Source: Candidatus Saganbacteria bacterium (GTDB lineage Bacteria; Margulisbacteria; WOR-1; JAKLHX01). From it: DNA of 64,000 nucleotides. The notes beneath the pieces are model-generated. The model saw nothing but the letters and a program-made list of their open reading frames with translations, did not search any database and was not told the origin of the DNA. Shown piece by piece: positions 1 through 64,000 of this stretch. The stretch spans positions 89,254 to 153,253 of the forward strand of contig JAPLKZ010000013.1 of NCBI GenBank assembly GCA_026387835.1. Direction: 5' to 3'. The position numbers were made by a program, and so were the translations under genes. Positions within the stretch are counted from its first letter, which is position 1. Every line of letters starts with the position of its first letter.

Positions 1-605
1 CGGGACCTCTTGTCAGAAAATTGTATGTTGATGGCGGCGGAGTGCCGGCTTTGATAGCGGTGTTCCAGGATGCTTCAGGGAAAGCAAAAAAGATAGCTCT
101 CGCGCATGCCAAGGGCATCGGAGCGACACGCGCCGGAGTGCTTGAGACGACATTCAAGGAAGAAACGGAGACCGACCTTTTCGGGGAGCAGGCGGTCCTT
201 TGTGGCGGATGCACGGCGCTTGTGATCGCGGGGTTCGAGACGCTGGTCAACGCGGGCTACCAGCCCGAGATAGCTTATTTTGAATGCATGCACGAACTGA
301 AGCTGATAGTCGACCTGATGTATGAAAAAGGTATGTCCGGGATGAGGGCGGCGATCAGCAACACGGCCGAGTACGGTGATTTCACAGTCGGGCCGTTCGT
401 CATCGATGAGTCGGTCAGACAGAGGATGCAGTACGTGCTTTCAAGGATCCAGACTGGAGCTTTCGCCAAAGAATGGATACTTGAGAACCAGGCGGGAAGG
501 CCGGTATTCCTGGCGCACAGAAGAAGAGGCATCGAACATCTGATAGAAAAAGTCGGCAAAGAGCTCCGCAAGATGATGAGCTGGATACCGAAGACGAACG
601 CTTAA
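1..605 (+). CDS. ilvC: ketol-acid reductoisomerase, C-terminal part (5-prime end lies outside window)
   Basis: ORF 21..605 is open in frame to the window start; translation resembles IlvC C-terminal domain; stop TAA 603-605. Confidence 0.8.
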
Positions 606-619
606 GAGATCGTACTGCA

Positions 620-1771
620 GTGAAAAAACGCATCGCAGTACTGGGTTCAACAGGATCTATCGGAAAGCAGGTACTGGAAGCAGTATCTGCCTTTCCTTCT
701 TTATTTACCATAAACGGGCTTGCCACTAAAGGTTATCTCGATATTTTCAAAAAGCAGATAAAAGAATTTAAACCAAAGCATGCTATTGTCAACGATGAGA
801 AAGGATTGATAAAAATTGCTACAGATCCCGGCACGGATATCGTAGTGATGTCGATCGTCGGGACAGCGGGACTTCCGGCAACCATAGCCGCAATAAAAAA
901 AGGAAAGACGATCCTTCTTGCAAGCAAAGAAATACTTGTTGCTGCCGGGGATATTGTGATGCCTCTGGCAAAGAAGTACAGAGCTAAGATTCTTCCTCTG
1001 GATAGCGAGCACAGCGCGGTATTTCAGTGTCTTGGAGGAAAATCCGAAATCCGAAGCACGAAATCCCCCTCGACTTCGCTCGGGGCAAGCGAAAAAAATT
1101 CAAAATTCAAAATTCAAAACAACAGAATAAAAAAAATAATCCTCACTGCATCAGGCGGGCCGTTCAGGGCATATTCAAAAGCCCAACTGAAAAAAGTGAC
1201 CGCAAAACAGGCCCTGGCGCATCCTACATGGAAGATGGGGCCGAAAATAACGATAGATTCTGCTACGCTGATGAACAAAGGACTTGAGGTCATTGAAGCG
1301 CATCATCTTTTCGGGGTTCCTTATGACAAGATCGAGGTCGTCGTTCATCCGCAGAGCATAATCCATTCGATGGTGGAATTCACCGACGGCTCTATTCTTG
1401 CTCAGATGGGAGCCCCTGATATGAGGACTCCGATACAGTATGCGCTTCATTATCCTGACAGGGCACCGAAGAGCTTTGAGACCATCGATATTTCAAAAGC
1501 CGGCCAATTAACATTTGAAAAACCGGACGCGGATAGGTTTCCGTGTCTAAAGATTGCATATCAAGCGGGAAAAACAGGCGGGACCATGCCGGCCGTGATG
1601 TCCGCGGCGAACGATACTGCGGTCGAGATGTTCCTTAAAGGCAAGATCAGGTTCACGGATATTCCGAAGATAGTTTTATCGGTAATGAAAAAGCATGAGT
1701 TTATCAGAAAACCTTCACTTGCTCAGATACTCAAAGCGGAGAAATGGGCGAGAACTGAAGCGGGTGTATAA
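620..1771 (+). CDS. dxr: 1-deoxy-D-xylulose 5-phosphate reductoisomerase
   Basis: GTG start; N-terminal LGSTGSIG NADPH motif, LPLDSEHSA, ILTASGGPF, HPTWKMG, HPQSIIHSMVEF; carries a low-complexity loop insertion at 1040-1125. Confidence 0.9.
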   Translation: MKKRIAVLGSTGSIGKQVLEAVSAFPSLFTINGLATKGYLDIFKKQIKEFKPKHAIVNDEKGLIKIATDPGTDIVVMSIVGTAGLPATIAAIKKGKTILLASKEILVAAGDIVMPLAKKYRAKILPLDSEHSAVFQCLGGKSEIRSTKSPSTSLGASEKNSKFKIQNNRIKKIILTASGGPFRAYSKAQLKKVTAKQALAHPTWKMGPKITIDSATLMNKGLEVIEAHHLFGVPYDKIEVVVHPQSIIHSMVEFTDGSILAQMGAPDMRTPIQYALHYPDRAPKSFETIDISKAGQLTFEKPDADRFPCLKIAYQAGKTGGTMPAVMSAANDTAVEMFLKGKIRFTDIPKIVLSVMKKHEFIRKPSLAQILKAEKWARTEAGV

Positions 1772-1778
1772 TATACCT

Positions 1779-3479
1779 ATGGACAAAGGACAATTAGAAG
1801 TATTGCGCCATTCCACCTCCCACATAATGGCGATGGCGGTAAAGGAACTTTTTCCGGAAGCAAAGCTGGCTATAGGCCCCGCGATAGAAGAAGGTTTTTA
1901 TTATGATTTTGAGATCCCCAGCGTACTTACACCGGAAGACCTCAAGAAGATCGAAGACAAGATGAAAGAAATAATCAAAAGGGACATTAAATTCGAGCGG
2001 ATCGAGATGGACAAGGGAAAAGCGATAAAAGAGATGGAAAAACTCGGGGAAAAATATAAAGTAGAGCTTTTAAAAGAAATTGAAGGTGACAAGGTTACTT
2101 TTTATAGGAATGCGGGCTTTACAGATCTTTGCAGAGGGCCGCATATCGAATCTACGGGAAAAGCAAAAGCTTTCAAGCTGCTCAAACTTGCAGGAGCATA
2201 CTGGAGAGGAAGCGAAAAGAATAAAATGCTCCAGAGGATTTACGGGACATCTTTTGACACGGAAAAAGAACTTGAAGATCATATTAAAAGGATGGAAGAA
2301 GCCGAGAAAAGAGACCACAGGCGTCTCGGAAAAGAGCTTGATCTTTTTAATATCTACCATGAAGAAGCGGGAGCCGGACTTGTGTTTTATCATCCGAAAG
2401 GCGCAGTCTTAAGGGGGGTGATAGAGGATTACCTGAAAGCAGAGCACAGAAAACGCGGCTACCAGACGGTCATCATCCCTCATATTGCGAAAATGGATCT
2501 CTGGCAGACATCAGGCCACGCGGATTATTACAAAGACAACATGTATTTCATGGATATCGACGAACAAAAGTATGTGCTGAAACCGATGAACTGCCCGGGA
2601 CATATTTTGATATACAAAAGGAAACTGAACAGCTACCGTGACCTGCCGGTAAGGTTTTTCGAACTTGGGACAGTATACAGGCATGAAAGGTCCGGCGTGC
2701 TCCACGGACTTCTAAGGGTCCGCGGTTTCACGCAGGATGACGCGCATATCTTCTGCAGGCCGGACCAGCTGCAGGATGAGATCAAAAAAGTGATCGACTT
2801 TGCTTTTGACATGCTTAGGAAGTTCGGTTTCGAGGAGTTCGAAGTCTATCTTTCCACAAGGCCGGAAGGATCGGTCGGTTCCGACGACAACTGGAACCAC
2901 GCGACTGCCGCCCTTGAAGAAGCGTTGAAAAGCAAAAAAATAAAGTATGAGGTCGATCCCGGTGCTGGAGTTTTTTACGGACCGAAGATCGATGTTAAGC
3001 TGAAAGACGCGATAGGCCGCGCGTGGCAGGGGCCGACCATCCAGGTGGACTTCAACCTTCCCGAAAGGTTCGACCTTTCATATATAGGCGAGGACGGGGC
3101 AAAACACCGGCCGGTCATGATCCATAGAGTAGTGTTAGGTAGCATGGAACGCTTTATCGGGGCTTTGACCGAACATTATGCCGGAGCATTCCCGTTCTGG
3201 CTAGCTCCGGTCCAAGTCATCATTCTCCCGATATCGGACAGGCATATCAATTATGCTGAAGAGGTTATCAGGAAATTAGGCGATCAGGATATCAGGGCTG
3301 AACTTGACGCTAGAAGAGAGAAGATAGGACTAAAAATCAGAGAAGCCCAGCTACAGAAGGTCCCGTACATGCTCGTGATAGGCGACAAGGAAGTCGAAGC
3401 AAAGACTGTTGCTGTCCGCTCCAGGGAAAAAGGCGACCTGGGCGCAAAACCCCTGGAAGAGTTCATCCGCTCGATATAA
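1779..3479 (+). CDS. thrS: threonyl-tRNA synthetase lacking the N-terminal TGS domain
   Basis: ATG 1779 directly after dxr stop; RHSTSHIMA editing-domain motif, class II catalytic core and anticodon-binding domain; the upstream ORF extension from 1695 overlaps dxr and was not used. Confidence 0.9.
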   Translation: MDKGQLEVLRHSTSHIMAMAVKELFPEAKLAIGPAIEEGFYYDFEIPSVLTPEDLKKIEDKMKEIIKRDIKFERIEMDKGKAIKEMEKLGEKYKVELLKEIEGDKVTFYRNAGFTDLCRGPHIESTGKAKAFKLLKLAGAYWRGSEKNKMLQRIYGTSFDTEKELEDHIKRMEEAEKRDHRRLGKELDLFNIYHEEAGAGLVFYHPKGAVLRGVIEDYLKAEHRKRGYQTVIIPHIAKMDLWQTSGHADYYKDNMYFMDIDEQKYVLKPMNCPGHILIYKRKLNSYRDLPVRFFELGTVYRHERSGVLHGLLRVRGFTQDDAHIFCRPDQLQDEIKKVIDFAFDMLRKFGFEEFEVYLSTRPEGSVGSDDNWNHATAALEEALKSKKIKYEVDPGAGVFYGPKIDVKLKDAIGRAWQGPTIQVDFNLPERFDLSYIGEDGAKHRPVMIHRVVLGSMERFIGALTEHYAGAFPFWLAPVQVIILPISDRHINYAEEVIRKLGDQDIRAELDARREKIGLKIREAQLQKVPYMLVIGDKEVEAKTVAVRSREKGDLGAKPLEEFIRSI

Positions 3480-3514
3480 TTTACTGCCGGAACAATTCAT
3501 TTTCAGTTATTTTC

Positions 3515-3558
3515 AAAATAAGTGAAATTTATCCATGAAATCTACGATACTCTAATAG
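3515..3558 (+). promoter_or_regulatory. conserved upstream element AAAAT-N-AGTGAAATT-N15-CGATAC-N2-TAATAG (copy 1 of 3)
   Basis: Same spaced architecture recurs at 11263-11307 and 28626-28670, each upstream of an ORF start. Confidence 0.4.
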
Positions 3559-3577
3559 AACGACTTAAGGAGAAAAA

Positions 3578-4216
3578 ATGACACAACAAATGAGGATCGA
3601 ACGCAGTTTAATACTTCGCCCGATCGCGATGACGCTGACAAGGATGATAATGGGACAGCCCAAAACGCTCGGTAGGAAATGGTTCGAAGGTGTCGGTGAG
3701 GGTCATGTGGCGACAGGCACCACAGGCGGCCGCACTACTTTTGATCTTCCGTTGCTGTTCAAGCCCGATACACCCTTAAAAGATGTAAAACCGGCAGTCT
3801 CAGGACTGTGCTTTGACCAGGCATCAAAACTTCTGAACAGAGGAAGAGCTGTTTTTACCGCGAGAGGAAATTACACGCAGGCAGCAATGGATACATACAG
3901 GGCGGAGTTCCTTGCACTTCCGCATGAGGGATCTGACGAAAGGCTTTTTGCGCTGTTCATGATGATGGCCGCATTCCCGTTCACACTAGATAATATGATT
4001 GCAGAAACAGGTTCTAATGTCATGATCGGAACGATAAGACCACTGGAAGGCCCGAGGGTAGTTCTTGATTTTGAAAGGCACAAAGGGAAAGTCGATGTGC
4101 AATCCGTTGCAAACATGTTCCTTGCGCACTTGAATATCATCTCAGGCATCGAGCCTAAACTCGTAGAAAGAACGGATGGCGATCCTTTGCTTAGACTTGT
4201 TTTTCCGAAAGAATAG
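3578..4216 (+). CDS. hypothetical protein (212 aa), no recognised domain
   Basis: ORF with RBS aaggag 8 nt upstream of ATG and a promoter-like element at 3515-3558. Confidence 0.5.
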   Translation: MTQQMRIERSLILRPIAMTLTRMIMGQPKTLGRKWFEGVGEGHVATGTTGGRTTFDLPLLFKPDTPLKDVKPAVSGLCFDQASKLLNRGRAVFTARGNYTQAAMDTYRAEFLALPHEGSDERLFALFMMMAAFPFTLDNMIAETGSNVMIGTIRPLEGPRVVLDFERHKGKVDVQSVANMFLAHLNIISGIEPKLVERTDGDPLLRLVFPKE

Positions 4217-4230
4217 GGCAGAGCTACTGT

Positions 4231-4330
4231 TTTATTACGATATTAATTAATCTTCTGTTTGCAAAGATTATCTTTACGATCTCTTTGTTTTCAATGTTCT
4301 GTTTGATTTTTTCCGACATGAGGGCTTTTT
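4231..4330 (-). pseudogene. diverged duplicate of the leuS 3-prime terminus (orphan fragment)
   Basis: Reverse-complement translation gives ...[29 protein letters not shown], versus true LeuS C-terminus ...[28 protein letters not shown] at 5164-5268; about 80 percent DNA identity over about 85 bp. Confidence 0.75.
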
Positions 4331-4379
4331 TTACTGAAATTCTCCATTATTTTAACGATATATAAATAGAGGGCAAAAA

Positions 4380-5162
4380 ATGGGCGAGATCAACAGAACA
4401 GAGACTAAACAAAACGTTGCAGCGCAGGCAGGAAAAACAAACGAAAGAACAATTAACCTGCCCGATGAAAAAAGCAGGAGTTCGATGTCCGGGCCGGTCA
4501 TCGATGACGGACTGGACAGGTTCGACCGCGACATCTGGAGTAAGGCCCACGGCTGGGCAAACGGAGCCCCGTTCAATAACGGGTGGAGATCGGACCATGT
4601 GGCGTTCGAGAACGGCAGGATGGTTCTGACGCTCGACAACACCGCGAGTTCAGGAAAACCGTACACTTCCGGTGAATACAGGACAAAAGACTTTTACGGA
4701 TACGGCACGCTTGAGGCAAGCATCAAAGCGGCTGCGGGCGAAGGCATAATGGGGGGGTCATTGTTCTTCTGCACCGGCCCTTACGACAATAACCCGTGGG
4801 ACGAGATAGACATCGAGATCATCAAAGGGAAAATGCAGGTCAATTATATTACTAACGGTAACGGGAACAACGAAAGAACGATCGAGCTTGGATTTGATCC
4901 TTCAAAAGCTTTTCACACGTATAAAATAGAATGGCGGCCTGACATGATCATCTGGTCGGTCGACGAAAAAGAGGTGCACAGAGAGAACGGTTCCCGCAGT
5001 CCTCTTCCGAAGACCCCCGGAAGGATCATCGCTAATTTGTGGACAGGTAAAGATGTTGACGGTTGGCTGGGGAAGTTTGAATACAGATCCCCGTTGAGAG
5101 CCGAATATGACTGGATAAAATACACGCCTTTTAAAGACAAGACGTCCGGCTGCAATAAATAG
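4380..5162 (+). CDS. glycoside hydrolase family 16-like (beta-glucanase/laminarinase type), no signal peptide seen
   Basis: WDEIDIEI catalytic-type motif and jelly-roll-like context; sits between the two leuS 3-prime copies. Confidence 0.65.
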   Translation: MGEINRTETKQNVAAQAGKTNERTINLPDEKSRSSMSGPVIDDGLDRFDRDIWSKAHGWANGAPFNNGWRSDHVAFENGRMVLTLDNTASSGKPYTSGEYRTKDFYGYGTLEASIKAAAGEGIMGGSLFFCTGPYDNNPWDEIDIEIIKGKMQVNYITNGNGNNERTIELGFDPSKAFHTYKIEWRPDMIIWSVDEKEVHRENGSRSPLPKTPGRIIANLWTGKDVDGWLGKFEYRSPLRAEYDWIKYTPFKDKTSGCNK

Positions 5163-5163
5163 T

Positions 5164-7584
5164 TTATTTTACGACTATATTTATCAGTCTTCTGTTTGCG
5201 AAGATTATCTTCACGATCTCTTTATCCCCGATATTCTGTTTGATCTTTTCCAGTGCTAAGGCTTTTTCTCTTGCTTCTTTTTCGCTTATATCAGCCGGAA
5301 CGGTCATCTTGTCGCGCAGCTTGCCGTTCACCTGAATCGGGATCTCGATCTCTGTATCTTTGGCAAGAGTACTGTCAAAAGACGGCCATGCCTGATCAGA
5401 TATGCTGCCTTTTCCCCCTGCAACACTCCAGAGCTCTTCGGCGATATGAGGAGCGAAAGGGGAAAGAAGAAGGATCAGTTTCTGTGCAGCCTCCGGGCTA
5501 AGTTCCTGTCCCTGTAAAGTATTTGACAGCTCCATTATCTTTGCGATCGCGGTGTTGAACGAGAATTTCTCTATGTCTTCGGTCACGCATTTGATGGTTT
5601 TATGGAGTTTTTGGACAGCTTCTTTGTCTGCTGCCGGCAGGACATTTCCTGCATTCTTGTTTTGCACAAGTTTCCAGATCCTGTTAAGGAACCTGTAGCA
5701 GCCTTCCACCCCGGCGTCGCTCCATTCAAGTTCCCTTTCAGGCGGTGAAGCAAATAATATGAATAGTCTTGCCGTGTCGGCCCCGTATCTTTCGATTATA
5801 TAGTCAGGGTCTATTACGTTGCCTTTTGACTTGCTCATCTTTGCTCCGTCTTTTACGACCATGCCTTGAGTCAGAAGATTTTTGAACGGTTCATCTACCG
5901 GTACGAGTTTCAGGTCAAACAGGACTTTAGTAAAGAACCGTGAATAGAGAAGATGCAGTATCGCGTGTTCTATTCCACCGATATATTGATCGACAGGGAA
6001 CCAGTATTTCAGGTCATCAGAGTTGAAAGGCTTGCCGGTCTCTTTCGGGTTCACGTACCTGAAGAAATACCATGAGGAGCAGTTGAAAGTGTCCAGAGTG
6101 TCCGTTTCTCTTTTTCCCGGTCCGCCGCACTTCGGGCATTTTGTGTTGACAAAATCTTTGACTTTAGAAAGAGGGGATCCTCCTTCACCTGTGAATTTAA
6201 CTTCGTACGGAAGTTTAACCGGCAAGTCTTTCTCGGGAACAGGGACTGCTCCGCATTTTTTGCAATATACAATTGGTATCGGGGCTCCCCAATACCTCTG
6301 CCGTGAAATCAGCCAGTCCCGCATCTTGAAGTTGACTTCCCTTTTTCCGCTGCCATTATCTATAAGCCAGTCGGTTATTGCTTTTATCGCATCGTTGCTT
6401 TTTAGCCCGTTGAACCGGTCGGAATTTACCATGATGCCTTCATCAACAAAAGCGCATTCCATATCGTTAAAGGGCGCACGACCGTGCGCCCCTACAGGGG
6501 CAATTACTTCTTTAATTGGCAGGTTGAATGTTTTTGCGAACTCAAAATCTCTCTGATCATGTGCGGGCACCGCCATCACTGCTCCTGTCCCGTACTCCAT
6601 CAGAACATAATCTGATGTCCATACGGGGATCTTTTCCCCTGTCGCCGGATTGACCGCGTATGCACCGGTGAACTCCCCTGTCTTTTCCGTGGCTTTTTCG
6701 CGTGACGAAGCGGACTCTTTCTTAACGCTATCTATATATGTAAGGACGGCTTTTTCCTGCTTTGTCCCTTTTGAAAGCTCTTTTGTGTATGGATGTTCGG
6801 GAGCAAGAGTCATATATGTCACCCCGAACAGAGTGTCGGGCCTTGTGGTGAACACCTCCAACTCTTTGTCCGAGCCGTCGATCTTGAATTTGATGCTCAT
6901 TCCTTCTGACCTGCCGATCCAGTTGCGCTGCATGATCTTGACGCTGTCAGGCCAGCCAGCAAGTTTTTCGATGTCATCGAGAAGCCTTTGAGCGTATGCT
7001 GTTATTTTGAAGAACCATTGCTCCAGGTCCTTTTCGCCGACAACGGACTCACACCTCCAGCATTTGCCGTCCTTGACCTGCTCGTTGGCCAGTACGGTCT
7101 CGCATTTAGGGCACCAGTTGACGAGAGATTTCTTCTTGTAGGCGAGCCCCGCTTCGTAGAACTTGATGAATATCCACTGCGTCCATTTATAATAATCTTC
7201 TTTGCTGGTAGTGACCTCCCTGCTCCAGTCATAAGAAAGCCCGAGCCGCTTGAGCTGGGACTTCATCTGAATTATGCACTTTTCCGTCCAGTCCTTTGGA
7301 TGCGAATTGTTCTTTATCGCGGCGTTCTCAGCGGGCATGCCGAAAGCATCCCAGCCGATCGGGTGAAGCACGTTGAACCCTTTCATCTTTTTATAGCGCG
7401 CGATGATGTCGCCGATGGCATAATTGCGCACGTGGCCCATGTGGATCGCGCCGGAAGGATAGGGGAACATAACAAGGTCGTAAAATTTAGGTTTCCCTGA
7501 CTTGTTCGGCACCTCGAATGATCTGTTCTTTTCCCAGAAGGACTGCCATCTGGATTCGATATCTTTGTGGTTATAATCGGGCAT
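5164..7584 (-). CDS. leuS: leucyl-tRNA synthetase
   Basis: 806 aa; class I HIGH-type motif (HMGHVRNY), KMSKSKGN, editing domain present. Confidence 0.95.
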
Positions 7585-7623
7585 ATAAATAAGTATAATC
7601 CATCATGATATAATAATCAAAAT

Positions 7624-8799
7624 ATGTATAACTTGCCAGATAAAAACGGATATTTCGGGAAATACGGAGGGACATTTGTACCTGAAACACTGATGCCGTG
7701 CGTCGAAGAACTCAAAGAAGCATATTACTCGTTAAAACATGACCAAAGCCTTAAAAAAGAAATAGGTCATTATCTCAGGGATTTTGCAGGCAGACCGACC
7801 CCTCTTTATCTTGCACAAAACCTTTCAAGAAAACACGGTTTCAAGATCTATCTGAAAAGGGAAGACCTATGCCACACCGGAGCGCACAAGATAAATAATT
7901 GCATCGGGCAGATCCTTCTCGCAAGAAAAATGGGAAAGAAAAGGATAATAGCAGAGACCGGGGCCGGCCAGCACGGCGTCGCGACAGCGACTGTTGCGGC
8001 TTTGTTCGGTCTGAAATGCATCGTCTATATGGGCTCTGAGGATATCAGGCGGCAGGCTTTGAACGTTTACAGGATGGAGCTTCTCGGCGCGGAGGTAAGG
8101 CCGGTAAAGACGGGCAGCAGGACTTTAAAAGAGGCGATAAACGAAGCGCTCCGCGACTGGATGGCGAACGTGAAAGACACTTATTATCTCATCGGTTCAT
8201 GCGTCGGCCCGCATCCATATCCGATGATGGTCAGGGATTTCCAGAAAGTGATAGGGGAGGAAACAAAAAAACAGGTCAAAGCCGCGGAGGACAGACTACC
8301 TGATATCGCAGCCGCGTGCGTCGGCGGCGGCAGCAATTCCATCGGGATGTTCTATCCGTTCATCGACGACGCTTCAGTCAGGCTGGTCGGACTTGAGGCC
8401 GGCGGCAGGAGCATGAAGATCGGCGAAAACGGGGCGGCACTCGCAAAAGGAAAGACCGGGATACTCCACGGGTCAAAAAGCTATGTCCTGCAGACGGCAG
8501 ACGGTCAGATCGCGGGTACGCATTCTATCTCAGCGGGGCTGGACTATCCGGGCGTCGGGCCCGAGCACGCGTATTTGAAAGACTGCGGAAGAGTGAAATA
8601 TGAAAGTATCAGTGATAAAGAAGCCGCGGCCGCTTTTGAATATCTGGCAAAAGAAGAGGGAATAATCCCCGCGCTTGAATCCGCCCACGCGGTAGCTTAC
8701 CTGAAAAAATTGTCCGGGAAACTATCAAAAGATAAGATAGTCGTGATATGCCTGTCGGGACGCGGCGATAAAGATATCGATATGACAAGGAAAAGATGA
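7624..8799 (+). CDS. trpB: tryptophan synthase beta chain
   Basis: 391 aa; [12 protein letters not shown]-lysine motif, [15 protein letters not shown]. Confidence 0.9.
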
Positions 8800-8809
8800 A
8801 TGCCGTCCT

Positions 8810-10261
8810 CTAAACGGTCCTTCTAAACTTATCCAGCCCCTGGATCTTAAGCAAATTGTTGACCATTCCCACGGCATCCTTTTTCAGGTCCGATACGGAA
8901 GATGCCAATTCGATGTAATCTTTTTTGTAGATCAGATCAGAGCCGGGGATGGAGGCAAAAACATTATAATAATCCTTGGTGACGGGGTTGTTCTTTACCG
9001 TTTCGGCGAAGTGTCTTATTGAAGCCGCGGAATCGCCCGCTTCATGGTACACTTCGCTGATCGCATACCTCGGCTCCTTGATCTCCATATTTATCATCAC
9101 GCGCATACCGGGCACACAAACGCGGACAGCCGGGATGTCCAATTTGAGATGGGTCTTGTCGATGACAACGGTCTTGTATCCGGATTTTTCCAGTATCCCC
9201 ATAATATAGAGTATCTCTTCCTTTATATCAGGCTTGCACGCGCTGGGGACCTCATCCATCGTGACGCTTTTTTTACTTTTCAGGAGCATCTCCGTGTTAT
9301 ATAAAGGAAGGAAACCCGTATGTTTTTTAGGCAGCGCGGACATGACCTCTTTCCAGTTGACATTCAGCTCTTCCTGAGAAACGCACATAAGGGAAAAACC
9401 CTCAAAATATTCTGCCAGGGCCCTGATCAGCGCTTTTTGCGGGTCCGTGCTAGCCCCCTGGCCGACCCCCTGATAAGTAAGTTTGTCTTTGTCCTGTTCG
9501 CGGATGCCGTAAGCTATGAAGGTCGGCACTTTGAAATCAAAAGAGATGTCCTTTATTGTGAATTTGATCCCGTTCTTCTGAGAATTTTCCAGAACTCTTG
9601 TCACAAGAAGATTATTGATGCTTTCAAGCTTCAGGTCATTTCCCGGTTCCATGTCCATGAAAAGACGGCAGATGTTCTCCCTTTCTATGACCTCGCAAAG
9701 GGCCTGCAGTATAGCCTCTTCCATCGTGTTGCCGGCTGCGAGCCCGTTGGACCCGACCACCATGTTATGCCAGTTCACCGGATAATAGAACGGTTTCCGG
9801 TCGTTAAGGCACGTGCCCAGGACCCATTTAAGAGGTATGTCCTTTATTTCCCTGAGCAGTTCATCGCGGTCTTTCAGGTCGATGAAATTGCAGAGGAAAT
9901 ATGATTCGTCAACTGTCTGGATATCCCCCTTTTTGATCTCGTTAAAGCTTTTCAGGCAATATCCCTCATAATGTTCATAATCAAAATGCAGCCACGAATA
10001 CCGTTCCGCGAATTCCATGACCGCGCTGGCCTTTGATTGTTCCGGAGTGAGGCCCTTGCCGCTGGTCTTAAGTTTGTCGCTTATGCTTGAAAAAGAATAA
10101 GCGCCTTCAATGGCGTCTTTCCTGGGTTCGATCCTGAAACTTGACAGGTCAAGCATTGTTTCCAGATGTTTTAAGGCGTTTTCTATTGTCGAGGAAGGGT
10201 CCGTGACCTTGTCCTGGTCAAGCGTGTATTTTTTCGGGCAACTTTTAAGTTCGATCACCAT
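8810..10261 (-). CDS. YcaO-domain protein (stand-alone)
   Basis: 483 aa; YcaO-like motifs (GKGLTPEQSKASAVMEFAERYSW, GSNGLAAGNTMEEAILQALCEVIERE); no TfuA or precursor gene adjacent. Confidence 0.65.
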   Translation of the reverse strand: MVIELKSCPKKYTLDQDKVTDPSSTIENALKHLETMLDLSSFRIEPRKDAIEGAYSFSSISDKLKTSGKGLTPEQSKASAVMEFAERYSWLHFDYEHYEGYCLKSFNEIKKGDIQTVDESYFLCNFIDLKDRDELLREIKDIPLKWVLGTCLNDRKPFYYPVNWHNMVVGSNGLAAGNTMEEAILQALCEVIERENICRLFMDMEPGNDLKLESINNLLVTRVLENSQKNGIKFTIKDISFDFKVPTFIAYGIREQDKDKLTYQGVGQGASTDPQKALIRALAEYFEGFSLMCVSQEELNVNWKEVMSALPKKHTGFLPLYNTEMLLKSKKSVTMDEVPSACKPDIKEEILYIMGILEKSGYKTVVIDKTHLKLDIPAVRVCVPGMRVMINMEIKEPRYAISEVYHEAGDSAASIRHFAETVKNNPVTKDYYNVFASIPGSDLIYKKDYIELASSVSDLKKDAVGMVNNLLKIQGLDKFRRTV

Positions 10262-10305
10262 AGGTCATTTCAATTATATATGTTCGCTGTCTTTATTCAA
10301 GAGGA

Positions 10306-11010
10306 TCAAACGGTCCCGGATAGATAAGCTTTCCTTGTCTTTTCAGGGAACTTTTCTATCGCGTACCTCAGCATGGTTCGAGGCATCTTCTTGTAATGCC
10401 CCTTTAAAAAATCCTCTTCTGTCTTTTGTGAGCATCTTTTTCCCGTCTCACGAAGCATCCAGCCGACGGCTTTGTGTATGAGGTCGTGCCCGTCATTTAA
10501 AAGGACCTTTGCGACCTTCAGGGTTTCTTTCGGATCGCCTCTTTTAATATAGTTAAAGGTCGATAATATCGAGATCCTTCTTTCCCAGAGAGAGCTTGAT
10601 CGCGCAAATTTATACAGGAGGCTTTTATCCTTGTCAGAAAGATATTCACCTACTATCTGTTCCGCAGTAAGGTCTATCAGGTCCCAGTTGTTGATGAACC
10701 TCGTGTTATTAATGTATATATTAAATATCTTCTGCTTTTCGGCCTTGTCTGCCTTGCTATACTTCAAAACCAATATCAAAAGAGTGGTTAACCTTTCCTC
10801 ATGATATTTGGAATGAAGAAGCTTTATGCAGTCGGGCAACGTGATATCTCTGAACTTTTTTACAATGTTTCTGACATCCGGCACAACGATACCAAGGAAA
10901 ACGTCTCCTTCCCCGTACTGCCCGGGCCCGGTCTTGAAGAACCCTGCCAGTATCTTTGCCTTTTGCGGGGAAGCGCAGTCGCGAAGGTCTTTTTTCAGTT
11001 TTGAAAGCAT
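10306..11010 (-). CDS. DNA alkylation repair protein, AlkD-like HEAT-repeat glycosylase family
   Basis: 235 aa from ATG at 11010; the longer ORF to 11382 would overlap tRNA-Ser so was trimmed; family-typical helical repeat sequence. Confidence 0.65.
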   Translation of the reverse strand: MLSKLKKDLRDCASPQKAKILAGFFKTGPGQYGEGDVFLGIVVPDVRNIVKKFRDITLPDCIKLLHSKYHEERLTTLLILVLKYSKADKAEKQKIFNIYINNTRFINNWDLIDLTAEQIVGEYLSDKDKSLLYKFARSSSLWERRISILSTFNYIKRGDPKETLKVAKVLLNDGHDLIHKAVGWMLRETGKRCSQKTEEDFLKGHYKKMPRTMLRYAIEKFPEKTRKAYLSGTV

Positions 11011-11030
11011 GATGAAATTATTGTTAAAAT

Positions 11031-11117
11031 CGGAAGGAGCAGGATTTGAACCTGCGGTGCGCTTGCACGCACAGTAGTTTTCAAGACTACCGCCATAAAC
11101 CACTCGGCCATCCTTCC
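11031..11117 (-). tRNA. tRNA-Ser (anticodon TGA), type II with long variable arm
   Basis: GGAAGGATGGCCGAGTGG...CTTGAAA anticodon loop...TTCAAATCC T-loop; 7-bp acceptor stem GGAAGGA/TCCTTCC; no encoded CCA. Confidence 0.85.
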
Positions 11118-11262
11118 ATGTCCCGCTCGCTTGCCCCGAGCCTGTCGAGGGGGCCACCTCTCCGTAAAATATTGTATCACGGCTGTAGGTGCGTAGGATA
11201 TCAGCACGACCTCCGGCAAATGACCAAATAATCCCGTTCCCGCGACATTTTTTGGAAAAATC

Positions 11263-11307
11263 AAAATTGAGTGAAATTTCAAAAAATACCTGTCGAGAAG
11301 AATATGG
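11263..11307 (+). promoter_or_regulatory. conserved upstream element (copy 2 of 3), AAAATTGAGTGAAATT-N15-CGAGAA-N2-ATATGG
   Basis: Same spacing as copies at 3515 and 28626; about 135 nt upstream of ATG 11442. Confidence 0.35.
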
Positions 11308-11441
11308 CAAGAAATAACAGGCATGTAAAAAATACATCGCCGGTGAACAAAGAAAAAACTGAAAGGAGGACTGGAAATACAAAAAAATTGAAGTTTCATA
11401 AATGTCCGGGGGCGAAAATATTTAAAGTAAGGAGATAACAG

Positions 11442-12515
11442 ATGATAGCAGTAAAAGGTTCCACAACAGTCCCGAAATTAGGATTACTGACCGTTCCCCT
11501 GCATTTTAAAGAATGCAAGCCAAGGCTCACCGGTATTCAAGATGCGGCAAGATTTGCAAAGAGCGCGGGATACGATACCCTTCAGGTAGCGATGTTCCCG
11601 ACAGTAAGCAAAGACGGTACCATAAGGGATTTTTCCGCTATGACAGCTGATCCCAAGTTCCTTTTGGACAAAGCGAATGCTGCCGAGATCACGGAAGGAT
11701 TAGCTGCAATAAAGGCTGAAACAGGAGTAGGCATCGATTCTGTATGCTTCTGCGCCAACCCGCTTGGCAACCTTGAAGACAGAGAACATTTAAAGGCGGT
11801 TATCGATGCAGGTGCAGTTCTGGGAGCAAGGTCCGTGGTTACTTTCATAGGTAATCCGTTCCCATTAGCCGGCAAACCTCTTTCCGGTGCAGATCTGAGA
11901 AAGTTCTTTGTTGATAAGCTGGCGACCGACTATGCGCCGCTGGTCAATCAGACAACGCAACTCGGTCTCGAGTTCGACGTTGAAGACTGCCCGATGTACT
12001 TCACGATGTCACCCAACGGATCGACACCGATCACGAACATGTTCTTCACTCCCGCACTGAAAAGATTAGTTCTAAGTGTATTGCCGGACATAAAGATCCA
12101 CTTTGATGGGTCGCACACAAGGAATTACCGCGGTGCGAGGGAAGAGAACCCGGCTGCTTCAAGGACAATAGCCGAGATCATTGCAGAATTCGGCGATGCT
12201 TTCGGGCAATCGATCCACCTGAAGGACGGAGTTGATGATCCTAAGGGAATGGCTGATCATCTGGGAGCCGGCGACATGTTCGAGCCGAACACTCACACAC
12301 AGGGATTATGGATCGCAAGAGCACCGGGCAGGGGAGCAATCGACTGGCTGCACTTTGAAATGGCAATGAAAGCATTTGCCCCACGGTCAACGGCAAGGAT
12401 AGTAGAGCTGGAAGATACAAGCGCGTCTTCAAGGGCGGACAACGAACAGTTGTTCATCGGTGTCGCACAGTTCTACAGAAATATATTTGAACAGGTTTAC
12501 GGGTCCAAAGGCTGA
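11442..12515 (+). CDS. putative sugar phosphate isomerase/epimerase-like protein (TIM-barrel type), uncertain
   Basis: 357 aa ORF with RBS aaggag; assignment rests on weak similarity and on the typical pairing with a downstream Gfo/Idh/MocA oxidoreductase. Confidence 0.4.
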   Translation: MIAVKGSTTVPKLGLLTVPLHFKECKPRLTGIQDAARFAKSAGYDTLQVAMFPTVSKDGTIRDFSAMTADPKFLLDKANAAEITEGLAAIKAETGVGIDSVCFCANPLGNLEDREHLKAVIDAGAVLGARSVVTFIGNPFPLAGKPLSGADLRKFFVDKLATDYAPLVNQTTQLGLEFDVEDCPMYFTMSPNGSTPITNMFFTPALKRLVLSVLPDIKIHFDGSHTRNYRGAREENPAASRTIAEIIAEFGDAFGQSIHLKDGVDDPKGMADHLGAGDMFEPNTHTQGLWIARAPGRGAIDWLHFEMAMKAFAPRSTARIVELEDTSASSRADNEQLFIGVAQFYRNIFEQVYGSKG

Positions 12516-12526
12516 TCTGACAATCA

Positions 12527-12550
12527 GGGCGGTCGCCTCGGCGACCGCCC
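12527..12550 (+). other. perfect GC-rich hairpin (10-bp stem GGGCGGTCGC / GCGACCGCCC, 4-nt loop) in the intergenic gap
   Basis: Directly visible palindrome; no downstream T-tract so not a canonical intrinsic terminator. Confidence 0.5.
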
Positions 12551-12583
12551 AGGTTCCGGAATAAGAAGAAAGGAGAAAAGAAG

Positions 12584-13774
12584 ATGCCAATAAGTACGAC
12601 CGAAGTAGCAAACAGCAATTACAGAGTTAGAGTCGGGATAGTCGGCGGAGGAAGGGGTTTTATCGGTGGAGCTCATAAGGTTGCGATAGGCATGGGCAAT
12701 AGAGAACTTGTCGCAGGAGCATTGCACCAGAACCCCACAATAGCCGAATCAGAAGCTAAGGTTTGGGGTCTTAAGCGCGGATATCCTAATTATGAACAGA
12801 TGATCAGGGAAGAAGCTTTGCTTCCCGCGGAGCAAAAGATCCAATATCTTACGATAGTTACCCCTAACGTCACACACTTTGGAATAGCAAAAATGGCCCT
12901 TGAGAACGGGATCCCGGTGTTCTGCGAGAAGCCGCTGACGTTCGACCTCGCGCAGGCAATCGCACTTCAAAGGCTCGCGAAAGAAAAGAACCTTCCTTTT
13001 GGCGTGGCATACACGTACACGGGTTTCTGGGCGACAATGAAGGCAAGGGACCTGGTTATGAGCGGAGCTCTCGGTAACATAACAAGTGCCGACAGCTGGT
13101 ACAATCAGGGCTGGCTGGACAAGGCGCTTGAATCAGCAGAGATGGCCAATGTCGGCGGTCATCAGCAGGCTGAATGGCGCACTGACCCGGCAAGAGCAGG
13201 CATTTCATGCTGCGGCGGTGATATCGGCACCCATGCGTTTCAGAATATCCGTTTCATAACAGGGCTTGAAGCTCTGAGCGTATACGGATTCCTGAGAAAA
13301 GTCGTTCCGGGCCGAAAGCTGGACGATGAATTCCTGGCAGTAGCAAATCTCAGTAACGGCGTACAGGCGACAGTCAGAGCATCGCAGATAAGGAGCGGAA
13401 AACAGAACGATGTGGGTTTTATGATCAGCGGCACAAAAGGCACGCTCACTTGGGACATGCAGAGTTTCACGGAGCTCAGCCTTGAGGGCCAGGGGCCTAA
13501 ACAGATATTCAGACAGGGGGATGAAGTGTCTGCAGCGCAGGCGCCTTTTGTCGGTCTTCCCGGTGCACACTGGCATGCACACTATGATGCGTTCGCGGCT
13601 CTCCATACAACAATGGAAGCACGCGTAAGGGCTCTCAATGGAGAGGCAGCGTCGATCTATCCGCACCCAACGGTCGCGGACGGAGTGGCAGGGATGGCGT
13701 TCATCAAGGCAACGGTCGAAAGCAACGAGAGAGGTCATATAGTTGCACCTGTTGAACAGAACCCGACGAATTGA
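12584..13774 (+). CDS. Gfo/Idh/MocA family oxidoreductase
   Basis: 396 aa; N-terminal Rossmann motif VGIVGGGRGFIGGAHK, CEKPL motif. Confidence 0.8.
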   Translation: MPISTTEVANSNYRVRVGIVGGGRGFIGGAHKVAIGMGNRELVAGALHQNPTIAESEAKVWGLKRGYPNYEQMIREEALLPAEQKIQYLTIVTPNVTHFGIAKMALENGIPVFCEKPLTFDLAQAIALQRLAKEKNLPFGVAYTYTGFWATMKARDLVMSGALGNITSADSWYNQGWLDKALESAEMANVGGHQQAEWRTDPARAGISCCGGDIGTHAFQNIRFITGLEALSVYGFLRKVVPGRKLDDEFLAVANLSNGVQATVRASQIRSGKQNDVGFMISGTKGTLTWDMQSFTELSLEGQGPKQIFRQGDEVSAAQAPFVGLPGAHWHAHYDAFAALHTTMEARVRALNGEAASIYPHPTVADGVAGMAFIKATVESNERGHIVAPVEQNPTN

Positions 13775-13794
13775 TCGATAGTCCGATAATATTA

Positions 13795-13827
13795 GGCGGG
13801 CCGCAAGCGGCCCGCCTTTTCTTTTTC
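13795..13827 (+). terminator. rho-independent terminator
   Basis: GGCGGGCCGCAAGCGGCCCGCC hairpin followed by TTTTCTTTTTC. Confidence 0.7.
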
Positions 13828-13913
13828 ATAGGTCCGCCTTGCTTGATTTGACCTGCCTTTTGCAATACAATAGAAATAAAGAAGCATTAATTATTCCGGA
13901 GGGGGTGAGTTTG

Positions 13914-14132
13914 ATGAAGAAAATGATAGCGATGATCGCCGTTTTGATGTTCGTTGCGGTTGTTTATACCGGGTGCGCACCGTCAACAGAAAAAAAGACC
14001 GAGACAACAACAACGACAACAATGTCAACAACAGAAACTACAGTGGTAACAAAGGAAGCAGCAGCCAAACCGGCAGCAAAAACAGGAAAACATTTAAGGC
14101 ACAAGAAACACAGCAAACACAGAATGAAATAA
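13914..14132 (+). CDS. small Thr-rich lipoprotein (72 aa)
   Basis: Signal peptide MKKMIAMIAVLMFVAVVYTGC with lipobox-like YTGC; RBS ggaggggg upstream; basic C-terminus. Confidence 0.5.
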   Translation: MKKMIAMIAVLMFVAVVYTGCAPSTEKKTETTTTTTMSTTETTVVTKEAAAKPAAKTGKHLRHKKHSKHRMK

Positions 14133-14160
14133 TAATTTTTTACCAGACTTAAAACAAGAA

Positions 14161-14194
14161 GCCGCTGGCAGAAACGTCAGCGGTTTTTTTGTTT
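14161..14194 (+). terminator. rho-independent terminator
   Basis: GCCGCTGGCAGAAACGTCAGCGG hairpin followed by TTTTTTTGTTTTG. Confidence 0.6.
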
Positions 14195-14285
14195 TGTTAG
14201 ATAAGTTATTCACTAGACCAAAAAACTGAACTATGTATATGTTCGATACTTGCTATTTCACATAAATAGATTAATATAGAAATAT

Positions 14286-15881
14286 ATGAACATATTACCC
14301 TTTTTAAAGAAACCCTCGACGGGTTCGGCATATGAAGACGAACGAAATATCTATGTCGGCAACCTGAGCCTGGATGACCGGCCGGCAAGCGATCTGAAAG
14401 ACCTGAGCGGCTTTTTCAAGAGAATACTTCACAAGAGGATAGACAGGTTCTGTCCCGACAAAAGAAAGGTCATCACCAGATTTCTCGAAATAAGTGACGC
14501 GGCCCATCTGGGATCCATCATTAAAAGGGCTCTCGATCTTGATAAGGGCCGGATATCGGCAAAACTCCGCGAGGTCATGGCCGAATTTTCCAAAAGGCAT
14601 AGATCCATCGAGAATATATTTATGCGGAATTACCTGAAAGTCGCGGCTGCCGCCGAGTCCATATCACCCTCCCCGTCAAAAGAAAAAAAGCTTCTCATAG
14701 GATCCCTTTTCACTATGGAATATTCTTATGAATCAACAAGCCTGTTCAATCCTTCTGTTGTGCTGTATCCAAAGCAGAACGGCCTTAAAAAGGGGCAGGT
14801 CAGGGTCGTTTTCTGTTTCAGGGCCACAGGGGAGGGGCATATCTCATCGATCATCTTCAGGAGCGCGGTGATAGATAAGAACAATGACATCTATCTTGAG
14901 CCGATAAGCCGCTTTGCCTCGACCCCCGCAGTTAACATGGACCCTACATACGAGAAGAAGATCTTCGCTGAAAAATTAAAAGACATAGGTTCGCTGGACG
15001 AAACAGCGGCGGCGATACTCGGCCGTCTCCCGGATAATTTTTCGTATAACGAACTTATGAACGAGATAAAAGACTTTCTCCCTTCAGGATCAAATGACGT
15101 CGGCATGGCATCTAAGCTTTCTCCGGTCAAGATGAAGTGGCTTGCCGACTGTAATTATGAGGTCTCATTTCCGCCTGATCAGCTGATATCCGAGAGAGTT
15201 TTATTCCCTGTCTCACCTACCGAAAGCAACGGAATGGAGGATGCCAGGTTCGTGCGTTTTACGCGGGACAGCGGAGATTTTATTTATTACGCGACGTATA
15301 CGGCATATAACGGCATCTCTATTCTGCCGCAGATACTTGAGACAAAAGATTTTCATCATTTCAAGATGTCAACACTGAACGGGCCTTTTGCAAAAGACAA
15401 AGGCATGGCGCTTTTTCCCAGAAAAATAAACGGCAGATACGCGATGATATCAAGGTCCGACGGTGAAAATCTTTTTCTGATGTATTCCGATAATCTGAAT
15501 TTCTGGTACGAAGCAGTAAAGATGCAGGAACCGAGCCGGACATGGGAGATGGTCAAGATAGGCAACTGCGGCTCTCCGATAGAGACAAAGGAAGGCTGGC
15601 TGCTTTTGACGCATGGCATCGGTCCGATGAGAAAATACTGCATAGGGATAGAACTTCTTGACCTGAACGACCCGTCAAAGGTGATCGCGAAGATGGAAGA
15701 GCCCCTTTTAAGCCCCACGGAAGAAGAGCGGGACGGTTACGTGCCGAATGTCGTATATAGCTGCGGTTCTATCCTTATCCGCGATAAGCTGATCATCCCG
15801 TATGCCGAATCCGATTCGGTCTCAAGCATAGCGGTGATAAGGCTTAATGAACTTCTTGATAAACTCTTGAAAAAGCGCTGA
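14286..15881 (+). CDS. GH130-like glycosidase/phosphorylase domain protein with about 280 aa N-terminal extension
   Basis: C-terminal half resembles GH130 beta-propeller (GMEDARFVRF..., YYATYTAYNG, repeated blade-like segments); N-terminal region unrecognised. Confidence 0.55.
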   Translation: MNILPFLKKPSTGSAYEDERNIYVGNLSLDDRPASDLKDLSGFFKRILHKRIDRFCPDKRKVITRFLEISDAAHLGSIIKRALDLDKGRISAKLREVMAEFSKRHRSIENIFMRNYLKVAAAAESISPSPSKEKKLLIGSLFTMEYSYESTSLFNPSVVLYPKQNGLKKGQVRVVFCFRATGEGHISSIIFRSAVIDKNNDIYLEPISRFASTPAVNMDPTYEKKIFAEKLKDIGSLDETAAAILGRLPDNFSYNELMNEIKDFLPSGSNDVGMASKLSPVKMKWLADCNYEVSFPPDQLISERVLFPVSPTESNGMEDARFVRFTRDSGDFIYYATYTAYNGISILPQILETKDFHHFKMSTLNGPFAKDKGMALFPRKINGRYAMISRSDGENLFLMYSDNLNFWYEAVKMQEPSRTWEMVKIGNCGSPIETKEGWLLLTHGIGPMRKYCIGIELLDLNDPSKVIAKMEEPLLSPTEEERDGYVPNVVYSCGSILIRDKLIIPYAESDSVSSIAVIRLNELLDKLLKKR

Positions 15882-15959
15882 CTGCTATTAACTTCCACGT
15901 TTCGCTATTGAACACCTTACTGGTGTTGAAAAAATCAACAGTATTGATGGGATAAGTTG

Positions 15960-16048
15960 TCACGAATTGTCTCACGAATGAGTTTATCGCGAATAACGCC
16001 AATAAGAATTTTGCTAATTGTCGCGAATTATCACTAATCACACGAATC
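15960..16048 (+). repeat. left terminal inverted repeat and array of five CACGAAT/CGCGAAT heptamers
   Basis: TCACGAATTGTCTCACGAAT at 15960-15979 matches the reverse complement of 16523-16546 apart from a 4-nt indel; heptamers start at 15961, 15974, 15988, 16022, 16042. Confidence 0.65.
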
Positions 16049-16093
16049 GGGCGGGGAAATTGCTGGTAGGTCCATCATAGGAGGAAATTAATT

Positions 16094-16474
16094 ATGGGCG
16101 CAAAACTTATCCATGCCGAATTGAGCTATAAGTTGGTCGGGGTTCTTTACAAAGTATATAACGAGCTTGGCGGCGGGTATCAGGAAAAAATATATCAATC
16201 TGCGGTCAGAAAAGAGTTGAAAAAAAGCGGGATAAATTTTACCGAACAATTGGGAATAGATCTGTTATATGACGACAAAAAAATAGGCAGATATTTTCTT
16301 GATTTTGTCATTGAGAACAAAATCGTGCTGGAGCTCAAGGTTGTCCCAAGATTTTCACCCCGCGACATAATGCAGGTGCTCGGTTATCTTAAACAGACCG
16401 GACTGGAGCTCGGCATTCTTGCCAGCATGAACAGAAATGGCATTATTATGAAACGTATACTGAAAGGAAATTAG
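16094..16474 (+). CDS. GxxExxY family protein (PD-(D/E)XK-like small protein)
   Basis: 126 aa; family-typical N-terminus ...HAELSYKLVGVLYKVYNELGGGYQEKIYQ...; RBS aggagg. Confidence 0.75.
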   Translation: MGAKLIHAELSYKLVGVLYKVYNELGGGYQEKIYQSAVRKELKKSGINFTEQLGIDLLYDDKKIGRYFLDFVIENKIVLELKVVPRFSPRDIMQVLGYLKQTGLELGILASMNRNGIIMKRILKGN

Positions 16475-16478
16475 CGTT

Positions 16479-16556
16479 ATTCGTGTAAATTCGAGTTAAT
16501 AAGTGAGATCTCTATTCGTGTGATTCGTGATACAGACAATTCGTGAAAGATTCGTG
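16479..16556 (+). repeat. right terminal inverted repeat and array of ATTCGTG heptamers (reverse complement of left array)
   Basis: ATTCGTG at 16479, 16514, 16523, 16539, 16550 plus a degenerate copy at 16489. Confidence 0.65.
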
Positions 16557-16627
16557 ATAAATAGGCCTACACACAATTCTCATAATCTGCACTTAACTCA
16601 TCCTCCATTGCGAAAGTGAGAAGAACT

Positions 16628-18871
16628 TTACTCCAAGTTCTCCAGCTCGTATTCTTCCATCATCGCAAGTAGTGCAAGAAGGAAAGATACCGTGCTCTCG
16701 GCTCCCTGGTTCATGCTGGCGCCGCCCTGCATAAGGCCGTCGGAGCATCCTTTTGAGGCCATATCATACATGGGAACTCCCAGATCGTTCTCTCCAAGGA
16801 ACCAGTCGAACGCCTGTTTCATCTTCTTCAGGTATCCGGTGTCATGCGTCACCCTGTAGGCCGATTGCAGCGCCATTACCATCGAAGCGGCATCTATGGA
16901 CTGCTGGTCAAACTGGGCTTTTTTGCCGCCTTTGGTGAACCAGCCGTTACTTCCCACGACTGAAAGGATGCCGTCCTTAAAAACGATCTTTTCCAAAAAG
17001 GCCAGAGATTCTTTCGCGGTCTTCAGCAGTTTTTCGTCTTTAAGGATACTATAAGCATTAAACAGCGACATGGGCATGATCGCGTTATCATAGCAAAGGA
17101 TATCCTCGAACCATTTCCACTGATCGCCCGCATGCTTCTGATATGCACCCTCCAGGTCATTTATTATTTTTTTCAACAGCTCATATGCCTGTTCGTCCGA
17201 ATTAAATATCCTCAGGTAGCACACTATCCCCAGGGCAGCAAAGGCTTTGCCTCTAAGATTAAGCTTAGGGATAATATTGAACGATTTCTTGATCATTTCC
17301 GCGGCAAAAGACCTGTAGGCCTCGTTCTTTGTCCTCCAGATAAGAAACCCAAGCGACCAGATCGCCCTGCCGTTACTGTCGTCCGAGCCCTTTTCCTCCA
17401 GATGGTTCCTTTTATAATCTATAAAATTGGCAAAGCCGCCGTCTTCTTTCTGCATGTACTTGACAAAACTGCAATAGATGGAAAGCAGGTCCTCGGCTTC
17501 TTTGTCCTCCAGAAGAGATGCCGCCCACGCGGCAAGCATTATCGCTCTTGCGTTATCGTCAAGGCAGTAGCCGGTGCTCCTGTCAGGCACGAGATATTTT
17601 GCGTGCTGGATCATCCCCGTATCATCGGTCAGCCTTTTTATGTGGGTCAGGTCAAAGGCCGGCAATCCCATCACCGACGTTGACTTGGGGTAATGCGAAA
17701 AGACCGGTTTCTTTTCGGAGGAGACTTTTGAAAGGAGCTCCGCGTATTTTGCTGATATCTTCTTCCATGTCATCTGCCTTCCGGACTCATAAGCTTTTTT
17801 TTGCAGGGCCTTGAGTTTTTTTTCGTTCATTAAGAGGTCCCTGAGTATCTCCGAGAGTTTTTCTGAGTCGTTAAAATCAAACAAATATCCCCTGCCGCCT
17901 GACAGCATCTCTTCGGCGTACCAGTAGGGGGTGGAGATTATCGCATTGCCGGCGCCGATCGCGTACGAAAGAGTGCCGCTGACGACCTGAGCTTTGTTCA
18001 TATAAGGAGTGATATAGATGTCAGATGCCGAAAGCCAAGCGTAAAGCTCTTCTATTGTCACGAACCTGTCATCGAAAATGACATAAGGCCTGAGGTTCAG
18101 CTTGCCGACAAGCTTGATAAGGCTTTCCCTGTATCTCTCTCCCTGTTCTTTTTGGACATGAGGATGGGTCTTTCCCAGTATCACGTAAGTGAGGTCGGGA
18201 AAATCTTTTATCACGGAAGGCAGTGACTTTATGACCGTCTCTATCCCCTTGTTGGGGGCTAAAAGGCCGAACGTCAGTATCATCTTTTTGCCTTCAAGCT
18301 TGAAGCGTTTTTTATAATGTGAGGAGTCAAGAGAAGTGAAATCCGGCGTCCCGTGAAGTATCAGCTCTATTTTTTCGCCCGGCGCGTTATAGACATCTTT
18401 CAGCAGTTCAATGCTTTTTCTGCTCATGACGACGATATTGTTGGAGCGCTGGATGATCTCCGACATTATCCTCTTCTGGTTGGCGTTGGGATTTTGAAGC
18501 ACGGTATGAAGTGTCGTGATAAGCGGCACGTTAAGCCTTGACAGAAGAGAAAGTATATATATTCCATCCCATCCGCCGAATATGCCGAATTCATGCTGCA
18601 GGCAGACAACCTGGGCGTTGCTGGTGTTTATTATGTTGGCGGCATCAAGATAATCCTTCTGCCTGTTCTGGTTGATAGAAAAGATCACTTCTTTGGGATA
18701 ATCGTAGATCCGGCCCTCGTCATTTAAAGCGATGGCAAAGATGCTTGACTTATCGGACAGCCTTTCGGTGACGGCGTTGCACAGGTCGCTGGTGAAGGTG
18801 GCGATGCCGCATATGCGCGGAAGATAGTTCCCGATGAACGCGACATTAAGTTTTTTCTTGCAGTGGAACAT
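16628..18871 (-). CDS. GT4-family glycosyltransferase fused to a C-terminal domain of unknown function (about 350 aa)
   Basis: N-terminal half has group-1 glycosyltransferase features; ATG at 18871 chosen, an in-frame TTG at 18901 would add 10 aa. Confidence 0.7.
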   Translation of the reverse strand: MFHCKKKLNVAFIGNYLPRICGIATFTSDLCNAVTERLSDKSSIFAIALNDEGRIYDYPKEVIFSINQNRQKDYLDAANIINTSNAQVVCLQHEFGIFGGWDGIYILSLLSRLNVPLITTLHTVLQNPNANQKRIMSEIIQRSNNIVVMSRKSIELLKDVYNAPGEKIELILHGTPDFTSLDSSHYKKRFKLEGKKMILTFGLLAPNKGIETVIKSLPSVIKDFPDLTYVILGKTHPHVQKEQGERYRESLIKLVGKLNLRPYVIFDDRFVTIEELYAWLSASDIYITPYMNKAQVVSGTLSYAIGAGNAIISTPYWYAEEMLSGGRGYLFDFNDSEKLSEILRDLLMNEKKLKALQKKAYESGRQMTWKKISAKYAELLSKVSSEKKPVFSHYPKSTSVMGLPAFDLTHIKRLTDDTGMIQHAKYLVPDRSTGYCLDDNARAIMLAAWAASLLEDKEAEDLLSIYCSFVKYMQKEDGGFANFIDYKRNHLEEKGSDDSNGRAIWSLGFLIWRTKNEAYRSFAAEMIKKSFNIIPKLNLRGKAFAALGIVCYLRIFNSDEQAYELLKKIINDLEGAYQKHAGDQWKWFEDILCYDNAIMPMSLFNAYSILKDEKLLKTAKESLAFLEKIVFKDGILSVVGSNGWFTKGGKKAQFDQQSIDAASMVMALQSAYRVTHDTGYLKKMKQAFDWFLGENDLGVPMYDMASKGCSDGLMQGGASMNQGAESTVSFLLALLAMMEEYELENLE

Positions 18872-18973
18872 GATCTTGGCCTTTTGTATCCTTGAATCCA
18901 ATTATATACTAATAATGGGAGGATAAACTCAAAACTCCGGTTTTGGCTATGTTATAATTATTTTTGTATACCT

Positions 18974-19046
18974 GAGCCACTAGCTCATCTGGTAGAGCAC
19001 TTGCCTTTTAAGCAAGTGGTGCCGCGTTCGAGTCGCGGGTGGCTCA
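18974..19046 (+). tRNA. tRNA-Lys (anticodon TTT)
   Basis: Acceptor GAGCCAC/GTGGCTC, anticodon loop CTTTTAA, T-loop TTCGAGT. Confidence 0.85.
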
Positions 19047-19052
19047 AATTAT

Positions 19053-19128
19053 GGGCCCGTGGTGTAGCCTGGTCTAACACGCATGCCTGTCACGCATGAG
19101 ATCGAGGGTTCAAATCCCTTCGGGCCCG
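19053..19128 (+). tRNA. tRNA-Asp (anticodon GTC)
   Basis: Acceptor GGGCCCG/CGGGCCC, anticodon loop CTGTCAC, T-loop TTCAAAT. Confidence 0.85.
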
Positions 19129-19134
19129 TTTGTT

Positions 19135-19207
19135 GGCGGGTTAGCTCAGTTGGTAGAGCAGTAGCCTGAAAAGCTATGTGTCCTCAGTTCAATTCTGAGA
19201 CCCGCCA
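19135..19207 (+). tRNA. tRNA-Phe (anticodon GAA)
   Basis: Acceptor GGCGGGT/ACCCGCC, anticodon loop CTGAAAA, T-loop TTCAATT. Confidence 0.85.
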
Positions 19208-19259
19208 AATTATCTTTTTTGCTGTGGGCTTGCGCCGAGCGAGTGAAGCGAGTCGAGGC

Positions 19260-19332
19260 GCCGACGTAGCTCAGCTGGTAGAGCAGCTGTTTCGTAAACA
19301 GCAGGTCGTCAGTTCAATCCTGACCGTCGGCT
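19260..19332 (+). tRNA. tRNA-Thr (anticodon CGT)
   Basis: Acceptor GCCGACG/CGTCGGC, anticodon loop TTCGTAA, T-loop TTCAATC. Confidence 0.85.
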
Positions 19333-19376
19333 TTAATAAGTTTTATGTTAGAATATGCTATCTGAAAGGAAGAAAT

Positions 19377-19751
19377 ATGTCAAAAAAAATACTTGTGATC
19401 GATGATGAAAATGATGTGGTGGAGATACTCAAGACGATCCTTGAGCATGAAAAATATGAAGTGATAAGCAGTTACGGCGGTGAAGACGGGCTTAAAAAAG
19501 CGATAGCATCTAAGCCCGACCTCATAATCACGGACATAATGATGCCGGGGATGGACGGTTTCGAGTTCGTGCAAAAGCTTAAAGAGAACATGGAGACGTT
19601 CAATATCCCCGTGATCATGCTGACCGCAAAGGACCAGGGAGTTGACAGGGAAAAAGGCCTGGCGCTCGGCGTGATAGCTTACATAGTAAAACTGTTCGAT
19701 CTTGAAGAGCTTATATCCACGGTAAAAGACGCAGTCGAAAAGAAAAAATGA
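19377..19751 (+). CDS. single-domain response regulator (CheY-like receiver)
   Basis: 124 aa from ATG 19377 with RBS gaaaggaag; receiver motifs (ILVIDDE, phospho-acceptor Asp in IITDIMMPGMDG, Lys in AYIVKLF); the longer ORF from 19176 would read through tRNA genes. Confidence 0.8.
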   Translation: MSKKILVIDDENDVVEILKTILEHEKYEVISSYGGEDGLKKAIASKPDLIITDIMMPGMDGFEFVQKLKENMETFNIPVIMLTAKDQGVDREKGLALGVIAYIVKLFDLEELISTVKDAVEKKK

Positions 19752-19763
19752 ATGAGCCGAAGC

Positions 19764-19836
19764 GCTGGCGTAGCTCAGCTGGTAGAGCAGCGGTTTTGTA
19801 AACCGCAGGTCGTCAGTTCAATCCTGACCGCCAGCT
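19764..19836 (+). tRNA. tRNA-Thr (anticodon TGT)
   Basis: Acceptor GCTGGCG/CGCCAGC, anticodon loop TTTGTAA, T-loop TTCAATC. Confidence 0.85.
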
Positions 19837-19873
19837 TTTTTAAAGTCCAAGCTTAATCCTTACAGTTAAGAAT

Positions 19874-20527
19874 ATGAAAATCCATACCATTATTGTCGGC
19901 CCGATACAAACGAACTGCTCTATCATATTTGATGAAGGTTCAAAAGAGGGCATCATAATAGATCCCGGAGAAGAAGCCGAAAAAATACTGTCTTTTGTCA
20001 ACGGCAATTCACTGAAGATCACATCGATAATCGCGACCCACGGCCATTTCGACCATGTGACAGCCGTGTCGGAACTGAAAGAAAAGCTAAAGGCACCTTT
20101 CTCTGTACATAAAAAAGATGCGTTTTTATTGTCGGAAGCGGTTGCTCCTTTCGCGGCGATGCTGGGTTTTAAGGCCGGACGGGCAAAGATCGACAGGCTT
20201 TTGAAGGACCATGACTTGATAGAGTTCAAAAATAACCAGTTCGAGGTCATACACACTCCGGGCCATACGCAGGGTTCGGTCTGTTTCTATAATAGAAAGG
20301 GAAACGTCCTTTTTTCAGGCGACACGCTTTTCAAGGGAGATGTCGGAAGGACGGACCTTCCCGGAGGGTCTACCCGCCAGATAACGCAGTCCGTAAAGAA
20401 AAGGCTTTTCGTGTTGCCTGATGAAACGTTTGTAATACCGGGGCACGGTCAGACAACAAATATCTTGAGCGAGAAGAACGATCCTTATTTAAAAGGGCTG
20501 ATATACGGAGAGAACAGTGGGCAGTAA
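19874..20527 (+). CDS. MBL-fold metallo-hydrolase
   Basis: 217 aa; metal-binding motif ATHGHFDH and downstream His/Asp ligands. Confidence 0.75.
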   Translation: MKIHTIIVGPIQTNCSIIFDEGSKEGIIIDPGEEAEKILSFVNGNSLKITSIIATHGHFDHVTAVSELKEKLKAPFSVHKKDAFLLSEAVAPFAAMLGFKAGRAKIDRLLKDHDLIEFKNNQFEVIHTPGHTQGSVCFYNRKGNVLFSGDTLFKGDVGRTDLPGGSTRQITQSVKKRLFVLPDETFVIPGHGQTTNILSEKNDPYLKGLIYGENSGQ

Positions 20528-21473
20528 GAACATCTTCTTCTTTTACGGTGACGAAGATTATTTGATGGAAGAAGAGATCGACAGGCTGAAAAGCATGATG
20601 ACAACAGAAACCGTCAACATAGCAGTGGAGCGCTTCACGCCGGACGACTGTGATCCCATGAACCTTTTACAGGTCATATTTACTCCTTCGCTCTTTCAAA
20701 ACGAACGTTTGATCGTGGTGTCGGGATACGGCGAAGAAGATTACCTGGAAATATTAAACGGCGCGGAAAACATCCCTTCGGGCATCATATTGGTCATCAC
20801 AGAGAAAAAAACCGATAAAAGGACAAAGTTCTTCAAGGAAGTCCAGAAAAGAGCTGTAGTGAAAGAGTTCAAGGCTTTTGCGCAGTGGGAGACGGCAAAG
20901 ATTATCTCCCGGATCATCTCAAGATCATCGGCTTCTAGCAAAAAGATGGATGAAAAAACAGCTGCTTTGCTGAACGAGGTGTCAGGGCCTTCGCTCAGGC
21001 AGCTCGCTTCCGAGATCGAGAAACTCTCCACTTACGCCGGAGGAAGAGACAGTATAACTTCAGAGGACGTGAGGCGCCTCGCGGTATCGGGAGAGCTCGG
21101 GGCTTTTGCCGTAGAGAACGCGCTGGCTTCAAGAGATATCAAAGGCGCGTTAAGTGCTTTGACGGTCCTGATGAGGTCAAAAGAACGGGCCGAAGCGATA
21201 CTGGGAAGGATCGCTTCAAGGATCAGGACCTATCTGATGATAAAAAGCCTGCAAAGCGCGGGAAGATCAAGGGACGAGATCATAAAGAGGATGGGGATGA
21301 ACCCTTATTATTTTGAAAGATGCGAAGACGGCGCGTCGTCTTACTGCTTGGACGAACTTTGCGCGGCGGTCAACAAGCTGTCAAAAGCCGATCTCGACCT
21401 TAAGACCACAATGAAGCCCGCGGATGTCGTCATGCAGCTGCTGATCACGGATATACTGGCAAAAGGGGACTGA
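20517..21473 (+). CDS. holA: DNA polymerase III delta subunit
   Basis: 318 aa; delta-subunit-like sequence; identification by overall resemblance. Confidence 0.65.
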   Translation: MGSKNIFFFYGDEDYLMEEEIDRLKSMMTTETVNIAVERFTPDDCDPMNLLQVIFTPSLFQNERLIVVSGYGEEDYLEILNGAENIPSGIILVITEKKTDKRTKFFKEVQKRAVVKEFKAFAQWETAKIISRIISRSSASSKKMDEKTAALLNEVSGPSLRQLASEIEKLSTYAGGRDSITSEDVRRLAVSGELGAFAVENALASRDIKGALSALTVLMRSKERAEAILGRIASRIRTYLMIKSLQSAGRSRDEIIKRMGMNPYYFERCEDGASSYCLDELCAAVNKLSKADLDLKTTMKPADVVMQLLITDILAKGD

Positions 21474-21477
21474 ACAC

Positions 21478-23166
21478 ATGGAAAACAAAAGGGCCGTATA
21501 TCTATTAATGGCATTTATCTTCTTTTTTCTCTGCATCGCGGCAAAACTGTCGTACCTGCAGTTGTTCAGGCACGCCGATTTTGAAGAAATGTCGCTTGAT
21601 CAGCACATGAGGATAATCGAACTGTCACCGGACAGGGGGGATATCTGCGACAGGAACGGAAATATCCTGGCCACATCGGTCGACAGGTGGTCGGTCTATG
21701 TAAGGCCGAAAGCGATAAAGGACAAGGGCGCCATAATAAGGCAATTGTCGGAGATATTTCCCGAAGAAAAAGCTTTGATATCGGCAAAGATGAACGGGAC
21801 GGCCAATTTCTGGCTTAAAAGAAAAGCCGATAAAATATTTTCAGATAAAGTCCGGGCTTTAGGATGCACGGGGATAGACATAACGATGGAAAAGAAAAGG
21901 ATCTATCCCAAAGGGAAGCTTGCCTCGCAGCTTATAGGGTTTGCCGGGCTCGACAATCAGGGATTATCCGGGATAGAGATAGGATTTGAAGACAGTCTGA
22001 AGGGAAAAGCGGGCAGGCTGCTTTTTGAAAAAGATATGGCGGGAAGGCAGATCGCTACCGGTAGTTTCAGACAGCTTGAGATGCCGGAAGAAGGCATGAA
22101 CGTCTATCTCACGATCGATGAAGCGATCCAGCACATCGCGCAGGTGTCATTGAAAGAAGCCGTAACGGGCAGCGGGGCTGTTTCCGGTTCGATCATTGTT
22201 GTCGATGTCAGGACCGGGGAAATACTGGCGATAGCCGGTTATCCGGATTTTGACCCGAACGATTATTCAAAATATCCGGACGAGAGCAGAAAACTGCCTC
22301 CCGTGACGAATATCTATGAACCGGGCTCTACTTTCAAGATAATAACGGCCTGCGCCGGAATAGAAGAAAATGTCGTAAGTCCGGATTCTGTCATCCCGAC
22401 GCCGGCGCAGATAAAAGTCGAGGGAATAAAAGTGAACAATTCCCATCCCGTAAGATATTACGGAAAAAAATCCAAGACTTTTGCTGACGTGATCGCCGAA
22501 TCCATCAACACCGGTACTTCATATGTCGGACTAAAGCTGGGGTTTGGCAGGTTCTATAAATACATAACCGCTTTTGGCTTCGGTACAAAGACCGGGATAG
22601 ATTATCCCGGTGAAGTGAGAGGTTTTGTCAGATCACCGGAAAACCGGGAAAGCGGGGATGTCGTCACATACACTTTCGGGCAATCGATCGCCGTCACGCC
22701 TATCCAGCTCGTCTATGCTATCGCCGCGATAGCCAATGATGGTATCAGGGTAAAGCCAAAGATAATAAAGAGGATCGAAAGTCCCGATAAGAACGTGATC
22801 CGCTCGGACGTCCCGGAGGAATTAGGCAGGGTCATCTCAAAAGAGACCGTAAAAAAAGTAAATGAACTTATGAAAGGCGTCGTTTACATGGACCACGGGA
22901 CAGGGCACAAGGCAAAGATGGCGCAGTTTACGGTCGCCGCAAAGAGCGGCACCGCACAAATATCCGTCCCCGGGAAAGGATATCTCAAGGGCCGGTTCGT
23001 AGCTTCTTTCGTGGGATTCATCCCTGCGGACAGACCGAGGATCGCGATGCTGATAATAATAAACAAGCCGAGCACGTCGAACTGGGGGGCGGTCGTCGCG
23101 GCGCCGGTATTTAAAGAAGTCGGAGAATTTGCCCTGAGATATTTGAACGTAGCTCCTGACCTGTGA
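21478..23166 (+). CDS. penicillin-binding protein (class B transpeptidase, FtsI/PBP2-like)
   Basis: 562 aa; N-terminal membrane anchor, active-site STFK and KSGT motifs. Confidence 0.85.
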   Translation: MENKRAVYLLMAFIFFFLCIAAKLSYLQLFRHADFEEMSLDQHMRIIELSPDRGDICDRNGNILATSVDRWSVYVRPKAIKDKGAIIRQLSEIFPEEKALISAKMNGTANFWLKRKADKIFSDKVRALGCTGIDITMEKKRIYPKGKLASQLIGFAGLDNQGLSGIEIGFEDSLKGKAGRLLFEKDMAGRQIATGSFRQLEMPEEGMNVYLTIDEAIQHIAQVSLKEAVTGSGAVSGSIIVVDVRTGEILAIAGYPDFDPNDYSKYPDESRKLPPVTNIYEPGSTFKIITACAGIEENVVSPDSVIPTPAQIKVEGIKVNNSHPVRYYGKKSKTFADVIAESINTGTSYVGLKLGFGRFYKYITAFGFGTKTGIDYPGEVRGFVRSPENRESGDVVTYTFGQSIAVTPIQLVYAIAAIANDGIRVKPKIIKRIESPDKNVIRSDVPEELGRVISKETVKKVNELMKGVVYMDHGTGHKAKMAQFTVAAKSGTAQISVPGKGYLKGRFVASFVGFIPADRPRIAMLIIINKPSTSNWGAVVAAPVFKEVGEFALRYLNVAPDL

Positions 23167-23183
23167 TATACTTTATTTGAAAA

Positions 23184-24161
23184 ATGTCCAGAATTTTATC
23201 GGGAATACAGCCTTCCGGAAAGCTCCATCTCGGGAACCTGATAGGAGCGCTTTCAAACTGGGTCAAACTTCAGCATGAGCACGAATCTTTTTTTGAGATA
23301 GCCGATCTCCACGCTCTGACGACCGGATATCTCGATATCTCGGAACTGAAGGACAATATAAAAGAGCTTGCGATCGACATGGTTTCTGCTGGACTTGACC
23401 CCAATGTCTGTTCAATATTCATCCAGTCAGAGATCCCGGAGCACAGCGAGCTCCATCTGCTCTTCTCGATGATAACTCCTATTTCCTGGCTTGAAAGGGT
23501 CCCGACGTATAAGAGCAAGATAGAGGAATTAAAAGGTGTTGACCTCGGAACGTACGGATTTTTGGGATATCCCGTGCTTCAGGCGGCGGACATCCTAATA
23601 TATAAAGCCGACCTTGTACCTGTCGGCCAGGACCAGCTTCCTCATCTCGAGCTGACAAGGGAGATCGCAAGAAGGTTCAACAATCTTTACGGGAATGTTT
23701 TCCCTGAGCCGAAGGAACAGATGACGAATGTTCCTGTTATGCCCGGACTTGACGGACTGAAAATGAGCAAAAGTTACGGGAACACGATAGCTATCTCCGA
23801 CCCTCCTGAAACGATAAGGCGGAAAGTCAGCACGATGATAACAGATCCCGCCAGGATCAAAAAGGACGATCCGGGGCACCCGGAAGTCTGCGCGGTTTTT
23901 TCTTATCACAAGATCTATTCTCTGCCTGATGCGGCGTCGATCGCTTCATCGTGCAAAAAAGGTTCGATAGGCTGCGTAGAATGCAAAAAGGCGCTCGCGG
24001 AGAAGATAATCAGCTCGCTGTCGCAGATACATAAAAAAAGAAAAGAACTTGAATCCGACCCGAAAAAAATAGATGCTATCCTTGAAAAAGGACGCTTAAA
24101 AGCTTCAAAGGTCGCCAAGGCGACACTGGACGAGGCAAAACACGCGATGGGGCTTAAGTGA
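23184..24161 (+). CDS. trpS: tryptophanyl-tRNA synthetase
   Basis: 325 aa; class I motifs (GIQPSGKLHLGN, KMSKS). Confidence 0.9.
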   Translation: MSRILSGIQPSGKLHLGNLIGALSNWVKLQHEHESFFEIADLHALTTGYLDISELKDNIKELAIDMVSAGLDPNVCSIFIQSEIPEHSELHLLFSMITPISWLERVPTYKSKIEELKGVDLGTYGFLGYPVLQAADILIYKADLVPVGQDQLPHLELTREIARRFNNLYGNVFPEPKEQMTNVPVMPGLDGLKMSKSYGNTIAISDPPETIRRKVSTMITDPARIKKDDPGHPEVCAVFSYHKIYSLPDAASIASSCKKGSIGCVECKKALAEKIISSLSQIHKKRKELESDPKKIDAILEKGRLKASKVAKATLDEAKHAMGLK

Positions 24162-24988
24162 TGGAAAACATAGATATCCAAAATATCCCTCCGGGGTTAC
24201 AGACGGTCAAAATGCCGGATATCACAACGATACCGTCAGATATGCTTGAAGCGCATGAAGGCACCGGCGCTTTTACCGTGACGCTTCCGATCTTTGAAGG
24301 GCATTTTGACGCCCTTCTTGACATGTTAGAAAAAAAGAAGATGGATATCTGCGATATCAGCCTGACCGATATCACGCGCCAGTACCTGGAATACCTTTCC
24401 CTGGCGCAGTCCCTCAACCTGTCTTTTGCTTCGGAGTTCCTGGTCATTGCCGCATATCTGTTGGAACAAAAATCGAGGGCCGTGCTGCCGAAAGAGGAAG
24501 AAGAGCAGGAAGAAGAGGAAAAGATCGGGACATCTCTGGTGGACCATCTGATGCAGTACAGGGTGTTCAAGAGCATCTCGCAATCGTTGAAAGAGAAAAA
24601 AGAACTGTTCTCCAGGATATTCCACCGTTCCAAGGGAGAGCAGGGTCCTTCGGGCGAGAGGAATTACGTTTTGAGGGACCTCGGAGTGGAAGACCTGGTC
24701 AGCGCTTTCAGGAAGATCTGGCTTGAAGTCAGGGAACGCGGCGAAGAATTCGAAATAGCGGATGATGTGATGACCGTCGGTGACAAGATAAAGGAGATAA
24801 CCGGACTTCTTTCGGCTGCGACAGAAGGGGTTGTCTTTGAAGCGCTGTTCAGGACAAAGACAAGGCTTGAAGTGATAATAACGTTCCTGGCGCTGCTTGA
24901 GATGATAAGATCAAAGGCCGTTATCATAAAGCAGGAAAAGATGTTCGGGCAGATAATGATAATACCGGCGGGAGTGGAGTCTTTATGA
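24158..24988 (+). CDS. scpA: segregation and condensation protein A
   Basis: 276 aa; ScpA-like N-terminus (FEGHFDALLDMLEKKKMDICDISLTDITRQYLEY); overlaps trpS stop; precise start uncertain. Confidence 0.7.
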   Translation: MMENIDIQNIPPGLQTVKMPDITTIPSDMLEAHEGTGAFTVTLPIFEGHFDALLDMLEKKKMDICDISLTDITRQYLEYLSLAQSLNLSFASEFLVIAAYLLEQKSRAVLPKEEEEQEEEEKIGTSLVDHLMQYRVFKSISQSLKEKKELFSRIFHRSKGEQGPSGERNYVLRDLGVEDLVSAFRKIWLEVRERGEEFEIADDVMTVGDKIKEITGLLSAATEGVVFEALFRTKTRLEVIITFLALLEMIRSKAVIIKQEKMFGQIMIIPAGVESL

Positions 24989-25545
24989 GCGGCGTAAACA
25001 GCCGGACAAAGGATATAATCGAATCCCTTCTGTTCATATCCAAAAGACCGCTTTCCGCCGATGAGATGGACGAGATCTGCGGTCTCGGCAAAGAAGAGAT
25101 AGAAAAAAACCTGGGCGAATTGACGGAGGAATACGCCTCAAGGGGCCTGCAGATAATAAAACTGGCGCACGGATATGTGCTTGCGACAAGACCAGAGTAC
25201 AGCAGCTTCATCGAAAAATATCTTAACAGCCCTCTTTCGATAAGCCTGTCCCCCCAGGCGATCGAGGCGCTTTCGATAATCGCCTACAAGCAGCCGGTCA
25301 CAAAGCTCGAGGTGGAAAATATCAGGGGTGTCATGTGTGACGCGGTGATAAACACCCTGCTTGAAAAACGCCTGATAAAAGAAGCGGGAAGATCTGACCA
25401 GGTCGGGAGACCCATCCTTTACGTGACGACGATAGAGTTCCTGAAGCATTTCGGGCTTCACGACCTCGGCGAGCTCCCGAAGGTCGATCTTGAAGAGATC
25501 GCGGCACAGACGCATATCATGTCCGACGCGCAGCCCGGACTTTAA
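24985..25545 (+). CDS. scpB: segregation and condensation protein B
   Basis: 186 aa; ScpB winged-helix features (IIESLLFIS..., ALSIIAYKQPVTKLEVENIRGV). Confidence 0.8.
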   Translation: MSGVNSRTKDIIESLLFISKRPLSADEMDEICGLGKEEIEKNLGELTEEYASRGLQIIKLAHGYVLATRPEYSSFIEKYLNSPLSISLSPQAIEALSIIAYKQPVTKLEVENIRGVMCDAVINTLLEKRLIKEAGRSDQVGRPILYVTTIEFLKHFGLHDLGELPKVDLEEIAAQTHIMSDAQPGL

Positions 25546-25562
25546 GCAGGACGGTAACGTAA

Positions 25563-26255
25563 ATGAAAGAAGAAAAAAACCGTATCGGCAGGGTATTAAA
25601 GAGCGCAAGGCTTGAAAAAGGCATCACGCTGGAAAAAGCCTCAAAGGACACCAAGATAACCCAGAAATATCTGAAGTCGATCGAAGATGAACAGTTCTTG
25701 AATATTCCCGGAGAGGTGGTGCTGAAAGGTTTCCTGAGGATCTATGCGGATTACCTTAAGATAGATCCGGGCCCGTTGATAAGCGAGCTTTCGAAAAAGA
25801 TCAAGAAAGAACCGAAGGCTGAGATAAAAGATCAGCCCGTACAAAAAAAAGCCGATATTATTCCTCTTCTGAAAAACGCCATGATAGTGCTGTCGGCGGT
25901 TGCCGCGGCAGTGGTCATTATAATGGTGCTGAGGTCTCTTATACTGGTATCGGTAAGAACAGCGGATATCCGGCCTGCAGATAAAACGGGGACTTCGGAT
26001 ATTTCAAAAAAGATCTCCGGTTCCGTGGAGATCGAAGCCCGGATAATCGAAAAAACATGGATAATGGTCCTGTCAGACGGGAAAATGGTATTCAAGGATG
26101 TCGTCTTAAAAGGGCAGTCATTTTCGTGGAAAGCCAAGGATAGACTGCTGATAAAAATAGGCAATGCCGCAGGTGTTCACTTGTCGTCAAAAGGGAAAGT
26201 CGTCTTAGCGCCCGGGCCGAGGGGAAGCGTCATCACAAAAGAGTTCTCAAGATGA
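25563..26255 (+). CDS. rodZ: RodZ-like protein (HTH domain, TM segment, C-terminal DUF4115-like domain)
   Basis: 230 aa; N-terminal HTH (IGRVLKSARLEKGITLEKASKDTKI), one TM helix, C-terminal beta-rich domain. Confidence 0.6.
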   Translation: MKEEKNRIGRVLKSARLEKGITLEKASKDTKITQKYLKSIEDEQFLNIPGEVVLKGFLRIYADYLKIDPGPLISELSKKIKKEPKAEIKDQPVQKKADIIPLLKNAMIVLSAVAAAVVIIMVLRSLILVSVRTADIRPADKTGTSDISKKISGSVEIEARIIEKTWIMVLSDGKMVFKDVVLKGQSFSWKAKDRLLIKIGNAAGVHLSSKGKVVLAPGPRGSVITKEFSR

Positions 26256-27010
26256 GTATTTCAAGCGGTTATATTTCTTCGATATTCCAGAGCATACAGG
26301 GAGAAGGCGTCTATATCGGTGAAAGGCAGGTCTTTGTAAGGTTCTTAGGATGCAATCTATCATGCGCGTATTGCGATGAACAGGAAGCCCGGATCATAAA
26401 TGACAAGGACGGCCGGCCGCGGAAATGCCAGATCAAAGCGGATAAAAAAACGGAACAAGCCGATAATCCCGTAACAGCGGACGCAGCGCTGCAGTTCATT
26501 GAAAATTTTCTTTCAAAAAAAAATCTCTTCCATTCGGTATGTCTTACCGGAGGAGAACCCCTGCTGCAGGTTGATTTTCTAAAAGATCTTCTGCCTAAAA
26601 TAAAGCACAAAAAATATCTTGAGACGAACGGCGTCCTTTTTGAGAACCTCAGAGAGATGATCGGTCTTACGGACATTATAGCGATGGATTTCAAGCTGCC
26701 TTCCGCAACCAGGGCGGGGTCATATTTCGAGGACCACAGGCGGTTCATCAGAGTAGCCAGGGCAAAGGAACTGTTCATCAAGGCGGTTTTTTCAAAAGAG
26801 ACCACGGCCAAGGAGATCGACGATATCTCGCGCGTGATCTCAGAAGAAGGCAGTGATATTCCTCTCGTGCTGCAGCCTGTAACACCGAGCAGGGATTACA
26901 GGTCCCCGGCCTCAGCTGAACAGTGCCTGGCGTTCCAGGCCATAGCAAAAAGGAATTTGGACAAAGTACTCGTCATCCCGCAGACGCACAAGATCCTTGG
27001 ACTTGATTAG
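26252..27010 (+). CDS. queE: 7-carboxy-7-deazaguanine synthase-like radical SAM protein
   Basis: 252 aa; IFQSIQGEGVYIGERQVFVRFLGCNLSCAYCDE cluster motif, LTGGEPL. Confidence 0.7.
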   Translation: MSISSGYISSIFQSIQGEGVYIGERQVFVRFLGCNLSCAYCDEQEARIINDKDGRPRKCQIKADKKTEQADNPVTADAALQFIENFLSKKNLFHSVCLTGGEPLLQVDFLKDLLPKIKHKKYLETNGVLFENLREMIGLTDIIAMDFKLPSATRAGSYFEDHRRFIRVARAKELFIKAVFSKETTAKEIDDISRVISEEGSDIPLVLQPVTPSRDYRSPASAEQCLAFQAIAKRNLDKVLVIPQTHKILGLD

Positions 27011-28422
27011 CGGGCAGTCCTTCTGCTCAGAGACGCGGTTATCGCCGAAAGGTGCTGAATGTCACGGTTCCTGTTGGGATCAAAGCTGATCTTCTGGAGA
27101 GATCTCAGCAGTTCAAGCTTGTATATCGCGGTATCAAGAGCCAGTTTCTCAAGCCCCGTCTCGATCCATTTTATCCCTTCTTTAGGTATATCGTAGCCCA
27201 GCGTGTTGGATTTTTTAGTTAGTCTTGATATTTCTTTTGAGGCGACATCGAATTCGCGGGACGAGGTCGTAAGGATCCTGTTAAGATGGGACTGTTTGAG
27301 CATCGATATTATCTTAAGCCAGGCTATGCGGCGCGACTGCGTCCTGATGTTGTCGATATTTTCTTTTTCCATTCCCCTGTCCTTCAGGGTGTTTTCGAGC
27401 CTCCGGACCGTTACTCTTTCAGGAACCGCTTTAAAAATGTTGTCTTCGAGGAAAAGTTTTGTATGAGAAGTGCGGAGGTCGCCGACAACTACTGAGATGT
27501 CTTTCATCTGCGGCAGGTCGAAAAGATGAAAATACATATCGGCATTTTCCAGCCGGTTGATATGCACATTATCGCCCAGGAACATTTTCATCATCGAATC
27601 GATGTCAAGATTGAGATGTTCCGCGAGCTGGGCGAGGTCCGAGATATCAAGATTGTTCAGGATGACGGCCCTTTCGCTGAGCGAGATCGACTCTTTTTCG
27701 AGCGCGTTCAGGATATCGATGATAGATCTCGGATTTTTGGCATTGATTATCCAGTCTGACATGTGCAGGGTGCCGCTTGCGGAGCTGAAAAATTTATCTT
27801 TGATCAGTTTAAGGAATCTTTCTTTGATCATATCGAGGGTCTTTTGGTCGAGGTATTCCAGGTCGATCCCGATCAATCCGCCTTTCATAAGCGCTTCTTT
27901 CACGGCTGCCAGGCGGATCGTAACATTGTCCAGCTCGTCCTTAGGCCGCTGCATTACCATCTTTGCGGTAAGCGCCACATAATCTTTAAGAAGGGTCTCC
28001 TCGATGATCTTCGCTTTTTCCGTAAAGCTGATGTATTCCGCCGCGGCGGAAAGGCCTCCCGTTTCTCCGGGTGCTTTCGTTTCGCTCTCCTCCTCTTTTT
28101 TCTCCCCTTCCTTTTTCGGCCTTTTTTTCTCGGCCTTCTTGACCACGGAATCAAGCCTGCGCTCCGAGATCTTTGCTAATTCCTGTTGGTAAAACATTTC
28201 TTCTTCATGGGGTTTTCTCTGGCGTTTTGAGTTCACCTCGGAGACGCCGTCCGAAGAGATCATCTCTATCAGCAGGTCTTTGAATTTGGCCTTCGGATCG
28301 TTGTCCGGAGGCACCGCGTTCGGTTCGGTCCTCGCTTTCCTGTCAAATCCCGTGGAAAGTATACCGCCTGTCCCCGCGGCCGCGGCCTGCTGGTTGGAAG
28401 AAGGAAGCCCCTCTATTGGCAT
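27007..28422 (-). CDS. hypothetical protein (471 aa) with Lys/Glu-rich low-complexity N-terminal region
   Basis: Long ORF with no recognised domain; convergent with queE, divergent from the DGR target gene. Confidence 0.5.
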   Translation of the reverse strand: MPIEGLPSSNQQAAAAGTGGILSTGFDRKARTEPNAVPPDNDPKAKFKDLLIEMISSDGVSEVNSKRQRKPHEEEMFYQQELAKISERRLDSVVKKAEKKRPKKEGEKKEEESETKAPGETGGLSAAAEYISFTEKAKIIEETLLKDYVALTAKMVMQRPKDELDNVTIRLAAVKEALMKGGLIGIDLEYLDQKTLDMIKERFLKLIKDKFFSSASGTLHMSDWIINAKNPRSIIDILNALEKESISLSERAVILNNLDISDLAQLAEHLNLDIDSMMKMFLGDNVHINRLENADMYFHLFDLPQMKDISVVVGDLRTSHTKLFLEDNIFKAVPERVTVRRLENTLKDRGMEKENIDNIRTQSRRIAWLKIISMLKQSHLNRILTTSSREFDVASKEISRLTKKSNTLGYDIPKEGIKWIETGLEKLALDTAIYKLELLRSLQKISFDPNRNRDIQHLSAITASLSRRTAR

Positions 28423-28506
28423 AAAAGATCCCCGTTTCGAAAATTATACACCATCAGGTGGAAATAGGGTATAGGGCGAAGAAATGACTAATTAATGGAT
28501 TATATA

Positions 28507-28520
28507 AGCAGCAAGCAGTC
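28507..28520 (+). repeat. AGCAGCAAGCAGTC motif (copy 1), followed by an imperfect palindrome
   Basis: Related copies at 30394-30428 and 31141-31171. Confidence 0.5.
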
Positions 28521-28625
28521 AGCCCGCCTGCAACGCTTTGCGTAGCAATGCGGGCAGGCAGAACGCGGTACGTGCCGAGAGCATGTCAAGCATCCAAACA
28601 TTATACCCCCCCCTCCCCACATAAT

Positions 28626-28670
28626 AAAATTCAGTGAAATTCCCAATATTTCCATTCGATACATATATAG
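28626..28670 (+). promoter_or_regulatory. conserved upstream element (copy 3 of 3), AAAATTCAGTGAAATT-N15-CGATAC-N2-ATATAG
   Basis: Same architecture as 3515-3558; ends 26 nt upstream of ATG 28697. Confidence 0.4.
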
Positions 28671-28696
28671 ATGAAAATACCGAAAGGAGAAAAGTG

Positions 28697-29359
28697 ATGA
28701 ATAATATTAGAGGGATCATGCGTGGATGGACAAACGAAGGAAGACCGGCAACATGGGCGAATGTAAGAAATGCAATAGCGAATCAGACCGCGTGTTCTGT
28801 GGTTGTATCATCAGGATTGGGGCCGATCTTATCGCTTACAAGGCGGAGGGTGGAAGAAGGCCCCGTACAAAAACTTGCGCGGACTGCAACCCCTGCTTTT
28901 GATGTGGCAAAGTTCATGGAAGCCCACAATTTTATCGATGTTCCCGAAAGACCTTTTAGAATAATGGCAGACGAGCTTTCGGTAGGGCTATTCAACCGAT
29001 TTGTTAAAAGCACACAATACGAAATTATAGGCCATAATGCGGATTCTTTAAAAGGAGTTCTTGCCGGAACAGATCGACGCAGTATAGCAACATATTTAAG
29101 CTGGAATGACGGCACGGCTTATGCTAAATGGCTGAGCGCAGTAACTGGCAAAAGCATTATGCTTCCAACAGAGAAGAAATGGTTAGACGCCGTTGACAAA
29201 GTCCGAGATCAACTATCTGGGAACAATTGGGAATGGACGAAAACCCCATATTCCAGCAACGCCTTTGTTCTCCATCACCTGAACAATTCGCTCCGTTTCA
29301 ACTGCATCCCTGGGAATCGTTTTAACTTCAATGCGGTCCGTCTTGTTGAGGACAAATAA
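28697..29359 (+). CDS. DGR target-type protein with FGE/C-type-lectin-like fold and Asn-rich C-terminal VR-like segment
   Basis: Motifs ...LSWNDGTAYAKWLS...LPTEKKWLDAV...GNNWEWTKTP...NSLRFNCIPGNRFNFNAVRLV; RBS aaaggagaaaag; GTG at 28634 is an alternative upstream start. Confidence 0.65.
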   Translation: MNNIRGIMRGWTNEGRPATWANVRNAIANQTACSVVVSSGLGPILSLTRRRVEEGPVQKLARTATPAFDVAKFMEAHNFIDVPERPFRIMADELSVGLFNRFVKSTQYEIIGHNADSLKGVLAGTDRRSIATYLSWNDGTAYAKWLSAVTGKSIMLPTEKKWLDAVDKVRDQLSGNNWEWTKTPYSSNAFVLHHLNNSLRFNCIPGNRFNFNAVRLVEDK

Positions 29360-29429
29360 ATTATCCTTTGCTCTTTTATTCTTTTACTCTTTGAGTGGGA
29401 TGGGGTGGCCAGGAGTTTGAGGGAAATAA

Positions 29430-29768
29430 ATGGAAGGTCCAAAAGTTATAACCTTGGCCTATGATTTCATAAAATGGGCCATTCCTCATATTGTGAAGTT
29501 TCCAAGAAATCAAAGATACACGCTTGGGGAACGGGTTGAAAACAAACTATTCTTCCTTCTGGAACTTCTCATTGAAGCTCAGTATTCTAAAGACAAAGCT
29601 AATGTGCTTAAGAAAGCGAACATGGAAATTGAGCAGACACGATATTTATTCCGTTTATGCCATGACTTGCGGCTGATCAATTTAAAAACCTACGAATTGT
29701 CTTCAAGGCAGTTGATGGGAATTGGGGCGCAGGTCGGGGGATGGATCAAGCAGCAAAATACCAAATGA
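29430..29768 (+). CDS. avd: DGR accessory variability determinant (four-helix-bundle, 23S rRNA IVS protein family)
   Basis: 112 aa; family-typical N-terminus (LAYDFIKWAIPHIVKFPRNQRYTLGERVENKLF); stop overlaps the RT start (ATGA). Confidence 0.75.
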   Translation: MEGPKVITLAYDFIKWAIPHIVKFPRNQRYTLGERVENKLFFLLELLIEAQYSKDKANVLKKANMEIEQTRYLFRLCHDLRLINLKTYELSSRQLMGIGAQVGGWIKQQNTK

Positions 29769-30397
29769 AGCGCCACGGTTATTTATTCGATAAGATCACT
29801 TCTTTTGAAAATCTCTTAAAAGCCTCACGAAAAGCTCAGAGGGGTAAACGCTTCAAGAATTCCACGGCCGAATTTAACTTAAAAATAGAGTCCGAACTGC
29901 TGGAACTGCAAAGAGAACTGCAAGAGGCAACTTATCGAATAGGCAGCTATAAACAATTCTACATTTATGACCCAAAGAAACGGTTAATCAACGCCTTGTC
30001 TTACAGAGACAGGGTTGCTCAGCATGCTTTATGCAATGTTATCGAGCCGATATTCGATAACGGATTAATTTATGATAGTTACGCCTGCAGGAAAGATAAA
30101 GGCAGCCATAGGGCTGTCAGCCGGTTTGCGATGTATTGCCGCAAGAATAAATATGCCTTGAAGTGCGACATTAAAAGCTATTTTGCCTCAATAGATCACG
30201 GCCTCTTGTTTGACATGATCATGAAAAAAATTAAAGACCCGGATGTAATACAGCTGATTAACTTGATCCTTGATTCAACCCCTTCTCCCGGAATTCCAAT
30301 CGGGAATTTGGCCAGCCAAATATTCGCCAATCTTTATCTTAACGGACTTGACCATTATTTAAAGCAACCTTCGAGATTGAAATCGACCCCCGCTTAG
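29765..30397 (+). pseudogene. DGR-type reverse transcriptase, 3-prime truncated (N-terminal about 210 aa only)
   Basis: N-terminal RT motifs (MKRHGYLFDKI, YIYDPKKRLINALSYRDRVAQHALCNVIEPIF, DSYACRKDKGSHRAV, QIFANLYLNGLDHY); ORF stops before the YxDD active-site region. Confidence 0.75.
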
Positions 30398-30428
30398 CAG
30401 TCCGCAGCAAGCAGTCTGCAAGCTGCGG
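30394..30428 (+). repeat. TTAGCAG...GCAGCAAGCAGTC...CTGCGG motif (copy 2) at the RT breakpoint
   Basis: Overlaps the stop of the truncated RT ORF; related to copies 1 and 3. Confidence 0.5.
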
Positions 30429-30438
30429 TCCAACTCCC

Positions 30439-31038
30439 TCAAACAAACCCAAACTTCCCCTTCGGTTTGCTTTCGTCTTTCAATATCTTGTTGATCGCGC
30501 TGAAGAGACTGATGATGTCCTGGTCGTGCCGCCCGATCTTGTGCTCTATCTCTGACAGCTTCTGGATCAACTCTTTGTTGAATGTAAGCAACTGCCTAAT
30601 TTTTACGAATGCTCTCATTATGGCTATATTGACCTGGATGGCCCGTTTGCTTGTAAGTACAGAGGAAAGCATGGCTATTCCTTGTCCTGTAAATGCGTAT
30701 GGAAGGTATTTGATATGTCGTCCGCGCATGGAATTTGGGTCATGCTTGTGGTCGAATTTCTTTAAGGTTGCAAAATGCAACCTTAAACAATCCAATTCTT
30801 CCCATGTGAGTTGGAACATAAAATCTTTGGGAAATCTTGAAATATTTCTATTTACTTGCTGTTTTAATCTTTTGATGCTTTCCTCATATAATGGAGCCAG
30901 GTCGGCATCCAACATGACTTTCTGGCCTCTTAAAAGGAAGATACTGGACTCTATTGATTCGGCGGAAATAATCATACTGTTGGATTTTTCAACATCTTGG
31001 TCTACGGATGCCTTTTTGTTACGCACACTTTTTGGCAT
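30439..31038 (-). CDS. ORF6N-domain protein (KilA-N-like DNA-binding family common in mobile elements)
   Basis: 199 aa; ...RGQKVMLDADLAPLYEESIKRLKQQVNRNISRFPKDFMFQLT...KYLPYAFTGQGIAMLSSVL. Confidence 0.75.
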   Translation of the reverse strand: MPKSVRNKKASVDQDVEKSNSMIISAESIESSIFLLRGQKVMLDADLAPLYEESIKRLKQQVNRNISRFPKDFMFQLTWEELDCLRLHFATLKKFDHKHDPNSMRGRHIKYLPYAFTGQGIAMLSSVLTSKRAIQVNIAIMRAFVKIRQLLTFNKELIQKLSEIEHKIGRHDQDIISLFSAINKILKDESKPKGKFGFV

Positions 31039-31140
31039 AAATATCCTCTCTTTCCCGGATCAAGGCTTAAAGCCAGCAGCTTACAAATGGTCAATGAGCA
31101 ATTTATCCGCCACGACAAAGGCTCTATCGCTAGGGTTCTA

Positions 31141-31171
31141 TTAGCAGCAAGCAGTCCGCAGACTGCGGAAC
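31141..31171 (+). repeat. TTAGCAGCAAGCAGTCCGCAGACTGCGG motif (copy 3)
   Basis: Flanks the ORF6N gene on the side opposite copy 2; contains palindrome CCGCAGACTGCGG. Confidence 0.5.
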
Positions 31172-31217
31172 TTGTTTCATCATAATTATTTTTTTCACCG
31201 TGATATAATTAGTTGAA

Positions 31218-34200
31218 ATGCCGAAAAGAAACGACATAAAAAAAATAATGCTCATCGGTTCCGGGCCGATCGTCATCGGCCAGGCGTGCGAGTTCGATTA
31301 TTCGGGAACGCAGGCGTGCAAGGCCTTAAAAGAAGAAGGATACAAGATCATCCTTGTGAACAGCAACCCGGCGACAATAATGACGGACCCGGAGTTCGCT
31401 GACAGGACCTATATCGAACCGATAACACCGGAGATAGTTGAAAAAATAATAGCGATAGAAAGACCGGATGCTCTGCTTCCGACGATCGGGGGACAGACGG
31501 CCTTGAACACGACCGTGGCTTTAGGTGATTCAGGCGTCTTTAAAAAGTACGGAGTCGAACTTATAGGCGCCAGCCTCGACTCTATAAAAAAAGCGGAGGA
31601 CAGGCATCTTTTCAAGGAGGCCATGAAAAACATCGGCCTTAACATGCCGAAAAGCTATTCTGTCTACAGTTCCGAAGAAGCGGTCAAGATTATCGGTGAC
31701 ATAGGGTTCCCGGCGATAATCAGGCCGGCTTTCACCCTGGGAGGCACGGGCGGGGGGATCGCGTACAATATCGAAGAATTGAAAGAAAAAGTAGCTCAGG
31801 GTGTATTTCTGAGCAGGATCGGACAGGTCCTGATCGAGGAATCGGTCATAGGATGGAAGGAATACGAGCTTGAGGTGATGCGCGACCTGAAGGATAATGT
31901 AGTCATAATCTGCTCGATAGAGAACTTCGATCCTATGGGCATCCACACGGGAGACAGCATCACGGTCGCGCCCGCCCAGACGCTGACCGACAAGGAGTAC
32001 CAAAGATTAAGGAATTATTCCATAGCCGTGATGAGGGAGATCGGAGTTGATACCGGCGGTTCTAACATCCAGTTCGCCGTAAATCCGGAGAACGGCAGGG
32101 TAGTAATAATAGAGATGAACCCGCGCGTCTCCAGAAGTTCGGCGCTCGCTTCAAAAGCGACAGGATTCCCGATAGCAAAGATCGCCGCCAAGCTTGCCGT
32201 GGGGTACACTTTGGACGAGATCCCTAACGACATCACAAAAAAGACCCCAGCCTCGTTCGAACCGACGATAGATTATGTAGTCACCAAGATCCCGCGGTTC
32301 GCTTTCGAGAAATTTCCCGGAGCCGACCAGACGCTCAATATACAGATGAAATCAGTCGGAGAGGCAATGGCGATCGGAAGGACTTTTAAGGAATCGCTCC
32401 AGAAAGCTCTCAGATCGATCGAGACAGGCGCCTGCGGGCTTGATGATATCAAAGATGAAAAAGAAAAAAGCGTAAGCGGACACAGCGAAGATGAACAGTC
32501 GCTGCAATTATCGATCTATGACAGGCCTAAGACAGAGACCGGAGATATACCGCTTGAAAAAATAAAAGAAAAGATCAGTATCCCCAATCCGGAAAGGCTG
32601 TTCTATATCAAAAAAGCATTTCAATCCGGCATTTCACTGGAAGACGTCTGCAAATTATCAAAGATCGACAAATGGTTCCTGGACAATATTTTGCAGATCG
32701 TCTCGATGGAGGAAAAGATCAAGAACGGGAAGTCCTCTGTAAAGATGACCGGAGACAGGTACGATATTGATGCAAAATTATTACTGGAAGCGAAAAGATG
32801 CGGATTTTCTGACAAACAGATAGCAAGGATGTGGGATATGACCGAGCATGAGGTGGCAAGTGCCCGAAAGAATGCCGGCATCATTCCGGCGTATAAGACG
32901 GTCGATACTTGCGCGGCGGAGTTCGAGGCGTATACACCATATTACTATTCTACTTACGAAAAAGAGGACGAGGTCGCGCCGTGCAAAAAACCGAAGATCA
33001 TGATCCTCGGGGGAGGGCCCAACCGGATCGGACAGGGCATCGAGTTCGATTATTGCTGCTGCCATGCCTCGTTCGCCCTGAAAGAGGACGGCTACGAGAC
33101 TATAATGGTCAACTGCAATCCCGAAACTGTCTCGACAGATTACGATACTTCCGACAGGCTGTATTTTGAGCCTATGACTTTTGAGGACATAATGCACATA
33201 GCGGAGCGCGAAAAACCCATCGGCGCGATAGTCCAGTTCGGCGGCCAGACGCCCCTTAAACTGGCGGTCCCGCTTGAGAAAGCCGGGCTGAAGCTTCTGG
33301 GGACATCGTCCGAATCAATAGATATAGCAGAGGACAGGAAAAGGTTTGAACAGATGCTTGAAAAACTGGAAATACCCCGTCCCAACAACGGGATGGCCAT
33401 GTCTTACGAAGAAGCAAATGTTGTCGCAAAAAGAATCGGTTATCCAGTGCTGGTGAGGCCGTCATATGTCCTTGGAGGAAGAGCGATGCAGATAGTATAT
33501 GATGACGGGATGCTGCGCGATTATATGAAGAACGCGGTGAACGTGTCTCCCGACCATCCTGTCCTGATCGACCAGTTCCTGGAGGATGCGATCGAGATCG
33601 ACGTGGATTGTGTTTCGGACGGCAGGGATGTCATCATCGCAGGGATAATGGAGCACATTGAAGAAGCGGGGATACACAGCGGTGACAGCGCATGCGTGCT
33701 TCCTCCGTTCTCCATCGGAGAAGAAATAATAAAAAAAATAAAAGAATACACCTATGCCATGGCTAAAAAGCTGAAGGTCTCGGGGCTCATGAACGTCCAG
33801 TACGCTATCAAAAGCGATAAAGTATATGTGCTTGAAGTGAACCCGCGCGCGTCGCGCACTGTCCCGTTCGTAAGCAAAGCGACCGGTGTCTCATGGGCGA
33901 AGATCGCGGCAAGGGTCATGGCAGGCAAGACTTTAAAAGAACTGAAAGTGAAGGAGGCAGTGCCTGATCATTTGTCTGTCAAAGAAGTGGTCCTCCCGTT
34001 CATAAAGTTTTCCAAACAGGATACCGTTCTTGGCCCGGAGATGAAATCCACCGGCGAGGTCATGGGGATCTCGAACAACCTCGGTGAAGCGTTCGCAAAA
34101 GCCCAGATCGGTGCCGGAGAAAATATCCCGGTCAAAGGCACCGTTTTTATTTCTGTCAGGGACAGGGACAAACGTCCGATCGTCCCGATCGCAAAGATGC

Positions 34201-34532
34201 TGTCCACCCTGGGCTTTGATATCATCGCGACCGAAGGGACGGCAAATGCCCTCGGCAGGTCGGGTATAGATGTGAGAAAAATAAAAAAAGTCAGCGAAGG
34301 CAGGCCGAACATAGCGGATGAGATAAAATCCGGGAAGATCGATCTTGTTATCAACACACCTCAGGGCAAAGGCCCGAGATCCGACGAATATTCGATCAGA
34401 AGAGAGGCGCTGCTCGGCAAAATACTGGTGGTAACGACCATCCCCGGCGCGCAGGCGATCACCGGGGCGATCGAATATTTGACAAAGTCACAGTTGACAG
34501 TGAAGGCGCTTCAGGAGTATTTTAGTAAATAA
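31218..34532 (+). CDS. carB: carbamoyl-phosphate synthase large subunit
   Basis: 1104 aa; duplicated ATP-grasp halves and C-terminal MGS-like domain; no carA adjacent. Confidence 0.95.
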
Positions 34533-34578
34533 CCTTGGTGAAGACGCCACGGAAATATTTTTTGAGGGAGGTGAAAAG

Positions 34579-34722
34579 ATGGAAGCATACTGCGTGAAAT
34601 GCAAAAGCAAGAAAGAGATGAAAGATGCAAAGGAAGTCAAGCTTAAAAACGGGAGACCGGCTACGACAGGGACCTGCGGGACCTGCGGAACTAAAATGTT
34701 CAGAATAGGAGCGTCAAAGTAA
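34579..34722 (+). CDS. small zinc-ribbon protein (47 aa), not in the supplied ORF track
   Basis: MEAYCVKCKSKKEMKDAKEVKLKNGRPATTGTCGTCGTKMFRIGASK; CxxC-N25-CxxC; RBS gagggagg; stop abuts dnaE start. Confidence 0.5.
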   Translation: MEAYCVKCKSKKEMKDAKEVKLKNGRPATTGTCGTCGTKMFRIGASK

Positions 34723-34723
34723 A

Positions 34724-37700
34724 ATGTCCGGGGCCTCCGATTTTATCCACCTTCATGTCCACAGCGAATTCAGCCTTCTGGACGGAGCGTGCAGGATACG
34801 GGATATCATCAAGAAGGCCGGTAATCTGGGTATGGATGCGGTCGCGGTCACCGACCACGGTAACATGTATGCCGCGATCAGGTTCTACTTTGAAGCCAAA
34901 GCGGCCGGCATCCATCCCATAATCGGCTGCGAAGCGTATCTTGCGCCCAGGACGAGGTTTGATAAAGAGACAAAAGAAGACCGCTCGCCTTACCATATCA
35001 CCTTGATAGCAAAGGATCTGATCGGTTACCACAATCTTTTGTCTCTTGTCACGCTGTCAAATACCGAAGGATTTTACTCAAAGCCCCGTATAGACAAGGA
35101 CCTTTTGGCAAAATACGGCAAAGGACTTGTCGTGCTTTCGGGGTGTCTGGGGGGAGAGATACCTTCCCTTATTCTTTCGGGGAACCGGGACGAAGCGGAA
35201 AAGACCGCGTCCGATATGAAAGATATGTTCGGCGGCGATTTTTACCTCGAGGTCATGGACAACGACCTGCCGGAACAAAGACCGGTAAACAATGTTCTTT
35301 TTGAGATATCAAAAAAACTGGCCATCCCTTGTGTCGCCACCAATGACTGCCATTATATCGATAAAGACGATTCCCCCGCCCAGGACACGCTGCTGTGCAT
35401 AGGCACGGGAAGATTTGTCGACGAAGAATCCCGGATGAGGTTCGGAAGCAGCGAGTTCTACATGAAATCCGGGGAGGAAATGGCGGCGTTGTTCACGGAT
35501 ATGCCGGAAGCCATCAGCAATACCCGAGAAATAAGAGAAAAATGCGGTTTCAAGATCGAGACAGGGAAGCTCCATTTTCCTGATTTTCCGGTACCAAAAG
35601 GAGAGACTTCTTTTTCATTCCTTCGCGATCTTGCAGGAGAAGGGATAAAAAAGAGATACGGCAGTTCTCCGCGCAAAGAGGTCACGGACAGGCTGGAGTA
35701 TGAACTTTCCGTGATCGACAAGATGGGATACGCGCCATTCTTTCTGGTTGTCCAGGATTTTATCAATTACGCTAAAGATAAAGGAATTGAAGTAGGCCCC
35801 GGAAGAGGTTCGGCTGCCGGAAGCATAGTCTCCTACGCTGTCGGGATAACAGAGGTCGATCCCCTGAAATACAATCTGATCTTTGAAAGGTTCCTGAACA
35901 TCGAGAGAGTCACCATGCCTGATATCGATACCGATTTCTGCTTCCAGCGGCGCCAGGAAGTCATCGATTATGTGATAAAAAAATACGGGGAGGACCATGT
36001 CGCGCAAATAATCACGTTCGGCACAATAAAAGCGCGCGCATCGATCAGGGATGTCGGCAGAGTCCAGAGAATGCCGCTTTCCGATGTGGACAGGATAGCA
36101 AAGCTTATCCCTGATTCTGTCGACGCGACCATAGATAAAGCCCTTTCATCGGTAAAGGAATTCAAGGACTTGTACGAAAGCGATACTGCGACAAAGGACC
36201 TGATAGATACCGCGAGGACGCTCGAGGGACTGACAAGGCACGCGTCGGTCCATGCGGCCGGAGTGGTTATCTCGCAGAGGCCGCTTGTGGAATATGTCCC
36301 GTTGCAGCTCATGAACGAGACTCAGATGGTGACGCAATACTCTATGAAGGACCTGGAAAAAATAGGCCTACTGAAGATGGATTTTCTCGGCCTCAGGAAC
36401 CTGACGATGATTGCTGAAGCAGTAAAACTTATAGAAAAAAAGACGGGGGCCAGGCCCGACATAAAAAATATCCCGTTTGATGACCAGCAGACATTTGACC
36501 TGCTCTCCAAAGGCGAGACGATGGGGATATTTCAGCTTGAAAGCCGGGGGATGAGGGCCTTGATCAAAGAACTGAAACCTGACAGGTTCGAGGATATCAT
36601 TGCGTTGAACGCCCTCTACCGGCCGGGCCCTCTTGAAAGCGGTATGGCTAAGGATTTTACGGACAGGAAAAAAGGGCTGACAAAAACAAAATATGAACTT
36701 GCCGAACTTGAGCCGATACTAAAGGAGACATACGGCGTCATACTTTATCAGGAGCAGGTAATGGAGATCGCCAGTTCGATCGCCGGATTTACGATGGGTG
36801 AAGCTGACGTTCTGCGTTATGCCATGGGCAAAAAAAATACCCGCGAAATGGCAAAACAAAGGGAAAAGTTCATCAAAGGCACATTAGAAAAAGGGTTTTC
36901 TCAGAAGAAAGCTAAAGAGCTTTTTGATCTTTGTGAGCATTTCTCGGGATATGGCTTCAATAAATCACATAGCACAGCGTACTCGATAATCTCTTACCAG
37001 ACAGCATATCTCAAAGCTCATTATCCGAAAGAATTCATGGCGGCGCTGCTGACCTCGGTCATCGGGGACACCGACAAGATAACCTCCTATATCGTGGAAT
37101 GCTTGAGGATGGGCATCAGCGTCCTTCCGCCGGACATAAATGAGAGCGGGAGGGATTTTTCCGTGAGCGAAAAGGGTGTCCGTTTCGCGCTTGCGGCTGT
37201 GAAGAACATAGGGTTCAATGCGATAGACGCTATCGTCGCACAAAGGGCAGAATCGGGGAGTTTCGTTTCTTTTGAGAAATTTTGCGAGAGGATGGACCAG
37301 AGAGCGGTAAATAAAAAAGTCATCGAAAGCCTGATAAAATGCGGAGCTTTTGATTCTACCGGAGAGGACAGGGGCGTGCTGTTGTCACGATATGAAAAAG
37401 TATTATCCCGGGTCAACAAAGTTTCCTCTGTGCATCACAAGCGACAGACCAACCTGTTCGGCGAGAGCGTCAACCTGTCCGCTGTCCAGGAAGAACCTGA
37501 AGCGGAAAATGCCGCGGTATTTTCAAAAGAGCAGATACTAAGGATGGAGAAAGAAATGCTAGGGGTGTATCTTTCCGGGCATCCCATGCAGGGCGTGAGC
37601 GAGCAGATGGAATTACTGTCAAATACCAAGATCTCCGACATAGCGCATGAAAAAGAGGGTGCAAATGTCAGGGTCGGAGGGGTATTCAGCGGGGTGCGAA

Positions 37701-38146
37701 AGGTCACCACGCGCAAAAAAGAAACGATGGCGGTAGCGCGTTTTGAAGACCTTACGGGATCGATACAGGTCGTTATTTTTCCAAGGACCTATGAAAGGTA
37801 TTCTTCCATGATAGTCGAGGATGTCCCTGTTATACTGAAAGGGAGAGCTGATTTTAAGAACGATGAACTGCAGGTGATCTGCGAGGAGATAGAGATCCTT
37901 GACAGGGTGAAGACAAAAAGGGGTATGCATATAGAGATACCTCAAAGGCTTCTGCAGGAAGATATCTCAAGGCTCAAGACCGTATTTGCGGTATTCCCGG
38001 GAGCGGAGGCTACATTCCTGCATATCGGCGGCAAGGTGATATCGGCTTCAGAGAACTACAGGATATCGATCTCTCCGGCCCTCATCGACCAGGTGGAAAA
38101 GATCACGGGTAAAGGATCTACATGGATAACGTTCCACGAGACTTAA
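34724..38146 (+). CDS. dnaE: DNA polymerase III alpha subunit
   Basis: 1140 aa; PHP domain N-terminus (HLHVHSEFSLLDG), polymerase core, OB-fold. Confidence 0.95.
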   Translation: MSGASDFIHLHVHSEFSLLDGACRIRDIIKKAGNLGMDAVAVTDHGNMYAAIRFYFEAKAAGIHPIIGCEAYLAPRTRFDKETKEDRSPYHITLIAKDLIGYHNLLSLVTLSNTEGFYSKPRIDKDLLAKYGKGLVVLSGCLGGEIPSLILSGNRDEAEKTASDMKDMFGGDFYLEVMDNDLPEQRPVNNVLFEISKKLAIPCVATNDCHYIDKDDSPAQDTLLCIGTGRFVDEESRMRFGSSEFYMKSGEEMAALFTDMPEAISNTREIREKCGFKIETGKLHFPDFPVPKGETSFSFLRDLAGEGIKKRYGSSPRKEVTDRLEYELSVIDKMGYAPFFLVVQDFINYAKDKGIEVGPGRGSAAGSIVSYAVGITEVDPLKYNLIFERFLNIERVTMPDIDTDFCFQRRQEVIDYVIKKYGEDHVAQIITFGTIKARASIRDVGRVQRMPLSDVDRIAKLIPDSVDATIDKALSSVKEFKDLYESDTATKDLIDTARTLEGLTRHASVHAAGVVISQRPLVEYVPLQLMNETQMVTQYSMKDLEKIGLLKMDFLGLRNLTMIAEAVKLIEKKTGARPDIKNIPFDDQQTFDLLSKGETMGIFQLESRGMRALIKELKPDRFEDIIALNALYRPGPLESGMAKDFTDRKKGLTKTKYELAELEPILKETYGVILYQEQVMEIASSIAGFTMGEADVLRYAMGKKNTREMAKQREKFIKGTLEKGFSQKKAKELFDLCEHFSGYGFNKSHSTAYSIISYQTAYLKAHYPKEFMAALLTSVIGDTDKITSYIVECLRMGISVLPPDINESGRDFSVSEKGVRFALAAVKNIGFNAIDAIVAQRAESGSFVSFEKFCERMDQRAVNKKVIESLIKCGAFDSTGEDRGVLLSRYEKVLSRVNKVSSVHHKRQTNLFGESVNLSAVQEEPEAENAAVFSKEQILRMEKEMLGVYLSGHPMQGVSEQMELLSNTKISDIAHEKEGANVRVGGVFSGVRKVTTRKKETMAVARFEDLTGSIQVVIFPRTYERYSSMIVEDVPVILKGRADFKNDELQVICEEIEILDRVKTKRGMHIEIPQRLLQEDISRLKTVFAVFPGAEATFLHIGGKVISASENYRISISPALIDQVEKITGKGSTWITFHET

Positions 38147-38167
38147 TCTCTTCAAGGAGGTGTAAAG

Positions 38168-38479
38168 ATGGAATTAAGATTTAACAAAGACGGGCTTGTC
38201 CCGGCCATCGCCCAGGATCATAAGACAGGGGATGTCCTGATGCTCGCCTACATGAACGCCGAGTCGCTTGAAAAGACCCTGAAAGACAAGAAGGCGTGGT
38301 ACTGGAGCAGGAGCAGGAACAAACTATGGATGAAAGGGGAAACTTCCGGAAATGTCCAGCGGGTCAAGGAGGTCTTATATGACTGCGATGAGGACGCGAT
38401 ACTATTAAAGGTAGAGCAGACCGGACCTGCCTGCCATACCGGCAACCGCAGTTGTTTTTACAGGAAATTTGAATTATAA
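38168..38479 (+). CDS. hisI: phosphoribosyl-AMP cyclohydrolase
   Basis: 103 aa; [46 protein letters not shown]. Confidence 0.9.
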
Positions 38480-38486
38480 TTAATAT

Positions 38487-39233
38487 ATGGACAAAGTCGA
38501 ACTGGAAGTAAAATTAAGAAAAGACAAACCTAACCGCGTCAGAAACAGCGGGGCAGTGCCTGCGGTAATCTACGGTAAGGATTTTGAGACCCTTTCCGTG
38601 GAAGTGGACGCTAAAAAGATGTCGACGCTTTTCGGCGCGGGATCAAATAAAAACGTCCTGATAACACTGAAAGTCCATGACGGGAAAAAATTGTCGGACT
38701 TTCCGGTCCTGGCGCACGAAATACAAACTAATGCCTTGAACGACAATATCTCCCACATAGACTTCTTGAGAATAAACATGAAAGAAGAAATAAAGACAAA
38801 AGTATCCGTAATATCGATCGGTGAAGCCACAGGCGTGAAACTTGACGGCGGAATACTGGTACAGGCGCTCAGGCAGATAGAAGTAAAATGTCTGCCGGCA
38901 GACATACCCGGCAAGATCGAAATAGATGTAACGGCTTTGAAGATCGGCGATTCGATCCATGTCGGAGATATCACTCCTCCAAAAGGCGTGACGATCACGT
39001 CTACCAGGGACGATGTGGTCATCACGGTCACGATGCCGACCAAGGAAGAGGAAGTGGCCCCTGTTGCGGCCGCTGTCGTTGAAGGTGTGGTAACGGAGGA
39101 AGGCGCAGTGCCGGCAGAAGGTGCAGCGGCGGTTGAAGGCGCCGAACCGCAAAAAGACAAAGATAAAGACAAGGAAAAAGTTCCTGCAGAAGCAGCGGCA
39201 AAAGCAAAAGCTCCTCAAAAACCATCTAAATAA
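38487..39233 (+). CDS. rplY: 50S ribosomal protein L25 (Ctc form) with Ala/Glu/Lys-rich C-terminal tail
   Basis: 248 aa; L25 beta-barrel N-terminal domain plus low-complexity extension. Confidence 0.85.
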   Translation: MDKVELEVKLRKDKPNRVRNSGAVPAVIYGKDFETLSVEVDAKKMSTLFGAGSNKNVLITLKVHDGKKLSDFPVLAHEIQTNALNDNISHIDFLRINMKEEIKTKVSVISIGEATGVKLDGGILVQALRQIEVKCLPADIPGKIEIDVTALKIGDSIHVGDITPPKGVTITSTRDDVVITVTMPTKEEEVAPVAAAVVEGVVTEEGAVPAEGAAAVEGAEPQKDKDKDKEKVPAEAAAKAKAPQKPSK

Positions 39234-39319
39234 AACAGAAAAATCACCCGCAAGTTTAAGACCTTAGAAAGCGATATATTATATAGACAGCGGTGTTTTT
39301 GTCAGCCGCATTAGTTTCG

Positions 39320-39348
39320 TTGACTTTATTGCGGCGAGAAGGTATCAT
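39320..39348 (+). promoter_or_regulatory. sigma-70-like promoter candidate (TTGACT-17 bp-TATCAT)
   Basis: Located about 25 nt upstream of the RBS of the ORF at 39371. Confidence 0.4.
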
Positions 39349-39370
39349 TTTGAAAAAGGAGGAGTAAGTC

Positions 39371-40681
39371 ATGGGCGAGATGGCCACAAGCGGAGGAGGC
39401 ATCCATCCGGGTGCGCCTATAATATGGCCCACATTAAAACCCACTTCTTCTTCGCAGTCTCAAAGCCAGCAAACGCAGACGACCCAGACAACGGAGCAAT
39501 CTTCGACGACATCTACGGCGCAGAGCAGCAGCCAGGCTGCCGCAACATCGCAGTCATCTGCTGTCTCTCAGTCGGCGACCTCATCGGTCACAGTGACGAG
39601 CTCAGCTTCACCTCAGGTCAGGGAACTCACCGTAAATGACATAAAAACCCATCTATTGTCTTTGCAGCTCGTAGATTCCGAAACAAACGTAAAACTGGCC
39701 TCACTGATGCTCAGGTTCGGCATCGAACTAAGCAGGGAAAATTTTGTAAAAGCCCTGGGGATGCTGGAGGGGACCGATAAATCGCTGAGTACCCAGGAAT
39801 CAGCCCTTGTCCTATTGTCAAAGGGCATCACTGGGTCAAAAGAGGCTTTGACGATGCTCTCATCGCACCTGGCAGAGACTCCTGCGATCAGCAGCCAGCT
39901 TTCCTCTATCAAGAGCGCGATGAACCAGCTTTCCGGAGTCCTGGCATCCAACCAGGCGCTTCTTTCACCGGTGATGGTATCCCAGCTGGCCGCCTTGCTG
40001 GCTCAATTCTCCGATGTGATCGAAGGGCTGCCAAAAAAATATAAATTCGGCAGTGAGAGCACGAATTCCATCGGAAGGGATGACCTGATAAATGATGTAA
40101 GAGCGTTAAAATCCCTGCTCGACGGTGTCCAGGAGAAAAACCTGTCGCAGGAAAACAAGACGACATCCGAAAACGAGGTTTTAAGATCAACAATGATGAC
40201 GACTGCAAAAAAACTTGAAGGCCTTTTGGACAACCTTCTTTCGCAGGTCATTCTGAGCAAGAAATCCGCTGACGGTCAGCTGGGCAAGCAGGATTACCTT
40301 TATTATCAGATACCCAACAGCCTTGCGGACCCGGTAAAGACGATAGACCTTATCATCAAGCGCGATCCAAACAGCAAAAACGCGGTGAACCCGGAAGATA
40401 CGCAGATGGTGATAGGTCTTGAGACAGAGAACCTGGGCAAGATGGTGATAGCTGTGACCCTGAAGGATAAATCAGTTAAGTTCCTTTTTAATACGGAGGT
40501 CGAAGCGACCAAAAAACTTGTCGATGAACAAAATATATTGATAAAAGAGACTCTCTCAGACAAAGGATATCATGTCGAGAATGTCTCTTCCCGCGTCAAT
40601 ACATCGATGTGCATAATCAAGCCTTACCTGATCCCGCTTCTGGGGCTTGACCATCTGTTCAGGATAGACAGTACTATTTAG
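39371..40681 (+). CDS. putative flagellar hook-length control protein (FliK-like)
   Basis: 436 aa; Ser/Thr/Gln-rich N-terminus and C-terminal Flg_hook-like segment; followed by an FlhB-C-like gene. Confidence 0.5.
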   Translation: MGEMATSGGGIHPGAPIIWPTLKPTSSSQSQSQQTQTTQTTEQSSTTSTAQSSSQAAATSQSSAVSQSATSSVTVTSSASPQVRELTVNDIKTHLLSLQLVDSETNVKLASLMLRFGIELSRENFVKALGMLEGTDKSLSTQESALVLLSKGITGSKEALTMLSSHLAETPAISSQLSSIKSAMNQLSGVLASNQALLSPVMVSQLAALLAQFSDVIEGLPKKYKFGSESTNSIGRDDLINDVRALKSLLDGVQEKNLSQENKTTSENEVLRSTMMTTAKKLEGLLDNLLSQVILSKKSADGQLGKQDYLYYQIPNSLADPVKTIDLIIKRDPNSKNAVNPEDTQMVIGLETENLGKMVIAVTLKDKSVKFLFNTEVEATKKLVDEQNILIKETLSDKGYHVENVSSRVNTSMCIIKPYLIPLLGLDHLFRIDSTI

Positions 40682-40695
40682 ATCGGAAACGGAAA

Positions 40696-41061
40696 ATGGC
40701 CGAAAAAAAAGAAGCAGGGCCGGAACAAAAACCCGACATCGAATTGATCCCGGCGGAAAAAAAACGCACAGCCGTCGCATTGAGATATGATATCGAAAAA
40801 GACGCGGCCCCTCTTGTCCTGGCTTCGGGAAGAGGTCTCGTCGCCGATGAGATCCTCAGGATCGCTGAAGAGAACGAGATCCCCCTTTACGAAAATCCGC
40901 GGCTTGCAGATATACTTTCAAAGCTTGAGCTTGATACACAGATACCTCAGGAGATGTACATACTTGTGGCCGAGGTCCTCTACTTTGTCTATCAACTGGA
41001 CAGGATGGCGGAGAAAAGACAAAATCTGGTAAAAAAGATAAAAGATGAGACAAAAAAGTAG
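40696..41061 (+). CDS. FlhB C-terminal domain-like small protein
   Basis: 121 aa; ...AVALRYDIEKDAAPLVLASGRGLVADEILRIAEENEIPLYENPRLADIL...IPQEMYILVAEVLYFVY. Confidence 0.7.
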   Translation: MAEKKEAGPEQKPDIELIPAEKKRTAVALRYDIEKDAAPLVLASGRGLVADEILRIAEENEIPLYENPRLADILSKLELDTQIPQEMYILVAEVLYFVYQLDRMAEKRQNLVKKIKDETKK

Positions 41062-41143
41062 AGGACAGACTTACTGATCAGCCGTTTTGACACCCCTCGC
41101 CCCCCCTAAAAATAACGCCCTTTAAAAACAAACAAAAAAGTTC

Positions 41144-41171
41144 TTGAAATTTTGCAACGCTTGTGTATAAT
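41144..41171 (+). promoter_or_regulatory. near-consensus sigma-70 promoter (TTGAAA-16 bp-TATAAT) upstream of flgF
   Basis: Hexamers at 41144-41149 and 41166-41171. Confidence 0.5.
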
Positions 41172-41213
41172 ATATAACAAATGATAGATACAGAAATGAG
41201 GGCGGAATAATTA

Positions 41214-41972
41214 ATGCCTGACCGGATATTATCAATAGGGCAAAGTGCTCTCGAGAGCTCTGACGCAAAAGTCAAAGCGATGATGAATAATATCGTCAAT
41301 GCCCAGACGCCGGGCTATAAAAAGTCAGATGTTTCTATAAAATCTTTCCCGCTGATGCTGGAGAACGAGACGCAGTCGCTTGAATCAGGCGGCCGTTCCG
41401 GAGCGATGATGCCCAAGGTGACCGGAGTATTCCGCGATCAGGCTCACGGTCCGATATTCAAGACCGGCGGAGCAACGGATGCGGCAATAGGAGGCGACGG
41501 ATATTTTGTCCTCCAGGGAAACGAAGGCGAGGTCTTTACAAGGGACGGAAGGTTCACTCTTGACCAGGACGGGAAGCTTATCAGTATTTCCGGAAAATAT
41601 CCGGTCCTCGGAAAGAGCGGCCCTATCGTGGTGATCCCGGGATCAAGTATCGCGATCTCACAGAACGGAAGTGTTCTTGTAGATGATGTACAGGTCGACA
41701 TGCTCAGGGTCGTGGTATTTAACGACCCTAAAAAGCTCGAACCGATAAATAATTCGCTTTTTAAAGCATCTTCTATTGATGAAGCGACATACGAGGAAGA
41801 TGATAACCCGCGGGTCATACAGGGCTATATCGAATCTTCGAACGTGAGCATCATGGACGAATACATGGAAATGATATTGTTAAGCAGGATGTATGATGGA
41901 AATACAAAGATCATTCAGTCTAGAGATGCAGCGTTGGCTAAGGCCATCGAGCTTGGAAAACCGGCACAATGA
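41214..41972 (+). CDS. flgF: flagellar basal-body rod protein (FlgF-like)
   Basis: 252 aa; N-terminal rod motif (NNIVNAQTPGYKK) and C-terminal rod motif. Confidence 0.7.
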   Translation: MPDRILSIGQSALESSDAKVKAMMNNIVNAQTPGYKKSDVSIKSFPLMLENETQSLESGGRSGAMMPKVTGVFRDQAHGPIFKTGGATDAAIGGDGYFVLQGNEGEVFTRDGRFTLDQDGKLISISGKYPVLGKSGPIVVIPGSSIAISQNGSVLVDDVQVDMLRVVVFNDPKKLEPINNSLFKASSIDEATYEEDDNPRVIQGYIESSNVSIMDEYMEMILLSRMYDGNTKIIQSRDAALAKAIELGKPAQ

Positions 41973-42006
41973 TAAATAGCAGGATAACAAAGGGAGGATA
42001 ATAAAT

Positions 42007-42813
42007 ATGTTCCAGCCATTATACGTGGCCGCGACCGGGCTTAACACTTTCGAGGATGAAATAACCGACATCACAAACAATCTCGCAAATTCCAAGACAG
42101 TCGGTTTCAAAAAGGGGCGGACTGAAAAAGAAAGCCTTTTTGTCATGGAAAAGAATTTCTCGTCGCATTTAAATGAAGCGATAAGAAGGCAGCAGGAGGA
42201 AGGGGTAGGGACAAGCGCGGTCGAGTTCGGTACCGGAGTCAGGGTCGTTTCCACCCCGAAGGACTTTACCCAGGGCACTATTGAGACGACGAACAATCCT
42301 ACAGATATTGCCATATCGGGGGAAGGTTTTTTCCAGATAAGTATGCCTGACGGCAAGATAGCCTATAGCAGAGCAGGAGGCTTCCATGTTGACAGCGATG
42401 GTAACTTCGTAGACCCGAACGGCCATTTGTTGGACCCGCCGGTGATATTGCCGCAGAATACGACAAGCATTCTTATAAAGGAAAACGGCATGGTGTTTGT
42501 TTCGATAAACAACTCGATAGACCTCACGGAAGTAGGGCAGATAAATCTTGCAAAGTTCACAAGTCCCGCCGGACTGAAAAGCCTCGGACAAAACCTTTAT
42601 GAAGAGACGACAGCGTCGGGGTCTCCGATGATCGGACTGCCTACTCAGGAAGGATACGGATCGTTGCAGCAGTCGGCGCTGGAACAGTCAAATGTGGACG
42701 TCATTTCGGAAATGATGAGAATGATAATGGTCCAAAGGGTTTTTGATACAGTTACAAAAGCCGTGCAAACCTATGATGCGATGCTAACATCCGTAGAAAG
42801 GATGAAGGCGTAG
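42007..42813 (+). CDS. flgG: flagellar basal-body rod protein FlgG
   Basis: 268 aa; N-terminal NNLANSKTVGFKK, C-terminal rod heptad region. Confidence 0.8.
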   Translation: MFQPLYVAATGLNTFEDEITDITNNLANSKTVGFKKGRTEKESLFVMEKNFSSHLNEAIRRQQEEGVGTSAVEFGTGVRVVSTPKDFTQGTIETTNNPTDIAISGEGFFQISMPDGKIAYSRAGGFHVDSDGNFVDPNGHLLDPPVILPQNTTSILIKENGMVFVSINNSIDLTEVGQINLAKFTSPAGLKSLGQNLYEETTASGSPMIGLPTQEGYGSLQQSALEQSNVDVISEMMRMIMVQRVFDTVTKAVQTYDAMLTSVERMKA

Positions 42814-42837
42814 AAAGATGAAGGGCTAATCAACGGG

Positions 42838-43554
42838 ATGCTTTTAAAAAAGTCATCAACGCTATTGGTTTTTGGTATACTTTTATTAGTATTGCCTTGT
42901 TTTGCTGCTATGTCCGTAGAAGAAAATATTTCGGAAGCGGTAAAAAATGAGATTGTCAGAAGAAACCAGGCGTTGGAAGACAGCAGGATCGATGTCGGGT
43001 TCAAAGATCCTGATGCGATCTTTGAGGGCCTGACAAGTAAAAAAGAAAAATTGACTTACAAAATAGGTATTCCGGAAAATAGAAGGCTTTCGGGAAATTT
43101 AGTGATACCTGTAAATGTCTATGCCGGCAGAAACTTTATTGAACAAGTAAACGTCAATTGTTCAATAAAAATATTCAAAAAGATATTGGTCAGTTCGGCG
43201 AAGATAAACAAAGGAGCAATATTGACTGGGAAAGAGATGTCTTTGATCGAGAAGGATATTTCTGTCCTGCCCTCGACAGTCATATTTGAGCAGGACAGCA
43301 TACTGGGCAAAGAGGCTATGACTTTTATTCCTAAAGGGACAGTCCTTCTCGACTGGATGTTCAAGGAGGTCCCTGTCGTGAGGAAAGGCGATATCGTAGA
43401 ACTTTATAAAGCGGTTTCGGGTGTCAATGTAAGCGTGAAAGCGGTCGTGCTTGAAGACAGCTATCTGGGTAAAAACGTCAGAGTGAGGAACCTGTCTTCG
43501 CAAAAGACGGTGGAGGGCATTGTCAGAAGTTCAAAAGAAGTAGAGGCATTATGA
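42838..43554 (+). CDS. flgA: flagellar P-ring assembly chaperone FlgA
   Basis: 238 aa; signal peptide and C-terminal SAF-like domain. Confidence 0.65.
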   Translation: MLLKKSSTLLVFGILLLVLPCFAAMSVEENISEAVKNEIVRRNQALEDSRIDVGFKDPDAIFEGLTSKKEKLTYKIGIPENRRLSGNLVIPVNVYAGRNFIEQVNVNCSIKIFKKILVSSAKINKGAILTGKEMSLIEKDISVLPSTVIFEQDSILGKEAMTFIPKGTVLLDWMFKEVPVVRKGDIVELYKAVSGVNVSVKAVVLEDSYLGKNVRVRNLSSQKTVEGIVRSSKEVEAL

Positions 43555-43922
43555 TATTCAGGCAGATGTTAAAAGCAAAGATCCACCGCTTGACGGTCAC
43601 GGAGTCAAGGCTTGATTATGAGGGAAGCATAACGATAGACAAAACCCTGCTGGAAACTTCAGGGATAGTCGAATCGGAAAAAGTACATGTCGTGAATGTC
43701 TCGACCGGAGACAGGTTTGAGACATATGTAATGACCGGAAAAAAGAATTCGGGGATCGTATGCCTGAACGGAGGAGCCGCAAGGATGGGAAGTCCGGGAG
43801 ATCTCATCATCGTCATCTCGTATGCCGCAGTAGATGAAGATTCCCTTTTGAAGTATTGTTCCAGGAAAGTTCTGGTGGACGGTAAAAACAGGGTCAAAAG
43901 GATCATACAGGAGAAAAAATGA
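43551..43922 (+). CDS. panD: aspartate 1-decarboxylase (pyruvoyl-dependent)
   Basis: 123 aa; KIHRLTVTE...YEGSITID with Gly-Ser self-cleavage site, VHVVNV, GIVCLNGGAAR; ATGA overlaps with both flgA and flgH. Confidence 0.9.
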   Translation: MIFRQMLKAKIHRLTVTESRLDYEGSITIDKTLLETSGIVESEKVHVVNVSTGDRFETYVMTGKKNSGIVCLNGGAARMGSPGDLIIVISYAAVDEDSLLKYCSRKVLVDGKNRVKRIIQEKK

Positions 43923-44524
43923 AAAGGATACTGTCTTTCATTTTGATCGCCGCAGTTTTTTCTCAGTTGGCCGTGCCGGCATTGTCGGATTCTTTGTGGA
44001 ACGAAAACAGTTCTTCTTTATACGCGACGCAGAAACCGTTCAAACCGGGCGATATCATAATGGTTATTGTCGTGGAAAATACTTCTGCTGCCCAGAAAGC
44101 GGGCACGGATACGTCAAATCAGGACAATCTGAGTCTCAGCTTTACACACACGATCAACAAACTGACGCAGTATTTAGGTCCGCTGGGTACGCCTCAATCA
44201 CTATCGGGTCAGGCGTCCTCAGCTTATAAAGGATCAGGCGACACTTCCAGGTCAAACAATGTTCTTGCCGTCGTGACCGCAACAGTCCAAAATGTTCTGC
44301 CGAACGGGAATGTTGTTATTTTTGGCACACACAAGGTGACTGTAAATGAAGAAATTCAGGAGGTATTGATCAAAGGAATCGTGAGGCCGGCGGATGTAAC
44401 GAGCTGGAATACGGTATATTCATTTCAAGTTGCGGATTCGACCGTTTCAGTTAAAGGTACCGGTACTGTCGATGAAGCCTCGTCGCCGGGGGTTGTCAGG
44501 AGAGTGCTTAATTGGATATTCTAA
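43919..44524 (+). CDS. flgH: flagellar L-ring protein FlgH
   Basis: 201 aa; signal peptide; FlgH-like sequence. Confidence 0.75.
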   Translation: MKRILSFILIAAVFSQLAVPALSDSLWNENSSSLYATQKPFKPGDIIMVIVVENTSAAQKAGTDTSNQDNLSLSFTHTINKLTQYLGPLGTPQSLSGQASSAYKGSGDTSRSNNVLAVVTATVQNVLPNGNVVIFGTHKVTVNEEIQEVLIKGIVRPADVTSWNTVYSFQVADSTVSVKGTGTVDEASSPGVVRRVLNWIF

Positions 44525-45720
44525 GCAAAATGACAAGAAAAATATCTGTGGCAGTCCTTTTTACGGTGCTAGTCGTGACAGTCTCCTCATTTGCCGCGTC
44601 TCCGTCCGTAAGGATAAAAGACATCGCAACAATAGACCAGGCGCGCGAGAACCAACTTATAGGATTCGGGCTTGTAGCGGGGCTCCGGCAGTCAGGGGAC
44701 AGCCAGCAGACCGAGTTTACAAAACAGGCGATAGCAAATCTTCTATCCCGCATGGGGATGTCTCCCCCGTCGCCCATAACAAGCTCAACGTCACGATCAC
44801 TTACAAATCTATATAATTTTTCAACGATCCCTAAATCGCAGGAATACAGGTCAAAGAACGTCGCCGCAGTGATGGTGACTGCTACGCTCCCTCCGTTCAT
44901 GAAACCGGGGCAGAAAATAGATGTAACCGTGGCAAGTATAGGGGACGCCGCTAGCCTTAAAGGCGGCAACCTTCTGGCAACGCAGCTGCTGGGGATGGAC
45001 GGTCAGACATATGCGGTGGCGCAGGGGCCTGTCTCTCTGGGCGGGGTCAGCGATTCGAACTTTTTACCTTTCAGAACGGATATAGCTACAACGGGAAGAG
45101 TTCCCGGGGGAGGGCTGGTCGAAAAGGAGATCCCCGTCAGTATTGAAGAAGAGCTGGCTCAGACAGACACGGCTGAAGCCTCCAGTTCGATCACGGGGTT
45201 CAAAATACTTTTGAACGAACCTGATTTTACGACAGCTTCAAGAGTTGCATACACAATAGCGAAAGAAGGCATCGATGTCCAGGCCCTTGATGCAGCTTCG
45301 ATAATGGTCAGGGTCACTCCGGGAGATGACGCGATATCACTTATCTCAAAGATCGAAACACTGAGGGTCATTCCTGACGTGAAAGCAAAAATTGTGATCA
45401 ACGAAAGGACCGGCACGATAGTGATCGGCGAAAATATCAGGATCGCGCCGGTAGCCGTCACTTACGGGAATTTCACCGTGACAATAGGGCCGGCATCTCT
45501 TACGTCAGGATTGAGCGAGACAGGGGGCATTCCTTTATCTTCAACGAATGTAATGATAAAGGAAAGCAATAAAAAACTTGTCATCTTGAAGGAATCCGCG
45601 AATTTATCAGACCTTGTGAGATCGCTGAACTCGATAGGAGCCACTCCAAAAGACCTGATAGCTATCATTCAGGCTATAAAGCAATCCGGCGCATTGACCG
45701 CCGACCTGGAGATCATGTGA
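44512..45720 (+). CDS. flgI: flagellar P-ring protein FlgI
   Basis: 402 aa; signal peptide; carries a Ser/Pro/Thr-rich insertion of about 25 aa. Confidence 0.85.
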   Translation: MDILSKMTRKISVAVLFTVLVVTVSSFAASPSVRIKDIATIDQARENQLIGFGLVAGLRQSGDSQQTEFTKQAIANLLSRMGMSPPSPITSSTSRSLTNLYNFSTIPKSQEYRSKNVAAVMVTATLPPFMKPGQKIDVTVASIGDAASLKGGNLLATQLLGMDGQTYAVAQGPVSLGGVSDSNFLPFRTDIATTGRVPGGGLVEKEIPVSIEEELAQTDTAEASSSITGFKILLNEPDFTTASRVAYTIAKEGIDVQALDAASIMVRVTPGDDAISLISKIETLRVIPDVKAKIVINERTGTIVIGENIRIAPVAVTYGNFTVTIGPASLTSGLSETGGIPLSSTNVMIKESNKKLVILKESANLSDLVRSLNSIGATPKDLIAIIQAIKQSGALTADLEIM

Positions 45721-46043
45721 TGGATAATTTTATCCCGCCGGTGATCTTTAATCGCAACAGCGCGTACACCGGCAGCGTCACGCAGCCCGGTCCGGTGCAG
45801 GGCGATGCCGTGACGGCGGTCTCTTCGCTGTTTTTGCAGACCATGCTGAAAGAGATCTATAAAAACCAGTTTAAAAACGAACTTTTTACGACGGAAAACA
45901 ATCCATCATCCTCGGTTTTTTCCGATATGTTCGTAGAACAGATGATAAATGAGATGGCAAATGCCGATACTTTCGGACTTAACAAGATGATCTCTTCGGC
46001 GATTGAGCCGCGGGATGTAATAGAGGAAAGCAAATGCCCGTAA
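45717..46043 (+). CDS. rod-binding protein (FlgJ N-terminal domain-like)
   Basis: 108 aa; position between flgI and fliA and rod-binding-like sequence. Confidence 0.5.
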   Translation: MMDNFIPPVIFNRNSAYTGSVTQPGPVQGDAVTAVSSLFLQTMLKEIYKNQFKNELFTTENNPSSSVFSDMFVEQMINEMANADTFGLNKMISSAIEPRDVIEESKCP

Positions 46044-46783
46044 GACCGAAACAAGAATCGTTAAAACAGCAACAGCCTTACAGGCCTGCCATGGCCATGG
46101 AGGCGTACCTGCCGCTAGTCCATTCGATAGCGGCTATGATCTCAGGGAAAGGCCTCCCGCCGAACATAGATTATAACGATCTTGTAAGCGACGGCACTAT
46201 AGGGCTGATGAAAGCGTGGGATAATTTCGATCCTAAAAGGGGGGTCAAGTTCGAGACTTATGCTTCTTACAGGGTCAGGGGCGAGATACTGGACGGGCTC
46301 AAATATTACAATCCCGTTCCTTACAGGATACAGGTGATGATAAGGGACCTTGCGAAAAAAGGATACGACACAATACTAAAACGCGGCGAAAAAGAGTCCG
46401 GCATCTCGACAAAGGATTCAAAGCTTCTCGAAAAAAAGAGCCTCAGCGAGTCGGAATTCAAAGCGGCTGTCACAAAGATCCAGAAGATAGTATCTGCTTC
46501 GGCTTTGATGTACCTTGTTTCACTGGAACAGGCTTCCGATTCTTCGGAGATCCAGGTATCCGGAGAAAGGACCCCTGTCGAGGAGCTTGAATCCAGCGAT
46601 CTTAAATTAAGGCTTGATAACGAGATAAAAAGCCTTCCGAAGATGGAACGAACGGTGCTCGAACTTTTTTTCAAAAAAGGCCTTAGCCAGAAGGATATTG
46701 CAAAGGACCACAAACTGTCAAGAAGCAAGGTCAACAGGCTTATCGCGAGGGCAATAAACAGGCTGAAGGAAAAGTTGAAATAG
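46034..46783 (+). CDS. fliA: flagellar sigma factor (sigma-28, FliA/WhiG family)
   Basis: 249 aa; sigma-70 region 2 and region 4 HTH. Confidence 0.75.
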   Translation: MPVRPKQESLKQQQPYRPAMAMEAYLPLVHSIAAMISGKGLPPNIDYNDLVSDGTIGLMKAWDNFDPKRGVKFETYASYRVRGEILDGLKYYNPVPYRIQVMIRDLAKKGYDTILKRGEKESGISTKDSKLLEKKSLSESEFKAAVTKIQKIVSASALMYLVSLEQASDSSEIQVSGERTPVEELESSDLKLRLDNEIKSLPKMERTVLELFFKKGLSQKDIAKDHKLSRSKVNRLIARAINRLKEKLK

Positions 46784-46792
46784 GGCATAAAT

Positions 46793-47086
46793 ATGGAAAT
46801 ATTCGATCCTACGATGTCAAATATTGAAAGTGCGATGGCGAGGAGCATAAAGATCCAGGAAGTTACCGCGCACAATATCGCCAACGCGCAGACGCCCGGC
46901 TTTACGGCTAAAAAATTTGACGAGGTACTGAACAAAGCCGTCGAGCGCGAAGAAAATAAAACAGTGAATCTGGAAGAAGAAATGGCCGAAATGGCGAAGA
47001 ACAACACCAGGTATTCGACATATGCAAAACTAATGTCGGCAAAGCTCGCCGTGCTGAGAAATGTGATATCGCAGGGGAGAAAATAA
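46793..47086 (+). CDS. flgB: flagellar basal-body rod protein FlgB
   Basis: 97 aa; N-terminal rod motif HNIANAQTPGF. Confidence 0.8.
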   Translation: MEIFDPTMSNIESAMARSIKIQEVTAHNIANAQTPGFTAKKFDEVLNKAVEREENKTVNLEEEMAEMAKNNTRYSTYAKLMSAKLAVLRNVISQGRK

Positions 47087-47089
47087 GAC

Positions 47090-47530
47090 ATGGGATTAAA
47101 CAGCGCGTTGGATATCTCTGTTTCCGCGATAAACGCCGAACGGCTTCATATGGAGCTTATAGCAAGCAATATCGCAAATATCAATACTACGAAGACCGTT
47201 GACGGGGGCATCTACAGGAGAAAGGTGCTTTCCTATACGGAAAAACCGGTAACGTTTGAAGATGTCCTTGCCGGCGCGCAGAAAAAGGCCGAGATAAAAA
47301 CAGGCGGGGGAGTAGATGTGTCCGTTACTGAAGATATGAGCGCCCCTATGCAGAAAATATTCAACCCCGGTCATCCGGATGCCGATGAGAAGGGATACGT
47401 GACGCTTCCGAACGTGTCGTTGTCTACGGAGATGACGGACCTTATATTTGCGGGAAGACTTTATGAGACGAATGTTACGGTCTTTAGCGCGACAAAAAAA
47501 ATGCAAACTGAAGCTCTCCAGATACAGTAA
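47090..47530 (+). CDS. flgC: flagellar basal-body rod protein FlgC
   Basis: 146 aa; SNIANINTTKT and GYVTLPNV motifs. Confidence 0.85.
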   Translation: MGLNSALDISVSAINAERLHMELIASNIANINTTKTVDGGIYRRKVLSYTEKPVTFEDVLAGAQKKAEIKTGGGVDVSVTEDMSAPMQKIFNPGHPDADEKGYVTLPNVSLSTEMTDLIFAGRLYETNVTVFSATKKMQTEALQIQ

Positions 47531-47543
47531 AGGAGACCGATAA

Positions 47544-47894
47544 ATGGCTGAAGGCATAAGCAGGATAGACCCGAATTTGCTGGCCCAGATCATGGGGCCC
47601 GAGACAACTCCTGCCGCCCCTGAAGTGGGCCAACCGTCAGCGGCATCCCCCGAGATAAAATCCTCCGGCATGACGTTCGACGATATCTTAGGTAAAGCCG
47701 TTAATGCGCTTGACGGGGTGAGCAATGTCGAGAACGATGCGAATTTAATGATGGAAAAATACATGAAAGGCCAGGTCGACGTATCGGACGTCATGATAGC
47801 CACGGCGAAGATGAACATTGCGGTCCAGCTTGCGGTGGCTACCGTCACTTCCGCCGTGAACACGTTCAAAGAAATAACTCAGATGCAGATCTGA
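47544..47894 (+). CDS. fliE: flagellar hook-basal body complex protein FliE
   Basis: 116 aa; C-terminal FliE motif. Confidence 0.75.
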   Translation: MAEGISRIDPNLLAQIMGPETTPAAPEVGQPSAASPEIKSSGMTFDDILGKAVNALDGVSNVENDANLMMEKYMKGQVDVSDVMIATAKMNIAVQLAVATVTSAVNTFKEITQMQI

Positions 47895-47910
47895 TAAAAA
47901 GGAGTGATCG

Positions 47911-49518
47911 ATGGGAGAGGCCAGAGCCCCGGGAAGAATGTCGGACACTAACAGGAATCTTATTATTTCGACTTCTGTTGTAGTGGTCGTTTCGCTTATA
48001 GTCCTGCTGGTGTTCTTCAGGTCGTGCGGCTTGTACGACAGGAATGCAGGTTATAAAGTTATCTACTCCAATCTCGACTTGAAAGATGCCGCGAACGTCG
48101 TCACCGTCCTTAAGGTCATGAAGATACCTTACCAGATAAGGGATGACGGCCGTACTGTAGCGGTCCCGAAAGACAAGGCCGATGACGCGAAGCTGGGTCT
48201 CGCGGAAAAAAATCTGCCTACGGGCGGGTCGGTAGGATGGGAGATATTTGACCAGTCAAAGCTGGGGACCACCGATTTTGACCGAAGGGTACAGTTTGTA
48301 AGAGCGATTTCGGGAGAGCTTGCGAGGACGATAATGAGGATAGATGCGGTACTGGATGCAAGGGTGCAGATAGTCATTCCTCAAACCTCACTTTTTGAGG
48401 TGGCAAAAGCTCCTGTCACGGCTTCAGTCCTGCTGCAGCTTCGTACCGGAAGAAAGATTTCCCGCGAGCAGGTTAACGGGATAGTATACCTTGTCGCGAG
48501 CAGCGTGGAAAATCTAAGACCGGAAAACGTCATAATAGTCGATATCTACGGCAACATCTTAAGCGGCCCCGGTGTGGGTTCCGTGGAAGCCAATGTCGTC
48601 GCCTCGCCTGTCACAGAGCAGATGTATATCGCCCCGACACAAGAAGTTGCGGAAAAAGCTCCGGTAAAAGAGATCTTGATCTCAAAGACCGTGCCCACAG
48701 GAATAAAAGAGACGGCAGCCATAGCTCAGCTCGCCGCCACAAAAGAGACAGAGACCATTTCTTTGCCGCAGAAGAAACTGACCGTCGAAGAGAAAGTGGT
48801 CGTGAAGTTCAAGGCAAAGGAAGAATTCGAGAACATGCTCTCCAGCAAGGTCCAGAAAGTTGTGAATAATTTTTATCCGCCGAACAGCATCCTGGTGAAA
48901 GTAAATGTCGACCTGGCGGAATATAAAGAAAGCCCGAAAAAACACACTGCAACTGCGGTAAAAGCAAAAAAACATGTCATTTCCAGCATGGAGAACGGCA
49001 AAAAACCAGTCCCGTCAAAAATGTTGACGGAAGATAATATCAAGAAGATGACCGTCATAGTCCTTGTGGACAACAGGTTCAATCTTACAAAACAGCAAAA
49101 AAAGACTACTTATGAGATGATAGGCAACGCGATTTCATACCACCCCAGCAGGGGGGACAGGATCATTTTAAGGCAGGTCCCGTTCCATTATGCTACAGCC
49201 TTTCAGCCGGGAATGATGCAAAAAGGATCTGCATCTAAGATGGAAAGTAAGAGATCACTTCCGGAAAAAATGATCTCACTACTCGGCCAAAACACTGCGG
49301 TGTCAGTTTTGGCGGCGTTGTTTATCTTCCTTTTGGCGGTGCTGGCCGCGAGGACATTTTCGAGAAGAAGGTCTTTGGAACAGGAAGCCGAGGAGATGAG
49401 CGAACCGGATGAAAGAATGAGGACAGCTTCTTCGGCGATAGAGCAGATAAGGACAGTGGTCGCGCAGTCTCCAGACCGCGTGGCGGAGCTCATGAAAAAC
49501 TGGCTGAGCGAAAAATAA
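47911..49518 (+). CDS. fliF: flagellar M-ring protein FliF
   Basis: 535 aa; N-terminal TM, periplasmic ring-building motifs, C-terminal TM and FliG-binding tail. Confidence 0.85.
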   Translation: MGEARAPGRMSDTNRNLIISTSVVVVVSLIVLLVFFRSCGLYDRNAGYKVIYSNLDLKDAANVVTVLKVMKIPYQIRDDGRTVAVPKDKADDAKLGLAEKNLPTGGSVGWEIFDQSKLGTTDFDRRVQFVRAISGELARTIMRIDAVLDARVQIVIPQTSLFEVAKAPVTASVLLQLRTGRKISREQVNGIVYLVASSVENLRPENVIIVDIYGNILSGPGVGSVEANVVASPVTEQMYIAPTQEVAEKAPVKEILISKTVPTGIKETAAIAQLAATKETETISLPQKKLTVEEKVVVKFKAKEEFENMLSSKVQKVVNNFYPPNSILVKVNVDLAEYKESPKKHTATAVKAKKHVISSMENGKKPVPSKMLTEDNIKKMTVIVLVDNRFNLTKQQKKTTYEMIGNAISYHPSRGDRIILRQVPFHYATAFQPGMMQKGSASKMESKRSLPEKMISLLGQNTAVSVLAALFIFLLAVLAARTFSRRRSLEQEAEEMSEPDERMRTASSAIEQIRTVVAQSPDRVAELMKNWLSEK

Positions 49519-49531
49519 TGACGGAGTCAAA

Positions 49532-50065
49532 ATGGTCTTAACTGGAAGAGAAAAAGCGACGATATTGTTATCGTTATTGGGCGCCGACCTGTCGGCGCAG
49601 ATACTGAGAAGCCTGCCTCCCGATATGGCGGACCTTATTGCTTCGGGAATAAACAATCTTCCGAACCCGTCTTCGGATGTAATATCGTCCGTACTCGAAG
49701 AGTTCGCGTCTTTTATTGCTCTTCCGGATGCTTCTCAAAAGAGAGGGATCGAACAGCAGGCATCTGCCAGGAGCACTCAGGCACCGCCAAAAGCGAACAG
49801 AAGCCCGTACGACACCCTTTTTTATTCCAAACCGAAAAAAGTGGCCATGGCACTTTCAGCAGAAAGATCGTCCGTCACTGCGTTCGTAATGTCGATGCTC
49901 CCGGCCGTGCAGGCAAGGGATGTTTTGGCATTCATGCCGGACAGGAAAAATGAGATCGAAGATATCATGAGAGACCTAAGGCAGACCCCGATGTCAGAAA
50001 AGGTCAAGGAAGACGTAATCGCGATACTGGCTGAACGGATCGAAAGGATGTATTCGGAAGGTTAA
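49532..50065 (+). CDS. fliG: FliG-like protein, short (177 aa)
   Basis: N-terminus GREKATILLSLLGADLSAQILRSL resembles FliG N-domain; ORF ends 6 nt before fliH. Confidence 0.55.
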   Translation: MVLTGREKATILLSLLGADLSAQILRSLPPDMADLIASGINNLPNPSSDVISSVLEEFASFIALPDASQKRGIEQQASARSTQAPPKANRSPYDTLFYSKPKKVAMALSAERSSVTAFVMSMLPAVQARDVLAFMPDRKNEIEDIMRDLRQTPMSEKVKEDVIAILAERIERMYSEG

Positions 50066-50070
50066 ATATT

Positions 50071-50817
50071 ATGGCATTGATAAAAAGATCGCAAGTCATT
50101 GAAAGAGGTTGTATAGACCTGAAGACAGAGGTCCCTGCCATCAGGCAGCAGCCGTCGGCCGATTTTTCCGGGGAAGAAGCGCAGGCTTTTGAAGAGATAA
50201 AAGAAGAGATCGTTTCTCATACAGTGGATGAAGCTTATGAAAAAACAGGGGAGATAATCGCCCAGGCCCAGGCAGAGGCCAAAGAGCTATTAAAAAAGGC
50301 CAATCAAGAGGCGGAGACCCTGTTCTTAAGGACAAAGGAAGAAGCGGTGCAGGCGGGCAAGGCCGAAGGCGAAGCCAGCGTGAGCGAGAACATAACCGCT
50401 TCGCTTGAGACACTGAACAACGCGATAAAGGAAAGAAAAAGGATCATCAAGGATTCGGAAGGGGAGATCCTGCGGCTTTCACTGAAGATAGCGGAACAGG
50501 TGATAAGAAGCGAAGTGTCGCTGCACAAGGATGTGGTGATGAACATCGTGGCCGAGGCGGTGAACAAGGTCAGCGACAGGGAGAATGTAATAATAAAGGT
50601 CAACAGGGAAGATGCCGAGCATATAAAAAAATACAAGGACAGGCTGTCAGGGATAGTGGATGGCGTGAAAAACCTTTCTATAATAGAAGACAGCCAGGTA
50701 GAACCCGGAGGCTGTGTTATCGAGACGAATCTCGGGTTTGTCGACGCGCGCGTCAGCACAAAACTCTCGCTGATAGAGCAATCGCTTATGAAGGCGCAGG
50801 CAAGTGTCACAGAATAA
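50071..50817 (+). CDS. fliH: flagellar assembly protein FliH
   Basis: 248 aa; coiled-coil N-terminal half and C-terminal FliH motif. Confidence 0.7.
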
Positions 50818-52153
50818 TTCTCTCCAGGAAAACACTTCTTTGATAGATTTTGAAAAATACCACAAAGCCGTAGAACGTTCCGAAGGAATAAGGGTCATCG
50901 GAAAGGTCATCCAGGTCGTCGGATTGATCCTTGAGGCGCAGGTGCAGGGGGTCTCAATAGGAGACCTCTGTATCATCAGGCTGAATAAGGGAAACGCCGA
51001 TGACATCAGGTATGGGGAGGTCGTCGGATTCAAGGAAGGAAGGGTCCTTCTGATGCCGCTCGGCACGACCACGGGGATATCTCCGGGTTCCGAAGTCCTT
51101 GCCGCGGGACATCCTCTGATGGTAAAAGTAGGCCAAGGGCTTTTGGGCAGGGTGCTCGGAGGTCTGGGAGAGCCTATTGATGATAAAGGCCCTTTGATAA
51201 CCGAAGAAGAAAGGCCTCTTGACGCCGATCCTCCGGACCCGGTGAAAAGACCGAGGGTGACGGAAATAATCAGGGCCGGGATCCGGGCGATAGACGGGCT
51301 GCTTACTTTGGGAAGAGGGCAAAGGATCGGGATCTTTGCCGGTTCAGGAGTGGGTAAATCGACGTTGATGGGCATGCTCGCGAGGAACGCGGAAGCGGAT
51401 GTAAACGTCATAGCGCTCATCGGAGAGCGCGGAAGAGAAGTAAGGGATTTTATCGAGGAATCGCTGGGAGAAGAGGGCCTGAAAAAATCCGTCGTAGTGG
51501 TGGCGACATCGGACCAGCCGCCTCTGGTCAGGCTAAAAGCGTCTTTTGTGGCTACGGCTATAGCGGAATATTTCAGGGACCAGGACAAAAAGGTCATCTT
51601 CATGATGGATTCGGTGACGCGCTTTGCGTACGCGCAAAGGGACGTGGGGCTGGCGTCCGGAGAGCCTCCCACGACGAGAGGTTATACTCCGTCGGTCTTT
51701 GCGATGCTGCCGAGGCTTATGGAAAGGTCAGGCACGGCGGAGATAGGTTCCATCACCGGACTTTACACCATACTTGTCGAAGGAGATGATTTCAACGAAC
51801 CTATAGCCGATCAGTCAAGGAGCATTCTTGACGGCCATATAATACTGTCCAGGGCGCTTGCGGCAAAGAACCATTATCCGGCGATAGATGTGCTTCCGAG
51901 CGTGAGCCGGTTGATGTCTAACCTTGTTTCGGATGAGCACAAAGAAGCGGCCGGAAAGCTCAGGGAGGTTCTGGCGCGCTACAGCGAAGCCGAAGACCTC
52001 ATCAATATCGGTGCTTATGTAAAAGGGTCCAACCCGAAGATCGACGAGGCGATCGCAAAGATCGACGCGGTCAACGAATTCCTCAAACAGGGCACTTTTG
52101 AACAGGTAATGTTCGAGGACATGCTTGACCAGCTCCTTTCAATATTTTACTGA
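50804..52153 (+). CDS. fliI: flagellum-specific ATP synthase FliI
   Basis: 449 aa; Walker A GSGVGKST. Confidence 0.9.
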
Positions 52154-52165
52154 TACAATATAATT

Positions 52166-54220
52166 ATGGCAAAGACCAACTTTTTACTTGAGATAGGAGT
52201 GGAGGAAGTGCCGGCAAGGTTCCTTGACGGGGTGCTTCAAAGCCTCTGCGAAAACGTAAAAAAGGCGCTCGAAGAACGCCGCGTCGGCTTTGACGCGATA
52301 CAAGTTTGCGGGACGATGAAAAGGCTGGTGCTTTTTGTCGAAGGCATTTTGGAAAAACAGCAGGACATGATGTCCGAAGTTAAAGGCCCGCCCAAGAAGA
52401 TCGCGTTCAACCCGGACGGCACAGCCACAAAAGCCGCTTTGGGATTTGCCGCTTCGCAGGACCTAAAACCAAAAGACCTTATTGTCAGGCAGACAAATGA
52501 AGGAGAGTATGTTTATGCCGTCAGGAACGAAAAAGGCATCAGCACTAAGAAAGTGCTTACAGACGTTATCCCGAAGGCAATACTCTCCATCCACCTGCCG
52601 ATATCGATGAAATGGCAGGACGGCGACATTTCTTTCATAAGGCCCATACATTATATTATGGCGTTCCTGGGCAAAGACCCGGTGAGATTTTCGGTAGGAA
52701 AAATATCCGCGTCAGACAAGACTTTGGGACACAGGTTTTTGTCGGACTCTGTGATGCACGCCTATAATGGCGGCGCCGATCTGCAAAAATTCGAAGAATT
52801 TCTTGAAAAACTCGGGGTCATGCTGGACCGGGAAAAAAGAAAAAGCCGGATAATCAAGGGCATAAAAAACCACGAGGAACGGACCAAGGAAAAAATATTC
52901 GCGGATGAAGACCTGATAAATGAAGTCTCAAATATCGTCGAATATCCGCAGGTGCTTGAAGGCAAGTTCGACAGGCAGTTCATAATGGTCCTGCCGCAGG
53001 ACGTGATCTATACGGTCGTGAAGAATCAGCAAAAATGCTTCCCTGCGCAGCAGAGCGGGTCCTTTTTGATCGTTGCCGACGGCGTGAAAGAGAAAGAGAT
53101 AATATCAGGTTACGAGCAGGTCGTGAACGCGAGGCTGCACGATGCCAAATTCTTTTATGACGAGGACGTGAAGATACCGCTCGACAAGAACATCGAGAAG
53201 ATGAAGAAGATCGTCTACCACGAAAAGATAGGGAGCATGTGGGACAAGACACGTAGGATCGTAAAACTATCCTGCTGGCTTGCGGCTCAGCTCACCGATA
53301 ACAAGGAGACGATCGCCCAGGTAGAGAGGGCCGCGGAGCTTTCAAAAGCCGACCTTGCAACGCATATGGTCGGCGAGTTCTCCAGCCTTGCCGGTGCGAT
53401 GGGCAGGGAATACAGTCTTGTTGCCGGTGAGGATATTCGGATAAGCCGCGCGATATATGAACATTATCTTCCCAGGTTCGCGGGCGATGCGGTCCCTACG
53501 GAGGTCCAGGGAGCGGTAATAGGGATAGCCGACCGGATGGATTCGATCGCATCCTGTTTCGCGGCGGATATTATCCCGACCGGGTCGGTAGACCCGTACG
53601 GGTTGAGAAGGGCGGCATCAGGCATCGTCTCCATAATGATGAAAAAAAACATCGGGATACCGCTTTCAAAGCTGGCCGAAAAAAGCATGGAGATCCTGAA
53701 TATATCGGATGCCGGCAAAAAAGGCAGGATCATTGATTTCATAAAACAAAGGTTAAAAGTCGTGCTTGAAGGGGAAGGTGTCAGATATGATGTCTGTGAT
53801 AGTGTCCTTGCGATCTCGGACGATCTCATCCCCGCGTACTGCAAGGCGTTCGAAATAATGAAAGCACTTGAAGATGCCTGGTTAAAGGCAGTGATCCTTG
53901 CTGCGGACAGGATAAACAGGATCGTCGGGGACGCCAAGACTTCAAATATCGATACCGAAGCATTCACGCAGAGTGAGGAAAGGGAACTTTACAGGAACTA
54001 TTGCCAGATAAAAGATATTGTAAAGGAACATCTTTCGGGAAAAGAATATGCCAAGGCCCTTTTTGACTATAAGGTCATGACAAGGCCGGTCGACGTGTTC
54101 TTTGAAAAAGTCCTTGTGATGCACCAGGATGATAAGGTCAGGGCTAACCGCCTGGCGCTTTTAAACGGTGTAAAAAGTCTCTATATGATGTTCGCTGATT
54201 TTTCAAAGATCGTTATTTAA
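52166..54220 (+). CDS. glyS: glycyl-tRNA synthetase beta subunit
   Basis: 684 aa; GlyS-like N-terminus (LLEIGVEEVPARF); no glyQ adjacent. Confidence 0.85.
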   Translation: MAKTNFLLEIGVEEVPARFLDGVLQSLCENVKKALEERRVGFDAIQVCGTMKRLVLFVEGILEKQQDMMSEVKGPPKKIAFNPDGTATKAALGFAASQDLKPKDLIVRQTNEGEYVYAVRNEKGISTKKVLTDVIPKAILSIHLPISMKWQDGDISFIRPIHYIMAFLGKDPVRFSVGKISASDKTLGHRFLSDSVMHAYNGGADLQKFEEFLEKLGVMLDREKRKSRIIKGIKNHEERTKEKIFADEDLINEVSNIVEYPQVLEGKFDRQFIMVLPQDVIYTVVKNQQKCFPAQQSGSFLIVADGVKEKEIISGYEQVVNARLHDAKFFYDEDVKIPLDKNIEKMKKIVYHEKIGSMWDKTRRIVKLSCWLAAQLTDNKETIAQVERAAELSKADLATHMVGEFSSLAGAMGREYSLVAGEDIRISRAIYEHYLPRFAGDAVPTEVQGAVIGIADRMDSIASCFAADIIPTGSVDPYGLRRAASGIVSIMMKKNIGIPLSKLAEKSMEILNISDAGKKGRIIDFIKQRLKVVLEGEGVRYDVCDSVLAISDDLIPAYCKAFEIMKALEDAWLKAVILAADRINRIVGDAKTSNIDTEAFTQSEERELYRNYCQIKDIVKEHLSGKEYAKALFDYKVMTRPVDVFFEKVLVMHQDDKVRANRLALLNGVKSLYMMFADFSKIVI

Positions 54221-54235
54221 ATTGGGAGAACAAAA

Positions 54236-55501
54236 GTGAAGATGAAAAACCTGCTTATACCGACACTGCGGGAAGATCCTTCCGAAGCCGAGGTGATAAG
54301 CCACCGCCTGATGCTGAGGGCCGGTTATATCAGAAAGCTTGCGGCAGGCATCTATTCATACCTTCCCCTGATGAACAGGGTGCTAAAAAAGATAGAAAAG
54401 ATCATCAGGCGCGAAATGGACGCGGCCGGAGCTCAGGAGCTGCTTTTGCCGGCGGTCCAGCCGGCGGAGCTCTGGCAGGAAACGGGAAGATGGGATATCT
54501 ACGGCAAAGAACTTATGAGGATAAAGGACCGCCACGAGCGGGACTTCTGCCTGGGCCCGACGCATGAAGAAGTCATCACCGACCTTGTAAGGAACAACAT
54601 CTCTTCTTACAAACAGCTTCCCGTCATGCTCTACCAGATACAGACCAAATTCCGCGACGAGATAAGGCCGAGGTTCGGGCTCATGCGAGGGAGAGAGTTC
54701 ATAATGAAGGACTGCTACAGCTTTGACAGGGACCAGAAAGGGCTGGATGAGAGCTACAAAAAGATGAACAAAGCGTACTGCAACATATTTGACCGCTGCG
54801 GCCTGCGTTACCGTGTCGTTGAGGCGGATCCCGGAGCTATCGGAGGAGGATTTTCCCAGGAATTCATGGTGCTTGCAAATACCGGAGAGGACGAGATCGT
54901 TTATTGCAGCGACTGTTCTTTTGCGGTCTCCAAGGCTTTGTCAAATATCGAATCAGACAATTCCTGCCCAAGATGTTCAAAAGGCGTGCTTAAGATAGAA
55001 AGAGGCATCGAGGTCGGGCACATATTCCAGCTCGGCACAAAATATTCCGAAAAAATGCAGGCGCTCTATCTTGACGAGGACGGCCTCCGCAAGCCCTATA
55101 TTATGGGATGCTACGGCATAGGCGTGGGAAGGACCGCCGCGGCAGCCATAGAACAAAACCATGACGATAACGGCATCATATGGCCGGTACAGATAGCTCC
55201 GTTCCATGTCGCTGTGATCCCGGTAAACACTTCTGACCCGAAACAGATCGAAGCAGCGGAAAAGATCTACGGCGTCCTGATAGCAATGGGCATCGAAGCT
55301 CTGCTTGATGACAGGGATGAAAGGGCGGGGGTCAAGTTTAAGGACATGGACCTGATCGGGATACCGGTCAAGGTGATCATCGGCAAGGCTCTTTCGGACG
55401 GGAATGTGGAAATAGTTCTGAGAGCAGGCGGAAAAAAAGAAATAGTCGCACTGGAGACCGCAGCGGAAGCGGTCAAAAAGGCAGTATCATGTCAGTCCTG
55501 A
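54236..55501 (+). CDS. proS: prolyl-tRNA synthetase, short form lacking the INS editing domain
   Basis: 421 aa; class II aaRS motifs, anticodon-binding domain. Confidence 0.8.
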
Positions 55502-56397
55502 TAGCGGGCACAGTAGCCCTTGACGACCTTAAGACCCCGTTCGGCGAAAGGAAGAACGTGCTCGGAGGCTCGGCGGTGCATGCAAGCGTTTCCGCCGGTT
55601 TTTTTTCACCGGTAAAGCTCCTCAGCATAGTAGGAAGGGATTTCCCGAAAAGACATCTGGACTTTTTAAGTTCAAGGCGCATAGACCTGAAAGGCCTTAA
55701 GATCTCGAAAGGAAAGACTTTCCACTGGGAAGGGTTCTATGAATATGACATGAACCAGGCCCATTCGGTCAGGACGGACCTTAATGTGTTGACGCTGTTC
55801 GATCACAAGCTCCCCCGGGGATATGAAAAATGCGAATATGTGTTCCTTGCCAATATCGATCCGGAAATACAGCTCAGGATAATATCACAATTAAAAAAGC
55901 CGAAGCTCATCGTCGCGGACACGATGAATTACTGGATATCGAACAAACGCAGAGCGCTTGAAAAAGTGATAAAAAAAGTAGATATCATGCTTTTAAACGA
56001 TATGGAAGCAAGGCAGCTGACGGGTAGTCCCAACCTGATACGCGCCGCCTCGGACGTGCTTAAAGCCGGGGCAAAGTATGTTATAATAAAAAAAGGAGAG
56101 CACGGAGCCCTTCTTTTTTCAAAAAAATCACATTTTTCGGCACCATCATACCCGCAGGAAAAATTGACGGACCCGACAGGAGCAGGCGACAGTTTCGCGG
56201 GCGGCTTCATAGGTTATCTTGCAAAGAGCGGGGATCTGAGCGGCAGGAATATGAGGAAAGCCGTGATAGTGGGAACGGTAATGGCGTCCTTTAACGTCGA
56301 GGATTTTTCGCTCGACGCTTTAAGGAGATTAAAATACAGAGATATCATCGGAAGATTCAAAAAAATAAAGAAATATTCGCATTTTGACGGAATTTAA
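55489..56397 (+). CDS. PfkB-family carbohydrate kinase
   Basis: 302 aa; [13 protein letters not shown] motif. Confidence 0.75.
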
Positions 56398-56439
56398 TAG
56401 AACTGTTCTGCAAAGCATTAAACCGAAAGGAGCCTAAAA

Positions 56440-57138
56440 GTGTTCAAAAGATTTGAGTCCGCGGCGAAGATCCTTTTTCAGTCAGGGTTAAATGATTCTC
56501 ACAGCGGCAACATCAGCTCAAAGGAAAGCGACGGCATATTCATCACATCAAGGTTCGCGATACCGGCGCTTTTAAAAGAGCAGGATATTATCCTGGTCGA
56601 CAGCGAAAAAAGCGGCGATAACGATGCTTTAGCTTCGCGGGATCTTCCTATACACAGGGCGATCTATCAAAGCTCTACGGCTAAAGCGGTAATACACGCG
56701 CATCTGCCGAGCGCATTGGCGCTGTCAATAACCGAGAACAAGATACTGCCGCAGGATACGAAAGGCCAGGCACTATTTCCCCAGGGGCTTTCAATACTTA
56801 AACCAAGGCAGGGCGCGGAAAAAGAAGAGCTGATCAGGATGATAATTCCCGTTCTTGGTCCGGTCCCGGGAGCCGTGGTGATAAAAGGATACGGGGTATT
56901 TGCTTACGGCAATTCGATCGAAGAAGCTCTTGAGATAATCACAGCTCTTGAGATGTCGTCCAAAGTCTGGCTTTCCACAAAACTGATACCGCAAAAAATA
57001 AGCCAGGGCCAAAGCATGGGCCATAACCAGGGACAGCGCACGTTCGAACACCGCAAAAGGACCGCTATTCCTCCGGGCATCGGAGTTATGGACCGCAGGA
57101 GCGGGATAAGCAGCTACCGCCGAGACAAGAACAGATAA
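56440..57138 (+). CDS. class II aldolase/adducin-like domain protein, uncertain
   Basis: 232 aa; HSGNIS and IHAHLPSALALS resemble class II aldolase metal-binding region. Confidence 0.45.
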   Translation: MFKRFESAAKILFQSGLNDSHSGNISSKESDGIFITSRFAIPALLKEQDIILVDSEKSGDNDALASRDLPIHRAIYQSSTAKAVIHAHLPSALALSITENKILPQDTKGQALFPQGLSILKPRQGAEKEELIRMIIPVLGPVPGAVVIKGYGVFAYGNSIEEALEIITALEMSSKVWLSTKLIPQKISQGQSMGHNQGQRTFEHRKRTAIPPGIGVMDRRSGISSYRRDKNR

Positions 57139-57143
57139 AGCCC

Positions 57144-59309
57144 ATGCAGGACATCACGGAACTTTTAGAAAAAATAAAGTTTTACGCTCCTTCCGCTGAT
57201 CTTGCGCTTGTCCAGAAAGCCGCGGATTTTTCCTCGAAAGTTCACGAGGGGCAAAAACGCCTTTCGGGAGACCCTTATATTTCGCATCCCATTGCCGTGG
57301 CAAAGATACTTGCCGAGCTGGAGCAGGACTCTACCACGATCGCAGCGGCCCTCCTTCACGATACCATTGAAGACGCTTCCGTAGACGAGAAGACCCTCAC
57401 AAGAGAGTTCGGCGGCACAATCACAAAACTGGTCGCGGGAATTACAAAACTGCGGCAGCTTACGTTCGAGTCAAGGGAACAGCGGCAGGCGGAAAATTTC
57501 AGGAAGATGTTCTTCGCGATGGCAGAGGATATCCGAATAATAATCATCAAGCTTGCCGACCGGCTGCACAATATGAAGACCCTCGATTTTTTATCCGGCG
57601 ACAGACAGCTCGACATTGCGGCTGAGACAAGAGAGATCTATGCTCCGCTTGCGCACAGGCTCGGCATGTGGCGCCTTAAGTGGGAGCTTGAAGACCTTTC
57701 ATTTTATTATCTTGAACGGGATAAATATGACAGCATCAAGAACCTGGTCAACCAGAAGAGGGAAGAGCGGGAAAAGTTCGTGAACGAGTTCATCGCTCAG
57801 GTGACCCAGGCGGTATTAAAAGTGGAGATCAACGCTTCGATAGCGGGAAGGTCAAAACATTTTTACAGCATATACAACAAGATCGTGCAGAAGAACGTCG
57901 AGTTCGACGACATATACGATCTCATCGCGATACGCGTCATAGTAGATTCCGTTAAGGATTGTTACGCGGTGCTTGGCGTCATCCATTCTATATGGAAACC
58001 TATCCCCGGCAGGTTCCGTGATTTTATTGCGATCCCTAAATCCAACGGCTACCAGTCGCTGCACACTACGGTGATGGGTTCCTTCGGAAAACCAGTGGAG
58101 ATACAGATCAGGACAAAAGAGATGCATAAAGTGGCAGAATACGGCGTTGCGGCGCACTGGCGGTATAAAGAAGGCGCGACCGACAGTGATTTTGACGCGA
58201 AACTCGCGTGGCTTAGGCAAATGCTCGAATACCAGAAAGAGGTGAAGGACGCAAAGGACTTTCTGGAGAACCTCAAAATAGACCTTTTCATTGACGAAGT
58301 CTTTGTATATTCGCCTAAAGGTGATGTGTATGACCTTCCTATAGACGCGACGCCGGTGGATTTCGCCTATCATGTCCACACCCAGGTCGGCCACAGGTGC
58401 GTAGGAGCTAAGGTGAACGGAAAGATCGTGCCGCTTGATCACAGGCTGAGCAACGGCGATATAGTTGAGATATTAACGAGCAATAAGGATAACCCCAAAC
58501 TCAACTGGCTCAATTTTGTCAGGACCTCTGGAGGAAAGACAAAGATAAAACAGTGGTTCAAGAAGCAGAAAAGGGAAGAAAACATTGACAGGGGAAAAGC
58601 TTCTTTCGAGGAAGAGTTAAAAAGCATCGGAGTAAACGACCTCTCGGTGATCACCGACAGCATATTAAAGGATATTTATGAAAAGCATAATGCCGGAACA
58701 AAGGAAGACCTTTTTGCTCTTATCGGGAACGGCGAACTTTCCTCCGTCCAGCTTGCCAGGGAGTGCAGAAAATCGTTAGAAAAGAACAATATCATCGAAA
58801 CGGCAGAAGAAGAGATCCCCAGGGTAAAAACCGCGCCGCAAAAAGAAAAAAAGACAAAGCAGGGTATAAATGTCCGCGGCATGGATAATATCCTGATACG
58901 GCTCGGGAAATGCTGTTTCCCGCTTCCGGGCGATGAAATAATCGGGTTCGTCACAAAGGGCCGCGGCATTACCGTCCACAGGCTTGACTGCAGTAACGTT
59001 GCCGAGGCAAAAGATATAAATAATAAAGTCGTGGAGGTGGAATGGGACAAACTCAGCGAGACCGCATATCCGGTCAATATTGAGATCGAGGCTTTTGACA
59101 GGGTAGGAGTATTAAAAGACATATTGTCCCAGATATCCGAGACAAAGACCAATATTGAATCGGCCGAGATCAGGACAAAGCGCGGCAGCAGCGCGATACT
59201 CAACCTTGTGGTCGACGTAAGGGATACAACGCACCTTAAGATCGTGACGGATGCCATACGCAAGATCTCGGACGTGTATGATGTCCATCGTTTTGCCGCG
59301 GTAAAATAA
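57144..59309 (+). CDS. rel: bifunctional (p)ppGpp synthetase/hydrolase RelA/SpoT family
   Basis: 721 aa; HD domain (HPIAVAKIL, LLHDTIED), synthetase domain, TGS and ACT regions. Confidence 0.9.
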   Translation: MQDITELLEKIKFYAPSADLALVQKAADFSSKVHEGQKRLSGDPYISHPIAVAKILAELEQDSTTIAAALLHDTIEDASVDEKTLTREFGGTITKLVAGITKLRQLTFESREQRQAENFRKMFFAMAEDIRIIIIKLADRLHNMKTLDFLSGDRQLDIAAETREIYAPLAHRLGMWRLKWELEDLSFYYLERDKYDSIKNLVNQKREEREKFVNEFIAQVTQAVLKVEINASIAGRSKHFYSIYNKIVQKNVEFDDIYDLIAIRVIVDSVKDCYAVLGVIHSIWKPIPGRFRDFIAIPKSNGYQSLHTTVMGSFGKPVEIQIRTKEMHKVAEYGVAAHWRYKEGATDSDFDAKLAWLRQMLEYQKEVKDAKDFLENLKIDLFIDEVFVYSPKGDVYDLPIDATPVDFAYHVHTQVGHRCVGAKVNGKIVPLDHRLSNGDIVEILTSNKDNPKLNWLNFVRTSGGKTKIKQWFKKQKREENIDRGKASFEEELKSIGVNDLSVITDSILKDIYEKHNAGTKEDLFALIGNGELSSVQLARECRKSLEKNNIIETAEEEIPRVKTAPQKEKKTKQGINVRGMDNILIRLGKCCFPLPGDEIIGFVTKGRGITVHRLDCSNVAEAKDINNKVVEVEWDKLSETAYPVNIEIEAFDRVGVLKDILSQISETKTNIESAEIRTKRGSSAILNLVVDVRDTTHLKIVTDAIRKISDVYDVHRFAAVK

Positions 59310-59346
59310 GCATTATTCCCCGCTTTTTTGATATAATCAAGATAAT

Positions 59347-60114
59347 ATGCCGTTCAATGATCTTAAGGGGGAAGACCGCGCAAAAAGGATGCTGCTTGGT
59401 GCATTCAACAGGCAGCGTATCGCGGGCGCCTACCTTTTTTGCGGCCAGGACATCGAAAAAATAATGCTCTTTACAAAAGAGTTTGCCAAGCTGTTGAATT
59501 GCGGGCAGTCCTGCGGCGGATGCCTGACCTGCAGGAAGATCGAGAACTCGGTCCATCCCGACTACATCGTGATAAGACCCGAAGGGAAAAAAGGCATCAT
59601 AAAGATCGACCGTATCAGAGAGCTGAAAGACAGGATATCAATAGGGCCTTCCGAAGGAAAGCGGCTTGTTGCGGTCATAGAGGGAGCGGATAATATCGAA
59701 GCGGCCGCCGCCAACAGTGCTTTGAAGATACTGGAAGAGCCTCCGGAAAAAGTGGTCATCATCCTTGTCGTATCGAGGATCGAGAACCTGCCGAAAACGG
59801 TCGTTTCGAGGTGCCAGAGGATCATATTTTCAGGTCTTCCGCAGGAAAGTCCGGAGCATGTCGATATCCCGGAAAGCAGCGAGATACCGGACCTTCTGGA
59901 TTATTCGGTCTCGATATCTTCCGGTTTCGGCGAAGGGGAAAGAAAGAATGTCGAGAATAAACTGGCGGCCCTTTTGATCAAATTCAGGGAGATGAAAAAA
60001 ATCAAAGAAGCAAAAGCCGTTCTGAACGCCGTCAGGGACATAAAGAGAATGGCAAACATGAGAATAACGCTTGACAACATGTCTCTTGCTTTCAGAGGAG
60101 CGTCCCATGAATAA
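59347..60114 (+). CDS. holB: DNA polymerase III delta-prime subunit
   Basis: 255 aa; AAA+ clamp-loader-like N-terminus, zinc module CGQSCGGCLTC. Confidence 0.7.
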   Translation: MPFNDLKGEDRAKRMLLGAFNRQRIAGAYLFCGQDIEKIMLFTKEFAKLLNCGQSCGGCLTCRKIENSVHPDYIVIRPEGKKGIIKIDRIRELKDRISIGPSEGKRLVAVIEGADNIEAAAANSALKILEEPPEKVVIILVVSRIENLPKTVVSRCQRIIFSGLPQESPEHVDIPESSEIPDLLDYSVSISSGFGEGERKNVENKLAALLIKFREMKKIKEAKAVLNAVRDIKRMANMRITLDNMSLAFRGASHE

Positions 60115-60763
60115 AGGTCTGGGAGTTAAATTCAGGAAGTTCAACAATATCTCTCCGCTCAAGGGCTACAAGCAGGAAAGCCTTAAGATCGGCGCGCCTG
60201 TGATCGTCGAGACCGATAGGGGCACCGAATACGGATGGATAGTGGTCATAAAAGGCGACAAAGGACGCCACGCCGGTACCGATATAAAATTGCGCAAGGT
60301 CCTGAGATACGCCGACGAAAAAGATACGGCCAAGGCCGACATGCTTGCTAAAAAGGAAAAAGAGCTTTTCTGCCAGGCCTGTTCCAGGATCACAACGAAC
60401 CATATACCGATAAAGCTGCTTAATGCGGAAATAATGTTTGACGAAAGCAGGATGATACTTTACTATAAAATAACCGACGCGAAAAAGAACTTCCAGACAA
60501 AGGATGTTATAAAAGAACTCTCCGGGCTTTTCGGGATGAGGATCGAGATGCACATGATAAGCGCGAGGGACGAAGCGAGGATATTCTCGGGTTTCGGCAT
60601 CTGCGGCCGTTCGCTATGCTGCAGCACTTTTCTTGAGGACTTTCCTCATGTGACGGTAAAGATATTGAAAGAGCAGGGAATAGCCATGAACCCGTCAAAA
60701 GTCTGCGGTATTTGCGGAAAACTGCTTTGTTGTCTAAAATATGAATATGAAGGGAAGGAGTAA
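60107..60763 (+). CDS. PSP1 domain protein (RicT/YaaT-like)
   Basis: ATG 60107 overlapping holB stop; PSP1-like core and Cys-rich C-terminus. Confidence 0.65.
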   Translation: MNKGLGVKFRKFNNISPLKGYKQESLKIGAPVIVETDRGTEYGWIVVIKGDKGRHAGTDIKLRKVLRYADEKDTAKADMLAKKEKELFCQACSRITTNHIPIKLLNAEIMFDESRMILYYKITDAKKNFQTKDVIKELSGLFGMRIEMHMISARDEARIFSGFGICGRSLCCSTFLEDFPHVTVKILKEQGIAMNPSKVCGICGKLLCCLKYEYEGKE

Positions 60764-60773
60764 GGATCCCGTC

Positions 60774-61112
60774 ATGACCGAATGTGTTTTTTGCAAAATT
60801 GCCGGAGGGAAGATAAAATCTGATATCATATATCAGGATGATGATGTCGTTGCTTTTAACGATATGGATCCCCAGGCGCCGGTTCATATTCTTTTGGTAC
60901 CTAAAGAGCATATTGAAAGGATCGAAAAGGTAAAGGATCATTCAGTAGTCCAAAAGATATTTAAGGCGGCAAATAAGATAGTCAGGGAAAAGGGCCTTGA
61001 AAAAGACGGGTTCAGGATCGTGGTAAATTCAGGGCGTCACGGGGGGCAGGCGGTATTTCACCTGCACTTCCATCTTTTAGGGGGCAGGCAGATGACCTGG
61101 CCTCCCGGATAG
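60774..61112 (+). CDS. HIT family protein
   Basis: CVFCKI N-terminus and histidine triad HLHFHLLGG. Confidence 0.8.
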   Translation: MTECVFCKIAGGKIKSDIIYQDDDVVAFNDMDPQAPVHILLVPKEHIERIEKVKDHSVVQKIFKAANKIVREKGLEKDGFRIVVNSGRHGGQAVFHLHFHLLGGRQMTWPPG

Positions 61113-61156
61113 CGGGGTTTTTAGTTTAAGATTTATTTTGAGAAGGGGGGATTAAA

Positions 61157-61357
61157 TTGGCCAAGATCGAGATAAGAAAAGAAGAATCGATCGACAAGGC
61201 TCTCAGGAAATTCAAAAGCAAGATAAGAAAAGAAGGCATACTCGAAGAGATGAAGAGAAGGGAATTCTACGAGAAACCGTCCCAAAGAAGAAGACGCGAA
61301 AAAGCCCAGGCCGTAAAGCGCGAAAGAAGAAGACAAAGAGAATCAGATCTTCAATGA
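61157..61357 (+). CDS. rpsU: 30S ribosomal protein S21
   Basis: 66 aa; ALRKFKSKIRKEGILEEMKRREFYEKPSQRRRREK. Confidence 0.9.
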   Translation: MAKIEIRKEESIDKALRKFKSKIRKEGILEEMKRREFYEKPSQRRRREKAQAVKRERRRQRESDLQ

Positions 61358-62427
61358 AAATCGTCGACCGTTATTTGATAAGCGAGCTTGGGATCCCGTT
61401 CCTTATCGGGATAATAGGTTTTGTCCTGATAATGACCACAGACCTTCTGTTCACGTTCGTCGACATGATAATAAACAAGGGGGTCCCAGCGTGGGCGATC
61501 ATCCGGCTGATCCTGTATAAACTTCCGTCCATAATGGTCCTGACTTTTCCCGTCTCCTTCCTTTTTGCCGCAGCGATCGTCCTCGGCCGCATGGCAAGAG
61601 AGAGCGAGCTCGCCGCGATGAGGACATCCGGCGTGAGTTTTTTCAGGATCGCAGCTCCGATACTCGCGGTATCGCTCGCGGTGAGCGCCGCGGCTTTCGT
61701 GACGAACGAGGCGGTAGTCCCGGTCGCGAACCGCATTTCAGACCGCATAATAAGGGAGATAGTATACAAACAGCCTCCGGCTGACGTTAAGGAGCAGGTA
61801 TTCTTCAGGGATAACTTCAACAGGTTCATTTATGTCAGGAGATTTTATCCCAGGACGTCTACCATGGATGACGTGATGATATATGACATGTCGGGCGGAA
61901 AATTTCCGAAAGTCATCACGGCGAAGACCGGATCGATAACTCCTGACAGGTGGTTCTTGAAGGACGGCGCGATCCACAGCTATGATGACACGGGTAAAAT
62001 AAATTACGCGGCCGGGTTTTCAGATATGGACATCACGGTAAAGGATGACTTCATGAATTTTTCGGACCAGAAGACCTCGGACGAGATGAGCAGCGGGGAG
62101 CTGTTCGGCACGATAAAGACCCTGAAGCAGGCGGGAGTGAACACCACGATGCTTGCGACGGATTTCCAGATGAAGTTTTCCATCCCGATGACGACACTAG
62201 TATTCGCGATGCTTTCTATCCCGCTCAGCATTCCCGCCCAGAGAGCAGGTAAGTCCTGGGGTTTTGCGCTCTCGATAATAGTCATTTTCACTTTTTACGT
62301 TTTCGCTTCGGTTTTCAGGTCTATGGGCAGGGGAGGCATGGTGTCCCCTATGATAGCTGCATGGCTTCCTCCTGTTTTAGTGTCTTTGATAGGCGGATCG
62401 CTTATTTTACGGGAAGGATCGAAATGA
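61354..62427 (+). CDS. LptF/LptG family permease (YjgP/YjgQ)
   Basis: 357 aa; N-terminal MKIVDRYLISE, multiple TM segments with periplasmic beta-jellyroll insert. Confidence 0.75.
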   Translation: MKIVDRYLISELGIPFLIGIIGFVLIMTTDLLFTFVDMIINKGVPAWAIIRLILYKLPSIMVLTFPVSFLFAAAIVLGRMARESELAAMRTSGVSFFRIAAPILAVSLAVSAAAFVTNEAVVPVANRISDRIIREIVYKQPPADVKEQVFFRDNFNRFIYVRRFYPRTSTMDDVMIYDMSGGKFPKVITAKTGSITPDRWFLKDGAIHSYDDTGKINYAAGFSDMDITVKDDFMNFSDQKTSDEMSSGELFGTIKTLKQAGVNTTMLATDFQMKFSIPMTTLVFAMLSIPLSIPAQRAGKSWGFALSIIVIFTFYVFASVFRSMGRGGMVSPMIAAWLPPVLVSLIGGSLILREGSK

Positions 62428-64000
62428 CAAAAGATGCCGGTACGGACGAACTTAAAAAACGGCTCAGGAAAAATCCCAGGAACGTTCAGACAAACCTGTT
62501 GATAGGCAACAGTTATCTTAAAGCGGGTAATTTTAAAGAAGCCGTAAAACATTACAGGATCTCCTCGATGTTCGATCCGAGGTCATTTTCAAGGGTGATG
62601 ATCGATTATGAAGAAGCCCTTCAGGATGATATCGGCAATGTGCAGGCAAGACTGAGCCTTGTCGACTTTCTCCTGTCGCAGGGCAGCCTTGACGCGGCGA
62701 TAGTGGAACTCGAAGAGCTTGTCGAGATCGCGCCGGAGACGGCACAGATCTACAACCTGCTCGGGAGGATATACCTCAAGCTGGGCAGGCTTGACGGGGC
62801 TATCTCGCTCCTTGAAAAAGCGAAAGAATCCGGCAAAGTCGATGTCTCGCTGCTTGAAGCCCTGGCAAATGCCTATATTGAAAAAGAGAGATACAGCGAC
62901 GCGGTCATGATCTATGAGGAACTTTTACGTTCTGACCCGTCGAGCAAGATAATACTGCGGACGCTGCGAGAGCTCTACAGCAAGCTCTCAAACTACGACA
63001 GCGCCGCGCAAAAATGCTCCCAGATGCTCAGCGATGATCCCGAAGTCCTTGCAGAGACGACGCTTAAGATGGAAGAACTGTCAAGGCTTTCGCCCAACAG
63101 CCCGTTCATCCTCGAGCAGCTGGCAAATGTATACATGCGTTCGCTAAAGCCGGCTCCGGCCGTGCTCCAGCTTCAAAGGATCATCGACCTTGACCCTGAA
63201 AAAACCGACACGGCGGTCTCGATGCTGAGAAAACTTTTGCAGACATATCCGGAAAACAGGGAATCCTTGTTCCTTCTGGCGGATTGCCTGGTGAAGAAGA
63301 ACGTTTTTAGCGAGGCAGTCGAGATCTACGACAGATTGACCGGCAGCGATCCGGCCCTTATCGACAAGTGCATAGAAAAGCTGAAAAAGATAATCGTTCT
63401 TTATCCGGACCAGGCGCTTGCCCATAAAAGCCTGGCCGATGCCTATATATCCAAAGGGTCGTTTAAAGAAGCACTTATGGAGCTCAGGTGTTTGGTAAGG
63501 CTGAATCCCGCCGAGATAGAAAACATAGAAAGAAAATGCAAGGAGATCCTGAAAGCAAACCCGGAACTTTCTCAGGGCGCGCTTGTGCTTGCGGAATCGT
63601 TTTTGGCAAGCGGAGAAGCAAGGAAAGCGATAGCTATCGCCGAGGAGCTCGTCGAAAAAGACAAGAAGAACACGGAAGCATACGTAGTGCTCGGCGAGGC
63701 GTATCTTAAGATAGACGTCCTTAACAGGGCAAAAGAAGCTTTTATCAAAGCGATGCAGCTGTCCCCGCTCGACCCGGATATCCAGAAAAAATATCAGAAT
63801 ATCAGCGAAAAGGAACTTGACAGGGAAGTGACCGCTGTAAAGGCTAAGATAGAACAGGACCCGTGGCGGGCAGGGCTCAATCTCGATCTTGCCAGGCTGT
63901 TATACAAAAAAGGAAGTCTTGAGCAGGCATTGAAAGCTCTCCAGTCGGCAGTAAAGGACGCCGCGAAGGCAGTCGCTTCTCATACTCTTATGGGGACCGT
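62424..64000 (+). CDS. TPR-repeat protein (3-prime end lies outside window; absent from the supplied ORF track)
   Basis: Open frame from ATG 62424 (overlaps lptF/G stop) to window end; repeated TPR-like helical hairpins (e.g. GNSYLKAGNFKEAVKHY, AYVVLGEAYLKID); the first 660 nt were translated by hand without stops, the rest inferred. Confidence 0.55.
   Translation, partial: MTKDAGTDELKKRLRKNPRNVQTNLLIGNSYLKAGNFKEAVKHYRISSMFDPRSFSRVMIDYEEALQDDIGNVQARLSLVDFLLSQGSLDAAIVELEELVEIAPETAQIYNLLGRIYLKLGRLDGAISLLEKAKESGKVDVSLLEALANAYIEKERYSDAVMIYEELLRSDPSSKIILRTLRELYSKLSNYDSAAQKCSQMLSDDPEVLAETTLKMEELSRLSPNSPFILEQLANVYMRSLKPAPAVLQLQRIIDLDPEKTDTAVSMLRKLLQTYPENRESLFLLADCLVKKNVFSEAVEIYDRLTGSDPALIDKCIEKLKKIIVLYPDQALAHKSLADAYISKGSFKEALMELRCLVRLNPAEIENIERKCKEILKANPELSQGALVLAESFLASGEARKAIAIAEELVEKDKKNTEAYVVLGEAYLKIDVLNRAKEAFIKAMQLSPLDPDIQKKYQNISEKELDREVTAVKAKIEQDPWRAGLNLDLARLLYKKGSLEQALKALQSAVKDAAKAVASHTLMGT

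Follow-up and report, generated by a model that had tools for sequence, protein, structure and literature searches.

A second leuS 3′ end beside a GH16 gene in Candidatus Saganbacteria, probably the scar of an exchange between two alleles of a variable one-gene slot

Homology-facilitated illegitimate recombination (HFIR) is described for natural transformation and conjugation (de Vries & Wackernagel 2002; Prudhomme et al. 2002; as cited in PMC5361080 and PMC3240628). In the cases as these articles relate them, a homology anchor in a conserved gene on one side is combined with a join over a few bases of microhomology on the other, and heterologous DNA of a diverged donor is added without a recombinase gene. 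C-terminal displacement with orphan arrays is known from Rhs, CDI, and T6SS effector loci (PMC5361080, PMC3150448) and has been ascribed to the same process (PMC5361080). Herein, the displaced 3′ end is kept downstream together with its former neighbor, and the event recurs at one locus. Genomic islands at the 3′ ends of tRNA or protein genes form a third type, in which direct repeats of the 3′ end flank the DNA and the gene stays intact.

The locus described here resembles the latter two types in these respects and, if its homologous anchor is as presumed below, would resemble the first. It lies in a 64,000-nucleotide stretch of a Candidatus Saganbacteria contig, referred to as the window. 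Unlike the HFIR cases, the event is deduced from a scar that arose naturally in a phylum without cultivated members, and on balance DNA was added in tandem with both cargo genes retained, as opposed to an insertion-deletion. Unlike the Rhs, CDI, and T6SS loci, its conserved gene is a housekeeping leucyl-tRNA synthetase rather than a polymorphic toxin, and the cargo (a GH16 gene and an ORFan) sits on the opposite strand; neither toxin nor immunity domains were detected at the locus with Pfam and PADLOC. Unlike integrative elements, it contains no integrase and no identical att core, and the flanked gene is an ancestral resident. The features are as follows.

1695–3479, plus strand: thrS, conserved and bounding the slot on the left, with Pfam matches tRNA-synt_2b, HGTP_anticodon, and tRNA_SAD; syntenic with lineage L092.
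3480–3486, plus strand: TTTACTG directly after the thrS stop codon; the same 7-mer occurs at the junction (4330–4336).
3523–3549, plus strand: promoter-like TGAAATT-N14-ACGATA, copy 1, upstream of ORF212.
3578–4216, plus strand: ORF212, an ORFan of 212 amino acids, occupying the first of two tandem units.
4224–4330, minus strand: orphan leuS 3′ end, comprising about 34 codons, a single additional codon, and a stop.
4326–4336, no strand: junction, with a run of seven T at 4326–4332 and a microhomology of 0–3 nt.
4335–4360, plus strand: promoter-like TGAAATT-N13-ACGATA, copy 2, upstream of the GH16 gene and homologous to the region upstream of GH16 in relatives.
4380–5162, plus strand: GH16 glycoside hydrolase, catalytic domain alone, 260 amino acids, Pfam PF00722.
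5164–7584, minus strand: leuS, intact, 806 amino acids with Pfam matches; the conserved right flank of the slot.
5167–5267, minus strand: functional leuS 3′ end, the second repeat copy, ending in NIVVK and a stop as in all close relatives.

The last ~34 codons of leuS are present in duplicate with the GH16 gene alone between the copies, as the first-pass annotation had stated for roughly 30 codons. A repeat search gives a gapless direct repeat of 101 nt (4230–4330 and 5167–5267) with 78% identity and a spacing of 937; by blastn, the copies share 82% identity across the best 85 nt (E 1e-17). The longest identical runs measure about 11–12 nt, and no further match to the repeat exists elsewhere in the 64 kb. 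Homology of the two ends is bounded by the stop codon on one side and by positions 4330 and 5267, respectively, on the other. The orphan has its own minus-strand ORF (4224–4319), the stop of which lies 7 nt from that of ORF212. The GH16 stop lies 1 nt from the leuS stop, which had also been recognized before. The repeat is genuine. A joining of two strain haplotypes during assembly or binning is extremely improbable: the sequence stems from a MAG, and a single sample might in principle have contained both alleles, but 10 independent per-run Logan assemblies (ERR15302166, 175, 182, 191, 197, 205, 206, 223, and others) show 100% identity with the window over the two copies as well as the junction, which is unique. 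Collapse or mis-joining of the copies through k-mers is impossible because they are just 78% alike, and no shared k-mers link leuS at −104 with the start of the intergenic region.

The two leuS ends are each other's closest match, since they share 82% amino-acid identity as compared with at most 72% between the orphan and the end of any relative, and the signature ANRRLINIV is absent from all 44 of the closest LeuS C termini inspected. Across 28 codons, they differ by 12 synonymous and 3 nonsynonymous substitutions, 11 of these 15 falling on third codon positions. Synonymous sites are saturated (pS 0.76), whereas pN is 0.04, and 3 amino-acid changes stand against about 10 expected. All-neutral evolution of the ends is rejected with P < 5e-5, and a model in which the orphan has been neutral since duplication with P = 1.8e-4. 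Because the differences are almost only synonymous, each end must have evolved within a functional leuS gene, in two separate lineages, before they were joined. Judged by this signature, the added DNA is that of a diverged donor and not of the same genome, as in HFIR. To this extent, the earlier proposal of a foreign integration holds: the duplicate is the footprint of a recombination in which DNA of another lineage brought its own leuS end.

The same pattern bears on two other explanations. An in-place tandem duplication, within one genome, of the intergenic region, the gene, and the leuS end, after which one of the gene copies decayed or was replaced, would account for two tandem units that are alike in their upstream elements and leuS ends. 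It is very unlikely, as the substitution pattern rejects an in-place duplicate decaying neutrally, and ORF212 is unlike GH16 in every frame. That selection maintains the orphan, as a small gene with a function or as some other element that arose from the LeuS C terminus, is highly improbable, too. Its reading frame is unbroken, an ATG stands at the boundary of the homology, and the synonymous excess is strong. However, it has no Shine-Dalgarno sequence at a usable distance (GGAG lies 23–26 nt upstream), an intact frame alone is expected about 50–64% of the time, relatives contain no such ORF, and the leuS orphans of lineages L089 and L103 carry frameshifts. Neither known RNA families (3400–5400) nor a terminator-like site within the orphan were found. 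A role for the orphan as a promoter was rejected as well, its promoter-like matches being chance-level consensus matches.

An NCBI entry for LeuS of Candidatus Saganbacteria matches the window LeuS at 100% identity, and the nearest relative of the window protein in a search of 5.8e9 proteins shows 78% identity; the best value in a scan of GTDB genomes is 58%. The LeuS tree places L092 as sister to the window. This lineage, L092/L093, shows the gene order ilvC-dxr-thrS-GH16-leuS-trpB with GH16 convergent on leuS, and GH16 adjoins the leuS end in L095 and L096 also. None of L092/L093, L095, and L096 has a second leuS end. Hence, where the first-pass annotation had suggested looking for an empty site, relatives already contain GH16 beside leuS and lack the repeat. 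Window GH16 is 70% identical to its syntenic counterpart in L092 (P0122), while window positions 3465–4504 have no counterpart there. The proposed check of composition likewise gave no sign of foreignness, with a codon score of 0.285 and a GC3 of 0.61 that are typical of the window. From its position and composition, GH16 appears to be the resident, that is ancestral, occupant of the slot and not a newcomer; the lineage-specific parts that appear unique to the window are ORF212 and the orphan leuS end. The part of the integration proposal that cast GH16 as the new arrival is not supported, given this synteny, the conserved upstream element, and the lack of an integrase. Neither a parental allele nor an empty site was found among GTDB genomes and the 5.8e9 proteins, with no LeuS above 78% identity, and scans of JGI metagenomes with degenerate DNA patterns gave no match to the shared LeuS tail.

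Site-specific integration of a small GH16 island that used the leuS 3′ end as its attachment site and brought a replacement end along would explain direct repeats around a single gene and a copy that completes leuS. This explanation is largely refuted and retains a minimal probability. No recombinase gene lies between the repeats or in window positions 1–24 kb, where Pfam searches over ORFs detected neither integrase nor transposase; the repeats are 78% alike with no identical core above about 12 nt; GH16 occupies the same position in relatives without the repeat; and the scars in L103, L096, and L089 differ in length and gene.

The GH16 protein matches PF00722 with an E value of 4e-35 over profile positions 4–173 of 175. 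Its catalytic EIDIE residues E142, D144, and E146 fall in invariant alignment columns, the E-x-D-x-x-E motif of the family is present, and identity to annotated β-glucanases amounts to 40–70%. This putative hydrolase has PF00722 and the EIDIE motif in common with the lichenase-type endo-β-1,3-1,4-glucanases. Unlike the Saganbacteria orthologues, which carry a lipoprotein signal peptide and open with a hydrophobic segment that closes with GC, the window protein begins MGEINRTETKQN and lacks both the signal and a C-terminal domain of ~140 amino acids. No hidden signal peptide exists in other frames, which together with the orthologue alignment bears out the earlier observation that the signal is missing. 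The suspicion of truncation is correct for these two parts only: the promoter-like element, ribosome-binding site, start codon, and entire catalytic domain are retained, and so the junction did not cut the gene. Without the secretion signal and the C-terminal domain, the product is predicted to be cytoplasmic or decaying.

Comparison of positions 4318–4340 with 5255–5275 and 3477–3490 reveals the junction. The leuS half contributes GGCTTTTT, and the intergenic half begins with TTTACTG, the heptamer that follows the thrS stop codon (TAA, 3477–3479). As a single 7-mer, this match is suggestive only. The T-run at 4326–4332 provides an illegitimate join within the 0–10 bp of microhomology seen in HFIR. 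From 4335 onward, the GH16 upstream region is conserved with that of the orthologues. The TGAAATT-N-ACGATA pattern occurs twice in the 64 kb as compared with 0.09 expected, and it precedes GH16 in L092 and L095. It is also found upstream of an unrelated ORF in L092, which weakens the case for homology of the two units based on this shared element; it may instead represent the promoter of a regulon and say nothing about a common ancestry of the units.

ORF212 occupies the first unit. Only self-matches were returned from 5.8e9 proteins in a word-indexed search and from 1.84e9 representatives with full HMMER, and searches of Pfam, PADLOC, phages, plasmids, and viral contigs (tblastn; IMG/VR scan) gave none. 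A PHROGs match at 0.017, the only one in that collection, was dismissed, and P0242 as a candidate relative proved to be a repeat artefact. A derivation of ORF212 from GH16 by divergence or frameshift was rejected, there being no similarity by six-frame tblastn, short-word blastn, or the GH16 profile. Its coding score is positive in its own frame only (0.18 versus 0.30 ± 0.11 for window genes), its GC3 is 0.48 (versus 0.56 ± 0.05), and a single-sequence AlphaFold model is unusable (pLDDT 44). Composition as a guide to direction is not decisive, with GH16 typical and ORF212 just about 1–1.5 SD off.

We infer that the orphan leuS end is probably a recombination scar at which two diverged alleles of a variable one-gene slot were fused, a core statement that is free of direction. 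One allele would be thrS-[promoter-GH16]-leuS, the ancestral arrangement of the Saganbacteria group; the other, hypothetical one would be thrS-[promoter-ORF212]-leuS, contributed by a relative that was closer yet evolved on its own. DNA of one lineage would have entered the other and undergone homologous recombination on one side, within or beyond a conserved flanking aminoacyl-tRNA synthetase gene. On the other side, an illegitimate join at the T-run would have connected a point ~104 nt inside one leuS copy with the first bases past the thrS stop, by HFIR or an equivalent unequal crossover. The product would be thrS, a first unit of ORF212 with 104 nt of leuS, and a second unit of GH16 with the complete leuS. 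Herein, leuS would remain intact and the orphan would be a nonfunctional passenger. Recombination at about 80% identity is inefficient, which counts against this explanation.

The fuller version of allele fusion, in which ORF212 and the orphan are the incoming piece, is proposed tentatively, at somewhat less than an even chance. That this half, anchored in thrS, was the one to enter is weakly favored because the junction lies in a GH16-type intergenic region exactly where homology on the thrS side ends, and because the ancestral adjacency of GH16 and leuS is kept, while ORF212 is the compositional and phylogenetic oddity. The direction implied by the first-pass annotation, with GH16 and the working leuS end incoming, is possible as the mirror image. 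In that case, GH16 and the 3′ part of leuS of a relative would have entered a thrS-ORF212-leuS backbone without an integrase by homologous recombination in leuS, with an illegitimate join of the far end 104 nt short of the original leuS stop. The original end would have been displaced together with ORF212, and leuS would be chimeric with a foreign working end. This yields the same final structure and matches C-terminal displacement in Rhs, CDI, and T6SS loci (PMC5361080). Further in its favor, the orphans in L103 and L089 adjoin the ancestral downstream neighbor (gdh and yitT), as it predicts, and throughout the clade the cargo invariably goes with the leuS end, the far flank being variable. 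However, it needs GH16 to have been lost to ORF212 and then regained in the window lineage, a donor fragment that ends exactly at the thrS stop, and a recipient join 104 nt within the homology instead of at its end; the codon usage of GH16 is native-like. None of these points is decisive, and the mirror-image direction is unlikely though a serious contender.

The scar has parallels in other genomes. Across the clade, the slot holds GH16, GH8, an unknown ORF of 436 amino acids, GAF-ANTAR, or nothing. L103 contains a leuS orphan of 153 + 25 nt with 94–96% identity, in which each of the 10 substitutions that precede a terminal 1-nt indel is synonymous. L096 shows a GH16 3′ orphan beside the leuS stop, and L089, a Bacteroidota MAG, a decayed leuS orphan. 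These are analogues of the 3′ fragment that is retained with its old neighbor in the window, as in C-terminal displacement. Independent orphan 3′ ends thus occur at this slot in 3 of the ~12 Saganbacteria lineages that were covered, with a further case at leuS of a Bacteroidota MAG. That the convergent leuS 3′ junction is a dedicated gene-capture hotspot with a specific, unrecognized mechanism duplicating 50–280 nt of the target gene end, as opposed to a place of sporadic illegitimate recombination, or that the intact orphan encodes a selected LeuS-tail peptide, is improbable.

For annotation, the practical point is that the orphan should be called neither a gene nor an att site. The repeat-flanked GH16 is better taken as the resident, and the true lineage-specific gene is ORF212, which has no relative among about 15 billion proteins. 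As a trace of genes passing among related bacteria that are uncultivated, the scar is tidy yet rather ordinary, and it does not represent a GH16-carrying mobile element. The locus offers a dated sequence-level snapshot of single-gene swapping beside a housekeeping gene in an uncultivated phylum that is sister to Cyanobacteria; the partners of the exchange are diverged relatives, and one of its junctions is imprecise. The recurrence of scars at the same slot in other Saganbacteria suggests that this route of exchange is common there.

The 3′ end of leuS, the leucyl-tRNA synthetase gene, is present twice in the window, as the first-pass annotation had claimed. The locus consists of the following features:

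3477-3479, stop codon of thrS, which precedes ORF212
3578-4216, ORF212 (212 aa), whose end and the orphan stop to its right are 7 nt apart
4224-4330, minus strand (same as leuS), orphan copy of the last ~34 leuS codons
4380-5162, plus strand, GH16 glycoside hydrolase gene (PF00722, E 4e-35)
5164-7584, minus strand, leuS (806 aa; Pfam editing, catalytic, and anticodon-binding domains)

The two leuS ends form a gapless direct repeat of 101 nt with 78% identity (4230-4330 and 5167-5267), the single two-copy family of the repeat search. They align by blastn with 82% identity over 85 nt (E 1e-17), and tblastn across the 64 kb reveals no further copy. The homology is bounded by the stop codon at one side and by a T-run at 4330/5267 at the other. 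GH16 is indeed the sole gene between the copies, and its stop lies 1 nt away from that of leuS. An assembly artefact is ruled out: in ~10 separately assembled sequencing runs, the contigs that encode LeuS and GH16 match the window at 100% across the two repeat copies as well as the junction, and copies at 78% identity have no long k-mers in common.

The LeuS of the window is 100% identical to a Candidatus Saganbacteria MAG protein in NCBI; the next-nearest sequence is 78% identical, a further group lies at 69-75%, and GTDB representative genomes reach only 58%. In the LeuS tree, it pairs with P0002, which is carried by the relatives' contig L092 (also L093). The gene order there, ilvC-dxr-thrS-GH16-leuS-trpB, is that of the window minus ORF212 and the orphan, and window 3465-4504 has no counterpart in L092. 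The convergent GH16-leuS arrangement recurs in L095 and, with two small ORFs intervening, in L096. A comparison with related loci shows ORF212 and the orphan to be absent from the closest relatives but GH16 to be present. No second leuS end was found in L092-L100. Other relatives carry the following at the corresponding position:

GAF-ANTAR gene: L094, L100, L102
GH8 gene: contig of protein P0011
436-aa ORF of unknown function: L103
empty before gdh: L098, L099, L101

Because occupants differ or are missing, the site directly after the leuS 3′ end is a variable one-gene slot. GH16 is its most widespread occupant and probably the ancestral one.

Elsewhere in the window, dxr contains a low-complexity stretch of ~86 nt (1030-1115; AAATCCGAAATCCGAAGCACGAAATCC ... 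AAATTCAAAATTCAAAATTCAAAA) without an aligned counterpart in the L092 orthologue, and several independent Logan contigs begin inside it at position 1065. A stand-alone YcaO-domain protein (483 aa, 8810-10261) adjoins trpB. A long mechanical ORF at 10306-11382 overruns the tRNA-Ser(TGA) gene on the same strand (11030-11118); the real DNA-alkylation-repair gene is herein the 234-aa version called in Logan contigs. A GH130 gene and a GT4 glycosyltransferase gene follow at 14286-18901.

GH16 had been taken for the foreign arrival, a reading that is not supported. Over the 45 nt that precede its start, beginning at 4335, the sequence can be aligned to the regions ahead of GH16 in L092, L095, and L096, with TGAAAT(T)...ACGATA(T/A)AT...GAGGG included. 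With its syntenic counterpart P0122, the protein shares 70% identity and a 3-residue deletion. Its codon score (0.285 versus 0.30 +/- 0.11 for the window) and GC3 (0.61 versus 0.56 +/- 0.05) are typical. GH16 is a resident gene. It does lack a signal peptide, as observed previously, namely the lipoprotein signal peptide that every aligned Saganbacteria orthologue has together with a ~140-aa C-terminal domain, also missing here; the catalytic EIDIE motif is intact. Promoter, ribosome-binding site, and start codon all occupy their normal positions, so the junction did not truncate GH16. The enzyme may be cytoplasmic or on its way to loss.

The substitutions between the leuS ends were counted in 28 unambiguously aligned codons. 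Of 15 nucleotide differences, 11 occupy third positions, and 12 are synonymous as opposed to three non-synonymous (pS 0.76, saturated; pN 0.04). Random substitution would give ~10 amino-acid changes instead of the three seen (P < 5e-5). In-place duplication with a neutrally drifting orphan predicts 68% non-synonymous changes and is disfavoured by the observed count (P = 1.8e-4). These counts point to an origin of the orphan in another working leuS. The two copies nevertheless resemble each other more than they do any relative, and they have in common a 20-residue stretch that none of the 44 closest LeuS C-termini examined contains, which indicates alleles of two lineages separated after the split from L092. 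The joining appears recent enough that the orphan lost nothing but its original stop, reading VIKQ* where VVK* stands. The duplication is confirmed and its interpretation partly supported: recombination bringing a second lineage's leuS end agrees with the 12 synonymous and three non-synonymous changes; GH16 as the newcomer is not supported.

ORF212 is an ORFan, its sole match among 5.8 billion clustered proteins being itself, as in a full HMMER search against 1.84 billion representatives. Pfam, PHROGs, PADLOC, phages, plasmids, and viral contigs give no match, and structure prediction gives no usable model. A derivation from GH16 was rejected, with no similarity in any frame. The codon statistics are coding-like in its own frame only and mildly atypical. 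Both ORF212 and GH16 are preceded by TGAAAT-N13-18-ACGATA, which occurs twice in 64 kb (0.09 expected). The promoter-like TGAAATT-N13-15-(A)CGATA is rare, and in many cases ATAGAGGG and a start codon come after it. Its occurrences are as follows:

3523-3549, before ORF212
4335-4360, before GH16
28635-28661, before a further ORF
L092:1429-1455, before a 314-aa ORF

Since the L092 ORF is unrelated, the element is better read as a candidate regulon promoter, possibly of an alternative-sigma (ECF-like) regulon; it resembles ECF-sigma promoters of the TGAAAC-N16-CGTA type. The shared element is, therefore, no proof of common ancestry for the two units.

The junction reads GGGC, seven T, and ACTGAAATT, with GGCTTTTT as the leuS part; TTTACTG at the junction is the same 7-mer that follows the thrS stop (3480-3486). 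Two tandem units follow thrS: the first comprises an intergenic region, ORF212, and 104 nt of leuS, the second an intergenic region, GH16, and the complete leuS. No integrase or transposase was found within window 1-24 kb, and no known RNA family in the region. In the simplest account, two slot alleles, thrS-ORF212-leuS and thrS-GH16-leuS, would have recombined by one homologous crossover in a conserved flank and one illegitimate join at the T-run. Such products are an outcome of homology-facilitated illegitimate recombination (HFIR) (PMC3240628), a mechanism also suggested to explain displaced 3′ ends at T6SS and Rhs loci (PMC5361080) and proposed here for the leuS orphan. We lean toward ORF212 and the orphan as incoming DNA anchored in thrS, because this would place the recipient join at the very point where homology on the thrS side runs out and would leave GH16 and leuS adjacent, as is ancestral, and because ORF212 is the odd gene. 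The direction of the first-pass annotation, with GH16 and the working leuS end incoming and anchored in leuS, leads to an identical final product and is nearly as likely. Direction and exact mechanism are herein what we infer.

When the last 35 residues of each of 585 ORFs (90 loci, 1.16 Mb; ordinary paralogues set aside) were scanned for second copies, three further cases emerged. In L103, which belongs to a Saganbacteria relative with 70% LeuS identity, an orphan leuS 3′ end of 153 + 25 nt with 94-96% identity (L103:6183-6457 and L103:7885-8062) is located behind the single convergent 436-aa ORF (no Pfam match) and just before gdh; its last two codons contain a 1-nt insertion, and the 10 substitutions upstream of that point are all synonymous. 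In L096, the GH16 3′ end is duplicated (186 nt, 83%; L096:7451-7636 and L096:8419-8604). The orphan end, annotated as a 55-aa ORF, directly adjoins the stop codon of leuS and is separated from GH16 by an inserted 240-aa repeat protein (internal repeat of 154 nt, 100% identical). L089, a Prolixibacteraceae MAG (Bacteroidota), carries a frameshifted leuS orphan ~1 kb downstream of leuS (L089:8599-8652 and L089:9612-9665), with one convergent 188-aa ORF (signal peptide, outer-membrane-like) in between; the orphan adjoins a yitT-like gene whose counterpart comes immediately after leuS in other Bacteroidota loci (L050, L056, and L075). All four scars, window included, lie at the leuS 3′ junction (P ~0.06 without the window), an enrichment that is only suggestive, given that leuS guided the choice of loci. 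What the window preserves is a scar of recombination, of a kind already known in general, in the variable slot next to leuS; its lineage-specific parts are the ORFan and the orphan.

Follow-up and report, generated by a model that had tools for sequence, protein, structure and literature searches.

Besides RiPP peptides, YcaO enzymes are now known to act on whole proteins, and orphan clades of the family may therefore yield new substrates or chemistries. Among the closest described systems, the TfuA-independent YcaOs of methanogens (MJ1094, PDB 6pe3/6peu; M. kandleri YcaO, 6ci7) are stand-alone proteins with no fused E1-like/RRE domain, like the YcaO encoded in the 64-kb stretch of Candidatus Saganbacteria DNA analyzed here (hereafter, the window). 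No TfuA is found next door in either case, and the proteins have SGKGxT...ExxER and SNGxAAGN...ExxER motifs in common. However, the window YcaO is bacterial, with no MCR expected, and has at its C-terminus a helical tail of ~95 aa that the methanogen proteins lack; identity in structural alignment is ~21–22%, and it reaches 115 bits against the 365-bit cut-off of the methanogen model TIGR03266.

The E. coli YcaO, a uL16 Met82 thioamidase formerly termed 'RimO/S12 accessory factor' (PDB 4q84–4q86; PMC13063428), is an orphan like the window protein. Both lack a nearby small ORF and TfuA, both have a helical region after the YcaO domain, and the catalytic Glu (E202) of the E. coli enzyme, altered in the E202A variant that was compared against the wild-type enzyme (PMC13063428), aligns with E193 of the window YcaO. 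In contrast, the E. coli protein has a 150-aa TPR domain and a pI of 4.4, the latter typical of uL16-modifying YcaOs and complementary to basic uL16 (PMC13063428), whereas the window protein has a pI of 5.7 and a tail without a TPR match in Pfam. The two also differ in that the window YcaO scores 60 bits on the E. coli-type model NF040716 (cut-off 700), that the E. coli protein scores only 62 bits on the profile of the clade containing the window YcaO, and that the window YcaO evolves faster than neighboring housekeeping genes. The cyanobactin-type proteins (the heterocyclases LynD and TruD and the ATP-dependent peptidase MusD) are the top Foldseek matches of the window YcaO (E ~1e-24, TM ~0.65 on the query); they have the same ATP-binding motifs and score 130–135 bits on the clade profile. 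Unlike the window YcaO, these proteins are of ~780 aa, carry a fused N-terminal E1-like/RRE domain and have adjacent precursor genes.

The gene upstream of the window YcaO encodes an AlkD-family glycosylase. Two AlkD homologues, YtkR2 and C10R5, belong to the yatakemycin and CC-1065 clusters, respectively. AlkD homologues are documented as self-resistance glycosylases in Streptomyces clusters, and the catalytic triad of the B. cereus enzyme is Trp109/Asp113/Trp187 (PMC8626424). The window AlkD has the PF08713 HEAT-like fold and the catalytic Trp/Asp/Trp in common with B. cereus AlkD and YtkR2, but is distant from B. cereus AlkD (26 bits), lies outside any biosynthetic cluster and belongs to a large clade spread over uncultured phyla.

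The layout reported by the first-pass annotation was reproduced throughout: ORF calls, Pfam and ARAGORN placed the YcaO gene, the AlkD gene, the gap between them, the adjacency to the 3' end of tRNA-Ser and the convergence with trpB exactly where it had put them (Table 1). The AlkD start codon (ATG) lies 19 bp past the tRNA 3' end, where CCA is not encoded, and the tRNA and both genes are on one strand, with YcaO downstream of AlkD. The stop codons of trpB (8799) and YcaO (8810) are 10 bp apart; trpA is not adjacent to trpB. Beyond YcaO lie trpB, leuS, GH16 and thrS, and the remaining annotated ORFs of 1695–23166 comprise GFO/IDH/MocA, GH130, PDDEXK_3, GT4, MBL, holA and PBP2 genes, plus three with no Pfam match. 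Three assemblies made independently from the same population show this gene order.

Table 1. Features of the AlkD-YcaO locus, in window positions.
Feature	Position	Strand	Basis
trpB (tryptophan synthase beta), convergent with YcaO	7624..8799	+	ORF; PF00291 PALP
Short terminator-like stem-loop, overlapping the YcaO stop codon, between convergent YcaO and trpB	8803..8817	-	Pattern match only
Stand-alone YcaO-domain protein, 483 aa	8810..10261	-	ORF + Pfam PF02624
Intergenic gap, 44 bp, with sigma-70-like promoter match	10262..10305	-	Consensus match only
AlkD/AlkC-family (HEAT-like repeat) DNA alkylpurine glycosylase, 234 aa	10306..11010	-	ORF + PF08713
tRNA-Ser (anticodon UGA)	11030..11118	-	ARAGORN; Rfam RF00005, 60.4 bits
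Synteny anchor: tRNA-Lys/Asp/Phe/Thr/Thr cluster, then MBL hydrolase, holA, PBP2	18973..23166	+	

Judged by its sequence and distribution, the AlkD gene is an ordinary and very widespread repair gene. The PF08713 DNA_alkylation model matched over its full length (positions 1–213 of 213) with 201 bits against a threshold of 21 (E = 2e-59), and W109, D113 and W184 align with the catalytic Trp109, Asp113 and Trp187 of B. cereus AlkD. Acting through these residues, the enzyme would remove cationic alkylpurines from DNA with no need for base flipping. More than 8000 homologues were found in Margulisiibacteriota, Parcubacteria, Omnitrophica and other lineages, with identities of 58–69% among the 119 best listed. 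At the AlkD-relative loci that were inspected, the gene has sensor-kinase and tRNA genes as neighbors.

We conclude that the locus is neither a genomic island nor a toxin/self-resistance module; AlkD and YcaO are probably two unrelated, vertically inherited chromosomal genes that are neighbors by chance. The first-pass annotation had thought the pairing worth a look because AlkD-family glycosylases serve as self-resistance factors in clusters for DNA-alkylating natural products. In such a module, YcaO would contribute to the synthesis of a peptide that alkylates DNA or is genotoxic, and AlkD would shield the producing cell in the manner of YtkR2 and C10R5; the reading draws on the documented Streptomyces homologues (PMC8626424) and on two co-directional genes lying 44 bp apart, possibly on one transcript. 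We regard it as extremely improbable. A tblastn search found an AlkD homologue within 10 kb of none of 164 loci carrying relatives of the YcaO, and none appeared in three later gene tables of such loci; conversely, no YcaO was found near AlkD relatives of 69% identity. Within ~10 kb there are no genes for a PKS, an NRPS, a precursor or an exporter, nor any others of a biosynthetic kind, the AlkD clade is huge and housekeeping-like, a promoter-like site separates the two genes and, to our knowledge, no YcaO product alkylates DNA. We also rejected the narrower assignment of AlkD as a YtkR2/C10R5-like self-resistance glycosylase, its neighbors being tRNA-Ser, YcaO, trpB, leuS and sugar-metabolism genes.

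The annotation's other suggestion, which would make the segment the cargo of an island inserted at the tRNA-Ser 3' end, we judge very unlikely. The segment does sit directly beside the tRNA 3' end (19 bp), regions flanked by tRNAs are rearrangement hot spots, the genes next to tRNA-Ser vary between relatives, and the overall GC content of AlkD is somewhat low (z = -1.9). However, the search suggested for a repeat of the tRNA 3' end was run with its terminal 22-mer at up to three mismatches and returned only the tRNA itself in the whole 64 kb, and none of the direct-repeat families in positions 1–24000 involves tRNA-Ser. No integrase, recombinase or other mobility gene is present among the annotated ORFs of 1695–23166, where YcaO is followed by trpB, leuS, GH16 and thrS. 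Composition is native for both genes: YcaO has z = -0.55 for GC and z = -1.1 for codon-usage distance, while the values for AlkD are z = -0.63 for GC3 and z = +0.31 for codon distance. The GC profile is flat. Synteny was compared with more distant relatives. At loci L083/L087, the YcaO orthologue (46% identical) lies within 850 bp of tRNA-Ser(tga), and the Lys/Phe/Thr/Thr tRNAs are kept together with MBL (46%), holA (30%) and PBP2 (40%), matching window positions 18973–23166. At L168–L170, AlkD lies ~120 bp from tRNA-Ser(gct), with tRNA-Ser(tga) a further neighbor at ~2.3–2.6 kb in the case of L168 and L169. In the synteny comparison that the annotation called for, each gene recurs near tRNA-Ser genes, and the AlkD-YcaO pair itself is not conserved. 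Since YcaO and AlkD are each tied to tRNA-Ser genes in divergent relatives, the arrangement points to old synteny and argues against recent insertion. An ancient insertion beside tRNA-Ser may have occurred, given that gene order there differs between relatives. Follow-up effort on a mobile island or a toxin/self-resistance pair can thus be spared. The lead that is left is a modest one and concerns the YcaO, which belongs to a small clade of stand-alone, uncharacterised proteins.

The window YcaO comprises an N-terminal region of ~66 aa, the YcaO domain (residues 67–387) and a clade-specific helical C-terminal tail (~398–482). The domain gave a full-length match to PF02624 with 192 bits (threshold 25.7; E = 1.9e-56), and the protein passed TIGR00702 with 104.8 bits (cut-off 75.65). 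Its AF2 model is confident (pLDDT 94, pTM 0.93), and Foldseek matched it to LynD, MusD, MJ1094 and EcYcaO at E-values of 1e-20 to 1e-24 with a probability of 1.00. The definition of the ATP/Mg2+ motifs is said to come in part from the work of Dunbar in 2014. In the window YcaO, these motifs align with those of LynD, TruD and MJ1094, and S79/E83/E86/R87 and E190/E193/R194 (the Sx3ExxER and ExxER motifs) are invariant across 50 clade members; the ATP/Mg2+ site is intact. The tail of ~95 aa forms six confident helices in the full-length AF2 model, with a pLDDT of 45 when modeled in isolation from its single sequence, and residues 388–483 gave no meaningful Pfam match and no TPR even at E = 10. 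A proline-rich PxPxP C-terminus is reportedly a feature of azoline-forming cyclodehydratases, as put forward by Burkhart et al. in 2017. The window YcaO has no C-terminus of this type; its sequence ends ...NLLKIQGLDKFRRTV and is proline-free there. The NCBI version of the protein is 482 aa long.

Family placement relied on curated HMM cut-offs as a proxy for a tree, and all equivalog YcaO models scored the window YcaO under their cut-offs. The top NCBIfam model was TIGR03266 (McrA-glycine thioamidation, methanogen marker 1); the other models considered were TIGR03604 (SagD type, azoline-forming TOMM cyclodehydratase; 105.5 bits, cut-off 219) and NF040716 (E. coli type, uL16 thioamidation, 'S12 accessory factor'). 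We therefore set aside each of these assignments on the scores given. The McrA-glycine type is further at odds with the bacterial host and the lack of TfuA (a usual though not obligatory neighbor of this type) among the annotated neighbors, the SagD type with the lack of an E1-like, Ocin-ThiF or RRE partner or a Cys/Ser/Thr-rich precursor gene within ~10 kb, and the RimO-associated or E. coli type with the pI, which is not ~4.4. Neither a RimO-type YcaO nor a conserved gene pair, the combination that the first-pass annotation had named as speaking against its own reading, was found; that reading fails on the other evidence given above. When the clade profile was run against the PDB, MJ1094 scored 137 bits, nearly tied with TruD, MusD and LynD; as the former is thioamide-forming, no single chemistry is favored. 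The window YcaO belongs to a small, uncharacterised stand-alone clade of Margulisiibacteriota and Desulfobacterota; judged by HMM score, this clade seems to amount to a few dozen clusters at 50% identity out of 1.84 billion representatives. The pI of clade members ranges from 5.15 to 9.5, with a median of 6.6. TPR-fused acidic YcaOs of Desulfobacterota (median pI 4.9) were also considered as E. coli-type proteins and rejected, scoring only 48–58 bits on NF040716.

Partner and precursor searches upheld the description of the YcaO as lacking a TfuA, E1-like or precursor partner, and hence as no obvious RiPP locus: none was found within ~10 kb, and no TfuA, E1/ThiF-like, LanM or other RiPP gene is present among the annotated ORFs of 1695–23166. 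The 44-bp gap and the 10-bp spacer between YcaO and trpB are too short to hold a precursor ORF. The small-ORF check proposed for the gap and flanks was extended to every stop-to-stop segment of 18 aa or more lying up to 2 kb from YcaO, at 16 clade loci and in the window; it yielded no candidate precursor and no conserved small ORF, the only matches being to the ends of YcaO, translated tRNA-Ser and pieces of hisA. hisA/hisH adjoin YcaO in two phyla, in differing geometry; this adjacency is absent from the window and was dropped as a functional clue.

The neighborhoods of some clade members are richer. In Desulfobacterales, members 44–47% identical to the window YcaO lie in LanM/Nif11 RiPP clusters of lanthipeptide type. 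At L003/L173, YcaO is flanked by genes for LanM (729 bits), an NHLP ABC exporter, a radical-SAM protein and precursors that have a Nif11 leader and GG/GA cleavage motifs, while L005 has LanM and an unknown 364-aa gene also common to L003/L173 (364–368-aa protein). None of these companions occurs in the window, where tblastn with the Nif11 precursors, LanM, rSAM, FAD oxidase and the 364/368-aa protein of L003/L005 gave no matches. The remaining members have unrelated housekeeping genes as neighbors, most of the clade being orphans. The LanM/Nif11-linked Desulfobacterales proteins would offer a tractable entry point to clade function.

The most likely role of the window YcaO is to activate a backbone amide of a substrate whose gene lies outside this locus. 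It would use ATP to O-phosphorylate the hemiorthoamide formed by nucleophile attack on that amide; the substrate would presumably be gene-encoded, at another place in the genome, and the product may be an azoline, a thioamide or an amidine. A ribosomal peptide is tentatively and slightly favored as the substrate, at not quite an even chance, because the 44–47%-identical clade members occur in LanM/Nif11 clusters and because YcaO evolves fast, with 52% identity where neighboring housekeeping genes retain 73–87%. Ranked below it, and doubtful, is a cellular protein, which by analogy with TfuA-less methanogens would be thioamidated from free sulfide.

A more specific version of the protein reading makes the YcaO a housekeeping enzyme whose target is a conserved cellular protein encoded elsewhere; there it would introduce a thioamide, or a different modification derived from an amide, into the backbone, using environmental sulfide and no TfuA. 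The hosts come from lineages and habitats generally held to be anaerobic, where sulfide would be available. The window and most clade members have no precursor or partner nearby, YcaO occupies a conserved chromosomal position, and the top NCBIfam and PDB profile matches are the McrA-glycine thioamidation model (115 bits) and the TfuA-independent MJ1094 (137 bits). Further protein substrates of YcaO are also expected, with a missing nearby small ORF as a pointer to them (PMC13063428). However, every thioamidation equivalog cut-off was missed widely (115 against 365 bits), the pI of 5.7 and the clade median are not the 4.4 of uL16-modifying YcaOs, and LanM/Nif11 RiPP clusters contain members of the clade. 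The faster divergence of YcaO than of its neighbors is moreover the opposite of the pattern for a static substrate (PMC13063428). We consider this reading unlikely for the window protein, and equally so its extension to the Saganbacteria YcaO together with the orphan majority of the clade, for which a sulfide-derived thioamide made without TfuA would be the most plausible modification. If it held, McrA and ribosomal uL16 would be joined by a third protein known to be modified by YcaO enzymes, this time in a lineage related to the Cyanobacteria.

Co-transcription of AlkD and YcaO is possible, as the two genes are co-directional and 44 bp apart. The gap also contains a promoter match (TTGAAT, 16 nt, TATAAT; 10300–10273) that agrees with the consensus at 10 of 12 positions; sigma-70-like matches expected by chance in the 3.1-kb region number 4.0 ± 2.0. 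With the -10 element ending 11 nt before the YcaO ATG, YcaO may have its own, near-leaderless mRNA. Transcription of YcaO independent of AlkD is plausible on the strength of this near-consensus match, and the AlkD gene may be transcribed by read-through from the tRNA-Ser promoter.

ORF, Pfam and tRNA positions bear out the arrangement described in the first-pass annotation, i.e., a YcaO gene and an AlkD-like gene at the 3' end of tRNA-Ser, convergent with trpB. The tRNA 3' end lies 19 bp from the AlkD ATG, a 44-bp gap separates AlkD from YcaO, and the YcaO and trpB stop codons are 10 bp apart. Identical proteins are annotated on a 165,873-bp contig of a Candidatus Saganbacteria MAG, and three independent assemblies of this population show the genes in the same order. 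Within ~10 kb lie thrS, leuS, trpB and genes for a GH16, a GFO/IDH/MocA oxidoreductase, a GH130 phosphorylase, a PDDEXK_3 protein and a glycosyltransferase; trpB, located between leuS and YcaO, has neither trpA nor other trp genes next to it. The 44-bp gap contains a near-consensus promoter match (TTGAAT-16-TATAAT; a pattern match only) that is compatible with separate transcription of YcaO. Two further ORFs were noted: a 134-aa ORF called in public assemblies, without a Pfam match, is almost certainly spurious, and a small ORF encodes, at its N-terminus, a hydrophobic stretch with Cys as its last residue (by eye resembling a lipoprotein), besides a Thr-rich tract TETTTTTTMSTTETTVVT followed by a basic tail. 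The latter has no significant Pfam match and is not kept near YcaO in other loci.

Features of the window and of related YcaO loci
Locus	Feature	Coordinates	Strand	Remarks
Window	trpB	7624-8799		convergent with YcaO
Window	YcaO gene, 483 aa	8810-10261	minus	Pfam YcaO, whole model, E 1.9e-56, residues 67-387
Window	AlkD/AlkC-family DNA alkylation repair gene, 234 aa	10306-11010	minus	PF08713, whole model, E 2e-59
Window	134-aa ORF	10995-11399	minus	overlaps tRNA-Ser and AlkD start
Window	tRNA-Ser(UGA)	11030-11118	minus	same strand as YcaO and AlkD
Window	Small ORF	13839-14132	plus	
Window	PDDEXK_3 nuclease-superfamily gene, 126 aa	16094-16474		between sugar-metabolism genes and glycosyltransferase
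Window	tRNA/MBL/holA/PBP2 block	18973-23166		shared with L083/L087
Window	Probable diversity-generating retroelement	28634-31144		
Window	241-aa ORF	28634-29359		upstream of bAvd-like gene
Window	bAvd-like gene	29430-29768		PF22296, E 6.8e-18; overlaps start of reverse-transcriptase ORF
Window	Reverse-transcriptase ORF, only 218 aa	29741-30397		RVT_1, E 2.2e-9
Window	ORF	30467-31144		
L003	LanM plus stand-alone YcaO cluster	5238-17773		Desulfobacterales MAG
L005	LanM plus stand-alone YcaO cluster	6325-11212		Desulfobacterales MAG
L081	KR-ACP-KS-KS'-YcaO	5363-9440		Margulisiibacteriota contig
L171	KR-ACP-KS-KS'-YcaO	4504-8434		Margulisiibacteriota contig

An alignment-based AlphaFold2 model of YcaO (pLDDT 94, pTM 0.93) matched LynD, TruD, MusD, MJ1094, M. 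kandleri YcaO and E. coli YcaO in a structure search. Invariant in 50 members of its clade, a small stand-alone group from Margulisiibacteriota and Desulfobacterota, are the motifs SGKGLT...S79xxxE83xxE86R87, SNGLAAGN and C-E190-V-I-E193-R194-E. E193 aligns with E202 of the uL16-thioamidating E. coli YcaO, whose E202A variant was co-expressed for comparison against the wild-type enzyme (PMC13063428). From motifs and model, the window YcaO looks like an active enzyme. It passed the generic domain model TIGR00702 (104.8 bits; cut-off 75.65) and missed the NCBIfam thresholds for McrA-thioamidation YcaO (115 bits vs. 365), SagD-type cyclodehydratase (105.5 vs. 219), OsmC-YcaO (31 vs. 900) and E. 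coli "S12 accessory" YcaO (60 vs. 700); by the last of these scores, the protein does not belong with the RimO-associated YcaO proteins considered in the first-pass annotation. Having missed each profile threshold, the protein falls outside the E. coli-, McrA- and SagD-type subfamilies; it is a new superfamily member from an uncharacterised stand-alone clade. Against solved structures, the clade profile scored highest with the TfuA-independent MJ1094 (137 bits), nearly tied with TruD, MusD and LynD (130-135 bits), but far lower with E. coli YcaO (62 bits). The helical C-terminal tail of ~95 residues gave no Pfam match, and a proline-rich C-terminus is missing. With a pI of 5.7 (clade median 6.6), the window protein is unlike uL16-thioamidating YcaOs, which are marked by a pI of ~4.4 (PMC13063428).

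Species-representative genomes, JGI metagenomes and look-ups of exact proteins together supplied 164 loci with YcaO relatives. The window AlkD was detected by tblastn in none of them and was also missing from three loci fetched later; conversely, Margulisiibacteriota loci whose AlkD homologue is 69% identical lacked YcaO. More than 8000 AlkD homologues are in the database, the best 119 listed being 58-69% identical and derived from Margulisiibacteriota, Parcubacteria, Omnitrophica and others. The window AlkD, which keeps the B. cereus AlkD catalytic residues Trp109/Asp113/Trp187 as W109/D113/W184, is an ordinary PF08713 member. No biosynthetic-cluster-like genes occur within ~10 kb. Given that the pairing is missing elsewhere, that AlkD is widespread, that biosynthetic genes are lacking and that the gap holds a promoter match, the adjacency is lineage-specific and most likely fortuitous, which leaves the proposed self-resistance pair unsupported. 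The view of YcaO as stand-alone and not an obvious RiPP locus held, with no partner or precursor nearby.

The alternative proposal, that both genes are island cargo at tRNA-Ser, predicts a repeat of the tRNA 3' end; the 22-nt end (≤3 mismatches) matched only the tRNA itself in the whole 64 kb. tRNA-Ser belongs to no direct-repeat family and has no flanking integrase or mobility gene. The profile of GC content is flat, and composition is native for YcaO (GC z -0.55, codon-usage distance z -1.1) and AlkD (GC3 z -0.63, codon distance z +0.31). Divergent relatives are more telling. At L083/L087, a YcaO 46% identical to that of the window lies ≤850 bp from tRNA-Ser(tga)/tRNA-Ser(cga), with tRNA-Asp 30 bp and tRNA-Lys/Phe 2 kb away; this cluster runs via tRNA-Thr/Thr to genes for an MBL hydrolase (46% identical), holA (30%) and PBP2 (40%), a block also found in the window. 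AlkD homologues at L168-L170 lie ~120 bp from tRNA-Ser(gct), those of L168 and L169 also 2.3-2.6 kb from tRNA-Ser(tga). From these positions, YcaO and AlkD are each anciently linked to serine tRNA genes. Rather than a recent insertion, the arrangement looks like local reshuffling in a conserved chromosomal neighborhood, which leaves the island proposal unsupported as well.

The clade comprises ~65 clusters at 90% identity, 35-58% identical to the window YcaO; a few dozen 50%-identity representatives exceed ~300 bits among 10,638 YcaO-like proteins. Its neighborhoods are heterogeneous: YcaO lies in tRNA-rich housekeeping regions (window, L083/L087), convergent with hisA-hisH-ROK-groES/EL (L002, L082), last in an apparent KR-ACP-KS-KS' operon followed by the same his block (L081, L171), inside class II lanthipeptide clusters (L003/L173, L005; Desulfobacterales MAGs), or beside guaA/guaB, transketolase, peptidase M1, methyltransferases and others. 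Besides YcaO, no families are common to these loci beyond lineage-restricted subsets, and a check for small ORFs beside the clade YcaO genes yielded no conserved precursor candidate. YcaO diverges faster than its syntenic housekeeping neighbors: L082 and L081 share 52% identity in YcaO and 73-87% in hisA, hisH, ROK and GroEL, and L082 and L002 share 71% in YcaO vs. 79-93% for neighbors.

The apparent KR/ACP/ketosynthase operon is an unusual YcaO context; it runs from a short-chain dehydrogenase (KR) through ACP and ketosynthase to a truncated ketosynthase and finally YcaO, with stop and start codons overlapping, and a glycosyltransferase comes next. hisA, with hisH or a probable hisB (as judged by sequence), adjoins YcaO in two phyla and two YcaO clades with differing geometry: downstream and convergent at L002, L081, L082, L091 and L171, and 1-4 kb upstream and divergent at ~20 TPR-YcaO loci (e.g., L027, L051, L151). 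This adjacency, missing from the window, may reflect either chance synteny within lineages or a weak functional connection.

Of these contexts, the lanthipeptide clusters are the informative case. L003/L173 encode LanM (729 bits), two precursors with Nif11 leaders, GG/GA cleavage motifs and cores containing Cys/Ser/Thr, an NHLP-type ABC exporter and a radical-SAM gene; L005 carries LanM and shares with them a conserved 364-368-aa protein without a Pfam or NCBIfam match. The L003/L173 precursors are 143-144 aa with cores such as LESFICLSIFGFGVACAAVSVAGGAFYGTCERGFNAVNSW, and these two loci also encode a FAD amine-oxidase/cyclase-like protein. None of the lanthipeptide partner genes of L003/L005 occurs in the window. 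The next relatives (~30% identity) are Desulfobacterota YcaOs of ~580 aa that carry fused TPR repeats at the C-terminus, a large family (P0071-P0116; loci L008-L080 and L092-L164). These are acidic (median pI 4.9), as is the uL16-thioamidating E. coli YcaO; assignment to the E. coli type failed at 48-58 bits against a 700-bit cut-off, and the family is a candidate for a further group of YcaOs that target proteins.

The ATP/Mg site and YcaO fold are intact, with no local partner or precursor, and the substrate must be encoded elsewhere. By the mechanism established for YcaO enzymes (see PMC13063428 and PMC5589413), a nucleophile would attack a backbone amide, ATP would drive phosphorylation of the resulting hemiorthoamide oxyanion, and elimination of phosphate would close the reaction. 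A ribosomal peptide substrate is slightly favored because clade members occur in RiPP clusters, the gene evolves comparatively quickly and its product has an ordinary pI. The main alternative, a cellular protein, draws on the orphan status and stable chromosomal position of YcaO, its best matches, which are thioamide-forming YcaOs that work without TfuA, and the probably sulfidic surroundings of the hosts; that it adds a third protein target for YcaO enzymes seems unlikely. The remaining interest of the locus is as one more orphan YcaO.

Elsewhere in the window, the 241-aa ORF of the probable retroelement stands out by its strongly atypical GC3 (z -3.0) and is a possible variable target gene; the ORF following the reverse transcriptase may either continue it or be a gene of its own. 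In composition, the PDDEXK_3 gene deviates most among the 37 window ORFs compared (GC z -3.15, codon distance z +2.9) and, given this and its position, is possibly a recently acquired element.

Follow-up and report, generated by a model that had tools for sequence, protein, structure and literature searches.

The analysed window, a stretch of 64,000 nucleotides from Candidatus Saganbacteria, contains two convergent genes for carbohydrate-active enzymes at the positions given by the original prediction. The first gene (14286..15881, forward strand) starts with ATG and encodes a 531-aa protein of the GH130 beta-mannoside-phosphorylase type with family-specific additions, here termed GH130-long. 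The second gene (16628-18871, reverse strand), read from its ATG at 18871, encodes a 747-aa fusion of a GT4 glycosyltransferase module and a six-hairpin domain; an alternative TTG start at 18901 would add 10 aa, and the starts of homologues match 18871. The two stop codons are 746 bp apart, and the space between them is occupied, as predicted, by a GxxExxY gene of the PD-(D/E)XK type (16094..16474, forward strand, 126 aa), which is recognized by TIGR04256 (104.1 bits vs. a cut-off of 35) and PF13366 (104.1 bits vs. 22, E=7.6e-30). This gene does not belong to the system. In loci L004-L008, L087 and L088 the two paired genes lie directly against each other without it, and the closest relatives of the pair have stop codons 0-2 bp apart with no GxxExxY gene; it is therefore a lineage-specific insertion outside the two-gene module. 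Since the paired genes are convergent and separated by this insertion, they are not co-transcribed in the Saganbacteria window.

Neither ORF is a chance reading frame: a Candidatus Saganbacteria MAG carries an annotated identical protein, and full-length homologues of the two proteins number in the thousands, with E-values down to 0. The architectures are conserved over their full length in more than 12 phyla, and thousands of proteins share 55-87% identity. The non-standard architectures are typical of two large families and are not peculiar to the Saganbacteria genome. No hydrophobic segment or signal-like N-terminus was found in GH130-long or the GT4 fusion protein, and both are predicted to be cytoplasmic.

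A Pfam search assigns PF04041 (GH130) to residues 302-526 of GH130-long only (112.2 bits vs. 26, E=3e-32, profile positions 84-317) and leaves about 300 residues of this protein and about 360 residues of the fusion protein without assignment. The unassigned regions noted previously are real, and the domain search did not place them in well-known families with unrelated functions. The "280-residue N-terminal extension" of GH130-long is, however, not a single unit. It comprises a variable stretch of ~55 residues (aa 1-54); a conserved helical domain of ~85 residues that is absent from Pfam (aa 55-141, 14448..14708, forward strand); a segment that probably forms propeller blade 1 (aa 142-223, 14709..14954, forward strand), with invariant N155, R173, R179, G-E-G-H185 and R192; and a helical insertion of ~68 residues between blade 1 and the catalytic Glu-Asp (aa 224-291, 14955..15158, forward strand). 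Blades 2-5 follow (15159..15878, forward strand) and carry the catalytic and phosphate-binding set, E318-D319 (15237-15242), K372, R390, H443 and D510. [quoted passage not shown]

Structure prediction of the unassigned regions, which had been suggested as a check, revealed the helical additions and the probable blade 1, with AF2 helices at aa 72-141 in the N-terminal domain and at aa 224-288 in the insertion, in a model of moderate quality (pLDDT 73) whose catalytic loop 302-318 is poorly modelled. The insertion occupies the topological position of the "lid" loop of GH130_4, which in Uhgb_MS/Lin0857 sits between R47 and E136 (PMC12814180), and may be equivalent to it. The helical domain is part of the conserved protein: R104 and H105 are present in 73 of 73 GH130-long sequences, tblastn matches in other phyla begin at aa ~45-58, and a search with aa 55-300 matched 1167 cluster representatives, in which this region is always N-terminal in proteins of ~500 aa or in fragments. 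The GH130-long clade comprises about 700-1,170 clusters at 50% identity.

The functional residues of GH130-long were placed by alignment to Uhgb_MS, Teth514_1788 and Teth514_1789, using the residue roles described for GH130 (PMC12814180, PMC7660257). E318, D319, K372 and R390 align with E136, D137, K184 and R202 of Uhgb_MS, and H443 with the conserved Pi-binding His of Uhgb_MS and the Teth514 enzymes; these five residues and D510 are invariant in all 73 sequences. The phosphorylase class differs from the GH130_3 hydrolases by a proton-donor Asp and a phosphate-binding Arg/His pair (PMC7660257), which are represented here by D319, R390 and H443. The E/K pair at the +1 subsite, an empirical rule for beta-1,2 specificity (PMC7660257), is present as E318 and K372. 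With this full residue set, GH130-long is a predicted phosphorylase of the beta-1,2 type. It is not the same enzyme as the characterized beta-1,2-mannobiose phosphorylases: it misses their equivalog cut-offs (NF052550 and NF050092, 148.5 vs. 450 and 142.1 vs. 550), and no NCBIfam equivalog cut-off is reached. Because its GH130 part is only 28-31% identical to characterized enzymes over the aligned part and scores far below these NCBIfam cut-offs, the E/K rule may not transfer to it.

Residues 1-387 of the fusion protein (17711..18871, reverse strand) form its GT4 (GT-B) module, which is covered by GT4 Pfam families at aa ~73-362 (PF00534, 59.3 bits vs. 26.4; PF13692, 45.3 vs. 27; PF13439, 28.8 vs. 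28.5), and its best solved relative is PimA (E=7.5e-10). In the EX7E motif typical of GT4, the first Glu binds the donor sugar and the second the ribose (PMC8760489). This module has Q295-x7-Y303 instead (17963-17989), with Y303 aligned to the Glu in "LVEAM" of PimA. From the Arg/Lys pair that binds pyrophosphate it keeps K208, and the Arg position falls on G202, L203 or L204, so that three of the four canonical donor-binding residues are missing. The substituted columns are themselves conserved across phyla (Q295 in 57/57 sequences, Y303 in 56/57, K208 in 57/57). The GT4 module is non-canonical. Because both EX7E glutamates and the pyrophosphate-binding Arg are lost, its donor may be other than an ordinary nucleotide sugar, and the module may be no transferase at all.

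The C-terminal domain of the fusion protein (aa 388-747, ~360 aa, 16631..17710, reverse strand) gives only marginal six-hairpin matches in Pfam, at aa ~580-700. It has the (alpha/alpha)6 barrel fold of the six-hairpin glycosidase/epimerase superfamily, with invariant D438-D439-N440 (17552-17560), E589 and E725. PF06662, the C-terminal domain of D-glucuronyl C5-epimerase, scores 27.2 bits against a threshold of 23.3, but over only 50 of 188 profile positions, and is matched by all 14 members tested. The barrel is structurally matched best by YPO2471, by epimerases and by endo-mannanases, not by GH63 or GH100. AGE and cellobiose 2-epimerases carry their catalytic His pair in the second half of the barrel, on its later inner helices. 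Here the invariant H410 and H423 are located ahead of helix 1 and no invariant His was found after aa 423, and the AGE/cellobiose 2-epimerase identity was rejected on this ground. GH76 alpha-1,6-mannanases use an adjacent catalytic Asp-Asp pair, and MmpH, a mycobacterial (alpha/alpha)6 hydrolase, uses Asp47/Asp50 near its N-terminus and Glu262; the DDN motif is at most a candidate counterpart of these residues.

The two genes are strongly linked across genomes. Of 80 species-level loci, which span more than 12 phyla and include two archaea, 64 carry the GT4 fusion beside GH130-long; where at least 2.5 kb of sequence is available on each side, only 6 GH130-long loci are devoid of it. In metagenomes, the barrel domain is joined to GT4 in all 80 loci that contain it, and a GH130 gene is present in 51 of 55 loci in which at least 3.5 kb of sequence follows the GT4 fusion. 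Tested in both directions, adjacency of the two genes holds for about 91-93% of informative loci, which answers the co-occurrence check proposed earlier and supports a functional link between them. About 46 pairs are in tandem, and in many of these the stop codon of one gene touches or overlaps the start codon of the next; 15 pairs are convergent. The genes flanking the pair are otherwise unrelated between loci, and the only recurrent extra families are a second, canonical GT4 of ~340 aa that retains GR...KG, seen at 27 loci, and a short GH130, seen at about 20. Two individual fusions tie the pair to mannose phosphates: in locus L009 the extra GT4 carries a mannose-6-phosphate isomerase cupin (PF01050, E=5e-35), and in P0273 a HAD-IIB/phosphomannomutase-like domain is joined to GH130-long. 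No GT4 fusion is found near the latter gene; because the GT4 fusion is missing there and from the six well-flanked loci, GH130-long can evidently work without it.

The interpretation we favour, on which our confidence is evenly divided, is a self-contained cytoplasmic two-enzyme module for a mannose-containing glycoside or oligosaccharide, in which the enzymes act on different bonds of the same molecule. GH130-long would most likely catalyze the reversible conversion of a beta-1,2-mannoside and Pi to alpha-mannose-1-phosphate and an acceptor, with D319 as the proton donor, R390 and H443 holding the phosphate, and the E318/K372 pair setting the beta-1,2 geometry. It might also have a weak side activity as a GDP-mannose transferase, as other beta-1,2 GH130 enzymes do. 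The helical N-terminal domain with R104/H105 and the insertion after blade 1 probably cover the plus subsites and select for one specific acceptor. In the partner protein, the GT-B module would assemble or bind an alpha-linked portion of the molecule, and the DDN-bearing barrel would trim, hydrolyse or transglycosylate that portion.

An improbable alternative is salvage, as in Thermoanaerobacter, whose gene cluster combines GH130 beta-1,2-mannoside phosphorylases with a mannose-1-phosphate guanylyltransferase and a GT4 (PMC4264767). Imported beta-1,2-mannooligosaccharides would be converted by GH130 to mannose-1-phosphate and further to GDP-mannose, and GT4 would alpha-mannosylate cell-envelope glycans. 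The closest solved relatives of GH130-long are those Thermoanaerobacter enzymes; however, no transporter, secreted glycosidase or guanylyltransferase recurs beside the pair among 84 loci, and the GT4 module has neither the EX7E nor the pyrophosphate-binding Arg expected of a GDP-mannose user. Salvage also offers no role for the fused six-hairpin domain or the accessory domains of GH130-long.

The original prediction proposed a synthesis-and-breakdown pair, in which GT4 makes a glycoside and GH130 breaks the same bond. Phosphorylase/synthase pairs are known for glycogen, sucrose and trehalose, and the strong linkage of two carbohydrate-active enzymes fits this scheme. The functional link is borne out by the 64/80 and 51/55 loci, but one shared bond is chemically unlikely: the GT4 family is retaining and gives an alpha-linked product from an alpha-linked donor (PMC9883506), whereas GH130 enzymes are inverting catalysts that break or make beta-mannosidic bonds (PMC4264767), and GH130-long has the complete residue set of a beta-mannoside phosphorylase. 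The fused six-hairpin domain is a more plausible hydrolase-like partner of the GT4 module, and we consider the one-bond scheme doubtful.

We are similarly sceptical of an osmolyte-type cycle, in which a small alpha-glycoside akin to mannosyl- or glucosyl-glycerate, sucrose or mannosylfructose is made by GT4 and hydrolysed by the six-hairpin domain, with GH130-long adding or removing a beta-mannosyl cap. HAD-IIB domains such as that fused to GH130-long in P0273 are of the kind used as phospho-glycoside phosphatases, GH130-GT81 fusions exist in CAZy (PMC7660257), and the extra invariant basic residues R104, H105, R173 and R192 could hold an anionic acceptor. However, no phosphatase or glycerate-related gene is conserved near the pair, the structural matches of the barrel do not point to GH63 or GH100, and everything that speaks for this cycle is indirect.

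A further long shot is a glycan-building machine independent of nucleotide sugars, in which GH130-long interconverts alpha-mannose-1-phosphate and beta-1,2-mannosides, the GT-B module, having lost its nucleotide-binding residues, uses a sugar-1-phosphate or the growing glycan, and the six-hairpin domain is a transglycosylase or primer-maker. This idea parallels cyclic beta-1,2-glucan synthase (GT84, an (alpha/alpha)6 cyclase and a GH94 phosphorylase) and Leishmania mannogen cycling by the GT108 MTPs, which are built from other families and serve as analogies only; the pair shows no sign of a polymeric or cyclic product. Finally, coincidental adjacency, or extra regions produced by mis-called starts or merged genes, would suit two convergent genes parted by another gene, but is refuted by the full-length conservation, the invariant residues inside the "extra" regions and the linkage that persists despite unrelated flanks.

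GH130-long and the GT4 fusion belong to families with no characterized member. GH130 phosphorylases have been described as almost always single-module enzymes acting on imported di- or trisaccharides (PMC7660257). Compared with the beta-1,2-mannoside phosphorylases of GH130_4 and GH130_6 (Teth514_1788/1789, Lin0857, Uhgb_MS), GH130-long, at 28-31% identity, has the helical N-terminal domain, the insertion and extra invariant basic residues, and is linked to the GT4/six-hairpin fusion rather than to transporter and GH5 genes. The fusion itself resembles, by analogy only, the mycobacterial ManT (GT4) and the endo-mannosidase MmpH, which make and re-prime methylmannose polysaccharide. Those are separate proteins encoded in one cluster with two methyltransferases, whereas here the modules are fused, the GT4 is without EX7E, a GH130 enzyme is the obligatory partner and no methyltransferase family recurs beside the pair, so the loci are not MMP biosynthesis clusters. 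In mannan catabolism, cellobiose 2-epimerase and AGE-family isomerases work alongside a GH130 mannosylglucose phosphorylase; the pair described here has a GH130 of the predicted beta-1,2 type and not of the beta-1,4 Man-Glc type. The closest relative of the barrel, YPO2471 of Yersinia pestis (PDB 7TEM, 18% identical), is a stand-alone "putative exported protein", in contrast to the fusion with GT4, and no mention of it was found in a literature search.

GT4 enzymes are functionally defined by the EX7E motif and the Arg/Lys donor site, and here a module devoid of that donor site is locked to a GH130 clade across more than 12 phyla. Characterization of the pair would define a new cytoplasmic mannoside pathway, give a function to the YPO2471-like barrel family, show the role of a GT4 fold without EX7E, and possibly provide new phosphorylase and transferase tools for the synthesis of beta-mannosides, a hard problem in glycochemistry. 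If the machine independent of nucleotide sugars were the true one, the product would be a new cytoplasmic mannan-type reserve or protectant glycan in many bacteria and some archaea; if the pair merely salvages mannose, the outcome would be an annotation fix for thousands of proteins labelled "glycosyltransferase" or "GH130 protein". That the two genes recur together across hundreds of bacterial species and in some archaea points to an undescribed intracellular route for mannose-containing sugars.

The original prediction described a convergent pair of genes, each encoding long stretches outside known families, and the pair is confirmed by the open reading frame coordinates and a Pfam search of both proteins. 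The GH130 gene (GH130-long) occupies positions 14286-15881 on the plus strand, begins with ATG and encodes 531 amino acids; the GT4 fusion gene, at 16628-18871 on the minus strand, encodes 747 amino acids and has an alternative TTG start ten codons earlier at 18901, its homologues starting at the equivalent of 18871. The stop-to-stop gap of 746 bp accommodates a GxxExxY/PDDEXK_3 gene of 126 codons (16094-16474). The Pfam GH130 match in GH130-long is limited to residues 302-526, and the GT4 families in the fusion protein to residues ~73-362, with marginal six-hairpin matches (C5-epim_C, GH88) beyond. GH130-long is identical in sequence to an annotated protein of a Candidatus Saganbacteria MAG. 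A tRNA cluster at 18973-19332 and 19764-19836 (Lys-TTT, Asp-GTC, Phe-GAA, Thr-CGT, then Thr-TGT) lies on the strand opposite to the GT4 fusion gene, beginning ~100 bp past that gene's start, and a tRNA-Ser(TGA) gene lies at 11030-11118 on the minus strand.

Both proteins have thousands of homologues. Of the 120 best for each, which come from Margulisbacteria/Saganbacteria, Aminicenantes, Syntrophales and others, almost all span the whole protein (about 507-533 aa and 54-81% identity for GH130-long, about 741-763 aa and 57-87% identity for the GT4 fusion). In alignments of about 70 sequences each, mean column identity is 75% for GH130-long and 79% for the GT4 fusion, and numerous invariant residues fall within the Pfam-blank regions of both. 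A search of residues 55-300 of GH130-long against 1.84 billion cluster representatives gave 1167 matches at E<=1e-3 and 722 at E<=1e-10, always near the N-terminus of ~500-aa proteins or fragments.

When one genome per GTDB species was scanned, GH130-long relatives turned up in at least 597 species, including the cultured Verrucomicrobium sp. BvORR034 and Fibrella rubiginis. The 80 loci kept represent Acidobacteriota, Aminicenantes, Desulfobacterota (including a cable bacterium), Planctomycetota, Chloroflexota, Verrucomicrobiota, Bacteroidota, Ignavibacteria, Gammaproteobacteria, Hydrogenedentes, Fibrobacterota, Spirochaetota, Myxococcota and Melainabacteria, as well as two archaea (one Methanomassiliicoccales and one Promethearchaeota). 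By tblastn and clustering of reading frames, the GT4 fusion adjoins GH130-long in 64 of these 80 loci; ten others end at a contig edge, and in only six is the GT4 fusion missing despite 2.5 kb or more of flanking sequence on each side. In about 46 loci the two genes run in tandem: the GT4 fusion lies immediately upstream of GH130-long in the same orientation, and the genes often abut or overlap. Another 15 share the convergent arrangement of the window. In the reverse test, in which metagenomes were scanned with the C-terminal barrel of the fusion protein, the barrel was joined to a GT4 module in all 80 loci, and a GH130 gene was found in 51 of the 55 having at least 3.5 kb downstream. The suggested functional link between the two genes is thus borne out by gene linkage. 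Flanks of the pair are wholly different between lineages, and clustering of reading frames from 84 loci yielded only two further recurring families, a canonical GT4 of ~340 aa (27 loci) and a short GH130 of 313 aa (about 20 loci). The pair is therefore a self-contained module, at times extended to four genes.

The extended module, comprising the GT4 fusion, the canonical GT4, the short GH130 and GH130-long, is exemplified by loci L009 (6007-9933) and L011 (6228-12320), and is similar in L018, L026, L028, L034, L042, L050, L051, L056-L059, L065, L067, L080 and L081. The extra GT4 retains GR...KG and both glutamates, and in several extended clusters it is fused to the C-terminal cupin of a GMP/PMI-type mannose-6-phosphate isomerase (in L009, PF01050 at E=5e-35 and TIGR01479 at E=2.5e-34). 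Most of the short GH130s have the E/R pair published as a beta-1,3 signature. Matches of 2.2-2.3 kb obtained by tblastn in Desulfobacterales-type loci, considered as an intein or insertion in GH130-long, proved to be two adjacent genes, the short GH130 and GH130-long. Two rare fusions of GH130-long relatives were observed: i) a 751-aa protein, P0273 (L089 2717-4972 and L090 1541-3796), with an N-terminal HAD-IIB/phosphomannomutase-like domain (PF03332, TIGR01484), and ii) a 622-aa protein, P0259, with a C-terminal response-regulator receiver domain. The cupin fusion of the extra GT4 and the phosphomannomutase-like domain of P0273 link the system to mannose phosphates.

In the AlphaFold model of GH130-long (pLDDT 73, pTM 0.68), residues 72-141 are helical, 143-223 form beta strands, 224-288 are helical again and 292-519 make up the propeller. 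The reported 280-residue extension therefore divides into a variable segment of ~55 aa, a conserved helical domain of ~85 aa with invariant R104-H105, propeller blade 1 and a helical insertion of ~68 aa. This insertion separates the blade-1 arginine from the catalytic Glu-Asp, and we infer that its position is the topological place of the GH130_4 lid loop that limits product length. In a residue-by-residue alignment to the characterised phosphorylase Uhgb_MS (numbering of PMC12814180), E318/K372 align with the beta-1,2 pair E136/K184, D319 with the proton donor D137, and R390 with R202, the phosphate-binding arginine that marks phosphorylases (PMC12814180); H443 and D510 match a conserved His and Asp described in PMC7660257. 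None of these six residues, nor R321, D392, R449 or N488, varies among 73 GH130-long sequences drawn from all phyla. By published criteria, this residue set classes GH130-long as a phosphorylase-type, beta-1,2-type GH130. With 148 bits against a cut-off of 450, it does not count as an equivalog of the characterised enzymes.

The GT4 module of the fusion protein has PimA (GDP-Man) as its best match, with MshA and sucrose-phosphate synthase so close behind that donor specificity is not separable from these matches. The profile alignment pairs Y303 with the Glu of PimA "LVEAM" and Q295 with the motif Glu before it, so the family has Q-x7-Y in place of the GT4 EX7E motif; Q295 (57/57 sequences) and Y303 (56/57) are conserved like any catalytic residue. 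The Arg of the Arg/Lys pyrophosphate clamp is missing (TFGLLxPNKG) and K208 is retained. In canonical enzymes the first Glu binds the donor sugar and the second the ribose hydroxyls, while the Arg/Lys pair coordinates the pyrophosphate (PMC8760489). The fused module thus belongs to GT4 by fold and family but lacks two functional hallmarks, EX7E and the clamp Arg, and it may use a donor other than a standard nucleotide sugar.

With a sequence profile of the barrel, the only significant relative was YPO2471 of Yersinia pestis (E=2.9e-8), which shares the DD..ARA and N-x-GAEST motifs. D438-D439-N440, E589 and E725 are invariant across 57 barrel sequences from many phyla. A cellobiose-2-epimerase-like (AGE/CE) partner of GH130 was considered and rejected because no histidine is kept where these epimerases require one. 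Where the first barrel helix begins, the paired aspartates are reminiscent of mycobacterial MmpH, in which Asp47/Asp50 are candidate acids and Glu262 the base, and of the GH76 Asp-Asp pair, a resemblance that serves as a lead.

The GxxExxY gene is a recent insertion, since the closest relatives of the window pair (81% and 66% identity) lack it and have the stop codons of the pair 0-2 bp apart. Inverted clusters of the heptamer ATTCGTG flank it at 15961-16047 and 16479-16556, where the upstream side has three minus-strand copies and some near-copies and the downstream side five plus-strand copies. The 64-kb window has 11 exact copies in all, eight of them in these flanks, against 8.6 expected for the window as a whole. 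Taken with the absence of the gene from the closest relatives, the clusters look like a trace left by a small cassette on insertion. Three plus-strand genes upstream of GH130-long were rejected as parts of the system, as they are not kept beside the pair in the closest relatives: a 357-aa protein without a Pfam match (11442-12515) and a Gfo/Idh/MocA oxidoreductase (12584-13774), which adjoin GH130-long only in contigs of the same organism, and, directly upstream, a small protein of ~73 aa (13911-14132) without a significant Pfam family. The latter combines a lipoprotein-like hydrophobic N-terminus ending in Cys with a Thr-rich central part and a strongly basic tail.

No signal-like or membrane-like segment was found in GH130-long or the GT4 fusion, and the evidence supports a cytoplasmic module in which the two are functionally coupled in mannoside metabolism. 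Most likely, GH130-long would interconvert a beta-1,2-mannoside and alpha-Man1P, its accessory helical parts selecting the acceptor. The GT4 fusion combines its GT-B module with a barrel probably acting as a hydrolase or transglycosylase. ManT and MmpH of mycobacterial methylmannose polysaccharide metabolism offer the same combination, but as separate proteins. Our literature search found no paper describing the pair, the N-terminal domain of GH130-long or YPO2471, and nothing useful on the Thermotoga beta-1,2-mannosyltransferase TM0359/MDIP synthase. As to the physiological role of the module, the less likely alternatives include an osmolyte cycle and a polymer-building machine of the Cgs or mannogen kind. 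A Thermoanaerobacter-style salvage route is possible, but its transporter, GH5 and guanylyltransferase context is absent around the pair. The proposal that the two enzymes make and break one bond is unsupported, because GT4 chemistry is retaining (alpha) whereas that of GH130 is beta-specific and inverting.

Both proteins belong to known superfamilies with known chemistry, and the pair overturns nothing established. Its breadth (hundreds of species in more than 12 phyla plus archaea), its strict linkage and the loss of the GT4 donor site make it an attractive subject for CAZyme biochemistry.

Follow-up and report, generated by a model that had tools for sequence, protein, structure and literature searches.

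A predicted GxxExxY nuclease gene between mirror-image heptamer arrays: one member of a widespread, apparently undescribed cassette family

In a stretch of 64,000 nt from a Candidatus Saganbacteria contig (JAPLKZ010000013.1, positions 89,254 to 153,253), referred to here as the window, a small GxxExxY gene is flanked on both sides by heptamers that face each other in opposite orientation. The question raised by this locus was what kind of genetic object it represents. The first-pass annotation of the window had offered two answers, either a miniature cassette, mobile or recombining, with a gene for a PD-(D/E)XK-like protein, or regulator binding sites arrayed on both sides of a gene. On the evidence presented below, the locus is best read as a mobile cassette, compact and either selfish or semi-domesticated, that has an array of several protein-binding sites at each end; the protein bound there is probably its own nuclease. 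The features of the locus were as follows:

Stop codon ending at 15881: GH130 gene (PF04041), convergent with the GT4 gene
15882-16627: inserted segment as a whole (746 bp), filling exactly the space from the GH130 stop to the GT4 stop, missing in two relatives (L039 and L040)
15882-15956: left outer segment within the insertion, outside the clear array; decayed units or DNA carried along
15957-16047, plus strand: left array of seven direct CNCNAAT units (15961, 15973, 15988, 15997, 16022, 16031 and 16041)
15961, 15973 and 16041, plus strand: exact CACGAAT, upstream of the GxxExxY gene
16050-16064, plus strand: sigma-54-type -24/-12 promoter-like motif, GGCGGGGAAATTGCT, spaced as in TGGCAC-N5-TTGCW; a sequence match only
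16079-16084, plus strand: Shine-Dalgarno AGGAGG, 9 nt 5' of the ATG, read from the sequence
16094-16474, plus strand: GxxExxY gene, 126 aa, predicted minimal PD-(D/E)XK nuclease
16470-16560, minus strand: right array of seven ATTNGNG units (16470, 16479, 16489, 16514, 16523, 16539 and 16550)
16479, 16514, 16523, 16539 and 16550, minus strand: exact CACGAAT, downstream of the GxxExxY gene
16561-16627: right outer segment within the insertion, outside the clear array
16628-16630, minus strand: stop codon of the GT4/GT1 glycosyltransferase gene, convergent with the GH130 gene

The location in a convergent gap between a GH130-like gene and a GT4 gene was as first described, and the proposal of a PD-(D/E)XK-like protein was borne out by two family models. 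The 126-aa protein matched TIGR04256 (GxxExxY) over residues 9-122 with an E-value of 5.6e-30 and 104.1 bits (cutoffs 35 and 22), and also Pfam PF13366, PDDEXK_3. The GxxExxY motif and the PD-(D/E)XK catalytic residues were found on a restriction-endonuclease-like fold. No HUH/Y1 (IS200/IS605-like) transposase was present in the cassette, for which Pfam and NCBIfam gave only PDDEXK_3/GxxExxY; its sole ORF is this putative nuclease, and the DDE, HUH, Ser and Tyr transposase classes are absent. A sequence search of the protein against PDB chains returned nothing. Between copies of the gene in different contexts, dN/dS was 0.02-0.08, and the window protein, predicted to be a minimal PD-(D/E)XK nuclease, is intact and subject to strong purifying selection. 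A single-sequence phmmer search recovered 8272 clusters (50% identity). Two-domain fusions of about 265 aa were frequent among them, which suggests that a dimer may be the working unit.

The 746-bp segment was identical in 10 other, independent metagenome assemblies and is therefore not an assembly artefact. An Rfam scan of the window found only tRNAs, and scans of the cassette locus for sigma-70 promoters and terminators gave nothing above shuffles.

The heptamers were then counted on both strands. The 64-kb window has 11 exact CACGAAT sites, where shuffles gave a mean of 9.7, and eight of the 11 fell within 15961-16556, three on the plus strand upstream of the gene and five on the minus strand downstream. 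About 0.09 sites would be expected in 600 bp, and the clustering and strand split together would arise by chance with a probability of about 1e-13, by our own estimate. The first-pass annotation had listed five CACGAAT/CGCGAAT units upstream and five to six ATTCGTG units downstream; these counts were confirmed, with five CRCGAAT units upstream (15988 and 16022 added to the exact three), and downstream five ATTCGYG units with ATTCGAG at 16489 as the sixth. When the family-wide unit CNCNAAT/ATTNGNG was used, seven units were found on each side. A degenerate TGCTAAT unit was also present at 16012 within the left array, and the right-array unit at 16470 overlaps the stop codon of the gene.

An imperfect inverted repeat had been attributed to the outermost 20-24 nt. 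Inverted repeats were indeed found, one of 13 nt with 100% complementarity (TCACGAATTGTCT/AGACAATTCGTGA, 15960-15972 and 16534-16546) and one of 19 nt at 95%, but the similarity was not confined to the outermost nucleotides: the arms match as collinear inverted repeats over about 90 nt, scoring 66 against 19.8 +/- 2.8 in shuffles. An HMM built from 64 arms of other elements matched the window at 15945-16050 on the plus strand (E 4.9e-19) and at 16467-16568 on the minus strand (E 7e-16). These two arms were its only matches, and neither a further copy nor a solo array was found in the remaining 63 kb. Further copies of the inverted repeat, which the annotation had proposed to look for, exist in other loci and organisms, but not elsewhere in the window.

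The extent of the element was defined by comparison with relatives. The two closest GH130 relatives with usable contigs, L039 (GH130 81% identical) and L040 (66%), keep the convergent GH130-GT4 pair, and in them the two stop codons are 0 and 2 nt apart. Hence, the window contains 746 extra bp, and this placement of the insertion leaves the GH130 and GT4 proteins with full C-termini. The element is larger than the roughly 590 bp first given, the arrays alone spanning 15957-16560, with 75 nt of the insert beyond the array on the left and 67 nt on the right. These outer segments were considered as decayed arms and the idea was set aside, since they showed only a weak collinear inverted match to each other (score 20, reached in 42 of 1000 shuffles; p ~0.04). 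In L039 and L040, the gene and the repeats were missing together at this position; neither relative had the gene there without the repeats. A second filled/empty pair was found in L126, where 707 bp (9797-10503) are missing from L252, the flanks being 87-90% identical. This site lies between a terminator and the leader of the next gene, and the insert runs about 35 nt past its right array.

To place the locus in its family, a profile from the homologue alignment was run on genome and metagenome contigs, which yielded 108 further loci. Array statistics were calculated on 99 homologous loci with complete flanks, from Margulisbacteria, Saganbacteria and CPR bacteria. The 150 nt upstream contained a mean of 3.9 forward and 0.4 reversed units, and the 150 nt downstream a mean of 4.1 reversed and 0.3 forward units, against a background of 0.16-0.17 per equal length. 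At least three units on each of both sides were found in 64 of the 99 loci, and the numbers on the left and right sides were correlated (rho 0.52, p 1.6e-6). The relaxed unit was (T)CNC(G/T)AAT, with start-to-start spacings mostly of 9-13 nt (mode 10); in this clade the unit can be written (AT)CNC(G/T)AAT, about one helical turn apart. The arms formed collinear inverted repeats in nearly all homologous loci. Flanks of the same type were thus carried by nearly all relatives of the GxxExxY gene, and the pattern in the window is not a local oddity. The two observations that the annotation had named as refuting its proposal, a lack of similar flanks on other GxxExxY genes and the gene without repeats at this position in relatives, were both not made.

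The cassette was most compact in CPR bacteria, in which it is reduced to four units, the gene and four units. The arm plan is fixed there (AATCNCTAAT-CA-ATCNCNAAT-TTT-ATCNCNAAT-W-ATCNCNAAT) and common to different elements. The start and stop codons of the gene touch or overlap the inner units, and the stop and start codons of the neighbours abut the outer units. Distant GxxExxY relatives on plasmids of cultured bacteria showed the same layout with other units. In Bacteroides finegoldii, three CACAGAGGA-type units were observed upstream and three CCTCTGTG units downstream of the GxxExxY gene, and the flanks of the gene in Treponema carry CACGGATTCG and CGAATCCGTG. Each cassette can be described as a single gene, encoding a predicted nuclease of about 125 aa, between mirror-image arms of three to eight units of 7-9 nt each. 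The window locus is one member of this widespread and apparently undescribed family.

Evidence that the cassette has moved was obtained from closely related copies in unrelated places. Three loci (L058, L063 and L065) share 96-98% protein identity, have unrelated neighbours, and their nucleotide homology is limited to about 630-690 bp. The sharpest case was a pair of CPR loci, L026 and L029, with 88% protein identity and unrelated neighbours, which have exactly 471 bp in common, from the first unit to the last; identity was 84.5% across these 471 bp and about 52% in the flanks, which is the random level. Altogether, 60 different upstream neighbour families were counted among 97 loci. The cassette is therefore a distinct DNA unit: a given site either has it or lacks it, near-identical copies occur at unrelated sites, and homology between copies does not reach past the outer ends of the arrays. 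As in an insertion sequence, the family combines terminal inverted repeats with presence or absence at a site and with occurrence at unrelated sites.

Furthermore, gene-less array pairs of 85-190 bp were detected (L025, L090, L094, L022/L088, L032, L013, L043 and L081). They were few and lay mostly near full elements. The pair at L039:1070-1261 is homologous to the window arms, spacers included, and still contains GGAAATTAG, the final two codons of the gene together with its stop, and the pair in L032 keeps a longer remnant of the 3' end of the gene. These remnants identify the gene-less pairs as internal-deletion derivatives, which relate to full cassettes as MITEs do to insertion sequences. 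L039 has both the window-type empty site and, elsewhere, a gene-less derivative; the site holding this derivative was sought in the window and was not present. The GxxExxY gene itself was frameshifted or truncated in L036, L037 and L049. With two filled/empty pairs, near-identical copies in unrelated contexts and gene-less derivatives, the first proposal of a miniature mobile cassette was upheld at the level of comparative genomics.

The junctions were less regular. The two filled/empty pairs and the sharp CPR junctions were inspected for a target-site duplication, a check that had been suggested from the start, and none was convincing; the short matches were inconsistent, with CT as a candidate in the window, ATTTG as a candidate in L126 and nothing at the CPR junctions. 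The cassette does not always have exact ends outside CPR bacteria. In many elements a promoter module lies outside the left array, so that the array is not always the left boundary, and L058 carries 45 nt that correspond to host flank at the L065/L126 site. Some copies have also stayed in place. A recurrent site was found between the LemA and HtpX genes, where 13-15 CPR loci carry the cassette, and at these loci the cassette showed 63% identity, against 66% and 60% for the neighbour genes. Being as diverged as its LemA and HtpX neighbours, the cassette appears to have been resident there through very long vertical descent rather than frequent movement. L022 and L032 are divergent paralogues of one genome, and L063 and L073 are from one sample on different contigs. 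The lack of a convincing target-site duplication, the inexact ends, the single copy in the window, the divergence of paralogues within one genome and the residence between LemA and HtpX all weigh against a mobile cassette.

Arm identity between copies was 75-97%, where the synonymous divergence of the gene (pS 0.18-0.54) would predict 46-82%. The arrays are thus better conserved than synonymous sites and must be functional, and both the gene and the arms are under purifying selection.

The function of the arrays bears on the second answer of the first-pass annotation. Developed further, this alternative makes the gene a resident, regulated one: the arrays would be operator or enhancer sites, for autoregulation by the nuclease through a repression loop or for a sigma-54 activator, over a potentially toxic nuclease with a host function, and gain and loss would be due to ordinary recombination. 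Of 100 homologous loci, 48 indeed had a TGGCA-N6-ATTGCT motif upstream of the gene, where the background was 0.02 per 260 nt, and the window motif shows GG at -24, GC at -12 and the canonical spacing. A sigma-54-type motif thus belongs to about half of the elements, and phased direct repeats are typical of cooperative regulator binding; the long persistence at LemA-HtpX, the strong purifying selection on the protein and the single copy in the window also agree with a resident gene. Nevertheless, CPR cassettes keep both arrays and have no promoter motif, and regulation leaves unexplained the equally conserved mirrored array downstream, the end of homology at the array ends in unrelated contexts and the gene-less array pairs at other sites. 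We consider this explanation unlikely as a whole. The two first answers are not exclusive, however, because the arrays look like phased protein-binding sites on DNA that also define the ends of the cassette.

An action at the RNA level was also considered, in which the arms would pair in the transcript and form a stem, either a substrate of RNase III like those of rRNA intervening sequences or a stabiliser of the mRNA, host operons being insulated. In the RNA fold of 15950-16570, the arms paired in both the minimum-energy and the centroid structures (z -2.95), the gene-less pairs fold as hairpins, and the cassette was mostly co-oriented with both neighbours (47 vs 17). Pairing in a fold is nevertheless what inverted repeats would produce anyway, and the arms are only about 75% complementary. 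Wobble-compatible changes accounted for 60 of 372 arm mismatches (16%), the random share, with no G.U bias, and the commonest mismatch (61 cases), a G in the left arm against a T in the reverse complement of the right arm, places G opposite A in RNA. The position of the promoter motif pointed in the same direction. In most elements that have it, the motif precedes the left array by about 30 nt, but it follows that array in the window and in about 10 other elements, whose left array would therefore be outside their own transcript; since the position varies, the left array is not consistently part of the transcript of the cassette. Different elements also had conserved spacers; a fixed geometry of protein on DNA is thus enough to account for the similar arms, and no pairing constraint is needed. 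Finally, an asymmetric motif that is direct within an arm and inverted between arms makes the two sides alike to a binder of double-stranded DNA and unlike to a binder of single-stranded RNA. An RNA-level device was judged improbable on these grounds. The narrower candidate of a stem processed by RNase III, like those of rRNA intervening sequences, was rejected for lack of compensatory or wobble maintenance of pairing at a wobble share of 16%.

If the arrays are bound by a protein on DNA, the favoured candidate is the cassette's own nuclease. No other gene was consistently near the cassette in about 100 loci. At the two N positions of the unit, the arms of one element resembled each other (cosine 0.755 vs 0.60 +/- 0.02 when permuted), this unit flavour tracked the relatedness of the proteins (Mantel r 0.32), and the unit sequence differs in distant branches of the family, such as Bacteroides and Treponema. 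Common descent alone could produce both the flavour match and the Mantel correlation.

The opposite assignment makes the nuclease a passenger, for example a defence or toxin gene, on arrays that some other factor would recognise, whether a host protein or the recombinase of another element. It would account for the viral contigs that have CACGAAT x3 arrays with a 10-nt period and no GxxExxY gene, among them L149, in which the arrays bracket an unrelated 247-aa ORF in inverted orientation, and a small hydrolytic nuclease is in itself unlikely as a sole transposase. The viral pattern scan gave at least 120 loci, none with a GxxExxY gene, but it would be expected to give at least 100 chance matches by our estimate, which would cover most of them, and many matches were plain tandem repeats. 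Neither PADLOC (known anti-phage defence) nor PHROGs (phage families) models matched the window protein, and the association with one gene holds across phyla and 60 neighbour families, with a unit sequence that changes with the protein lineage. We therefore give this passenger model little credence, on a level with the RNA-level device. L149 and L169 stand out among the viral-contig loci.

The reading preferred here, a mobile cassette with its own nuclease as the binder, can be put as a sequence of steps. The arrays would serve as double-stranded-DNA binding sites of the nuclease, dimers of which could bridge mirrored units and so bring the left and right arms into contact. The nuclease would next cut at the arrays or immediately beyond them, whereby the cassette would be released or copied; its integration would be left to recombination or repair by the host, with short intergenic gaps as targets, namely after stop codons, beside terminators or between operon genes. 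In Margulisbacteria and Saganbacteria, including the window, the cassette would be expressed from its own putative sigma-54-type promoter, and in CPR bacteria, having no promoter of its own, it would be read together with its neighbours. Movement would be episodic, and some copies would remain at one site for a very long time, like domesticated RAYT transposases. To this mechanism as a whole, with a nuclease acting on phased arrays at both ends, cutting nearby, and host repair completing the insertion, we assign a probability of roughly 0.55. We know of no strand-transfer chemistry for a PD-(D/E)XK hydrolase alone. A stronger version is put forward only tentatively, as doubtful but possible: GxxExxY cassettes might form a new class of mobile elements and include the smallest autonomous one (471 bp, in CPR bacteria), the nuclease of about 125 aa being the only element-encoded factor, which would assemble on both arrays, synapse them and excise the cassette, with host repair reinserting it and some lineages becoming long-term residents.

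The cassette was also compared with known systems. It shares with insertion sequences and MITEs a discrete unit with inverted ends, present or absent at a site and found in unrelated contexts, and the existence of internally deleted, gene-less derivatives. As in Tn7 and Mu, each end has several directly repeated sites and the two ends are inverted; Tn7 also uses a PD-(D/E)XK nuclease, TnsA. Unlike insertion sequences, the cassette has no DDE, HUH, serine or tyrosine recombinase, its sole gene encoding a predicted hydrolytic nuclease of 126 aa, and it shows no convincing target-site duplication, an apparently low copy number and a left boundary that is sometimes beyond the array. The 471-bp CPR cassette is shorter than any insertion sequence known to us. 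By kind, the cassette may be classified from these features as TIR-bounded mobile DNA in which both the enzyme and the multi-unit ends are unusual.

With the RAYT/REPIN system, the cassette has in common a small single-copy gene of the nuclease type, short repeats in inverted orientation at its flanks, vertical persistence, purifying selection and gene-less inverted repeat doublets. RAYTs belong to the HUH/Y1 transposases and have single-stranded palindromic REP hairpins as their substrates, and REPINs number tens to hundreds per genome (PMC3116915; PMC3337134; bioRxiv 10.1101/2021.07.10.451892). In contrast, the cassette has a PD-(D/E)XK protein and non-palindromic phased units, and a dispersed repeat population was not seen. 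The candidate of a REP-like population of dispersed arrays was rejected on this point, no further arrays being found in the remainder of the window or of three loci of 18-20 kb. In its apparent combination of episodic mobility, vertical persistence and strong selection, the cassette resembles RAYT/REPIN more closely than a typical insertion sequence.

Homing endonuclease genes and the ORFs of 23S rRNA intervening sequences are likewise small selfish nuclease genes wedged between host genes, with a recurrent site comparable to LemA-HtpX, and the cassette shows the intact, frameshifted, truncated and deleted copies expected of an invasion-decay cycle. However, homing requires a homologous empty allele and no inverted arrays, whereas the cassette has conserved arrays and near-identical copies in unrelated sites. 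A homing endonuclease gene restricted to a homologous recognition site was rejected in view of the 60 neighbour families in 97 loci and the close copies in unrelated contexts. The nuclease domains of Cas4, Hjc and restriction enzymes share the PD-(D/E)XK fold; the cassette protein lacks the Fe-S cysteine set, the CRISPR context and the partner domains.

In the only survey found to list the family, one of PD-(D/E)XK proteins, the function of PF13366 is given as Unknown (PMC3424549). Among the mostly open-access literature searched, papers mentioning GxxExxY contained nothing on its biology, and no published description of a nuclease gene with mirrored heptamer arrays was found, the search having largely covered sources other than subscription journals. 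GxxExxY/PDDEXK_3 proteins are annotated in thousands of genomes. The mirrored phased arrays, the precise insertion into tiny intergenic gaps and the hairpin-like gene-less remnants make a defined genetic object of this anonymous family, with a mechanism that can be tested. The cassette accounts for odd intergenic repeats in CPR, Margulisbacteria and Bacteroides genomes and for spurious repeat-encoded tails on some predicted proteins, and it persists even in highly reduced CPR genomes. If the stronger version put forward above is true, a function would be assigned to a family that comprises more than 8000 protein clusters and is at present listed as unknown. If the nuclease is the sole mobility factor, the cassettes would be a new class with the smallest autonomous element known, a PD-(D/E)XK counterpart of RAYT/REPIN, and would possibly set a new lower size limit for autonomous mobile DNA. 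The family may also offer a compact nuclease directed by sequence arrays, of practical interest.

Intergenic heptamers have additionally been described as the cyanobacterial STRR and the Beggiatoaceae TAACTGA repeats (PMC4679880), in lineages related to the window organism. Unlike the units of the cassette, these are contiguous tandem heptamers, with no 9-13 nt spacing, no mirrored arms and no link to GxxExxY. One STRR heptamer, CCCCAAT, fits CNCNAAT and is a lead only.

Compound arrangements, in which a full cassette is directly adjoined by an extra arm or by a gene-less pair, recurred among the homologous loci in two orders:

L022/L088/L089, L090, L042 and L121: array, reversed array, gene, reversed array
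L013, L043 and L081: array, gene, array, reversed array

In L081, the entire left arm was duplicated 3' of the gene. These arrangements suggest that insertions occurred within or next to arms already in place, or that a rearrangement was linked to replication. Furthermore, the cassette copy of the homologous locus L058 included about 45 nt (L058:1279-1320) that correspond to the host flank at the site shared by L065 and L126 (L126:9750-9796). Since the same 45 nt were found in L252, the corresponding empty site, flanking DNA was carried along with this copy or its left end was cut imprecisely.

Many Margulisbacteria-type cassettes (L044, L049, L055, L052, L058, L063) possessed a short conserved hairpin, e.g., GTGTCGAGATTTCGACAC, located upstream of the sigma-54-like motif. 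The stem of this hairpin was preserved by paired changes between copies (GACGA/TCGTC versus GGCGA/TCGCC). In the L126 cassette, which is the same element as that of L065, the conserved left-end hairpin was interrupted by a 20-nt palindrome, CCTGCCTGCCGGCAGGCAGG (L126:9808-9830). This palindrome was found again beside another cassette in a different MAG, upstream of the L016 element, and could represent an independent, very small mobile palindrome.

The sigma-54-type -24/-12 motif (GGC-N7-TTGCT, with an A-rich spacer) was detected by sequence match at two positions of the window, the second of them about 55 nt upstream of an ORF of 199 aa. The family names of this ORF and of the one adjoining it were read from the translations, not from a profile search:

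16050-16064, + strand: sigma-54-type motif
31097-31111, - strand: sigma-54-type motif
30439-31038, - strand: ORF6N/KilA-N-like ORF, 199 aa
29741-30397, + strand: reverse-transcriptase-like ORF, adjoining the previous one

Judging from these sequence matches, accessory or mobile genes of this lineage may be driven by sigma-54-type promoters.

A 9-nt direct repeat, AGGAAATTA, was present at the ribosome-binding site (16082-16090) and at the stop codon (16465-16473) of the GxxExxY gene in the window. If a deletion occurred between these copies, the gene would be cleanly lost. GGAAATTAG was kept at the centre of the gene-less derivative of L039, a relative lacking the window insertion.

The protein library search revealed many family members of approximately 260-275 aa in which two GxxExxY domains are arranged in tandem (P0244, P0251 and P0253, among others), suggesting that proteins with a single domain function in dimeric form. 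Additionally, some predicted homologues (P0006, P0014, P0057, P0103) carried C-terminal tails such as ...SRNSREFEN, and the gene of L058 ended likewise. In our reading, these tails stem from read-through into the repeat array on the right, which would make them artefacts of annotation that the arrays give rise to.

Arrays of three CACGAAT units with an exact 10-nt period were also found in two viral contigs, L149 and L169:

L149:5848-5874, + strand: one array
L149:6642-6668, - strand: one array
L149:42-68: one array
L169, between 2929 and 10872, - strand: six arrays, all on one strand

In L149, arrays in inverted orientation bracketed an unrelated ORF of 247 aa with no Pfam match. The GxxExxY gene was absent from both of these array-bearing contigs; therefore, the CACGAAT unit may also have a role for other genes or for a phage regulator.

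Just past the GT4 gene, the convergent neighbour 3' of the window cassette, five tRNA genes were clustered at 18974-19836, overlapped by a response-regulator ORF (listed as 19176-19751). The window contained a further tRNA gene:

11031-11117, - strand: tRNA gene
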